Below the pieces are notes generated by a model. The model was not told where the DNA came from. It saw nothing but the letters and a program-made list of their open reading frames with translations, and made no database searches. The position numbers and the translations under genes were made by a program. From Auanema rhodensis (taxonomy: Eukaryota > Animalia > Nematoda), in the NCBI GenBank assembly GCA_964057225.1, contig OZ059894.1, forward strand, positions 24,056,001 through 24,120,000: 64,000 nt of DNA, in the 5' to 3' direction. How positions within the stretch are numbered: position 1 is the stretch's first letter; each line of letters begins with the position of its first letter. Below are positions 1 through 64,000 of this stretch, in pieces.

Positions 1-3000
1 TTTAATTTATGCTAATTAAATGTACACGTGATGTGCACTTGGTATGTAACTCGCTTCACGTGAAAGATAAAGAGATGCGGTTTTCAAAATTAGATTCCCC
101 ATGTCCATATTAGTCTAAAAACAAATTTTTATTGATATTGGTGCATGGTAACCATGACTTTGAAATTTACGTGAACTTTAATTTATGCTAATTAAATGTA
201 CACGTGATGTGCACTTGGTATGTAACTCGCTTCACGTGAAAGATAAAGAGATGCGGTTTTCAAAATTAGATTCCCCATGTCCATATTAGTCTAAAAACAA
301 ATTTTTATTGATATTGGTGCATGGTAACCATGACTTTGAAATTTACGTGAACTTTAATTTATGCTAATTAAATGTACACGTGATGTGCCCTTGGTATGTA
401 ACTCGCTTCACGTGAAAGATAAAGAGATGCGGTTTTCAAAATTAGATTCCCCATGTCCATATTAGTCTAAAAACAAATTTTTATTGATATTGGTGCATGG
501 TAACCATGACTTTGAAATTTACGTGAACTTTAATTTATGCTAATTAAATGTACACGTGATGTGCACTTGGTATGTAACTCGCTTCACGTGAAAGATAAAG
601 AGATGCGGTTTTCAAAATTAGATTCCCCATGTCCATATTAGTCTAAAAACAAATTTTTATTGATATTGGTGCATGGTAACCATGACTTTGAAATTTACGT
701 GAACTTTAATTTATGCTAATTAAATGTACACGTGATGTGCACTTGGTATGTAACTCGCTTCACGGGAAAGATAAAAAGATGCGGTTTTCAAAATTAAATT
801 TTCCATGTCCATATTAGTCTAAAAACAAATTTTTATTGATATTGGTGCATGGTAACCATGACTTTGAAATTTACGTGAACTTTAATTTATGCTAATTAAA
901 TGTACACGTGATGTGCACTTGGTATGTAACTCGCTTCACGTGAAAGATAAAGAGATGCGGTTTTCAAAATTAGATTCCCCATGTCCATATTAGTCTAAAA
1001 ACAAATTTGTATTGATATTGGTGCATGGTAACCATGACTTTGAAATTTACGTGAACTTTAATTTATGCTAATTAAATGTACACGTGATGTGCACTTGGTA
1101 TGTAACTCGCTTCACGTGAAAGATAAAGAGATGCGGTTTTCAAAATTAGATTCCCCATGTCCATATTAGTCTAAAAACAAATTTTTATTGATATTGGTGC
1201 ATGGTAACCATGACTTTGAAATTTACGTGAACTTTAATTTATGCTAATTAAATGTACACGTGATGTGCACTTGGTATGTAACTCGCTTCACGTGAAAGAT
1301 AAAGAGATGCGGTTTTCAAAATTAGATTCCCCATGTCCATATTAGTCTAAAAACAAATTTTTATTGATATTGGTGCATGGTAACCATGACTTTGAAATTT
1401 ACGTGAACTTTAATTTATGCTAATTAAATGTACACGTGATGTGCACTTGGTATGTAACTCGCTTCACGTGAAAGATAAAGAGATGCGGTTTTCAAAATTA
1501 GATTCCCCATGTCCATATTAGTCTAAAAACAAATTTTTATTGATATTGGTTCATGGTAACCATGACTTTGAAATTTACGTGAACTTTAATTTATGCTAAT
1601 TAAATGTACACGTGATGTGCACTTGGTATGTAACTCGCTTCACGTGAAAGATAAAAAGATGCGGTTTTCAAAATTAGATTCCCCATGTCCATATTAGTCT
1701 AAAAACAAATTTTTATTGATATTGGTTCATGGTAACCATGACTTTGAAATTTACGTGAACTTCAATTTATGCTAATTAAATGTACACGTGATGTGCACTT
1801 GGTATGTAACTCGCTTCACGTGAAAGATAAAAAGATGCGGTTTTCAAAATTAGATTCCCCATGTCCATATTAGTCTAAAAACAAATTTTTATTGATATTG
1901 GTTCATGGTAACCATGACTTTGAAATTTACGTGAACTTCAATTTATGCTAATTAAATGTACACGTGATGTGCACTTGGTATGTAACTCGCTTAACGTGAA
2001 AGATAAAGAGATGCGGTTTTCAAAATTAGATTCCCCATGTCCATATTAGTCTAAAAACAAATTTTTATTGATATTGGTTCATGGTAACCATGACTTTGAA
2101 ATTTACGTGAACTTTAATTTATGCTAATTAAATGTACACGTGATGTGCACTTGGTATGTAACTCGCTTCACGTGAAAGATAAAGAGATGCGGTTTTCAAA
2201 ATTAGATTCCCCATGTCCATATTAGTCTAAAAACAAATTTTTATTGATATTGGTGCATGGTAACCATGACTTTGAAATTTACGTGAACTTTAATTTATGC
2301 TAATTAAATGTACACGTGATGTGCATTTGGTATGTAACTCGCTTCACGTGAAAGATAAAGAGATGCGGTTTTCAAAATTAGATTCCCCATGTCCATATTA
2401 GTCTAAAAACAAATTTTTATTGATATTGGTTCATGGTAACCATGACTTTGAAATTTACGTGAACTTTAATTTATGCTAATTAAATGTACACGTGATGTGC
2501 ACTTGGTATGTAACTCGCTTCACGTGAAAGATAAAGAGATGCGGTTTTCAAAATTAGATTCCCCATGTCCATATTAGTCTAAAAACAAATTTTTATTGAT
2601 ATTGGTGCATGGTAACCATGACTTTGAAATTTACGTGAACTTTAATTTATGCTAATTAAATGTACACGTGATGTGCACTTGGTATGTAACTCGCTTCACG
2701 TGAAAGATAAAGAGATGCGGTTTTCAAAATTAGATTCCCCATGTCCATATTAGTCTAAAAACAAATTTTTATTGATATTGGTTCATGGTAACCATGACTT
2801 TGAAATTTACGTGAACTTTAATTTATGCTAATTAAATGTACACGTGATGTGCACTTGGTATGTAACTCGCTTCACGTGAAAGATAAAGAGATGCGGTTTT
2901 CAAAATTAGATTCCCCATGTCCATATTAGTCTAAAAACAAATTTTTATTGATATTGGTTCATGGTAACCATGACTTTGAAATTTACGTGAACTTTAATTT

Positions 3001-6000
3001 ATGCTAATTAAATGTACACGTGATGTGCACTTGGTATGTAACTCGCTTCACGTGAAAGATAAAGAGATGCGGTTTTCAAAATTAGATTCCCCATGTCCAT
3101 ATTAGTCTAAAAACAAATTTTTATTGATATTGGTTCATGGTAACCATGACTTTGAAATTTACGTGAACTTTAATTTATGCTAATTAAATGTACACGTGAT
3201 GTGCACTTGGTATGTAACTCGCTTCACGTGAAAGATAAAGAGATGCGGTTTTCAAAATTAGATTCCCCATGTCCATATTAGTCTAAAAACAAATTTTTAT
3301 TGATATTGGTTCATGGTAACCATGACTTTGAAATTTACGTGAACTTTAATTTATGCTAATTAAATGTACACGTGATGTGCACTTGGTATGTAACTCGCTT
3401 CACGTGAAAGATAAAGAGATGCGGTTTTCAAAATTAGATTCCCCATGTCCATATTAGTCTAAAAACAAATTTTTATTGATATTGGTGCATGGTAACCATG
3501 ACTTTGAAATTTACGTGAACTTTAATTTATGCTAATTAAATGTACACGTGATGTGCACTTGGTATGTAACTCGCTTCACGTGAAAGATAAAGAGATGCGG
3601 TTTTCAAAATTAGATTCCCCATGTCCATATTAGTCTAAAAACAAATTTTTATTGATATTGGTGCATGGTAACCATGACTTTGAAATTTACGTGAACTTTA
3701 ATTTATGCTAATTAAATGTACACGTGATGTGCCCTTGGTATGTAACTCGCTTCACGTGAAAGATAAAGAGATGCGGTTTTCAAAATTAGATTCCCCATGT
3801 CCATATTAGTCTAAAAACAAATTTTTATTGATATTGGTGCATGGTAACCATGACTTTGAAATTTACGTGAACTTTAATTTATGCTAATTAAATGTACACG
3901 TGATGTGCACTTGGTATGTAACTCGCTTCACGTGAAAGATAAAGAGATGCGGTTTTCGAAATTAGATTCCCCATGTCCATATTAGTCTAAAAACAAATTT
4001 TTATTGATATTGGTGCATGGTAACCATGACTTTGAAATTTACGTGAACTTTAATTTATGCTAATTAAATGTACACGTGATGTGCACTTGATATGTAACTC
4101 GCTTCACGTGAAAGATAAAGAGATGCGGTTTTCAAAATTAGATTCCCCATGTCCATATTAGTCTAAAAACAAATTTTTATTGATATTGGTTCATGGTAAC
4201 CATGACTTTGAAATTTACGTGAACTTTAATTTATGCTAATTAAATGTACACGTGATGTGCACTTGGTATGTAACTCGCTTCACGTGAAAGATAAAGAGAT
4301 GCGGTTTTCAAAATTAGATTCCCCATGTCCATATTAGTCTAAAAACAAATTTTTATTGATATTGGTGCATGGTAACCATGACTTTGAAATTTACGTGAAC
4401 TTTAATTTATGCTAATTAAATGTACACGTGATGTGCACTTGGTATGTAACTCGCTTCACGTGAAAGATAAAGAGATGCGGTTTTCAAAATTAGATTCCCC
4501 ATGTCCATATTAGTCTAAAAACAAATTTGTATTGATATTGGTGCATGGTAACCATGACTTTGAAATTTACGTGAACTTTAATTTATGCTAATTAAATGTA
4601 CACGTGATGTGCACTTGGTATGTAACTCGCTTCACGTGAAAGATAAAGAGATGCGGTTTTCAAAATTACATTTTCCATGTCCATATTAGTCTAAAAACAT
4701 ATTTTTATTGATATTGGTGCATGGTAACCATGACTTTGAAATTTACGTGAACTTTAATTTATGCTAATTAAATGTACACGTGATGTGCACTTGGTATGTA
4801 ACTCACTTCACGTGAAAGATAAAGAGATGCGGTTTTCAAAATTAGATTCCCCATGTCCATATTAGTCTAAAAACAAATTTTTATTTATATTGGTTCATGG
4901 TAACCATGACTTTGAAATTTACGTGAACTTTAATTTATGCTAATTAAATGTACACGTGATGTGCACTTGGTATGTAACTCGCTTCACGTGAAAGATAAAG
5001 AGATGCGGTTTTCAAAATTAGATTCCCCATGTCCATATTAGTCTAAAAACAAATTTTTATTGATATTGGTGAATGGTAACCATGACTTTGAAATTTACGT
5101 GAACTTTAATTTATGCTAATTAAATGTACACGTGATGTGCATTTGGTATGTAACTCGCTTCACGTGAAAGATAAAGAGATGCGGTTTTCAAAATTAGATT
5201 CCCCATGTCCATATTAGTCTAAAAACAAATTTTTATTGATATTGGTTCATGGTAACCATGACTTTGAAATTTACGTGAACTTTAATTTATGCTAATTAAA
5301 TGTACACGTGATGTGCACTTGGTATGTAACTCGCTTCACGTGAAAGATAAAGAGATGCGGTTTTCAAAATTAGATTCCCCATGTCCATATTAGTCTAAAA
5401 ACAAATTTTTATTGATATTGGTTCATGGTAACCATGACTTTGAAATTTACGTGAACTTTAATTTATGCTAATTAAATGTACACGTGATGTGCACTTGGTA
5501 TGTAACTCGCTTCACGTGAAAGATAAAGAGATGCGGTTTTCAAAATTAGATTCCCCATGTCCATATTAGTCTAAAAACAAATTTTTATTGATATTGGTGC
5601 ATGGTAACCATGACTTTGAAATTTACGTGAACTTTAATTTATGCTAATTAAATGTACACGTGATGTGCACTTGGTATGTAACTCGCTTCACGTGAAAGAT
5701 AAAGAGATGCGGTTTTCAAAATTAGATTCCCCATGTCCATATTAGTCTAAAAACAAATTTTTATTGATATTGGTGCATGGTAACCATGACTTTGAAATTT
5801 ACGTGAACTTTAATTTATGCTAATTAAATGTACACGTGATGTGCCCTTGGTATGTAACTCGCTTCACGTGAAAGATAAAGAGATGCGGTTTTCAAAATTA
5901 GATTCCCCATGTCCATATTAGTCTAAAAACAAATTTTTATTGATATTGGTGCATGGTAACCATGACTTTGAAATTTACGTGAACTTTAATTTATGCTAAT

Positions 6001-8060
6001 TAAATGTACACGTGATGTGCACTTGGTATGTAACTCGCTTCACGTGAAAGATAAAGAGATGCGGTTTTCAAAATTAGATTCCCCATGTCCATATTAGTCT
6101 AAAAACAAATTTTTATTGATATTGGTGCATGGTAACCATGACTTTGAAATTTACGTGAACTTTAATTTATGCTAATTAAATGTACACGTGATGTGCACTT
6201 GGTATGTAACTCGCTTCACGGGAAAGATAAAAAGATGCGGTTTTCAAAATTAAATTTTCCATGTCCATATTAGTCTAAAAACAAATTTTTATTGATATTG
6301 GTGCATGGTAACCATGACTTTGAAATTTACGTGAACTTTAATTTATGCTAATTAAATGTACACGTGATGTGCACTTGGTATGTAACTCGCTTCACGTGAA
6401 AGATAAAGAGATGCGGTTTTCAAAATTAGATTCCCCATGTCCATATTAGTCTAAAAACAAATTTGTATTGATATTGGTGCATGGTAACCATGACTTTGAA
6501 ATTTACGTGAACTTTAATTTATGCTAATTAAATGTACACGTGATGTGCACTTGGTATGTAACTCGCTTCACGTGAAAGATAAAGAGATGCGGTTTTCAAA
6601 ATTAGATTCCCCATGTCCATATTAGTCTAAAAACAAATTTTTATTGATATTGGTGCATGGTAACCATGACTTTGAAATTTACGTGAACTTTAATTTATGC
6701 TAATTAAATGTACACGTGATGTGCACTTGGTATGTAACTCGCTTCACGTGAAAGATAAAGAGATGCGGTTTTCAAAATTAGATTCCCCATGTCCATATTA
6801 GTCTAAAAACAAATTTTTATTGATATTGGTGCATGGTAACCATGACTTTGAAATTTACGTGAACTTTAATTTATGCTAATTAAATGTACACGTGATGTGC
6901 ACTTGGTATGTAACTCGCTTCACGTGAAAGATAAAGAGATGCGGTTTTCAAAATTAGATTCCCCATGTCCATATTAGTCTAAAAACAAATTTTTATTGAT
7001 ATTGGTTCATGGTAACCATGACTTTGAAATTTACGTGAACTTTAATTTATGCTAATTAAATGTACACGTGATGTGCACTTGGTATGTAACTCGCTTCACG
7101 TGAAAGATAAAAAGATGCGGTTTTCAAAATTAGATTCCCCATGTCCATATTAGTCTAAAAACAAATTTTTATTGATATTGGTTCATGGTAACCATGACTT
7201 TGAAATTTACGTGAACTTCAATTTATGCTAATTAAATGTACACGTGATGTGCACTTGGTATGTAACTCGCTTCACGTGAAAGATAAAAAGATGCGGTTTT
7301 CAAAATTAGATTCCCCATGTCCATATTAGTCTAAAAACAAATTTTTATTGATATTGGTTCATGGTAACCATGACTTTGAAATTTACGTGAACTTCAATTT
7401 ATGCTAATTAAATGTACACGTGATGTGCACTTGGTATGTAACTCGCTTAACGTGAAAGATAAAGAGATGCGGTTTTCAAAATTAGATTCCCCATGTCCAT
7501 ATTAGTCTAAAAACAAATTTTTATTGATATTGGTTCATGGTAACCATGACTTTGAAATTTACGTGAACTTTAATTTATGCTAATTAAATGTACACGTGAT
7601 GTGCACTTGGTATGTAACTCGCTTCACGTGAAAGATAAAGAGATGCGGTTTTCAAAATTAGATTCCCCATGTCCATATTAGTCTAAAAACAAATTTTTAT
7701 TGATATTGGTGCATGGTAACCATGACTTTGAAATTTACGTGAACTTTAATTTATGCTAATTAAATGTACACGTGATGTGCATTTGGTATGTAACTCGCTT
7801 CACGTGAAAGATAAAGAGATGCGGTTTTCAAAATTAGATTCCCCATGTCCATATTAGTCTAAAAACAAATTTTTATTGATATTGGTTCATGGTAACCATG
7901 ACTTTGAAATTTACGTGAACTTTAATTTATGCTAATTAAATGTACACGTGATGTGCACTTGGTATGTAACTCGCTTCACGTGAAAGATAAAGAGATGCGG
8001 TTTTCAAAATTAGATTCCCCATGTCCATATTAGTCTAAAAACAAATTTTTATTGATATTG
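1..8060 (+). repeat. Duplicated block at 31-monomer offset (about 1-2600 repeated at about 5457-8060)
   Basis: SNP pairs 5456 bp apart: 389/5845, 765/6221, 1009/6465, 1993/7449, 2326/7782. Boundaries are approximate. Confidence 0.88.
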
Positions 8061-8800
8061 GTTCATGGTAACCATGACTTTGAAATTTACGTGAACTTCA
8101 ATTTATGCTAATTAAATGTACACGTGATGTGCACTTGGTATGTAACTCGCTTCACGTGAAAGATAAAGAGATGCGGTTTTCAAAATTAGATTCCCCATGT
8201 CCATATTAGTCTAAAAACAAATTTTTATTGATATTGGTTCATGGTAACCATGACTTTGAAATTTACGTGAACTTTAATTTATGCTAATTAAATGTACACG
8301 TGATGTGCACTTGGTATGTAACTCGCTTCACGTGAAAGATAAAGAGATGCGGTTTTCAAAATTAGATTCCCCATGTCCATATTAGTCTAAAAACAAATTT
8401 TTATTGATATTGGTGCATGGTAACCATGACTTTGAAATTTACGTGAACTTTAATTTATGCTAATTAAATGTACACGTGATGTGCATTTGGTATGTAACTC
8501 GCTTCACGTGAAAGATAAAGAGATGCGGTTTTCAAAATTAGATTCCCCATGTCCATATTAGTCTAAAAACAAATTTTTATTGATATTGGTGCATGGTAAC
8601 CATGACTTTGAAATTTACGTGAACTTTAATTTATGCTAATTAAATGTACACGTGATGTGCACTTGGTATGTAACTCGCTTCACGTGAAAGATAAAGAGAT
8701 GCGGTTTTCAAAATTAGATTCCCCATGTCCATATTAGTCTAAAAACAAATTTTTATTGATATTGGTTCATGGTAACCATGACTTTGAAATTTACGTGAAC

Positions 8801-10480
8801 TTCAATTTATGCTAATTAAATGTACACGTGATGTGCACTTGGTATGTAACTCGCTTCACGTGAAAGATAAAGAGATGCGGTTTTCAAAATTAGATTCCCC
8901 ATGTCCATATTAGTCTAAAAACAAATTTTTATTGATATTGGTTCATGGTAACCATGACTTTGAAATTTACGTGAACTTCAATTTATGCTAATTAAATGTA
9001 CACGTGATGTGCACTTGGTATGTAACTCGCTTCACGTGAAAGATAAAGAGATGCGGTTTTCAAAATTAGATTCCCCATGTCCATATTAGTCTAAAAACAA
9101 ATTTTTATTGATATTGGTGCATGGTAACCATGACTTTGAAATTTACGTGAACTTTAATTTATGCTAATTAAATGTACACGTGATGTGCACTTGGTATGTA
9201 ACTCGCTTCACGTGAAAGATAAAGAGATGCGGTTTTCAAAATTAGATTCCCCATGTCCATATTAGTCTAAAAACAAATTTTTATTGATATTGGTTCATGG
9301 TAACCATGACTTTGAAATTTACGTGAACTTTAATTTATGCTAATTAAATGTACACGTGATGTGCACTTGGTATGTAACTCGCTTCACGTGAAAGATGAAG
9401 AGATGCGGTTTTCAAAATTAGATAACCCATGTCCATATTAGTCTAAAAACAAATTTTTATTGATATTGGTTCATGGTAACCATGACTTTGAAATTTACGT
9501 GAACTTCAATTTATGCTAATTAAATGTACACGTGATGTGCACTTGGTATGTAACTCGCTTCACGTGAAAGATAAAGAGATGCGGTTTTCAAAATTAGATT
9601 CCCCATGTCCATATTAGTCTAAAAACATATTTTTATTGATATTGGTGCATGGTAACCATGACTTTGAAATTTACGTGAACTTCAATTTATGCTAATTAAA
9701 TGTACACGTGATGTGCACTTGGTATGTAACTCGCTTCACGTGAAAGATAAAGAGATGCGGTTTTCAAAATTAGATTCCCCATGTCCATATTAGTCTAAAA
9801 ACAAATTTTTATTGATATTGGTTCATGGTAACCATGACTTTGAAATTTACGTGAACTTCAATTTATGCTAATTAAATGTACACGTGATGTGCACTTGGTA
9901 TGTAACTCGCTTCACGTGAAAGATAAAGAGATGCGGTTTTCAAAATTAGATTCCCCATGTCCATATTAGTCTAAAAACAAATTTTTATTGATATTGGTGC
10001 ATGGTAACCATGACTTTGAAATTTACGTGAACTTTAATTTATGCTAATTAAATGTACACGTGATGTGCACTTGGTATGTAACTCGCTTCACGTGAAAGAT
10101 AAAGAGATGCGGTTTTCAAAATTAGATTCCCCATGTCCATATTAGTCTAAAAACAAATTTTTATTGATATTGGTTCATGGTAACCATGACTTTGAAATTT
10201 ACGTGAACTTTAATTTATGCTAATTAAATGTACACGTGATGTGCACTTGGTATGTAACTCGCTTCACGTGAAAGATGAAGAGATGCGGTTTTCAAAATTA
10301 GATAACCCATGTCCATATTAGTCTAAAAACAAATTTTTTTTGATATTGGTTCATGGTAACCATGACTTTGAAATTTACGTGAACTTCAATTTATGCTAAT
10401 TAAATGTACACGTGATGTGCACTTGGTATGTAACTCGCTTCACGTGAAAGATAAAGAGATGCGGTTTTCAAAATTAGATT
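8801..10480 (+). repeat. 5-monomer (880 bp) duplication
   Basis: A monomer with GATGAAG plus GATAACCC occurs at 9397/9424 and 10277/10304; flanking T3C alleles match. Boundaries are approximate. Confidence 0.8.
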
Positions 10481-11440
10481 CCCCATGTCCATATTAGTCT
10501 ACAAACAAATTTTTATTGATATTGGTTCATGGTAACCATGACTTTGAAATTTACGTGAACTTCAATTTATGCTAATTAAATGTACACGTGATGTGCACTT
10601 GGTATGTAACTCGCTTCACGTGAAAGATAAAGAGATGCGGTTTTCAAAATTAGATTCCCCATGTCCATATTAGTCTAAAAACAAATTTTTATTAATATTG
10701 GTTCATGGTAACCATGACTTTGAAATTTACGTGAACTTCAATTTATGCTAATTAAATGTACACGTGATGTGCACTTGGTATGTAACTTGCTTCACGTGAA
10801 AGATAAAGAGATGCGGTTTTCAAAATTAGATTCCCCATGTCCATATTAGTCTAAAAACAAATTTTTATTGATATTGGTTCATGGTAACCATGACTTTGAA
10901 ATTTACGTGAACTTCAATTTATGCTAATTAAATGTACACGTGATGTGCACTTGGTATGTAACTCGCTTCACGTGAAAGATAAAGAGATGCGGTTTTCAAA
11001 ATTAGATTCCCCATGTCCATATTAGTCTAAAAACAAATTTTTATTGATATTGGTTCATGGTAACCATGACTTTGAAATTTACGTGAACTTCAATTTATGC
11101 TAATTAAATGTACACGTGATGTGCACTTGGTATGTAACTCGCTTCACGTGAAAGATAAAGAGATGCGGTTTTCAAAATTAGATTCCCCATGTCCATATTA
11201 GTCTAAAAACAAATTTTTATTGATATTGGTGCATGGTAACCATGACTTTGAAATTTACGTGAACTTTAATTTATGCTAATTAAATGTACACGTGATGTGC
11301 ACTTGGTATGTAACTCGCTTCACGTGAAAGATAAAGAGATGCGGTTTTCAAAATTAGATTCCCCATGTCCATATTAGTCTAAAAACAAATTTTTATTGAT
11401 ATTGGTTCATGGTAACCATGACTTTGAAATTTACGTGAAC

Positions 11441-13500
11441 TTCAATTTATGCTAATTAAATGTACACGTGATGTGCACTTGGTATGTAACTCGCTTCACG
11501 TGAAAGATAAAGAGATGCGGTTTCCAAAATTAGATTCCCCATGTCCATATTAGTCTAAAAACAAATTTTTATTGATATTGGTGCATGGTAACCATGACTT
11601 TGAAATTTACGTGAACTTTAATTTATGCTAATTAAATGTACACGTGATGTGCACTTGGTATGTAACTCGCTTCACGTGAACGATAAAGAGATGCGGTTTT
11701 CAAAATTAGATTCCCCATGTCCATATTAGTCTAAAAACAAATTTTTATTGATATTGGTTCATGGTAACCATGACTTTGAAATTTACGTGAACTTTAATTT
11801 ATGCTAATTAAATGTACACGTGATGTGCACTTGGTATGTAACTCGCTTCACGTGAAAGATAAAGAGATGCGGTTTTCAAAATTAGATTCCCCATGTCCAT
11901 ATTAGTCTAAAAACAAATTTTTATTGATATTGGTGCATGGTAACCATGACTTTGAAATTTACGTGAACTTTAATTTATGCTAATTAAATGTACACGTGAT
12001 GTGCACTTGGTATGTAACTCGCTTCACGTGAAAGATAAAGAGATGCGGTTTTCAAAATTAGATTCCCCATGTCCATATTAGTCTAAAAACAAATTTTTAT
12101 TGATATTGGTTCATGGTAACCATGACTTTGAAATTTACGTGAACTTTAATTTATGCTAATTAAATGTACACGTGATGTGCACTTGGTATGTAACTCGCTT
12201 CACGTGAAAGATAAAGAGATGCGGTTTTCAAAATTAGATTCCCCATGTCCATATTAGTCTAAAAACAAATTTTTATTGATATTGGTGCATGGTAACCATG
12301 ACTTTGAAATTTACGTGAACTTTAATTTATGCTAATTAAATGTACACGTGATGTGCCCTTGGTATGTAACTCGCTTCACGTGAAAGATAAAGAGATGCGG
12401 TTTTCAAAATTAGATTCCCCATGTCCATATTAGTCTAAAAACAAATTTTTATTGATATTGGTGCATGGTAACCATGACTTTGAAATTTACGTGAACTTTA
12501 ATTTATGCTAATTAAATGTACACGTGATGTGCACTTGGTATGTAACTCGCTTCACGTGAAAGATAAAGAGATGCGGTTTTCAAAATTAGATTCCCCATGT
12601 CCATATTAGTCTAAAAACAAATTTTTATTGATATTGGTTCATGGTAACCATGACTTTGAAATTTACGTGAACTTTAATTTATGCTAATTAAATGTACACG
12701 TGATGTGCACTTGGTATGTAACTCGCTTCACGTGAAAGATAAAGAGATGCGGTTTTCAAAATTAGATTCCCCATGTCCATATTAGTCTAAAAACAAGTTT
12801 TTATTGATATTGGTTCATGGTAACCATGACTTTGAAATTTACGTGAACTTCAATTTATGCTAATTAAATGTACACGTGATGTGCACTTGGTATGTAACTC
12901 GCTTCACGTGAAAGATAAAGAGATGCGGTTTCCAAAATTAGATTCCCCATGTCCATATTAGTCTAAAAACAAATTTTTATTGATATTGGTGCATGGTAAC
13001 CATGACTTTGAAATTTACGTGAACTTTAATTTATGCTAATTAAATGTACACGTGATGTGCACTTGGTATGTAACTCGCTTCACGTGAACGATAAAGAGAT
13101 GCGGTTTTCAAAATTAGATTCCCCATGTCCATATTAGTCTAAAAACAAATTTTTATTGATATTGGTTCATGGTAACCATGACTTTGAAATTTACGTGAAC
13201 TTTAATTTATGCTAATTAAATGTACACGTGATGTGCACTTGGTATGTAACTCGCTTCACGTGAAAGATAAAGAGATGCGGTTTTCAAAATTAGATTCCCC
13301 ATGTCCATATTAGTCTAAAAACAAATTTTTATTGATATTGGTGCATGGTAACCATGACTTTGAAATTTACGTGAACTTTAATTTATGCTAATTAAATGTA
13401 CACGTGATGTGCACTTGGTATGTAACTCGCTTCACGTGAAAGATAAAGAGATGCGGTTTTCAAAATTAGATTCCCCATGTCCATATTAGTCTAAAAACAA
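11441..13500 (+). repeat. 8-monomer (1408 bp) offset duplication
   Basis: T84C at 11524/12932 and A65C at 11681/13089. Boundaries are approximate. Confidence 0.75.
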
Positions 13501-13728
13501 ATTTTTATTGATATTGGTGCATGGTAACCATGACTTTGAAATTTACGTGAACTTTAATTTATGCTAATTAAATGTACACGTGATGTGCCCTTGGTATGTA
13601 ACTCGCTTCACGTGAAAGATAAAGAGATGCGGTTTTCAAAATTAGATTCCCCATGTCCATATTAGTCTAAAAACAAATTTTTATTGATATTGGTGCATGG
13701 TAACCATGACTTTGAAATTTACGTGAAC

Positions 13729-16700
13729 TTTAATTTATGCTAATTAAATGTACACGTGATGTGCACTTGGTATGTAACTCGCTTCACGTGAAAGATAAAG
13801 AGATGCGGTTTTCAAAATTAAATTTCCCATGTCCATATTAGTCTAAAAACAAATTTTTATTGATATTGGTGCATGGTAACCATGACTTTGAAATTTACGT
13901 GAACTTTAATTTATGTTAATTAAATGTACACGTGATGTGCACTTGGTATGTAACTCGCTTCACGTGAAAGATAAAGAGATGCGTTTTTCAAAATTAGATT
14001 CCCCATGTCCATATTAGTCTAAAAACAAATTTTTATTGATATTGATTCATGGTAACCATGACTTTGAAATTGACGTGAACTTCAATTTATGCTAATTAAA
14101 TGTACACGTGATGTGCACTTGGTATGTAACTCGCTTCACGTGAAAGATGAAGAGATGCGGTTTTCAAAATTAGATTCCCTATGTCCATATTAGTCTAAAA
14201 ACAAATTTTTATTGATATTGGTTCATGGTAACCATGACTTTGAAATTTACGTGAACTTTAATTTATGCTAATTAAATGTACACGTGATGTGCACTTGGTA
14301 TGTAACTCGCTTCACGTGAAAGATAAAGAGATGCGGTTTTCAAAATTAGATTCCCCATGTCCATATTAGTCTAAAAACAAATTTTTATTGATATTGGTTC
14401 ATGGTAACCATGACTTTGAAATTTACGTGAACTTTAATTTATGCTAATTAAATGTACACGTGATGTGCACTTGGTATGTAACTCGCTTCACGTGAAAGAT
14501 AAAGAGATGCGGTTTTCAAAATTAGATTCCCCATGTCCATATTAGTCTAAAAACAAATTTTTATTGATATTGGTGCATGGTAACCATGACTTTGAAATTT
14601 ACGTGAACTTTAATTTATGCTAATTAAATGTACACGTGATGTGCACTTGGTATGTAACTCGCTTCACGTGAAAGATAAAGAGATGCGGTTTTCAAAATTA
14701 GATTCCCCATGTCCATATTAGTCTAAAAACAAATTTTTATTGATATTGGTTCATGGTAACCATGACTTTGAAATTTACGTGAACTTTAATTTATGCTAAT
14801 TAAATGTACACGTGATGTGCACTTGGTATGTAACTCGCTTCACGTGAAAGATAAAGAGATGCGGTTTTCAAAATTAGATTCCCCATGTCCATATTAGTCT
14901 AAAAACAAATTTTTATTGATATTGGTTCATGGTAACCATGACTTTGAAATTTACGTGAACTTTAATTTATGCTAATTAAATGTACACGTGATGTGCACTT
15001 GGTATGTAACTCGCTTCACGTGAAAGATAAAGAGATGCGGTTTTCAAAATTAAATTTCCCATGTCCATATTAGTCTAAAAACAAATTTTTATTGATATTG
15101 GTGCATGGTAACCATGACTTTGAAATTTACGTGAACTTTAATTTATGCTAATTAAATGTACACGTGATGTGCACTTGGTATGTAACTCGCTTCACGTGAA
15201 AGATAAAGAGATGCGGTTTTCAAAATTAGATTCCCCATGTCCATATTAGTCTAAAAACAAATTTTTATTGATATTGGTTCATGGTAACCATGACTTTGAA
15301 ATTTACGTGAACTTTAATTTATGCTAATTAAATGTACACGTGATGTGCACTTGGTATGTAACTCGCTTCACGTGAAAGATAAAGAGATGCGGTTTTCAAA
15401 ATTAGATTCCCCCTGTCCATATTAGTCTAAAAACAAATTTTTATTGATATTGGTTCATGGTAACCATGACTTTGAAATTTACGTGAACTTTAATTTATGC
15501 TAATTAAATGTACACGTGATGTGCACTTGGTATGTAACTCGCTTCACGTGAAAGATAAAGAGATGCGGTTTTCAAAATTAGATTCCCCATGTCCATATTA
15601 GTCTAAAAACAAATTTTTATTGATATTGGTTCATGGTAACCATGACTTTGAAATTTACGTGAACTTTAATTTATGCTAATTAAATGTACACGTGATGTGC
15701 ACTTGGTATGTAACTCGCTTCACGTGAAAGATAAAGAGATGCGGTTTTCAAAATTAAATTTCCCATGTCCATATTAGTCTAAAAACAAATTTTTATTGAT
15801 ATTGGTGCATGGTAACCATGACTTTGAAATTTACGTGAACTTTAATTTATGCTAATTAAATGTACACGTGATGTGCACTTGGTATGTAACTCGCTTCACG
15901 TGAAAGATAAAGAGATGCGGTTTTCAAAATTAGATTCCCCATGTCCATATTAGTCTAAAAACAAATTTTTATTGATATTGGTTCATGGTAACCATGACTT
16001 TGAAATTTACGTGAACTTCAATTTATGCTAATTAAATGTACACGTGATGTGCACTTGGTATGTAACTCGCTTCACGTGAAAGATGAAGAGATGCGGTTTT
16101 CAAAATTAGATTTCCTATGTCCATATTAGTCTAAAAACAAATTTTTATTGATATTGGTTCATGGTAACCATGACTTTGAAATTTACGTGAACTTTAATTT
16201 ATGCTAATTAAATGTACACGTGATGTGCACTTGGTATGTAACTCGCTTCACGTGAAAGATAAAGAGATGCGGTTTTCAAAATTAGATTCCCCATGTCCAT
16301 ATTAGTCTAAAAACAAATTTTTATTGATATTGGTTCATGGTAACCATGACTTTGAAATTTACGTGAACTTTAATTTATGCTAGTTAAATGTACACGTGAT
16401 GTGCACTTGGTATGTAACTCGCTTCACGTGAAAGATAAAGAGATGCGGTTTTCAAAATTAGATTCCCCATGTCCATATTAGTCTAAAAACAAATTTTTAT
16501 TGATATTGGTTCATGGTAACCATGACTTTGAAATTTACGTGAACTTTAATTTATGCTAATTAAATGTACACGTGATGTGCACTTGGTATGTAACTCGCTT
16601 CACGTGAAAGATAAAGAGATGCGGTTTTCAAAATTAAATTTCCCATGTCCATATTAGTCTAAAAACAAATTTTTATTGATATTGGTGCATGGTAACCATG

Positions 16701-19360
16701 ACTTTGAAATTTACGTGAACTTTAATTTATGTTAATTAAATGTACACGTGATGTGCACTTGGTATGTAACTCGCTTCACGTGAAAGATAAAGAGATGCGT
16801 TTTTCAAAATTAGATTCCCCATGTCCATATTAGTCTAAAAACAAATTTTTATTGATATTGATTCATGGTAACCATGACTTTGAAATTGACGTGAACTTCA
16901 ATTTATGCTAATTAAATGTACACGTGATGTGCACTTGGTATGTAACTCGCTTCACGTGAAAGATGAAGAGATGCGGTTTTCAAAATTAGATTCCCTATGT
17001 CCATATTAGTCTAAAAACAAATTTTTATTGATATTGGTTCATGGTAACCATGACTTTGAAATTTACGTGAACTTTAATTTATGCTAATTAAATGTACACG
17101 TGATGTGCACTTGGTATGTAACTCGCTTCACGTGAAAGATAAAGAGATGCGGTTTTCAAAATTAGATTCCCCATGTCCATATTAGTCTAAAAACAAATTT
17201 TTATTGATATTGGTTCATGGTAACCATGACTTTGAAATTTACGTGAACTTTAATTTATGCTAATTAAATGTACACGTGATGTGCACTTGGTATGTAACTC
17301 GCTTCACGTGAAAGATAAAGAGATGCGGTTTTCAAAATTAGATTCCTCATGTCCATATTAGTCTAAAAACAAATTTTTATTGATATTGGTGCATGGTAAC
17401 CATGACTTTGAAATTTACGTGAACTTTAATTTATGCTAATTAAATGTACACGTGATGTGCACTTGGTATGTAACTCGCTTCACGTGAAAGATAAAGAGAT
17501 GCGGTTTTCAAAATTAGATTCCCCATGTCCATATTAGTCTAAAAACAAATTTTTATTGATATTGGTTCATGGTAACCATGACTTTGAAATTTACGTGAAC
17601 TTTAATTTATGCTAATTAAATGTACACGTGATGTGCACTTGGTATGTAACTCGCTTCACGTGAAAGATAAAGAGATGCGGTTTTCAAAATTAGATTCCCC
17701 ATGTCCATATTAGTCTAAAAACAAATTTTTATTGATATTGGTTCATGGTAACCATGACTTTGAAATTTACGTGAACTTTAATTTATGCTAATTAAATGTA
17801 CACGTGATGTGCACTTGGTATGTAACTCGCTTCACGTGAAAGATAAAGAGATGCGGTTTTCAAAATTAAATTTCCCATGTCCATATTAGTCTAAAAACAA
17901 ATTTTTATTGATATTGGTGCATGGTAACCATGACTTTGAAATTTACGTGAACTTTAATTTATGCTAATTAAATGTACACGTGATGTGCACTTGGTATGTA
18001 ACTCGCTTCACGTGAAAGATAAAGAGATGCGGTTTTCAAAATTAGATTCCCCATGTCCATATTAGTCTAAAAACAAATTTTTATTGATATTGGTTCATGG
18101 TAACCATGACTTTGAAATTTACGTGAACTTTAATTTATGCTAATTAAATGTACACGTGATGTGCACTTGGTATGTAACTCGCTTCACGTGAAAGATAAAG
18201 AGATGCGGTTTTCAAAATTAGATTCCCCCTGTCCATATTAGTCTAAAAACAAATTTTTATTGATATTGGTTCATGGTAACCATGACTTTGAAATTTACGT
18301 GAACTTTAATTTATGCTAATTAAATGTACACGTGATGTGCACTTGGTATGTAACTCGCTTCACGTGAAAGATAAAGAGATGCGGTTTTCAAAATTAGATT
18401 CCCCATGTCCATATTAGTCTAAAAACAAATTTTTATTGATATTGGTTCATGGTAACCATGACTTTGAAATTTACGTGAACTTTAATTTATGCTAATTAAA
18501 TGTACACGTGATGTGCACTTGGTATGTAACTCGCTTCACGTGAAAGATAAAGAGATGCGGTTTTCAAAATTAAATTTCCCATGTCCATATTAGTCTAAAA
18601 ACAAATTTTTATTGATATTGGTGCATGGTAACCATGACTTTGAAATTTACGTGAACTTTAATTTATGCTAATTAAATGTACACGTGATGTGCACTTGGTA
18701 TGTAACTCGCTTCACGTGAAAGATAAAGAGATGCGGTTTTCAAAATTAGATTCCCCATGTCCATATTAGTCTAAAAACAAATTTTTATTGATATTGGTTC
18801 ATGGTAACCATGACTTTGAAATTTACGTGAACTTCAATTTATGCTAATTAAATGTACACGTGATGTGCACTTGGTATGTAACTCGCTTCACGTGAAAGAT
18901 GAAGAGATGCGGTTTTCAAAATTAGATTTCCTATGTCCATATTAGTCTAAAAACAAATTTTTATTGATATTGGTTCATGGTAACCATGACTTTGAAATTT
19001 ACGTGAACTTTAATTTATGCTAATTAAATGTACACGTGATGTGCACTTGGTATGTAACTCGCTTCACGTGAAAGATAAAGAGATGCGGTTTTCAAAATTA
19101 GATTCCCCATGTCCATATTAGTCTAAAAACAAATTTTTATTGATATTGGTTCATGGTAACCATGACTTTGAAATTTACGTGAACTTTAATTTATGCTAGT
19201 TAAATGTACACGTGATGTGCACTTGGTATGTAACTCGCTTCACGTGAAAGATAAAGAGATGCGGTTTTCAAAATTAGATTCCCCATGTCCATATTAGTCT
19301 AAAAACAAATTTTTATTGATATTGGTTCATGGTAACCATGACTTTGAAATTTACGTGAAC
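13729..19360 (+). repeat. Tandem 16-monomer (2816 bp) higher-order duplication
   Basis: SNP pairs 13916/16732, 13984/16800, 14045/16861, 14072/16888, 15413/18229, 16383/19199. Confidence 0.88.
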
Positions 19361-22300
19361 TTCAATTTATGCTAATTAAATGTACACGTGATGTGCACTT
19401 GGTATGTAACTCGCTTCACGTGAAAGATGAAGAGATGCGGTTTTCAAAATTAGATTCCCTATGTCCATATTAGTCTAAAAACAAATTTTTATTGATATTG
19501 GTTCATGGTAACCATGACTTTGAAATTTACGTGAACTTTAATTTATGCTAATTAAATGTACACGTGATGGGCACTTGGTATGTAACTCGCTTCACGTGAA
19601 AGATAAAGAGATGCGGTTTTCAAAATTAGATTCCCCATGTCCATATTAGTCTAAAAACAAATTTTTATTGATATTGGTGCATGGTAACCATGACTTTGAA
19701 ATTTACGTGAACTTTAATTTATGCTAATTAAATGTACACGTGATGTGCACTTGGTATGTAACTCGCTTCACGTGAAAGATAAAGAGATGCGGTTTTCAAA
19801 ATTAGATTCCCCATGTCCATATTAGTCTAAAAACAAATTTTTATTGATATTGGTTCATGGTAACCATGACTTTGAAATTTACGTGAACTTTAATTTATGC
19901 TAGTTAAATGTACACGTGATGTGCACTTGGTATGTAACTCGCTTCACGTGAAAGATAAAGAGATGCGGTTTTCAAAATTAGATTCCCCATGTCCATATTA
20001 GTCTAAAAACAAATTTTTATTGATATTGGTTCATGGTAACCATGACTTTGAAATTTACGTGAACTTCAATTTATGCTAATTAAATGTACACGTGATGTGC
20101 ACTTGGTATGTAACTCGCTTCACGTGAAAGATGAAGAGATGCGGTTTTCAAAATTAGATTCCCTATGTCCATATTAGTCTAAAAACAAATTTTTATTGAT
20201 ATTGGTTCATGGTAACCATGACTTTGAAATTTACGTGAACTTTAATTTATGCTAATTAAATGTACACGTGATGGGCACTTGGTATGTAACTCGCTTCACG
20301 TGAAAGATAAAGAGATGCGGTTTTCAAAATTAGATTCCCCATGTCCATATTAGTCTAAAAACAAATTTTTATTGATATTGGTGCATGGTAACCATGACTT
20401 TGAAATTTACGTGAACTTTAATTTATGCTAATTAAATGTACACGTGATGTGCACTTGGTATGTAACTCGCTTCACGTGAAAGATAAAGAGATGCGGTTTT
20501 CAAAATTAGATTCCTCATGTCCATATTAGTCTAAAAACAAATTTTTATTGATATTGGTGCATGGTAACCATGACTTTGAAATTTACGTGAACTTTAATTT
20601 ATGCTAATTAAATGTACACGTGATGTGCACTTGGTATGTAACTCGCTTCACGTGAAAGATAAAGAGATGCGGTTTTCAAAATTAGATTCCCCATGTCCAT
20701 ATTAGTCTAAAAACAAATTTTTATTGATATTGGTTCATGGTAACCATGACTTTGAAATTTACGTGAACTTTAATTTATGCTAATTAAATGTACACGTGAT
20801 GTGCACTTGGTATGTAACTCGCTTCACGTGAAAGATAAAGAGATGCGGTTTTCAAAATTAGATTCCCCATGTCCATATTAGTCTAAAAACAAATTTTTAT
20901 TGATATTGGTTCATGGTAACCATGACTTTGAAATTTACGTGAACTTTAATTTATGCTAATTAAATGTACACGTGATGTGCACTTGGTATGTAACTCGCTT
21001 CACGTGAAAGATAAAGAGATGCGGTTTTCAAAATTAAATTTCCCATGTCCATATTAGTCTAAAAACAAATTTTTATTGATATTGGTGCATGGTAACCATG
21101 ACTTTGAAATTTACGTGAACTTTAATTTATGCTAATTAAATGTACACGTGATGTGCACTTGGTATGTAACTCGCTTCACGTGAAAGATAAAGAGATGCGG
21201 TTTTCAAAATTAGATTCCCCATGTCCATATTAGTCTAAAAACAAATTTTTATTGATATTGGTTCATGGTAACCATGACTTTGAAATTTACGTGAACTTTA
21301 ATTTATGCTAATTAAATGTACACGTGATGTGCACTTGGTATGTAACTCGCTTCACGTGAAAGATAAAGAGATGCGGTTTTCAAAATTAGATTCCCCCTGT
21401 CCATATTAGTCTAAAAACAAATTTTTATTGATATTGGTTCATGGTAACCATGACTTTGAAATTTACGTGAACTTTAATTTATGCTAATTAAATGTACACG
21501 TGATGTGCACTTGGTATGTAACTCGCTTCACGTGAAAGATAAAGAGATGCGGTTTTCAAAATTAGATTCCCCATGTCCATATTAGTCTAAAAACAAATTT
21601 TTATTGATATTGGTTCATGGTAACCATGACTTTGAAATTTACGTGAACTTTAATTTATGCTAATTAAATGTACACGTGATGTGCACTTGGTATGTAACTC
21701 GCTTCACGTGAAAGATAAAGAGATGCGGTTTTCAAAATTAAATTTCCCATGTCCATATTAGTCTAAAAACAAATTTTTATTGATATTGGTGCATGGTAAC
21801 CATGACTTTGAAATTTACGTGAACTTTAATTTATGCTAATTAAATGTACACGTGATGTGCACTTGGTATGTAACTCGCTTCACGTGAAAGATAAAGAGAT
21901 GCGGTTTTCAAAATTAGATTCCCCATGTCCATATTAGTCTAAAAACAAATTTTTATTGATATTGGTTCATGGTAACCATGACTTTGAAATTTACGTGAAC
22001 TTCAATTTATGCTAATTAAATGTACACGTGATGTGCACTTGGTATGTAACTCGCTTCACGTGAAAGATGAAGAGATGCGGTTTTCAAAATTAGATTTCCT
22101 ATGTCCATATTAGTCTAAAAACAAATTTTTATTGATATTGGTTCATGGTAACCATGACTTTGAAATTTACGTGAACTTTAATTTATGCTAATTAAATGTA
22201 CACGTGATGTGCACTTGGTATGTAACTCGCTTCACGTGAAAGATAAAGAGATGCGGTTTTCAAAATTAGATTCCCCATGTCCATATTAGTCTAAAAACAA

Positions 22301-23584
22301 ATTTTTATTGATATTGGTTCATGGTAACCATGACTTTGAAATTTACGTGAACTTTAATTTATGCTAGTTAAATGTACACGTGATGTGCACTTGGTATGTA
22401 ACTCGCTTCACGTGAAAGATAAAGAGATGCGGTTTTCAAAATTAGATTCCCCATGTCCATATTAGTCTAAAAACAAATTTTTATTGATATTGGTTCATGG
22501 TAACCATGACTTTGAAATTTACGTGAACTTCAATTTATGCTAATTAAATGTACACGTGATGTGCACTTGGTATGTAACTCGCTTCACGTGAAAGATGAAG
22601 AGATGCGGTTTTCAAAATTAGATTCCCTATGTCCATATTAGTCTAAAAACAAATTTTTATTGATATTGGTTCATGGTAACCATGACTTTGAAATTTACGT
22701 GAACTTTAATTTATGCTAATTAAATGTACACGTGATGGGCACTTGGTATGTAACTCGCTTCACGTGAAAGATAAAGAGATGCGGTTTTCAAAATTAGATT
22801 CCCCATGTCCATATTAGTCTAAAAACAAATTTTTATTGATATTGGTGCATGGTAACCATGACTTTGAAATTTACGTGAACTTTAATTTATGCTAATTAAA
22901 TGTACACGTGATGTGCACTTGGTATGTAACTCGCTTCACGTGAAAGATAAAGAGATGCGGTTTTCAAAATTAGATTCCCCATGTCCATATTAGTCTAAAA
23001 ACAAATTTTTATTGATATTGGTTCATGGTAACCATGACTTTGAAATTTACGTGAACTTTAATTTATGCTAGTTAAATGTACACGTGATGTGCACTTGGTA
23101 TGTAACTCGCTTCACGTGAAAGATAAAGAGATGCGGTTTTCAAAATTAGATTCCCCATGTCCATATTAGTCTAAAAACAAATTTTTATTGATATTGGTTC
23201 ATGGTAACCATGACTTTGAAATTTACGTGAACTTCAATTTATGCTAATTAAATGTACACGTGATGTGCACTTGGTATGTAACTCGCTTCACGTGAAAGAT
23301 GAAGAGATGCGGTTTTCAAAATTAGATTCCCTATGTCCATATTAGTCTAAAAACAAATTTTTATTGATATTGGTTCATGGTAACCATGACTTTGAAATTT
23401 ACGTGAACTTTAATTTATGCTAATTAAATGTACACGTGATGGGCACTTGGTATGTAACTCGCTTCACGTGAAAGATAAAGAGATGCGGTTTTCAAAATTA
23501 GATTCCCCATGTCCATATTAGTCTAAAAACAAATTTTTATTGATATTGGTGCATGGTAACCATGACTTTGAAATTTACGTGAAC
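17249..23584 (+). repeat. Tandem 18-monomer (3168 bp) duplication containing an internal 4-monomer (704 bp) duplication
   Basis: 18-monomer pairs: 17347/20515, 18229/21397, 19570/22738, 20274/23442. 4-monomer pairs: 19199/19903, 19570/20274. Confidence 0.87.
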
Positions 23585-26500
23585 TTTAATTTATGCTAAT
23601 TAAATGTACACGTGATGTGCACTTGGTATGTAACTCGCTTCACGTGAAAGATAAAGAGATGCGGTTTTCAAAATTAGATTCCCCATGTCCATATTAGTCT
23701 AAAAACAAATTTTTATTGATATTGGTTCATGGTAACCATGACTTTGAAATTTACGTGAACTTTAATTTATGCTAATTAAATGTACACGTGATGTGCACTT
23801 GGTATGTAACTCGCTTCACGTGAAAGATAAAGAGATGCGGTTTTCAAAATTAGATTCCCCATGTCCATATTAGTCTAAAAACAAATTTTTATTGATATTG
23901 GTTCATGGTAACCATGACTTTGAAATTTACGTGAACTTTAATTTATGCTAATTAAATGTACACGTGTTGTGCACTTGGTATGTAACTCGCTTCACGTGAA
24001 AGATAAAGAGATGCGGTTTTCAAAATTAGATTCCCCATGTCCATATTAGTCTAAAAACAAATTTTTATTGATATTGGTGCATGGTAACCATGACTTTGAA
24101 ATTTACGTGAACTTTAATTTATGCTAATTAAATGTACACGTGATGTGCCCTCGGTATGTAACTCGCTTCACGTGAAAGATAAAGAGATGCGGTTTTCAAA
24201 ATTAGATTCCCCATGTCCATATTAGTCTAAAAACAAATTTTTATTGATATTGGTGCATGGTAACCATGACTTTGAAATTTACGTGAACTTTAATTTATGC
24301 TAATTAAATGTACACGTGATGTGCACTTGGTATGTAACTCGCTTCACGTGAAAGATAAAGAGATGCGGTTTTCAAAATTAGATTCCCCATGTCCATATTA
24401 GTCTAAAAACAAATTTTTATTGATATTGGTTCATGGTAACCATGACTTTGAAATTTACGTGAACTTCAATTTATGCTAATTAAATGTACACGTGATGTGC
24501 ACTTGGTATGTAACTCGCTTCACGTGAAAGATGAAGAGATGCGGTTTTCAAAATTAGATTTCCTATGTCCATATTAGTCTAAAAACAAATTTTTATTGAT
24601 ATTGGTTCATGGTAACCATGACTTTGAAATTTACGTGAACTTTAATTTATGCTAATTAAATGTACACGTGATGTGCACTTGGTATGTAACTCGCTTCACG
24701 TGAAAGATAAAGAGATGCGGTTTTCAAAATTAGATTCCCCATGTCCATATTAGTCTAAAAACAAATTTTTATTGATATTGGTTCATGGTAACCATGACTT
24801 TGAAATTTACGTGAACTTTAATTTATGCTAATTAAATGTACACGTGATGTGCACTTGGTATGTAACTCGCTTCACGTGAAAGATAAAGAGATGCGGTTTT
24901 CAAAATTAGATTCCCCATGTCCATATTAGTCTAAAAACAAATTTTTATTGATATTGGTTCATGGTAACCATGACTTTGAAATTTACGTGAACTTCAATTT
25001 ATGCTAATTAAATGTACACGTGATGTGCACTTGGTATGTAACTCGCTTCACGTGAAAGATGAAGAGATGCGGTTTTCAAAATTAGATTCCCTATGTCCAT
25101 ATTAGTCTAAAAACAAATTTTTATTGATATTGGTTCATGGTAACCATGACTTTGAAATTTACGTGAACTTTAATTTATGCTAATTAAATGTACACGTGAT
25201 GTGCACTTGGTATGTAACTCGCTTCACGTGAAAGATAAAGAGATGCGGTTTTCAAAATTAGATTCCCCATGTCCATATTAGTCTAAAAACAAATTTTTAT
25301 TGATATTGGTTCATGGTAACCATGACTTTGAAATTTACGTGAACTTCAATTTATGCTAATTAAATGTACACGTGATGTGCACTTGGTATGTAACTCGCTT
25401 CACGTGAAAGATGAAGAGATGCGGTTTTCAAAATTAGATTCCCTATGTCCATATTAGTCTAAAAACAAATTTTTATTGATATTGGTTCATGGTAACCATG
25501 ACTTTGAAATTTACGTGAACTTTAATTTATGCTAATTAAATGTACACGTGATGTGCACTTGGTATGTAACTCGCTTCACGTGAAAGATAAAGAGATGCGG
25601 TTTTCAAAATTAGATTCCCCATGTCCATATTAGTCTAAAAACAAATTTTTATTGATATTGGTTAATGGTAACCATGACTTTGAAATTTACGTGAACTTTA
25701 ATGTATGCTAATTAAATGTACACGTGATGTGCACTTGGTATGTAACTCGCTTCACGTGAAAGATAAAGAGATGCGGTTTTCAAAATTAGATTCCCCATGT
25801 CCATATTAGTCTAAAAACAAATTTTTATTGATATTGGTGCATGGTAACCATGACTTTGAAATTTACGTGAACTTTAATTTATGCTAATTAAATGTACACG
25901 TGATGTGCACTTGGTATGTAACTCGCTTCACGTGAAAGATAAAGAGATGCGGTTTTCAAAATTAGATTCCCCATGTCCATATTAGTCTAAAAACAAATTT
26001 TTATTGATATTGGTTCATGGTAACCATGACTTTGAAATTTACGTGAACTTTAATTTATGCTAATTAAATGTACACGTGATGTGCACTTGGTATGTAACTC
26101 GCTTCACGTGAAAGATAAAGAGATGCGGTTTTCAAAATTAAATTTCCCATGTCCATATTAGTCTAAAAACAAATTTTTATTGATATTGGTGCATGGTAAC
26201 CATGACTTTGAAATTTACGTGAACTTTAATTTATGCTAATTAAATGTACACGTGATGTGCACTTGGTATGTAACTCGCTTCACGTGAAAGATAAAGAGAT
26301 GCGGTTTTCAAAATTAGATTCCCCATGTCCATATTAGTCTAAAAACAAATTTTTATTGATATTGGTTCATGGTAACCATGACTTTGAAATTTACGTAAAC
26401 TTTAATTTATGCTAATTAAATGTACACGTGATGTGCACTTGGTATGTAACTCGCTTCACGTGAAAGATAAAGAGATGCGGTTTTCAAAATTAGATTCCCC

Positions 26501-29500
26501 CTGTCCATATTAGTCTAAAAACAAATTTTTATTGATATTGGTTCATGGTAACCATGACTTTGAAATTTACGTGAACTTTAATTTATGCTAATTAAATGTA
26601 CACGTGATGTGCACTTGGTATGTAACTCGCTTCACGTGAAAGATAAAGAGATGCGGTTTTCAAAATTAGATTCCCCATGTCCATATTAGTCTAAAAACAA
26701 ATTTTTATTGATATTGGTTCATGGTAACCATGACTTTGAAATTTACGTGAACTTTAATTTATGCTAATTAAATGTACACGTGATGTGCACTTGGTATGTA
26801 ACTCGCTTCACGTGAAAGATAAAGAGATGCGGTTTTCAAAATTAAATTTCCCATGTCCATATTAGTCTAAAAACAAATTTTTATTGATATTGGTGCATGG
26901 TAACCATGACTTTGAAATTTACGTGAACTTTAATTTATGCTAATTAAATGTACACGTGATGTGCACTTGGTATGTAACTCGCTTCACGTGAAAGATAAAG
27001 AGATGCGGTTTTCAAAATTAGATTCCCCATGTCCATATTAGTCTAAAAACAAATTTTTATTGATATTGGTTCATGGTAACCATGACTTTGAAATTTACGT
27101 GAACTTCAATTTATGCTAATTAAATGTACACGTGATGTGCACTTGGTATGTAACTCGCTTCACGTGAAAGATGAAGAGATGCGGTTTTCAAAATTAGATT
27201 TCCTATGTCCATATTAGTCTAAAAACAAATTTTTATTGATATTGGTTCATGGTAACCATGACTTTGAAATTTACGTGAACTTTAATTTATGCTAATTAAA
27301 TGTACACGTGATGTGCACTTGGTATGTAACTCGCTTCACGTGAAAGATAAAGAGATGCGGTTTTCAAAATTAGATTCCCCATGTCCATATTAGTCTAAAA
27401 ACAAATTTTTATTGATATTGGTTCATGGTAACCATGACTTTGAAATTTACGTGAACTTTAATTTATGCTAGTTAAATGTACACGTGATGTGCACTTGGTA
27501 TGTAACTCGCTTCACGTGAAAGATAAAGAGATGCGGTTTTCAAAATTAGATTCCCCATGTCCATATTAGTCTAAAAACAAATTTTTATTGATATTGGTTC
27601 ATGGTAACCATGACTTTGAAATTTACGTGAACTTCAATTTATGCTAATTAAATGTACACGTGATGTGCACTTGGTATGTAACTCGCTTCACGTGAAAGAT
27701 GAAGAGATGCGGTTTTCAAAATTAGATTCCCTATGTCCATATTAGTCTAAAAACAAATTTTTATTGATATTGGTTCATGGTAACCATGACTTTGAAATTT
27801 ACGTGAACTTTAATTTATGCTAATTAAATGTACACGTGATGGGCACTTGGTATGTAACTCGCTTCACGTGAAAGATAAAGAGATGCGGTTTTCAAAATTA
27901 GATTCCCCATGTCCATATTAGTCTAAAAACAAATTTTTATTGATATTGGTGCATGGTAACCATGACTTTGAAATTTACGTGAACTTTAATTTATGCTAAT
28001 TAAATGTACACGTGATGTGCACTTGGTATGTAACTCGCTTCACGTGAAAGATAAAGAGATGCGGTTTTCAAAATTAGATTCCCCATGTCCATATTAGTCT
28101 AAAAACAAATTTTTATTGATATTGGTTCATGGTAACCATGACTTTGAAATTTACGTGAACTTTAATTTATGCTAGTTAAATGTACACGTGATGTGCACTT
28201 GGTATGTAACTCGCTTCACGTGAAAGATAAAGAGATGCGGTTTTCAAAATTAGATTCCCCATGTCCATATTAGTCTAAAAACAAATTTTTATTGATATTG
28301 GTTCATGGTAACCATGACTTTGAAATTTACGTGAACTTCAATTTATGCTAATTAAATGTACACGTGATGTGCACTTGGTATGTAACTCGCTTCACGTGAA
28401 AGATGAAGAGATGCGGTTTTCAAAATTAGATTCCCTATGTCCATATTAGTCTAAAAACAAATTTTTATTGATATTGGTTCATGGTAACCATGACTTTGAA
28501 ATTTACGTGAACTTTAATTTATGCTAATTAAATGTACACGTGATGGGCACTTGGTATGTAACTCGCTTCACGTGAAAGATAAAGAGATGCGGTTTTCAAA
28601 ATTAGATTCCCCATGTCCATATTAGTCTAAAAACAAATTTTTATTGATATTGGTGCATGGTAACCATGACTTTGAAATTTACGTGAACTTTAATTTATGC
28701 TAATTAAATGTACACGTGATGTGCACTTGGTATGTAACTCGCTTCACGTGAAAGATAAAGAGATGCGGTTTTCAAAATTAGATTCCCCATGTCCATATTA
28801 GTCTAAAAACAAATTTTTATTGATATTGGTTCATGGTAACCATGACTTTGAAATTTACGTGAACTTTAATTTATGCTAATTAAATGTACACGTGATGTGC
28901 ACTTGGTATGTAACTCGCTTCACGTGAAAGATAAAGAGATGCGGTTTTCAAAATTAGATTCCCCATGTCCATATTAGTCTAAAAACAAATTTTTATTGAT
29001 ATTGGTTCATGGTAACCATGACTTTGAAATTTACGTGAACTTTAATTTATGCTAATTAAATGTACACGTGTTGTGCACTTGGTATGTAACTCGCTTCACG
29101 TGAAAGATAAAGAGATGCGGTTTTCAAAATTAGATTCCCCATGTCCATATTAGTCTAAAAACAAATTTTTATTGATATTGGTGCATGGTAACCATGACTT
29201 TGAAATTTACGTGAACTTTAATTTATGCTAATTAAATGTACACGTGATGTGCCCTCGGTATGTAACTCGCTTCACGTGAAAGATAAAGAGATGCGGTTTT
29301 CAAAATTAGATTCCCCATGTCCATATTAGTCTAAAAACAAATTTTTATTGATATTGGTGCATGGTAACCATGACTTTGAAATTTACGTGAACTTTAATTT
29401 ATGCTAATTAAATGTACACGTGATGTGCACTTGGTATGTAACTCGCTTCACGTGAAAGATAAAGAGATGCGGTTTTCAAAATTAGATTCCCCATGTCCAT

Positions 29501-30976
29501 ATTAGTCTAAAAACAAATTTTTATTGATATTGGTTCATGGTAACCATGACTTTGAAATTTACGTGAACTTCAATTTATGCTAATTAAATGTACACGTGAT
29601 GTGCACTTGGTATGTAACTCGCTTCACGTGAAAGATGAAGAGATGCGGTTTTCAAAATTAGATTTCCTATGTCCATATTAGTCTAAAAACAAATTTTTAT
29701 TGATATTGGTTCATGGTAACCATGACTTTGAAATTTACGTGAACTTTAATTTATGCTAATTAAATGTACACGTGATGTGCACTTGGTATGTAACTCGCTT
29801 CACGTGAAAGATAAAGAGATGCGGTTTTCAAAATTAGATTCCCCATGTCCATATTAGTCTAAAAACAAATTTTTATTGATATTGGTTCATGGTAACCATG
29901 ACTTTGAAATTTACGTGAACTTTAATTTATGCTAATTAAATGTACACGTGATGTGCACTTGGTATGTAACTCGCTTCACGTGAAAGATAAAGAGATGCGG
30001 TTTTCAAAATTAGATTCCCCATGTCCATATTAGTCTAAAAACAAATTTTTATTGATATTGGTTCATGGTAACCATGACTTTGAAATTTACGTGAACTTCA
30101 ATTTATGCTAATTAAATGTACACGTGATGTGCACTTGGTATGTAACTCGCTTCACGTGAAAGATGAAGAGATGCGGTTTTCAAAATTAGATTCCCTATGT
30201 CCATATTAGTCTAAAAACAAATTTTTATTGATATTGGTTCATGGTAACCATGACTTTGAAATTTACGTGAACTTTAATTTATGCTAATTAAATGTACACG
30301 TGATGTGCACTTGGTATGTAACTCGCTTCACGTGAAAGATAAAGAGATGCGGTTTTCAAAATTAGATTCCCCATGTCCATATTAGTCTAAAAACAAATTT
30401 TTATTGATATTGGTTCATGGTAACCATGACTTTGAAATTTACGTGAACTTCAATTTATGCTAATTAAATGTACACGTGATGTGCACTTGGTATGTAACTC
30501 GCTTCACGTGAAAGATGAAGAGATGCGGTTTTCAAAATTAGATTCCCTATGTCCATATTAGTCTAAAAACAAATTTTTATTGATATTGGTTCATGGTAAC
30601 CATGACTTTGAAATTTACGTGAACTTTAATTTATGCTAATTAAATGTACACGTGATGTGCACTTGGTATGTAACTCGCTTCACGTGAAAGATAAAGAGAT
30701 GCGGTTTTCAAAATTAGATTCCCCATGTCCATATTAGTCTAAAAACAAATTTTTATTGATATTGGTTAATGGTAACCATGACTTTGAAATTTACGTGAAC
30801 TTTAATGTATGCTAATTAAATGTACACGTGATGTGCACTTGGTATGTAACTCGCTTCACGTGAAAGATAAAGAGATGCGGTTTTCAAAATTAGATTCCCC
30901 ATGTCCATATTAGTCTAAAAACAAATTTTTATTGATATTGGTGCATGGTAACCATGACTTTGAAATTTACGTGAAC
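20769..30976 (+). repeat. Tandem 29-monomer (5104 bp) duplication
   Basis: SNP pairs 21397/26501, 23967/29071, 25664/30768, 25703/30807. Confidence 0.87.
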
Positions 30977-33900
30977 TTTAATTTATGCTAATTAAATGTA
31001 CACGTGATGTGCACTTGGTATGTAACTCGCTTCACGTGAAAGATAAAGAGATGCGGTTTTCAAAATTAGATTCCCCATGTCCATATCAGTCTAAAAACAA
31101 ATTTTTATTGATATTGGTTCATGGTAACCATGACTTTGAAATTTACGTGAACTTTAATTTATGCTAATTAAATGTACACGTGATGTGCACTTGGTATGTA
31201 ACTCGCTTCACGTGAAAGATAAAGAGATGCGGTTTTCAAAATTAGATTCCCCATGTCCATATTAGTCTAAAAACAAATTTTTATTGATATTGGTTCATGG
31301 TAACCATGACTTTGAAATTTACGTGAACTTTGATTTATGCTAATTAAATGTACACGTGATGTGCACTTGGTATGTAACTCGCTTCACGTGAAAGATAAAG
31401 AGATGCGGTTTTCAAAATTAGATTCCCCATGTCCATATTAGTCTAAAAACAAATTTTTATTGATATTGGTGCATGGTAACCATGACTTTGAAATTTACGT
31501 GAACTTTAATTTATGCTAATTAAATGTACACGTGATGTGCCCTCGGTATGTAACTCGCTTCACGTGAAAGATAAAGAGATGCGGTTTTCAAAATTAGATT
31601 CCCCATGTCCATATTAGTCTAAAAACAAATTTTTATTGATATTGGTGCATGGTAACCATGACTTTGAAATTTACGTGAACTTTAATTTATGCTAATTAAA
31701 TGTACACGTGATGTGCACTTGGTATGTAACTCGCTTCACGTGGAAGATAAAGAAATGCGGTTTTCAAAATTAGATTCCCCATGTCCATATTAGTCTAAAA
31801 ACAAATTTTTTTTGATATTGGTGCATGGTAACCATGACTTTGAAATTTACGTGAACTTTAATTTATGCTAATTAAATGTACACGTGATGTGCACTCGGTA
31901 TGTAACTCGCTTCACGTAAAAGATAAAGAGATGCGGTTTTCAAAATTAAATTTCCCATGTCCATATTAGTCTAAAAACAAATTTTTATTGATATTGGTGC
32001 ATGGTAACCATGACTTTGAAATTTACGTGAACTTTAATTTATGCTAATTAAATGTACACGTGATGTGCACTTGGTATGTAACTCGCTTCACGTGAAAGAT
32101 AAAGAGATGCGGTTTTCAAAATTAGATTCCCCATGTCCATATTAGTCTAAAAACAAATTTTTATTGATATTGGTTCATGGTAACCATGATTTTGAAATTT
32201 ACGTGAACTTTAATTTATGCTAATTAAATGTACACGTGATGTGCACTTGGTATGTAACTCGCTTCACGTGAAAGATAAAGAGATGCGGTTTTCAAAATTA
32301 GATTCCCCCTGTCCATATTAGTCTAAAAACAAATTTTTATTGATATTGGTTCATGGTAACCATGACTTTGAAATTTACGTGAACTTTAATTTATGCTAAT
32401 TAAATGTACACGTGATGTGCACTTGGTATGTAACTCGCTTCACGTGAAAGATAAAGAGATGCGGTTTTCAAAATTAGATTCCCCATGTCCATATTAGTCT
32501 AAAAACAAATTTTTATTGATATTGGTTCATGGTAACCATGACTTTGAAATTTACGTGAACTTTAATTTATGCTAATTAAATGTACACGTGATGTGCACTT
32601 GGTATGTAACTCGCTTCACGTGAAAGATAAAGAGATGCGGTTTTCAAAATTAGATTCCCCATGTCCATATTAGTCTAAAAACAAATTTTTATTGATATTG
32701 GTTCATGGTAACCATGACTTTGAAATTTACGTGAACTTTAATTTATGCTAATTAAATGTACACGTGATGTGCACTTGGTATGTAACTCGCTTCACGTGAA
32801 AGATAAAGAGATGCGGTTTTCAAAATTAGATTCCCCATGTCCATATTAGTCTAAAAACAAATTTTTATTGATATTGGTGCATGGTAACCATGACTTTGAA
32901 ATTTACGTGAACTTTAATTTATGTCAATTAAATGTACACGTGATGTGCACTTGGTATGTAACTCGCTTCACGTGAAAGATAAAGAGATGCGGTTTTCAAA
33001 ATTAGATTCCCCATGTCCATATTAGTCTAAAAACAAATTTTTATTGATATTGGTTCATGGTAACCATGACTTTGAAATTTACGTGAACTTCAATTTATGC
33101 TAATTAAATGTACACGTGATGTGCACTTGGTATGTAACTCGCTTCACGTGAAAGATGAAGAGATGCGGTTTTCAAAATTAGATTCCCTATGTCCATATTA
33201 GTCTAAAAACAAATTTTTATTGATATTGGTTCATGGTAACCATGACTTTGAAATTTACGTGAACTTTAATTTATGCTAATTAAATGTACACGTGATGTGC
33301 ACTTGGTATGTAACTCGCTTCACGTGAAAGATAAAGAGATGCGGTTTTCAAAATTAGATTCCCCATGTCCATATTAGTCTAAAAACAAATTTTTATTGAT
33401 ATTGGTGCATGGTAACCATGACTTTGAAATTTACGTGAACTTTAATTTATGCTAATTAAATGTACACGTGATGTGCCCTCGGTATGTAACTCGCTTCACG
33501 TGAAAGATAAAGAGATGCGGTTTTCAAAATTAGATTCCCCATGTCCATATTAGTCTAAAAACAAATTTTTATTGATATTGGTGCATGGTAACCATGACTT
33601 TGAAATTTACGTGAACTTTAATTTATGCTAATTAAATGTACACGTGATGTGCACTTGGTATGTAACTCGCTTCACGTGAAAGATAAAGAAATGCGGTTTT
33701 CAAAATTAGATTCCCCATGTCCATATTAGTCTAAAAACAAATTTTTATTGATATTGGTGCATGGTAACCATGACTTTGAAATTTACGTGAACTTTAATTT
33801 ATGCTAATTAAATGTACACGTGATGTGCACTCGGTATGTAACTCGCTTCACGTAAAAGATAAAGAGATGCGGTTTTCAAAATTAAATTTCCCATGTCCAT

Positions 33901-36900
33901 ATTAGTCTAAAAACAAATTTTTATTGATATTGGTGCATGGTAACCATGACTTTGAAATTTACGTGAACTTTAATTTATGCTAATTAAATGTACACGTGAT
34001 GTGCACTTGGTATGTAACTCGCTTCACGTGAAAGATGAAGAGATGCGGTTTTCAAAATTAGATTCCCTATGTCCATATTAGTCTAAAAACAAATTTTTAT
34101 TGATATTGGTTCATGGTAACCATGACTTTGAAATTTACGTGAACTTTAATTTATGCTAATTAAATGTACACGTGATGTGCACTTGGTATGTAACTCGCTT
34201 CACGTGAAAGATAAAGAGATGCGGTTTTCAAAATTAGATTCCCCATGTCCATATTAGTCTAAAAACAAATTTTTATTGATATTGGTTCATGGTAACCATG
34301 ACTTTGAAATTTACGTGAACTTCAATTTATGCTAATTAAATGTACACGTGATGTGCACTTGGTATGTAACTCGCTTCACGTGAAAGATAAAGAGATGCGG
34401 TTTTCAAAATTAGATTCCCCATGTCCATATTAGTCTAAAAACAAATTTTTATTGATATTGGTGCATGGTAACCATGACTTTGAAATTTACGTGAACTTTA
34501 ATTTATGCTAATTAAATGTACACGTGATGTGCACTTGGTATGTAACTCGCTTCACGTGAAAGATAAAGAGATGCGGTTTTCAAAATTAGATTCCCCATGT
34601 CCATATTAGTCTAAAAACAAATTTTTATTGATATTGGTTCATGGTAACCATGACTTTGAAATTTACGTGAACTTTAATTTATGCTAATTAAATGTACACG
34701 TGATGTGCACTTGGTATGTAACTCGCTTCACGTGAAAGATAAAGAGATGCGGTTTTCAAAATTAGATTCCCCATGTCCATATTAGTCTAAAAACAAATTT
34801 TTATTGATATTGGTTCATGGTAACCATGACTTTGAAATTTACGTGAACTTTAATTTATGCTAATTAAATGTACACTTGATGTGCACTTGGTATGTAACTC
34901 GCTTCACGTGAAAGATAAAGAGATGCGGTTTTCAAAATTAAATTTCCCATGTCCATATTAGTCTAAAAACAAATTTTTATTGATATTGGTGCATGGTAAC
35001 CATGACTTTGAAATTTACGTGAACTTTAATTTATGCTAATTAAATGTACACGTGATGTGCACTTGGTATGTAACTCGCTTCACGTGAAAGATAAAGAGAT
35101 GCGGTTTTCAAAATTAGATTCCCCATGTCCATATTAGTCTAAAAACAAATTTTTATTGATATTGGTTCATGGTAACCATGACTTTGAAATTTACGTGAAC
35201 TTTAATTTATGCTAATTAAATGTACACGTGATGTGCACTTGGTATGTAACTCGCTTCACGTGAAAGATAAAGAGATGCGGTTTTCAAAATTAGATTCCCC
35301 CTGTCCATATTAGTCTAAAAACAAATTTTTATTGATATTGGTTCATGGTAACCATGACTTTGAAATTTACGTGAACTTTAATTTATGCTAATTAAATGTA
35401 CACGTGATGTGCACTTGGTATGTAACTCGCTTCACGTGAAAGATAAAGAGATGCGGTTTTCAAAATTAGATTCCCCCTGTCCATATTAGTCTAAAAACAA
35501 ATTTTTATTGATATTGGTTCATGGTAACCATGACTTTGAAATTTACGTGAACTTTAATTTATGCTAATTAAATGTACACGTGATGTGCACTTGGTATGTA
35601 ACTCGCTTCACGTGAAAGATAAAGAGATGCGGTTTTCAAAATTAGATTCCTCATGTCCATATTAGTCTAAAAACAAATTTTTATTGATATTGGTTCATGG
35701 TAACCATGACTTTGAAATTTACGTGAACTTCAATTTATGCTAATTAAATGTACACGTGATGTGCACTTGGTATGTAACTCGCTTCACGTGAAAGATGAAG
35801 AGATGCGGTTTTCAAAATTAGATTTCCTATGTCCATATTAGTCTAAAAACAAATTTTTATTGATATTGGTTCATGGTAACCATGACTTTGAAATTTACGT
35901 GAACTTTAATTTATGCTAATTAAATGTACACGTGATGTGCACTTGGTATGTAACTCGCTTCACGTGAAAGATAAAGAGATGCGGTTTTCAAAATTAGATT
36001 CCCCATGTCCATATTAGTCTAAAAACAAATTTTTATTGATATTGGTTCATGGTAACCATGACTTTGAAATTTACGTGAACTTTAATTTATGCTAGTTAAA
36101 TGTACACGTGATGTGCACTTGGTATGTAACTCGCTTCACGTGAAAGATAAAGAGATGCGGTTTTCAAAATTAGATTCCCCATGTCCATATTAGTCTAAAA
36201 ACAAATTTTTATTGATATTGGTTCATGGTAACCATGACTTTGAAATTTACGTGAACTTCAATTTATGCTAATTAAATGTACACGTGATGTGCACTTGGTA
36301 TGTAACTCGCTTCACGTGAAAGATGAAGAGATGCGGTTTTCAAAATTAGATTCCCTATGTCCATATTAGTCTAAAAACAAATTTTTATTGATATTGGTTC
36401 ATGGTAACCATGACTTTGAAATTTACGTGAACTTTAATTTATGCTAATTAAATGTACACGTGATGGGCACTTGGTATGTAACTCGCTTCACGTGAAAGAT
36501 AAAGAGATGCGGTTTTCAAAATTAGATTCCCCATGTCCATATTAGTCTAAAAACAAATTTTTATTGATATTGGTGCATGGTAACCATGACTTTGAAATTT
36601 ACGTGAACTTTAATTTATGCTAATTAAATGTACACGTGATGTGCACTTGGTATGTAACTCGCTTCACGTGAAAGATAAAGAGATGCGGTTTTCAAAATTA
36701 GATTCCCCATGTCCATATTAGTCTAAAAACAAATTTTTATTGATATTGGTTCATGGTAACCATGACTTTGAAATTTACGTGAACTTTAATTTATGCTAAT
36801 TAAATGTACACGTGATGTGCACTTGGTATGTAACTCGCTTCACGTGAAAGATAAAGAGATGCGGTTTTCAAAATTAGATTCCCCATGTCCATATTAGTCT

Positions 36901-39900
36901 GAAAACAAATTTTTATTGATATTGGTTCATGATAACCATGACTTTGAAATTTACGTGAACTTTAATTTATGCTAATTAAATGTACACGTGTTGTGCACTT
37001 GGTATGTAACTCGCTTCACGTGAAAGATAAAGAGATGCGGTTTTCAAAATTAGATTCCCCATGTCCATATTAGTCTAAAAACAAATTTTTATTGATATTG
37101 GTGCATGGTAACCATGACTTTGAAATTTACGTGAACTTTAATTTATGCTAATTAAATGTACACGTGATGTGCCCTCGGTATGTAACTCGCTTCACGTGAA
37201 AGATAAAGAGATGCGGTTTTCAAAATTAGATTCCCCATGTCCATATTAGTCTAAAAACAAATTTTTATTGATATTGGTGCATGGTAACCATGACTTTGAA
37301 ATTTACGTGAACTTTAATTTATGCTAATTAAATGTACACGTGATGTGCACTTGGTATGTAACTCGCTTCACGTGAAAGATAAAGAGATGCGGTTTTCAAA
37401 ATTAGATTCCCCATGTCCATATTAGTCTAAAAACAAATTTTTATTGATATTGGTTCATGGTAACCATGACTTTGAAATTTACGTGAACTTCAATTTATGC
37501 TAATTAAATGTACACGTGATGTGCACTTGGTATGTAACTCGCTTCACGTGAAAGATGAAGAGATGCGGTTTTCAAAATTAGATTTCCTATGTCCATATTA
37601 GTCTAAAAACAAATTTTTATTGATATTGGTTCATGGTAACCATGACTTTGAAATTTACGTGAACTTTAATTTATGCTAATTAAATGTACACGTGATGTGC
37701 ACTTGGTATGTAACTCGCTTCACGTGAAAGATAAAGAGATGCGGTTTTCAAAATTAGATTCCCCATGTCCATATTAGTCTAAAAACAAATTTTTATTGAT
37801 ATTGGTTCATGGTAACCATGACTTTGAAATTTACGTGAACTTTAATTTATGCTAATTAAATGTACACGTGATGTGCACTTGGTATGTAACTCGCTTCACG
37901 TGAAAGATAAAGAGATGCGGTTTTCAAAATTAGATTCCCCATGTCCATATTAGTCTAAAAACAAATTTTTATTGATATTGGTTCATGGTAACCATGACTT
38001 TGAAATTTACGTGAACTTCAATTTATGCTAATTAAATGTACACGTGATGTGCACTTGGTATGTAACTCGCTTCACGTGAAAGATGAAGAGATGCGGTTTT
38101 CAAAATTAGATTCCCTATGTCCATATTAGTCTAAAAACAAATTTTTATTGATATTGGTTCATGGTAACCATGACTTTGAAATTTACGTGAACTTTAATTT
38201 ATGCTAATTAAATGTACACGTGATGTGCTCTTGGTATGTAACTCGCTTCACGTGAAAGATAAAGAGATGCGGTTTTCAAAATTAGATTCCCCATGTCCAT
38301 ATTAGTCTAAAAACAAATTTTTATTGATATTGGTTCATGGTAACCATGACTTTGAAATTTACGTGAACTTCAATTTATGCTAATTAAATGTACACGTGAT
38401 GTGCACTTGGTATGTAACTCGCTTCACGTGAAAGATGAAGAGATGCGGTTTTCAAAATTAGATTCCCTATGTCCATATTAGTCTAAAAACAAATTTTTAT
38501 TGATATTGGTTCATGGTAACCATGACTTTGAAATTTACGTGAACTTTAATTTATGCTAATTAAATGTACACGTGATGTGCACTTGGTATGTAACTCGCTT
38601 CACGTGAAAGATAAAGAGATGCGGTTTTCAAAATTAGATTCCCCATGTCCATATTAGTCTAAAAACAAATTTTTATTGATATTGGTTCATGGTAACCATG
38701 ACTTTGAAATTTACGTGAACTTTAATTTATGCTAATTAAATGTACACGTGATGTGCACTTGGTATGTAACTCGCTTCACGTGAAAGATAAAGAGATGCGG
38801 TTTTCAAAATTAGATTCCCCATGTCCATATTAGTCTAAAAACAAATTTTTATTGATATTGGTGCATGGTAACCATGACTTTGAAATTTACGTGAACTTTA
38901 ATTTATGCTAATTAAATGTACACGTGATGTGCACTTGGTATGTAACTCGCTTCACGTGAAAGATAAAGAGATGCGGTTTTCAAAATTAGATTCCCCATGT
39001 CCATATCAGTCTAAAAACAAATTTTTATTGATATTGGTTCATGGTAACCATGACTTTGAAATTTACGTGAACTTTAATTTATGCTAATTAAATGTACACG
39101 TGATGTGCACTTGGTATGTAACTCGCTTCACGTGAAAGATAAAGAGATGCGGTTTTCAAAATTAGATTCCCCATGTCCATATTAGTCTAAAAACAAATTT
39201 TTATTGATATTGGTTCATGGTAACCATGACTTTGAAATTTACGTGAACTTTGATTTATGCTAATTAAATGTACACGTGATGTGCACTTGGTATGTAACTC
39301 GCTTCACGTGAAAGATAAAGAGATGCGGTTTTCAAAATTAGATTCCCCATGTCCATATTAGTCTAAAAACAAATTTTTATTGATATTGGTGCATGGTAAC
39401 CATGACTTTGAAATTTACGTGAACTTTAATTTATGCTAATTAAATGTACACGTGATGTGCCCTCGGTATGTAACTCGCTTCACGTGAAAGATAAAGAGAT
39501 GCGGTTTTCAAAATTAGATTCCCCATGTCCATATTAGTCTAAAAACAAATTTTTATTGATATTGGTGCATGGTAACCATGACTTTGAAATTTACGTGAAC
39601 TTTAATTTATGCTAATTAAATGTACACGTGATGTGCACTTGGTATGTAACTCGCTTCACGTGGAAGATAAAGAAATGCGGTTTTCAAAATTAGATTCCCC
39701 ATGTCCATATTAGTCTAAAAACAAATTTTTATTGATATTGGTGCATGGTAACCATGACTTTGAAATTTACGTGAACTTTAATTTATGCTAATTAAATGTA
39801 CACGTGATGTGCACTCGGTATGTAACTCGCTTCACGTAAAAGATAAAGAGATGCGGTTTTCAAAATTAAATTTCCCATGTCCATATTAGTCTAAAAACAA

Positions 39901-40500
39901 ATTTTTATTGATATTGGTGCATGGTAACCATGACTTTGAAATTTACGTGAACTTTAATTTATGCTAATTAAATGTACACGTGATGTGCACTTGGTATGTA
40001 ACTCGCTTCACGTGAAAGATAAAGAGATGCGGTTTTCAAAATTAGATTCCCCATGTCCATATTAGTCTAAAAACAAATTTTTATTGATATTGGTTCATGG
40101 TAACCATGACTTTGAAATTTACGTGAACTTTAATTTATGCTAATTAAATGTACACGTGATGTGCACTTGGTATGTAACTCGCTTCACGTGAAAGATAAAG
40201 AGATGCGGTTTTCAAAATTAGATTCCCCCTGTCCATATTAGTCTAAAAACAAATTTTTATTGATATTGGTTCATGGTAACCATGACTTTGAAATTTACGT
40301 GAACTTTAATTTATGCTAATTAAATGTACACGTGATGTGCACTTGGTATGTAACTCGCTTCACGTGAAAGATAAAGAGATGCGGTTTTCAAAATTAGATT
40401 CCCCATGTCCATATTAGTCTAAAAACAAATTTTTATTGATATTGGTTCATGGTAACCATGACTTTGAAATTTACGTGAACTTTAATTTATGCTAATTAAA
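28000..40500 (+). repeat. Duplicated block at 45-monomer (7920 bp) offset (about 28.0-32.6 kb repeated at about 35.9-40.5 kb)
   Basis: SNP pairs 28546/36466, 29071/36991, 31087/39007, 31332/39252, 31743/39663. The two identical ORFs are 7920 bp apart. Boundaries are approximate. Confidence 0.85.
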
Positions 40501-43500
40501 TGTACACGTGATGTGCACTTGGTATGTAACTCGCTTCACGTGAAAGATAAAGAGATGCGGTTTTCAAAATTAGATTCCCCATGTCCATATTAGTCTAAAA
40601 ACAAATTTTTATTGATATTGGTGCATGGTAACCATGACTTTGAAATTTACGTGAACTTTAATTTATGCTAATTAAATGTACACGTGATGTGCACTTGGTA
40701 TGTAACTCGCTTCACGTGAAAGATAAAGAGATGCGGTTTTCAAAATTAGATTCCCCATGTCCATATTAGTCTAAAAACAAATTTTTATTGATATTGGTTC
40801 ATGGTAACCATGACTTTGAAATTTACGTGAACTTCAATTTATGCTAATTAAATGTACACGTGATGTGCACTTGGTATGTAACTCGCTTCACGTGAAAGAT
40901 GAAGAGATGCGGTTTTCAAAATTAGATTCCCTATGTCCATATTAGTCTAAAAACAAATTTTTATTGATATTGGTTCATGGTAACCATGACTTTGAAATTT
41001 ACGTGAACTTTAATTTATGCTAATTAAATGTACACGTGATGTGCACTTGGTATGTAACTCGCTTCACGTGAAAGATAAAGAGATGCGGTTTTCAAAATTA
41101 GATTCCCCATGTCCATATTAGTCTAAAAACAAATTTTTATTGATATTGGTGCATGGTAACCATGACTTTGAAATTTACGTGAACTTTAATTTATGCTAAT
41201 TAAATGTACACGTGATGTGCCCTCGGTATGTAACTCGCTTCACGTGAAAGATAAAGAGATGCGGTTTTCAAAATTAGATTCCCCATGTCCATATTAGTCT
41301 AAAAACAAATTTTTATTGATATTGGTGCATGGTAACCATGACTTTGAAATTTACGTGAACTTTAATTTATGCTAATTAAATGTACACGTGATGTGCACTC
41401 GGTATGTAACTCGCTTCACGTAAAAGATAAAGAGATGCGGTTTTCAAAATTAAATTTCCCATGTCCATATTAGTCTAAAAACAAATTTTTATTGATATTG
41501 GTGCATGGTAACCATGACTTTGAAATTTACGTGAACTTTAATTTATGCTAATTAAATGTACACGTGATGTGCACTTGGTATGTAACTCGCTTCACGTGAA
41601 AGATAAAGAGATGCGGTTTTCAAAATTAGATTCCCCATGTCCATATTAGTCTAAAAACAAATTTTTATTGATATTGGTTCATGGTAACCATGACTTTGAA
41701 ATTTACGTGAACTTTAATTTATGCTAATTAAATGTACACGTGATGTGCACTTGGTATGTAACTCGCTTCACGTGAAAGATAAAGAGATGCGGTTTTCAAA
41801 ATTAGATTCCCCCTGTCCATATTAGTCTAAAAACAAATTTTTATTGATATTGGTTCATGGTAACCATGACTTTGAAATTTACGTGAACTTTAATTTATGC
41901 TAATTAAATGTACACGTGATGTGCACTTGGTATGTAACTCGCTTCACGTGAAAGATAAAGAGATGCGGTTTTCAAAATTAGATTCCCCATGTCCATATTA
42001 GTCTAAAAACAAATTTTTATTGATATTGGTTCATGGTAACCATGACTTTGAAATTTACGTGAACTTTAATTTATGCTAATTAAATGTACACGTGATGTGC
42101 ACTTGGTATGTAACTCGCTTCACGTGAAAGATAAAGAGATGCGGTTTTCAAAATTAGATTCCCCATGTCCATATTAGTCTAAAAACAAATTTTTATTGAT
42201 ATTGGTGCATGGTAACCATGACTTTGAAATTTACGTGAACTTTAATTTATGCTAATTAAATGTACACGTGATGTGCACTTGGTATGTAACTCGCTTCACG
42301 TGAAAGATAAAGAGATGCGGTTTTCAAAATTAGATTCCCCATGTCCATATTAGTCTAAAAACAAATTTTTATTGATATTGGTTCATGGTAACCATGACTT
42401 TGAAATTTACGTGAACTTCAATTTATGCTAATTAAATGTACACGTGATGTGCACTTGGTATGTAACTCGCTTCACGTGAAAGATGAAGAGATGCGGTTTT
42501 CAAAATTAGATTCCCTATGTCCATATTAGTCTAAAAACAAATTTTTATTGATATTGGTTCATGGTAACCATGACTTTGAAATTTACGTGAACTTTAATTT
42601 ATGCTAATTAAATGTACACGTGATGTGCACTTGGTATGTAACTCGCTTCACGTGAAAGATAAAGAGATGCGGTTTTCAAAATTAGATTCCCCATGTCCAT
42701 ATTAGTCTAAAAACAAATTTTTATTGATATTGGTGCATGGTAACCATGACTTTGAAATTTACGTGAACTTTAATTTATGCTAATTAAATGTACACGTGAT
42801 GTGCCCTCGGTATGTAACTCGCTTCACGTGAAAGATAAAGAGATGCGGTTTTCAAAATTAGATTCCCCATGTCCATATTAGTCTAAAAACAAATTTTTAT
42901 TGATATTGGTGCATGGTAACCATGACTTTGAAATTTACGTGAACTTTAATTTATGCTAATTAAATGTACACGTGATGTGCACTCGGTATGTAACTCGCTT
43001 CACGTAAAAGATAAAGAGATGCGGTTTTCAAAATTAAATTTCCCATGTCCATATTAGTCTAAAAACAAATTTTTATTGATATTGGTGCATGGTAACCATG
43101 ACTTTGAAATTTACGTGAACTTTAATTTATGCTAATTAAATGTACACGTGATGTGCACTTGGTATGTAACTCGCTTCACGTGAAAGATAAAGAGATGCGG
43201 TTTTCAAAATTAGATTCCCCATGTCCATATTAGTCTAAAAACAAATTTTTATTGATATTGGTTCATGGTAACCATGACTTTGAAATTTACGTGAACTTTA
43301 ATTTATGCTAATTAAATGTACACGTGATGTGCACTTGGTATGTAACTCGCTTCACGTGAAAGATAAAGAGATGCGGTTTTCAAAATTAGATTCCCCCTGT
43401 CCATATTAGTCTAAAAACAAATTTTTATTGATATTGGTTCATGGTAACCATGACTTTGAAATTTACGTGAACTTTAATTTATGCTAATTAAATGTACACG

Positions 43501-44350
43501 TGATGTGCACTTGGTATGTAACTCGCTTCACGTGAAAGATAAAGAGATGCGGTTTTCAAAATTAGATTCCCCATGTCCATATTAGTCTAAAAACAAATTT
43601 TTATTGATATTGGTTCATGGTAACCATGACTTTGAAATTTACGTGAACTTTAATTTATGCTAATTAAATGTACACGTGATGTGCACTTGGTATGTAACTC
43701 GCTTCACGTGAAAGATAGAGAGATGCGGTTTTCAAAATTAGATTCCCCATGTCCATATTAGTCTAAAAACAAATTTTTATTGATATTGGTGCATGGTAAC
43801 CATGACTTTGAAATTTACGTGAACTTTAATTTATGCTAATTAAATGTACACGTGATGTGCACTTGGTATGTAACTCGCTTCACGTGAAAGATAAAGAGAT
43901 GCGGTTTTCAAAATTAGATTCCCCATGTCCATATTAGTCTAAAAACAAATTTTTATTGATATTGGTTCATGGTAACCATGACTTTGAAATTTACGTGAAC
44001 TTCAATTTATGCTAATTAAATGTACACGTGATGTGCACTTGGTATGTAACTCGCTTCACGTGAAAGATGAAGAGATGCGGTTTTCAAAATTAGATTCCCT
44101 ATGTCCATATTAGTCTAAAAACAAATTTTTATTGATATTGGTTCATGGTAACTATGACTTTGAAATTTACGTGAACTTTAATTTATGCTAATTAAATGTA
44201 CACGTGATGTGCACTTGGTATGTAACTCGCTTCACGTGAAAGATAAAGAGATGCGGTTTTCAAAATTAGATTCCCCATGTCCATATTAGTCTAAAAACAA
44301 ATTTTTATTGATATTGGTTCATGGTAACCATGACTTTGAAATTTACGTGA
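39777..44350 (+). repeat. Local 9-monomer (1584 bp) higher-order repeat, about 3 copies
   Basis: The T40C+G62A+G93A+C97T monomer occurs at 39816, 41400 and 42984; A101C occurs at 40229, 41813 and 43397. Confidence 0.85.
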
Positions 44351-47300
44351 ACTTCAATTTATGCTAATTAAATGTACACGTGATGTGCACTTGGTATGTA
44401 ACTCGCTTCACGTGAAAGATAAAGAGATGCGGTTTTCAAAATTAGATTCCCCATGTCCATATTAGTCTAAAAACAAATTTTTATTGATATTGGTTCATGG
44501 TAACCATGACTTTGAAATTTACGTGAACTTTAATTTATGCTAATTAAATGTACACGTGATGTGCACTTGGTATGTAACTCGCTTCACGTGAAAGATAAAG
44601 AGATGCGGTTTTCAAAATTAGATTCCCCATGTCCATATTAGTCTAAAAACAAATTTTTATTGATATTGGTTCATGGTAACCATGACTTTGAAATTTACGT
44701 GAACTTCAATTTATGCTAATTAAATGTACACGTGATGTGCACTTGGTATGTAACTCGCTTCACGTGAAAGATAAAGAGATGCGGTTTTCAAAATTAGATT
44801 CCCCATGTCCATATTAGTCTAAAAACAAATTTTTATTGATATTGGTTCATGGTAACCATGACTTTGAAATTTACGTGAACTTCAATTTATGCTAATTAAA
44901 TGTACACGTGATGTGCACTTGGTATGTAACTCGCTTCACGTGAAAGATGAAGAGATGCGGTTTTCAAAATTAGATTCCCTATGTCCATATTAGTCTAAAA
45001 ACAAATTTTTATTGATATTGGTTCATGGTAACCATGACTTTGAAATTTACGTGAACTTTAATTTATGCTAATTAAATGTACACGTGATGTGCACTTGGTA
45101 TGTAACTCGCTTCACGTGAAAGATAAAGAGATGCGGTTTTCAAAATTAGATTCCCCATGTCCATATTAGTCTAAAAACAAATTTTTATTGATATTGGTGC
45201 ATGGTAACCATGACTTTGAAATTTACGTGAACTTTAATTTATGCTAATTAAATGTACACGTGATGTGCACTTGGTATGTAACTCGCTTCACGTGAAAGAT
45301 AAAGAGATGCGGTTTTCAAAATTAGATTCCCCATGTCCATATTAGTCTAAAAACAAATTTTTATTGATATTGGTTCATGGTAACCATGACTTTGAAATTT
45401 ACGTGAACTTCAATTTATGCTAATTAAATGTACACGTGATGTGCACTTGGTATGTAACTCGCTTCACGTGAAAGATGAAGAGATGCGGTTTTCAAAATTA
45501 GATTCCCTATGTCCATATTAGTCTAAAAACAAATTTTTATTGATATTGGTTCATGGTAACTATGACTTTGAAATTTACGTGAACTTTAATTTATGCTAAT
45601 TAAATGTACACGTGATGTGCACTTGGTATGTAACTCGCTTCACGTGAAAGATAAAGAGATGCGGTTTTCAAAATTAGATTCCCCATGTCCATATTAGTCT
45701 AAAAACAAATTTTTATTGATATTGGTTCATGGTAACCATGACTTTGAAATTTACGTGAACTTCAATTTATGCTAATTAAATGTACACGTGATGTGCACTT
45801 GGTATGTAACTCGCTTCACGTGAAAGATAAAGAGATGCGGTTTTCAAAATTAGATTCCCCATGTCCATATTAGTCTAAAAACAAATTTTTATTGATATTG
45901 GTTCATGGTAACCATGACTTTGAAATTTACGTGAACTTTAATTTATGCTAATTAAATGTACACGTGATGTGCACTTGGTATGTAACTCGCTTCACGTGAA
46001 AGATAAAGAGATGCGGTTTTCAAAATTAGATTCCCCATGTCCATATTAGTCTAAAAACAAATTTTTATTGATATTGGTTCATGGTAACCATGACTTTGAA
46101 ATTTACGTGAACTTCAATTTATGCTAATTAAATGTACACGTGATGTGCACTTGGTATGTAACTCGCTTCACGTGAAAGATAAAGAGATGCGGTTTTCAAA
46201 ATTAGATTCCCCATGTCCAGATTAGTCTAAAAACAAATTTTTATTGATATTGGTTCATGGTAACCATGACTTTGAAATTTACGTGAACTTCAATTTATGC
46301 TAATTAAATGTACACGTGATGTGCACTTGGTATGTAACTCGCTTCACGTGAAAGATGAAGAGATGCGGTTTTCAAAATTAGATTCCCTATGTCCATATTA
46401 GTCTAAAAACAAATTTTTATTGATATTGGTTCATGGTAACCATGACTTTGAAATTTACGTGAACTTTAATTTATGCTAATTAAATGTACACGTGATGTGC
46501 ACTTGGTATGTAACTCGCTTCACGTGAAAGATAAAGAGATGCGGTTTTCAAAATTAGATTCCCCATGTCCATATTAGTCTAAAAACAAATTTTTATTGAT
46601 ATTGGTGCATGGTAACCATGACTTTGAAATTTACGTGAACTTTAATTTATGCTAATTAAATGTACACGTGATGTGCCCTCGGTATGTAACTCGCTTCACG
46701 TGAAAGATAAAGAGATGCGGTTTTCAAAATTAGATTCCCCATGTCCATATTAGTCTAAAAACAAATTTTTATTGATATTGGTGCATGGTAACCATGACTT
46801 TGAAATTTACGTGAACTTTAATTTATGCTAATTAAATGTACACGTGATGTGCACTCGGTATGTAACTCGCTTCACGTAAAAGATAAAGAGATGCGGTTTT
46901 CAAAATTAAATTTCCCATGTCCATATTAGTCTAAAAACAAATTTTTATTGATATTGGTGCATGGTAACCATGACTTTGAAATTTACGTGAACTTTAATTT
47001 ATGCTAATTAAATGTACACGTGATGTGCACTTGGTATGTAACTCGCTTCACGTGAAAGATAAAGAGATGCGGTTTTCAAAATTAGATTCCCCATGTCCAT
47101 ATTAGTCTAAAAACAAATTTTTATTGATATTGGTTCATGGTAACCATGACTTTGAAATTTACGTGAACTTTAATTTATGCTAATTAAATGTACACGTGAT
47201 GTGCACTTGGTATGTAACTCGCTTCACGTGAAAGATAAAGAGATGCGGTTTTCAAAATTAGATTCCCCCTGTCCATATTAGTCTAAAAACAAATTTTTAT

Positions 47301-48400
47301 TGATATTGGTTCATGGTAACCATGACTTTGAAATTTACGTGAACTTTAATTTATGCTAATTAAATGTACACGTGATGTGCACTTGGTATGTAACTCGCTT
47401 CACGTGAAAGATAAAGAGATGCGGTTTTCAAAATTAGATTCCCCATGTCCATATTAGTCTAAAAACAAATTTTTATTGATATTGGTTCATGGTAACCATG
47501 ACTTTGAAATTTACGTGAACTTTAATTTATGCTAATTAAATGTACACGTGATGTGCACTTGGTATGTAACTCGCTTCACGTGAAAGATAGAGAGATGCGG
47601 TTTTCAAAATTAGATTCCCCATGTCCATATTAGTCTAAAAACAAATTTTTATTGATATTGGTGCATGGTAACCATGACTTTGAAATTTACGTGAACTTTA
47701 ATTTATGCTAATTAAATGTACACGTGATGTGCACTTGGTATGTAACTCGCTTCACGTGAAAGATAAAGAGATGCGGTTTTCAAAATTAGATTCCCCATGT
47801 CCATATTAGTCTAAAAACAAATTTTTATTGATATTGGTTCATGGTAACCATGACTTTGAAATTTACGTGAACTTCAATTTATGCTAATTAAATGTACACG
47901 TGATGTGCACTTGGTATGTAACTCGCTTCACGTGAAAGATGAAGAGATGCGGTTTTCAAAATTAGATTCCCTATGTCCATATTAGTCTAAAAACAAATTT
48001 TTATTGATATTGGTTCATGGTAACTATGACTTTGAAATTTACGTGAACTTTAATTTATGCTAATTAAATGTACACGTGATGTGCACTTGGTATGTAACTC
48101 GCTTCACGTGAAAGATAAAGAGATGCGGTTTTCAAAATTAGATTCCCCATGTCCATATTAGTCTAAAAACAAATTTTTATTGATATTGGTTCATGGTAAC
48201 CATGACTTTGAAATTTACGTGAACTTCAATTTATGCTAATTAAATGTACACGTGATGTGCACTTGGTATGTAACTCGCTTCACGTGAAAGATAAAGAGAT
48301 GCGGTTTTCAAAATTAGATTCCCCATGTCCATATTAGTCTAAAAACAAATTTTTATTGATATTGGTGCATGGTAACCATGACTTTGAAATTTACGTGAAC

Positions 48401-51400
48401 TTTAATTTATGCTAATTAAATGTACACGTGATGTGCACTCGGTATGTAACTCGCTTCACGTAAAAGATAAAGAGATGCGGTTTTCAAAATTAAATTTCCC
48501 ATGTCCATATTAGTCTAAAAACAAATTTTTATTGATATTGGTTCATGGTAACCATGACTTTGAAATTTACGTGAACTTTAATTTATGCTAATTAAATGTA
48601 CACGTGATGTGCACTTGGTATGTAACTCGCTTCACGTGAAAGATAAAGAGATGCGGTTTTCAAAATTAGATTCCCCATGTCCATATTAGTCTAAAAACAA
48701 ATTTTTATTGATATTGGTTCATGGTAACCATGACTTTGAAATTTACGTGAACTTTAATTTATGCTAATTAAATGTACACGTGATGTGCACTTGGTATGTA
48801 ACTCGCTTCACGTGAAAGATAGAGAGATGCGGTTTTCAAAATTAGATTCCCCATGTCCATATTAGTCTAAAAACAAATTTTTATTGATATTGGTGCATGG
48901 TAACCATGACTTTGAAATTTACGTGAACTTTAATTTATGCTAATTAAATGTACACGTGATGTGCACTTGGTATGTAACTCGCTTCACGTGAAAGATAAAG
49001 AGATGCGGTTTTCAAAATTAGATTCCCCATGTCCATATTAGTCTAAAAACAAATTTTTATTGATATTGGTTCATGGTAACCATGACTTTGAAATTTACGT
49101 GAACTTTAATTTATGCTAATTAAATGTACACGTGATGTGCACTTGGTATGTAACTCGCTTCACGTGAAAGATGAAGAGATGCGGTTTTCAAAATTAGATT
49201 CCCTATGTCCATATTAGTCTAAAAACAAATTTTTATTGATATTGGTTCATGGTAACTATGACTTTGAAATTTACGTGAACTTTAATTTATGCTAATTAAA
49301 TGTACACGTGATGTGCACTTGGTATGTAACTCGCTTCACGTGAAAGATAAAGAGATGCGGTTTTCAAAATTAGATTCCCCATGTCCATATTAGTCTAAAA
49401 ACAAATTTTTATTGATATTGGTTCATGGTAACCATGACTTTGAAATTTACGTGAACTTCAATTTATGCTAATTAAATGTACACGTGATGTGCACTTGGTA
49501 TGTAACTCGCTTCACGTGAAAGATAAAGAGATGCGGTTTTCAAAATTAGATTCCCCATGTCCATATTAGTCTAAAAACAAATTTTTATTGATATTGGTTC
49601 ATGGTAACCATGACTTTGAAATTTACGTGAACTTCAATTTATGCTAATTAAATGTACACGTGATGTGCACTTGGTATGTAACTCGCTTCACGTGAAAGAT
49701 AAAGAGATGCGGTTTTCAAAATTAGATTCCCCATGTCCATATTAGTCTAAAAACAAATTTTTATTGATATTGGTGCATGGTAACCATGACTTTGAAATTT
49801 ACGTGAACTTTAATTTATGCTAATTAAATGTACACGTGATGTGCACTCGGTATGTAACTCGCTTCACGTAAAAGATAAAGAGATGCGGTTTTCAAAATTA
49901 AATTTCCCATGTCCATATTAGTCTAAAAACAAATTTTTATTGATATTGGTTCATGGTAACCATGACTTTGAAATTTACGTGAACTTTAATTTATGCTAAT
50001 TAAATGTACACGTGATGTGCACTTGGTATGTAACTCGCTTCACGTGAAAGATAAAGAGATGCGGTTTTCAAAATTAGATTCCCCATGTCCATATTAGTCT
50101 AAAAACAAATTTTTATTGATATTGGTTCATGGTAACCATGACTTTGAAATTTACGTGAACTTTAATTTATGCTAATTAAATGTACACGTGATGTGCACTT
50201 GGTATGTAACTCGCTTCACGTGAAAGATAGAGAGATGCGGTTTTCAAAATTAGATTCCCCATGTCCATATTAGTCTAAAAACAAATTTTTATTGATATTG
50301 GTGCATGGTAACCATGACTTTGAAATTTACGTGAACTTTAATTTATGCTAATTAAATGTACACGTGATGTGCACTTGGTATGTAACTCGCTTCACGTGAA
50401 AGATAAAGAGATGCGGTTTTCAAAATTAGATTCCCCATGTCCATATTAGTCTAAAAACAAATTTTTATTGATATTGGTTCATGGTAACCATGACTTTGAA
50501 ATTTACGTGAACTTTAATTTATGCTAATTAAATGTACACGTGATGTGCACTTGGTATGTAACTCGCTTCACGTGAAAGATGAAGAGATGCGGTTTTCAAA
50601 ATTAGATTCCCTATGTCCATATTAGTCTAAAAACAAATTTTTATTGATATTGGTTCATGGTAACTATGACTTTGAAATTTACGTGAACTTTAATTTATGC
50701 TAATTAAATGTACACGTGATGTGCACTTGGTATGTAACTCGCTTCACGTGAAAGATAAAGAGATGCGGTTTTCAAAATTAGATTCCCCATGTCCATATTA
50801 GTCTAAAAACAAATTTTTATTGATATTGGTTCATGGTAACCATGACTTTGAAATTTACGTGAACTTCAATTTATGCTAATTAAATGTACACGTGATGTGC
50901 ACTTGGTATGTAACTCGCTTCACGTGAAAGATAAAGAGATGCGGTTTTCAAAATTAGATTCCCCATGTCCATATTAGTCTAAAAACAAATTTTTATTGAT
51001 ATTGGTTCATGGTAACCATGACTTTGAAATTTACGTGAACTTCAATTTATGCTAATTAAATGTACACGTGATGTGCACTTGGTATGTAACTCGCTTCACG
51101 TGAAAGATAAAGAGATGCGGTTTTCAAAATTAGATTCCCCATGTCCATATTAGTCTAAAAACAAATTTTTATTGATATTGGTGCATGGTAACCATGACTT
51201 TGAAATTTACGTGAACTTTAATTTATGCTAATTAAATGTACACGTGATGTGCACTCGGTATGTAACTCGCTTCACGTAAAAGATAAAGAGATGCGGTTTT
51301 CAAAATTAAATTTCCCATGTCCATATTAGTCTAAAAACAAATTTTTATTGATATTGGTTCATGGTAACCATGACTTTGAAATTTACGTGAACTTTAATTT

Positions 51401-52400
51401 ATGCTAATTAAATGTACACGTGATGTGCACTTGGTATGTAACTCGCTTCACGTGAAAGATAAAGAGATGCGGTTTTCAAAATTAGATTCCCCATGTCCAT
51501 ATTAGTCTAAAAACAAATTTTTATTGATATTGGTTCATGGTAACCATGACTTTGAAATTTACGTGAACTTTAATTTATGCTAATTAAATGTACACGTGAT
51601 GTGCACTTGGTATGTAACTCGCTTCACGTGAAAGATAGAGAGATGCGGTTTTCAAAATTAGATTCCCCATGTCCATATTAGTCTAAAAACAAATTTTTAT
51701 TGATATTGGTGCATGGTAACCATGACTTTGAAATTTACGTGAACTTTAATTTATGCTAATTAAATGTACACGTGATGTGCACTTGGTATGTAACTCGCTT
51801 CACGTGAAAGATAAAGAGATGCGGTTTTCAAAATTAGATTCCCCATGTCCATATTAGTCTAAAAACAAATTTTTATTGATATTGGTTCATGGTAACCATG
51901 ACTTTGAAATTTACGTGAACTTCAATTTATGCTAATTAAATGTACACGTGATGTGCACTTGGTATGTAACTCGCTTCACGTGAAAGATGAAGAGATGCGG
52001 TTTTCAAAATTAGATTCCCTATGTCCATATTAGTCTAAAAACAAATTTTTATTGATATTGGTTCATGGTAACTATGACTTTGAAATTTACGTGAACTTTA
52101 ATTTATGCTAATTAAATGTACACGTGATGTGCACTTGGTATGTAACTCGCTTCACGTGAAAGATAAAGAGATGCGGTTTTCAAAATTAGATTCCCCATGT
52201 CCATATTAGTCTAAAAACAAATTTTTATTGATATTGGTTCATGGTAACCATGACTTTGAAATTTACGTGAACTTCAATTTATGCTAATTAAATGTACACG
52301 TGATGTGCACTTGGTATGTAACTCGCTTCACGTGAAAGATAAAGAGATGCGGTTTTCAAAATTAGATTCCCCATGTCCATATTAGTCTAAAAACAAATTT
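48401..52400 (+). repeat. Local 8-monomer (1408 bp) higher-order repeat, about 3 copies
   Basis: T40C at 48440/49848/51256, GATAGAG at 48822/50230/51638, AACTATG at 49257/50665/52073. Confidence 0.85.
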
Positions 52401-55400
52401 TTATTGATATTGGTTCATGGTAACCATGACTTTGAAATTTACGTGAACTTTAATTTATGCTAATTAAATGTACACGTGATGTGCACTTGGTATGTAACTC
52501 GCTTCACGTGAAAGATAAAGAGATGCGGTTTTCAAAATTAGATTCCCCATGTCCATATTAGTCTAAAAACAAATTTTTATTGATATTGGTGCATGGTAAC
52601 CATGACTTTGAAATTTACGTGAACTTTAATTTATGCTAATTAAATGTACACGTGATGTGCACTTGGTATGTAACTCGCTTCACGTGAAAGATAAAGAGAT
52701 GCGGTTTTCAAAATTAGATTCCCCATGTCCATATTAGTCTAAAAACAAATTTTTATTGATATTGGTTCATGGTAACCATGACTTTGAAATTTACGTGAAC
52801 TTCAATTTATGCTAATTAAATGTACACGTGATGTGCACTTGGTATGTAACTCGCTTCACGTGAAAGATAAAGAGATGCGGTTTTCAAAATTAGATTCCCC
52901 ATGTCCATATTAGTCTAAAAACAAATTTTTATTGATATTGGTTCATGGTAACCATGACTTTGAAATTTACGTGAACTTCAATTTATGCTAATTAAATGTA
53001 CACGTGATGTGCACTTGGTATGTAACTCGCTTCACGTGAAAGATAAAGAGATGCGGTTTTCAAAATTAGATTCCCCATGTCCATATTAGTCTAAAAACAA
53101 ATTTTTATTGATATTGGTTCATGGTAACCATGACTTTGAAATTTACGTGAACTTCAATTTATGCTAATTAAATGTACACGTGATGTGCACTTGGTATGTA
53201 ACTCGCTTCACGTGAAAGATAAAGAGATGCGGTTTTCAAAATTAGATTCCCCATGTCCATATTAGTCTAAAAACAAATTTTTATTGATATTGGTTCATGG
53301 TAACCATGACTTTGAAATTTACGTGAACTTTAATTTATGCTAATTAAATGTACACGTGATGTGCACTTGGTATGTAACTCGCTTCACGTGAAAGATAAAG
53401 AGATGCGGTTTTCAAAATTAGATTCCCCATGTCCATATTAGTCTAAAAACAAATTTTTATTGATATTGGTGCATGGTAACCATGACTTTGAAATTTACGT
53501 GAACTTTAATTTATGCTAATTAAATGTACACGTGATGTGCACTTGGTATGTAACTCGCTTCACGTGAAAGATAAAGAGATGCGGTTTTCAAAATTAGATT
53601 CCCCATGTCCATATTAGTCTAAAAACAAATTTTTATTGATATTGGTTCATGGTAACCATGACTTTGAAATTTACGTGAACTTTAATTTATGCTAATTAAA
53701 TGTACACGTGATGTGCACTTGGTATGTAACTCGCTTCACGTGAAAGATAAAGAGATGCGGTTTTCAAAATTAGATTCCCCATGTCCATATTAGTCTAAAA
53801 ATAAATTTTTATTGATATTGGTTCATGGTAACCATGACTTTGAAATTTACGTGAACTTCAATTTATGCTAATTAAATGTAAACGTGATGTGCACTTGGTA
53901 TGTAACTCGCTTCACGTGAAAGATAAAGAGATGCGGTTTCCAAAATTAGATTCCCCATGTCCATATTAGTCTAAAAACAAATTTTTATTGATATTGGTGC
54001 ATGGTAACCATGACTTTGAAATTTACGTGAACTTTAATTTATGCTAATTAAATGTACACGTGATGTGCACTTGGTATGTAACTCGCTTCACGTGAACGAT
54101 AAAGAGATGCGGTTTTCAAAATTAGATTCCCCATGTCCATATTAGTCTAAAAACAAATTTTTATTGATATTGGTTCATGGTAACCATGACTTTGAAATTT
54201 ACGTGAACTTTAATTTATGCTAATTAAATGTACACGTGATGTGCACTTGGTATGTAACTCGCTTCACGTGAAAGATAAAGAGATGCGGTTTTCAAAATTA
54301 GATTCCCCATGTCCATATTAGTCTAAAAACAAATTTTTATTGATATTGGTGCATGGTAACCATGACTTTGAAATTTACGTGAACTTTAATTTATGCTAAT
54401 TAAATGTACACGTGATGTGCACTTGGTATGTAACTCGCTTCACGTGAAAGATAAAGAGATGCGGTTTTCAAAATTAGATTCCCCATGTCCATATTAGTCT
54501 AAAAACAAATTTTTATTGATATTGGTTCATGGTAACCATGACTTTGAAATTTACGTGAACTTTAATTTATGCTAATTAAATGTACACGTGATGTGCACTT
54601 GGTATGTAACTCGCTTCACGTGAAAGATAAAGAGATGCGGTTTTCAAAATTAGATTCCCCATGTCCATATTAGTCTAAAAACAAATTTTTATTGATATTG
54701 GTGCATGGTAACCATGACTTTGAAATTTACGTGAACTTTAATTTATGCTAATTAAATGTACACGTGATGTGCACTTGGTATGTAACTCGCTTCACGTGAA
54801 AGATAAAGAGATGCGGTTTTCAAAATTAGATTCCCCATGTCCATATTAGTCTAAAAACAAATTTTTATTGATATTGGTTCATGGTAACCATGACTTTGAA
54901 ATTTACGTGAACTTTAATTTATGCTAATTAAATGTACACGTGATGTGCACTTGGTATGTAACTCGCTTCACGTGAAAGATAAAGAGATGCGGTTTTCAAA
55001 ATTAGATTCCCCATGTCCATATTAGTCTAAAAACAAGTTTTTATTGATATTGGTTCATGGTAACCATGACTTTGAAATTTACGTGAACTTCAATTTATGC
55101 TAATTAAATGTACACGTGATGTGCACTTGGTATGTAACTCGCTTCACGTGAAAGATAAAGAGATGCGGTTTCCAAAATTAGATTCCCCATGTCCATATTA
55201 GTCTAAAAACAAATTTTTATTGATATTGGTGCATGGTAACCATGACTTTGAAATTTACGTGAACTTTAATTTATGCTAATTAAATGTACACGTGATGTGC
55301 ACTTGGTATGTAACTCGCTTCACGTGAACGATAAAGAGATGCGGTTTTCAAAATTAGATTCCCCATGTCCATATTAGTCTAAAAACAAATTTTTATTGAT

Positions 55401-58378
55401 ATTGGTTCATGGTAACCATGACTTTGAAATTTACGTGAACTTTAATTTATGCTAATTAAATGTACACGTGATGTGCACTTGGTATGTAACTCGCTTCACG
55501 TGAAAGATAAAGAGATGCGGTTTTCAAAATAAGATTCCCCATGTCCATATTAGTCTAAAAACAAATTTTTATTGATATTGGTGCATGGTAACCATGACTT
55601 TGAAATTTACGTGAACTTTAATTTATGCTAATTAAATGTACACGTGATGTGCACTTGGTATGTAACTCGCTTCACGTGAAAGATAAAGAGATGCGGTTTT
55701 CAAAATTAGATTCCCCATGTCCATATTAGTCTAAAAACAAATTTTTATTGATATTGGTTCATGGTAACCATGACTTTGAAATTTACGTGAACTTTAATTT
55801 ATGCTAATTAAATGTACACGTGATGTGCACTTGGTATGTAACTCGCTTCACGTGAAAGATAAAGAGATGCGGTTTTCAAAATTAGATTCCCCATGTCCAT
55901 ATTAGTCTAAAAACAAATTTTTATTGATATTGGTGCATGGTAACCATGACTTTGAAATTTACGTGAACTTTAATTTATGCTAATTAAATGTACACGTGAT
56001 GTGCCCTTGGTATGTAACTCGCTTCACGTAAAAGATAAAGAGATGCGGTTTTCAAAATTAGATTCCCCATGTCCATATTAGTCTAAAAACAAATTTTTAT
56101 TGATATTGGTGCATGGTAACCATGACTTTGAAATTTACGTGAACTTTAATTTATGCTAATTAAATGTACACGTGATGTGCACTTGGTATGTAACTCGCTT
56201 CACGTGAAAGATAAAGAGATGCGGTTTTCAAAATTAAATTTCCCATGTCCATATTAGTCTAAAAACAAATTTTTATTGATATTGGTGCATGGTAACCATG
56301 ACTTTGGAATTTACGTGAACTTTAATTTATGTTAATTAAATGTACACGTGATGTGCACTTGGTATGTAACTCGCTTCACGTGAAAGATAAAGAGATGCGT
56401 TTTTCAAAATTAGATTCCCCATGTCCATATTAGTCTAAAAACAAATTTTTATTGATATTGATTCATGGTAACCATGACTTTGAAATTTACGTGAACTTTA
56501 ATTTATGCTAATTAAATGTACACGTGATGTGCACTTGGTATGTAACTCGCTTCACGTGAAAGATGAAGAGATGCGGTTTTCAAAATTAGATTCCCCATGT
56601 CCATATTAGTCTAAAAACAAATTTTTATTGATATTGGTTCATGGTAACCATGACTTTGAAATTTACGTGAACTTTAATTTATGCTAATTAAATGTACACG
56701 TGATGTGCACTTGGTATGTAACTCGCTTCACGTGAAAGATAAAGAGATGCGGTTTTCAAAATTAGATTCCCCATGTCCATATTAGTCTAAAAACAAATTT
56801 TTATTGATATTGGTTCATGGTAACCATGACTTTGAAATTTACGTGAACTTCAATTTATGCTAATTAAATGTACACGTGATGTGCACTTGGTATGTAACTC
56901 GCTTCACGTGAAAGATAAAGAGATGCGGTTTTCAAAATTAGATTCCCCATGTCCATATTAGTCTAAAAACAAATTTTTATTGATATTGGTGCATGGTAAC
57001 CATGACTTTGAAATTTACGTGAACTTTAATTTATGCTAATTAAATGTACACGTGATGTGCACTTGGTATGTAACTCGCTTCACGTGAAAGATAAAGAGAT
57101 GCGGTTTTCAAAATTAGATTCCCCATGTCCATATTAGTCTAAAAACAAATTTTTATTGATATTGGTTCATGGTAACCATGACTTTGAAATTTACGTGAAC
57201 TTTAATTTATGCTAATTAAATGTACACGTGATGTGCACTTGGTATGTAACTCGCTTCACGTGAAAGATAAAGAGATGCGGTTTTCAAAATTAGATTCCCC
57301 ATGTCCATATTAGTCTAAAAACAAATTTTTATTGATATTGGTGCATGGTAACCATGACTTTGAAATTTACGTGAACTTTAATTTATGCTAATTAAATGTA
57401 CACGTGATGTGCACTTGGTATGTAACTCGCTTCACGTGAAAGATAAAGAGATGCGGTTTTCAAAATTAGATTCCCCATGTCCATATTAGTCTAAAAACAA
57501 ATTTTTATTGATATTGGTTCATGGTAACCATGACTTTGAAATTTACGTGAACTTCAATTTATGCTAATTAAATGTACACGTGATGTGCACTTGGTATGTA
57601 ACTCGCTTCACGTGAAAGATAAAGAGATGCGGTTTTCAAAATTAGATTCCCCATGTCCATATTAGTCTAAAAACAAATTTTTATTGATATTGGTGCATGG
57701 TAACCATGACTTTGAAATTTACGTGAACTTTAATTTATGCTATTTAAATGTACACGTGATGTGCACTTGGTATGTAACTCGCTTCACGTGAAAGATAAAG
57801 AGATGCGGTTTTCAAAATTAAATTTCCCATGTCCATATTAGTCTAAAAACAAATTTTTATTGATAGTGGTGCATGGTAACCATGACTTTGAAATTTACGT
57901 GAACTTTAATTTATGCTAATTAAATGTACACGTGATGTGCACTTGGTATGTAACTCGCTTCACGTGAAAGATAAAGAGATGCGGTTTTCAAAATTAGATT
58001 CCCCATGTCCATATTAGTCTAAAAACAAATTTTTATTGATATTGGTTCATGGTAACCATGACTTTGAAATTTACGTGAACTTTAATTTATGCTAATTAAA
58101 TGTACACGTGATGTGCACTTGGTATGTAACTCGCTTCACGTGAAAGATAAAGAGATGCGGTTTTCAAAATTAGATTCCCCATGTCCATATTAGTCTAAAA
58201 ACAAATTTTTATTGATATTGGTGCATGGTAACCATGACTTTGAAATTTACGTGAACTTTAATTTATGCTATTTAAATGTACACGTGATGTGCACTTGGTA
58301 TGTAACTCGCTTCACGTGAAAGATAAAGAGATGCGGTTTTCAAAATTAGATTCCCTATGTCCATATTAGTCTAAAAAC

Positions 58379-58422
58379 AAATTTACGTGAACTTTAGCAT
58401 AAATTGAAGTTCACGTAAATTT
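58379..58422. other. Inversion (strand-switch) junction with a 40-bp monomer deletion, microhomologies and a 16-bp stem/12-nt loop inverted repeat
   Basis: The last + monomer jumps from AAATTT (monomer 123-128) to AAATTT (163-168) at 58379-58384. It continues ACGTGAACTTTA and joins the - strand arm through a shared TTA (58394-58396). AAATTTACGTGAACTT (58379-58394) is the exact reverse complement of AAGTTCACGTAAATTT (58407-58422). Confidence 0.93.
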
Positions 58423-61400
58423 CAAAGTCATGGTTACCATGAACCAATATCAATAAAAATTTGTTTTTAGACTAATATGGACATGGGGAATCTAATTTTG
58501 AAAACCGCATCTCTTTATCTTTCACGTGAAGCGAGTTACATACCAAGTGCACATCACGTGTACATTTAATTAGCATAAATTAAAGTTCACGTAAATTTCA
58601 AAGTCATGGTTACCATGCACCAATATCAATAAAAATTTGTTTTTAGACTAATATGGACATGGGGAATCTAATTTTGAAAACCGCATCTCTTTATCTTTCA
58701 CGTGAAGCGAGTTACATACCAAGTGCACATCACGTGTACATTTAATTAGCATAAATTAAAGTTCACGTAAATTTCAAAGTCATGGTTACCATGAACCAAT
58801 ATCAATAAAAATTTGTTTTTAGACTAATATGGACATGGGGAATCTAATTTTGAAAACCGCATCTCTTTATCTTTCACGTGAAGCGAGTTACATACCAAGT
58901 GCACATCACGTGTACATTTAATTAGCATAAATTAAAGTTCACGTAAATTTCAAAGTCATGGTTACCATGCACCACTATCAATAAAAATTTGTTTTTAGAC
59001 TAATATGGACATGGGAAATTTAATTTTGAAAACCGCATCTCTTTATCTTTCACGTGAAGCGAGTTACATACCAAGTGCACATCACGTGTACATTTAAATA
59101 GCATAAATTAAAGTTCACGTAAATTTCAAAGTCATGGTTACCATGCACCAATATCAATAAAAATTTGTTTTTAGACTAATATGGACATGGGGAATCTAAT
59201 TTTGAAAACCGCATCTCTTTATCTTTCACGTGAAGCGAGTTACATACCAAGTGCACATCACGTGTACATTTAATTAGCATAAATTAAAGTTCACGTAAAT
59301 TTCAAAGTCATGGTTACCATGCACCAATATCAATAAAAATTTGTTTTTAGACTAATATGGACATGGGGAATCTAATTTTGAAAACCGCATCTCTGTATCT
59401 TTCACGTGAAGCGAGTTACATACCAAGTGCACATCACGTGTACATTTAATTAGCATAAATTAAAGTTCACGTAAATTTCAAAGTCATGGTTACCATGAAC
59501 CAATATCAATAAAAATTTGTTTTTAGACTAATATGGACATGGGGAATCTAATTTTGAAAACCGCATCTCTTTATCTTTCACGTGAAGCGAGTTACATACC
59601 AAGTGCACATCACGTGTACATTTAATTAGCATAAATTAAAGTTCACGTAAATTTCAAAGTCATGGTTACCATGCACCAATATCAATAAAAATTTGTTTTT
59701 AGACTAATATGGACATGGGGAATCTAATTTTGAAAACCGCATCTCTTTATCTTTCACGTGAAGCGAGTTACATACCAAGTGCACAACACGTGTACATTTA
59801 ATTAGCATAAATTGAAGTTCACGTAAATTTCAAAGTCATGGTTACCATGAACCAATATCAATAAAAATTTGTTTTTAGACTAATATGGACATGGGGAATC
59901 TAATTTTGAAAACCGCATCTCTTTATCTTTCACGTGAAGCGAGTTACATACCAAGTGCACATCACGTGTACATTTAATTAGCATAAATTAAAGTTCACGT
60001 AAATTTCAAAGTCATGGTTACCATGCACCAATATCAATAAAAATTTGTTTTTAGACTAATATGGACATGGGGAATCTAATTTTGAAAACCGCATCTCTTT
60101 ATCTTTCACGTGAAGCGAGTTACATACCAAGTGCACATCACGTGTACATTTAATTAGCATAAATTAAAGTTCACGTAAATTTCAAAGTCATGGTTACCAT
60201 GAACCAATATCAATAAAAATTTGTTTTTAGACTAATATGGACATGGGGAATCTAATTTTGAAAACCGCATCTCTTTATCTTTCACGTGAAGCGAGTTACA
60301 TACCAAGTGCACATCACGTGTACATTTAATTAGCATAAATTAAAGTTCACGTAAATTTCAAAGTCATGGTTACCATGCACCAATATCAATAAAAATTTGT
60401 TTTTAGACTAATATGGACATGGGGAATCTAATTTTGAAAACCGCATCTCTTTATCTTTCACGTGAAGCGAGTTACATACCAAGTGCACATCACGTGTACA
60501 TTTAATTAGCATAAATTGAAGTTCACGTAAATTTCAAAGTCATGGTTACCATGAACCAATATCAATAAAAATTTGTTTTTAGACTAATATGGACATGGGG
60601 AATCTAATTTTGAAAACCGCATCTCTTTATCTTTCACGTGAAGCGAGTTACATACCAAGTGCACATCACGTGTACATTTAATTAGCATAAATTAAAGTTC
60701 ACGTAAATTTCAAAGTCATGGTTACCATGAACCAATATCAATAAAAATTTGTTTTTAGACTAATATGGACATGGGGAATCTAATTTTGAAAACCGCATCT
60801 CTTCATCTTTCACGTGAAGCGAGTTACATACCAAGTGCACATCACGTGTACATTTAATTAGCATAAATTAAAGTTCACGTAAATTTCAAAGTCATGGTTA
60901 CCATGAATCAATATCAATAAAAATTTGTTTTTAGACTAATATGGACATGGGGAATCTAATTTTGAAAAACGCATCTCTTTATCTTTCACGTGAAGCGAGT
61001 TACATACCAAGTGCACATCACGTGTACATTTAATTAACATAAATTAAAGTTCACGTAAATTCCAAAGTCATGGTTACCATGCACCAATATCAATAAAAAT
61101 TTGTTTTTAGACTAATATGGACATGGGAAATTTAATTTTGAAAACCGCATCTCTTTATCTTTCACGTGAAGCGAGTTACATACCAAGTGCACATCACGTG
61201 TACATTTAATTAGCATAAATTAAAGTTCACGTAAATTTCAAAGTCATGGTTACCATGCACCAATATCAATAAAAATTTGTTTTTAGACTAATATGGACAT
61301 GGGGAATCTAATTTTGAAAACCGCATCTCTTTATCTTTTACGTGAAGCGAGTTACATACCAAGGGCACATCACGTGTACATTTAATTAGCATAAATTAAA

Positions 61401-64000
61401 GTTCACGTAAATTTCAAAGTCATGGTTACCATGCACCAATATCAATAAAAATTTGTTTTTAGACTAATATGGACATGGGGAATCTAATTTTGAAAACCGC
61501 ATCTCTTTATCTTTCACGTGAAGCGAGTTACATACCAAGTGCACATCACGTGTACATTTAATTAGCATAAATTAAAGTTCACGTAAATTTCAAAGTCATG
61601 GTTACCATGAACCAATATCAATAAAAATTTGTTTTTAGACTAATATGGACATGGGGAATCTAATTTTGAAAACCGCATCTCTTTATCTTTCACGTGAAGC
61701 GAGTTACATACCAAGTGCACATCACGTGTACATTTAATTAGCATAAATTAAAGTTCACGTAAATTTCAAAGTCATGGTTACCATGCACCAATATCAATAA
61801 AAATTTGTTTTTAGACTAATATGGACATGGGGAATCTTATTTTGAAAACCGCATCTCTTTATCTTTCACGTGAAGCGAGTTACATACCAAGTGCACATCA
61901 CGTGTACATTTAATTAGCATAAATTAAAGTTCACGTAAATTTCAAAGTCATGGTTACCATGAACCAATATCAATAAAAATTTGTTTTTAGACTAATATGG
62001 ACATGGGGAATCTAATTTTGAAAACCGCATCTCTTTATCGTTCACGTGAAGCGAGTTACATACCAAGTGCACATCACGTGTACATTTAATTAGCATAAAT
62101 TAAAGTTCACGTAAATTTCAAAGTCATGGTTACCATGCACCAATATCAATAAAAATTTGTTTTTAGACTAATATGGACATGGGGAATCTAATTTTGGAAA
62201 CCGCATCTCTTTATCTTTCACGTGAAGCGAGTTACATACCAAGTGCACATCACGTGTACATTTAATTAGCATAAATTGAAGTTCACGTAAATTTCAAAGT
62301 CATGGTTACCATGAACCAATATCAATAAAAACTTGTTTTTAGACTAATATGGACATGGGGAATCTAATTTTGAAAACCGCATCTCTTTATCTTTCACGTG
62401 AAGCGAGTTACATACCAAGTGCACATCACGTGTACATTTAATTAGCATAAATTAAAGTTCACGTAAATTTCAAAGTCATGGTTACCATGAACCAATATCA
62501 ATAAAAATTTGTTTTTAGACTAATATGGACATGGGGAATCTAATTTTGAAAACCGCATCTCTTTATCTTTCACGTGAAGCGAGTTACATACCAAGTGCAC
62601 ATCACGTGTACATTTAATTAGCATAAATTAAAGTTCACGTAAATTTCAAAGTCATGGTTACCATGCACCAATATCAATAAAAATTTGTTTTTAGACTAAT
62701 ATGGACATGGGGAATCTAATTTTGAAAACCGCATCTCTTTATCTTTCACGTGAAGCGAGTTACATACCAAGTGCACATCACGTGTACATTTAATTAGCAT
62801 AAATTAAAGTTCACGTAAATTTCAAAGTCATGGTTACCATGAACCAATATCAATAAAAATTTGTTTTTAGACTAATATGGACATGGGGAATCTAATTTTG
62901 AAAACCGCATCTCTTTATCTTTCACGTGAAGCGAGTTACATACCAAGTGCACATCACGTGTACATTTAATTAGCATAAATTAAAGTTCACGTAAATTTCA
63001 AAGTCATGGTTACCATGCACCAATATCAATAAAAATTTGTTTTTAGACTAATATGGACATGGGGAATCTAATTTTGAAAACCGCATCTCTTTATCTTTCA
63101 CGTGAAGCGAGTTACATACCAAGTGCACATCACGTGTACATTTAATTAGCATAAATTAAAGTTCACGTAAATTTCAAAGTCATGGTTACCATGAACCAAT
63201 ATCAATAAAAATTTGTTTTTAGACTAATATGGACATGGGGAATCTAATTTTGAAAACCGCATCTCTTTATCGTTCACGTGAAGCGAGTTACATACCAAGT
63301 GCACATCACGTGTACATTTAATTAGCATAAATTAAAGTTCACGTAAATTTCAAAGTCATGGTTACCATGCACCAATATCAATAAAAATTTGTTTTTAGAC
63401 TAATATGGACATGGGGAATCTAATTTTGGAAACCGCATCTCTTTATCTTTCACGTGAAGCGAGTTACATACCAAGTGCACATCACGTTTACATTTAATTA
63501 GCATAAATTGAAGTTCACGTAAATTTCAAAGTCATGGTTACCATGAACCAATATCAATAAAAATTTATTTTTAGACTAATATGGACATGGGGAATCTAAT
63601 TTTGAAAACCGCATCTCTTTATCTTTCACGTGAAGCGAGTTACATACCAAGTGCACATCACGTGTACATTTAATTAGCATAAATTAAAGTTCACGTAAAT
63701 TTCAAAGTCATGGTTACCATGAACCAATATCAATAAAAATTTGTTTTTAGACTAATATGGACATGGGGAATCTAATTTTGAAAACCGCATCTCTTTATCT
63801 TTCACGTGAAGCGAGTTACATACCAAGTGCACATCACGTGTACATTTAATTAGCATAAATTAAAGTTCACGTAAATTTCAAAGTCATGGTTACCATGCAC
63901 CAATATCAATAAAAATTTGTTTTTAGACTAATATGGACATGGGGAATCTAATTTTGAAAACCGCATCTCTTTATCTTTCACGTGAAGCGAGTTACATACC
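58394..64000 (-). repeat. Same 176-bp satellite in inverted orientation (~32 monomers, continues past the window end)
   Basis: From 58394 the sequence reads TTAGCATAAATTGAAGTTCACGTAAATTTCAAAGTCATGGTTACCATG..., the reverse complement of the monomer. Phase recurs at 58441, 61081 and 63721 (2640-bp spacing). Confidence 0.99.

Follow-up and report, generated by a model that had tools for sequence, protein, structure and literature searches.

The window, that is, the whole 64,000-nt stretch of DNA analyzed here, was found by TRF to be a single 176-bp satellite array. The array runs on the + strand from 1 to 58384 (331 full monomers, free of indels in TRF, a column consensus and an in-phase check) and is inverted from 58394 to 64000, where 31.9 monomers on the − strand continue past the window end. 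The GC skew flips at ~ 58 kb. By sequence match, the array is identified as AT-1 of Auanema rhodense, a germline-restricted, autosomal terminal satellite; the published AT-1 (A-elim) FISH probe, the sequence of which is printed in a preprint (10.64898/2026.08.27.747507), matched exactly at 318 sites (monomers) in the window. Any two monomers are ~ 98.5% alike. The same AT-1 array also contains fresh direct duplications, perfect up to 4689 bp, which implies that multi-kb copying is ongoing. A dimeric higher-order repeat based on a G/T dimorphism of the monomer was ruled out, autocorrelation being absent (r = 0.04).

Inverted matches were sought without gaps at all coordinate sums (x + y). The sum 117369 ranked first, with 99.78% identity over 5016 bp against ~ 98.8% for other in-register sums, and all 11 of its mismatches lay within x 57583–58384. 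The original prediction had placed a mirror at this sum, and it proved to be perfect over 4214 bp (24 monomers) between 53369–57582 and the outer mirrored segment of the right arm, 59787–64000 (−). The same pair was picked out by a separate repeat search (I11), and the longest perfect run in any other inverted register was at most 933 bp. Random in-register comparisons gave ~ 60 differing sites. The G/T dimorphism at monomer position 143 (column 142 here) was likewise mirrored in all its states, as had been claimed. Zero divergence of the outer 4.2 kb is equally expected from an artefact.

The sum 117369 does not hold all the way to the junction: over the innermost 802 bp it gives 11 mismatches, which is background level, and 116841 fits there. 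The inner 0.8 kb, previously taken for an unmatched centre, mirrors in this second register, three monomers off from the first, with the inner mirrored segment of the right arm at 58457–59285 (−). At sum 116841, x 57556–58270 and y 58571–59285 are perfect images of one another, and differences were found only at 58271/58570 and 58356/58485. Along the gapped path, the left (+) arm, 53369–58384 up to the limit testable in the window, matched the inverted arm over 5016 bp, save for 2 mismatches and a single gap of 528 bp. In total, 39 of 41 nonconsensus sites were mirrored, and so were 16 of the 17 rare (< 5%) sites, which bears out the earlier claim of mirrored rare SNPs. Outside the innermost monomer there were zero differences in 4888 bp. 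The view that the event is very young, or that the arms have been kept identical, is upheld by this absence of differences.

The last unambiguous + bases before the strand switch are 58385–58393 (columns 168–175 and 0, by comparison of sequence and consensus). They are followed at 58394–58396 by TTA, a 3-bp microhomology that can be read either as + columns 1–3 or as the complement of columns 14–12, and then, on the − strand, by the 8-nt loop GCATAAAT at 58397–58404 (columns 11–4, by sequence and consensus), the single-copy spacer of the fold-back. The centre is thus of hairpin type, with the 3-bp inverted microhomology TTA/TAA flanking the 8-nt loop. The consensus monomer natively contains this interrupted inverted repeat, TTA(1–3)-ATTTATGC-TAA(12–14), so that the spacer is bounded by short inverted sequences that pre-existed in the un-rearranged monomer. 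A point against a fold-back there is that the inverted sequences are only 3 bp long, and in the template monomer, which carries 2C, just two of the three bases pair. The central hairpin as a whole spans 58379–58422, with perfect 16-bp stems (58379–58394 and 58407–58422) that extend to 18 bp via T.G at 58395/58406, and its DNA fold was calculated at −18.5 kcal/mol (z = −6.0). The G at 58406 was considered as an event-linked mutation and rejected, C at column 2 being a common variant (67 of 332). The junction 31-mer at 58376–58406 occurs once only in the window.

The last + monomer lacks columns 128–167. This 40-bp loss coincides with AAATTT at 58379–58384 (+), a 6-bp microhomology: consensus columns 122–127 and 162–167 both read AAATTT, 40 bp apart. 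It is the sole length change within a monomer among ~ 363 monomers in 64 kb, and it lies 10 bp from the centre. The breakpoint of an in-register loss of three monomers (528 bp) falls in the 27-bp interval 57556–57582 (+), where both registers match, register 116841 being perfect down to x 57556 and 117369 leftwards from x 57582; monomer L5 is a hybrid of R5 and R8. The corresponding three monomers' worth is present in the inverted arm only, at 59286–59813 (−; 528 bp, with placement ambiguous by 27 bp), and carries the private variants 69C and 30T. The variant 69C was found in 0 of 331 left monomers, and there was no donor for 69C or 30T within the window. The two base differences are at 58271 (+), where the left arm has T (column 14, rare) and its mirror 58570 the consensus A, and at 58356 (+), where the left arm has T (column 99) and its mirror 58485 the consensus C. 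Both differences, which are in the innermost monomer, are states already found elsewhere in the array. The supposed '600-nt asymmetric centre' is really an 8-nt loop together with the 40-bp loss and the 3-monomer (528-bp) loss in the + arm.

Wherever the arms are asymmetric, it is the + arm that has lost sequence or changed. Since the inverted arm holds material absent from the + arm, the latter may, beside the junction, be a later, error-prone copy, or it may have been hit by subsequent deletions. An older paralogue at 11.4–14.1 kb was uninformative for polarizing the 3-monomer indel, as monomer numbers differ there too. A derivation of 14T by re-templating the innermost left monomer from a monomer three units off was rejected, as it costs more switches than it saves.

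The most probable interpretation of these data is that the junction is a real, recent germline inverted duplication in AT-1, made by fold-back or template switching where every monomer contains a short interrupted inverted repeat. Both inverted arms represent one and the same stretch of DNA, with their variants in mirror order. Inversion of an existing segment cannot put rare variants in such an order, which requires instead that the DNA next to the junction was duplicated in inverted form. The fold-back or template-switch origin proposed earlier is supported by the junction anatomy (3-bp inverted microhomology and 8-nt loop). We infer the mechanism and order of synthesis as follows. The switch point would be TTA-ATTTATGC-TAA (columns 1–14), where a 3′ end in ...GCTAA would anneal to TTA (here TCA) 8 nt behind it, either in the same strand or in the sister strand, and synthesis would then return along the array, leaving a palindrome whose loop is 8 nt long. 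On the + side, the 40-bp skip between the two AAATTT, the 528-bp in-register skip and the two base differences all fall within 0.8 kb of the switch. They are explained either as slips of a polymerase of low processivity immediately after switching (MMBIR-like) or as secondary deletions that stabilize a long palindrome. If a second strand switch lies beyond the window, the event would probably be a two-switch inverted triplication (direct–inverted–direct; ODIRA or DUP-TRP/INV-DUP type).

It could be that the strand switch is a library or assembly artefact, in which a hairpin or fold-back chimeric long read, with both strands of a molecule taken as a single insert, or a false join, sent the assembler back along the array. 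In its favour, satellites are difficult to assemble, the outer arms match without a single difference, a tiny hairpin lies at the centre, and independent read support was not found in short-read contigs. Words sampled from the array occurred in 9 public short-read runs from 3 studies, with at most 4 of the 7 words (0.57) in any one run. Short-read Logan contigs of four runs were compared with 58250–58540, and no contig bridging 58384–58394 was found among them, germline-only DNA being under-represented there; contig depth at the junction dropped from ~ 3e6 to 4e3–8e4. A joint in run X1 (opposite strands, 58272 to 58394) was rejected as fold-back support, as it is an ordinary − monomer in two pieces. 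Whole A. rhodense worms have germline-only DNA at 29x compared with 236x coverage, and absence of the junction from short-read contigs is expected because such DNA is ~ 8-fold under-represented, the runs are 77–651 Mb and contigs drop rare branches. Note, however, that a duplex fold-back yields identical arms, whereas these arms differ in content, by the 40-bp indel, the 528-bp indel and two bases, and the extra monomers of the 528-bp indel carry variants missing from the other arm (69C, 0 of 331). That the right arm has three monomers with private 69C and 30T rules out that the arms are two strands of a single duplex, and on this internal sequence evidence a duplex fold-back library artefact appears unlikely. 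Symmetry to within 40 bp is not expected of a random false join, and the assembly described for A. rhodense is a PacBio HiFi assembly with ~ 29x reported in repeat regions. An artefact of any of these kinds is given a small, though appreciable, probability.

A simple two-break inversion of a pre-existing segment, with arms alike because all monomers are alike, would fit the ~ 98.8% identity found in any inverted register. However, the mirror register stands out, with 2 mismatches compared with at least 40 (median 70) in the control registers (n = 299) and with rare variants mirrored at 16 of 17 sites; a simple inversion is excluded, and the original preference for an inverted duplication over it stands. 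The arms could instead belong to an old inverted repeat that arm-to-arm gene conversion has kept identical, as in sex-chromosome palindromes. Those palindromes are old, with unique-sequence arms and kb-long spacers, and their arms are kept alike by arm-to-arm gene conversion. The AT-1 palindrome is like them in having long inverted arms that are > 99.9% identical; unlike them, it contains nothing that requires conversion. Near-zero divergence is compatible with conversion, and the two innermost-monomer differences match array states elsewhere, which hints at short templated patches. However, the mirror order would still require an original inverted duplication, partner-specificity over 28 monomers is not expected where monomers are ~ 98.5% alike, and equally perfect direct duplicates in the array point to recent copying and not to long-term homogenization. 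Conversion of an old repeat is judged to be improbable.

The probable recent fold-back in AT-1 has counterparts in known systems. In human constitutional fold-back inverted duplications, short inverted sequences flank the spacer (Hermetz et al. 2014, PMC3907307), and in yeast, hairpin-mediated fold-back inversions are resolved by secondary rearrangements (Li, Putnam and Kolodner 2020, PMC7467729). As in those cases, the inverted copy adjoins its source, a short single-copy spacer lies between short pre-existing inverted sequences, and secondary rearrangements are found close to the junction. Unlike those cases, the AT-1 event took place within a homogeneous tandem array, the spacer is just 8 nt, and a terminal deletion or dicentric outcome is not visible within the window. 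Nematode chromosomes are holocentric.

Inverted triplications have unstable palindromic junctions (Brewer et al. 2024, PMC10766186). The AT-1 junction, a palindrome altered by secondary asymmetric rearrangement (40 bp missing at a 6-bp microhomology 10 bp from the centre, and 528 bp missing 0.8 kb away), resembles ODIRA (PMC10766186, PMC10766183) and DUP-TRP/INV-DUP by replicative template switching, in that it lies at a short interrupted inverted repeat and forms a long unstable palindromic junction changed by secondary asymmetric deletions. The layout here is direct–inverted and that of ODIRA direct–inverted(–direct), AT-1 being represented in this window by two copies, the direct one on the left and the inverted one.

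Satellite strand switches are common in complete assemblies and their origin is seldom readable, because arms diverge or get reshuffled. A search of the literature for inverted duplication as the explanation of satellite strand switches yielded almost nothing specific. The fold-back or template-switch mechanism itself is already established and the AT-1 junction is a further instance, one young enough for a reading at base resolution of the native 3-bp/8-nt repeat, the 40-bp loss and the in-register 3-monomer loss. A nematode thereby joins Tribolium as a source of satellite subarrays in inverse orientation. In Tribolium, a few conserved types of inversion site recur in macro-dyad symmetries that were proposed to be structurally significant, an architecture stated to be documented solely in that genus (Veseljak et al. 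2026, PMC13081366). Both systems have multi-kb, inversely oriented subarrays of one satellite with hairpin or cruciform potential. No fold-back formation mechanism was named for Tribolium, whereas AT-1 offers a single, unique, base-resolved young junction that reveals how a switch of this sort comes about.

It is a distant prospect that the eliminated A. rhodense satellites repeatedly acquire polarity switches by replication-linked inverted triplication and that the multi-kb palindromes are not neutral scars. If this were true, the palindromes could be hairpin or dsRNA sources, or cruciform-prone structures that help to mark or organize germline-restricted chromatin, and the macro-dyad architecture would extend beyond Tribolium to a nematode that discards such DNA. 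A neutral accident would be expected to leave the same anatomy. The fresh inverted junction, taken with direct duplications that are just as fresh in this array, shows that turnover of germline-restricted AT-1 arrays proceeds by the copying of multi-kb stretches in either orientation.

Tandem Repeats Finder identified a single 176-bp array that fills the window, in one orientation (+) at 1-58384 (331.7 copies, 98% matches, 0% indels) and in the opposite orientation (- strand) at 58394-64000 (31.9 copies), and in the bin at 58-60 kb both GC and AT skew reverse sign. In its methods, a preprint on programmed DNA elimination in Auanema rhodense (10.64898/2026.08.27.747507) gives the sequence of a FISH probe, AT-1_Cy3 ('A-elim'). 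An exact match to this probe occurs in 318 monomers of the window, and the satellite is therefore AT-1, an autosomal-terminal repeat removed from the somatic cells of this worm (10.64898/2026.08.27.747507). The exact 176-bp phase is kept without an indel by 331 consecutive monomers (1-58256), 103 of which match the consensus at every base, and departures from the consensus in this stretch are confined to 61 distinct states. At column 142 of the monomer (counted from 0) there is a G/T dimorphism (G 120, T 211), for which a periodicity was sought and none was found (r = 0.04 at lag 1).

The original prediction held that the strand switch is a recent fold-back palindrome whose arms are mirror copies, with positions x in the + arm and y in the inverted arm adding up to 117369. 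A scan of all possible coordinate sums between the reverse complement of 58394-64000 and the + array indeed ranked 117369 first (99.78% over 5016 bp), the runner-up giving 99.1% and other in-register sums ~98.8%. All 11 mismatches at this sum lie within x 57583-58384, and 53369-57582 and 59787-64000 form a perfect 4214-bp mirror, the outer limit of which is only the end of the window. The same 4214-bp pair is singled out by repeat finding on the window (pair I11), and it includes the 24 mirrored states of the G/T dimorphism that had been reported. For random in-register 4214-bp windows inside the + array, the median number of differing sites is 61, and perfect runs in any other inverted register are at most 933 bp long.

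Over the inner 0.8 kb, divergence at sum 117369 is at background level. Here the arms align at sum 116841, three monomers less, where x 57556-58270 and y 58571-59285 are perfect and just two differing sites are met further in (58271/58570 and 58356/58485). When monomers are numbered outward from the junction (L in the + arm, R in the inverted arm), the variants of L2-L4 equal those of R2-R4, L5 combines parts of R5 and R8, and L6 onward equals R9 onward. The gapped path through both sums contains 2 mismatches in 5016 bp and mirrors 39 of 41 non-consensus sites, including 16 of 17 rare (<5%) sites, while the same right-arm path placed on 299 other registers gave at least 40 mismatches (median 70). 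The mirror relationship of the two arms is thus confirmed, well beyond chance.

Comparison with the consensus showed that the + array reaches 58393, its last monomer being short of 40 bp (columns 128-167) between two copies of the hexamer AAATTT (columns 122-127 and 162-167). The TTA at 58394-58396 fits both + columns 1-3 and the complement of columns 14-12, and GCATAAAT at 58397-58404 corresponds to columns 11-4 in inverted orientation, from where the inverted array continues unbroken. The switch falls exactly on an interrupted inverted repeat borne by each monomer, TTA-ATTTATGC-TAA, with the 8-nt spacer kept once. At the centre, folding of the strand gives a hairpin with a stem of 16 bp and a loop of 12 nt (-18.5 kcal/mol, z = -6.0), and a T.G pair at 58395/58406 lengthens the stem to 18 bp. 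A new mutation was considered for the G at 58406 and rejected, since 67 of 332 monomers have this common column-2 C variant. The consensus monomer (for example 58081-58256) is full of short palindromes, namely CACGTG twice, TTCACGTGAA and TCATGGT-A-ACCATGA; the last sits within the 40 bp lost, and the pair used by the switch is the weaker TTA...TAA. Since the 40-bp loss, 10 bp from the centre, is the sole length change in ~363 monomers, it is linked to the junction's formation or to its later stabilisation.

The inverted arm carries three extra monomers (~59286-59813, - strand, placement ambiguous within 27 bp) with the variants 69C, found in 0 of 331 + monomers, and 30T, found in three + monomers, all distant. 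These units are not copies of their neighbours, so that several additional mutations would have to accompany a gain in the inverted arm, and the 4888 bp outside the innermost monomer show zero differences between the arms. A loss from the + arm is the more parsimonious reading, and the 40-bp loss also lies on that side. At both base differences in the innermost monomer it is again the + arm (58257-58384) that holds the non-consensus state, 14T and 99T, each absent from the mirror partner. Elsewhere, 14T occurs only in a monomer three units away (57743, mirrored at 59098) and 99T is found in 35 monomers of the array; the chance that two random changes would both pre-exist in the array is ~0.015, which hints at short templated patches rather than random error. 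If a single event is assumed, the inverted arm would have served as template for the junction-adjacent + arm, which would be a later and error-prone copy. Alternatively, the + arm could have been the template, in which case secondary deletions would be needed afterwards.

The junction features match inverted duplication by fold-back or template switching, a known process. In fold-back duplications the spacer lies between short inverted sequences that were already present (Hermetz et al. 2014, PMC3907307), hairpin-mediated fold-back inversions are stabilised through secondary rearrangements (Li et al. 2020, PMC7467729), and the long palindromic junctions of inverted triplications are unstable and secondarily rearranged (Brewer et al. 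2024, PMC10766186). An interstitial inverted block, if that is what it is, would favour a two-switch replicative event yielding direct-inverted-direct copies. Under such a model, with an order of events that we infer, synthesis would proceed leftward and slips right after the second switch would land in the + arm, as observed. At an assumed nematode mutation rate of 2-5e-9 changes per site per generation, zero differences in 4888 bp place a 95% upper bound of ~0.6-1.5e5 generations on the age of the palindrome.

It is rather unlikely that the palindrome is a library or assembly artefact. In a duplex fold-back chimera both strands of a single molecule are read, and its arms must have the same content, but these arms differ by two indels, one with private variants; symmetry to within 40 bp is not expected of a random false join. 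Of 7 sampled words, at most 4 were present in any of nine short-read data sets (three studies). With four of these sets mapped onto 58250-58540, depth collapsed over 58360-58399, and the junction was bridged by none of the contigs listed. This does not show the junction to be absent, because contigs drop rare branches, the runs comprise just 77-651 Mb and, in whole worms, germline-only DNA is under-represented by a factor of ~8. The assembly described in the A. rhodense preprint, of inbred line APS4, combines PacBio HiFi and Hi-C, with coverage of ~236x in retained and ~29x in repeat-rich germline-restricted regions (10.64898/2026.08.27.747507).

Multi-kb satellite subarrays in inverse orientation, as in AT-1 here, are known from Tribolium as 'macro-dyad symmetries'; a 2026 paper states that Tribolium is the only documented case and does not name a fold-back origin (PMC13081366). 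The A. rhodense preprint (10.64898/2026.08.27.747507) does not describe repeat strand switches, and uses 'inverted' once, not of repeat orientation. The AT-1 palindrome is an unusually clean new case of a known process, in nematode germline-restricted DNA.

Array turnover is by multi-kb copying in direct orientation too. Young direct duplications on the + strand are found at 21294-31086 (4689-bp perfect run, lag 29 monomers), 17216-23682 (3299 bp, lag 18), 1-8061 (2606 bp, lag 31), 48052-51923 (2463 bp, lag 8) and 39675-43717 (2459 bp, lag 9), so that fresh multi-kb copying is general to the AT-1 array. Monomers of the 2C/68G/99T type (35 copies, 14081-51921) have irregular yet repeating spacings, which reflect nested duplications and not a fixed higher-order repeat. 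At 11441-14256, ~241 monomers off, the mirrored segment has a direct paralogue that is older and diverged, and that explains why sum 74953 is the second-best inverted register; 83C, 64C, 124G and 11T/79T/140A, all rare states, follow one another alike in both, with other numbers of monomers between them.
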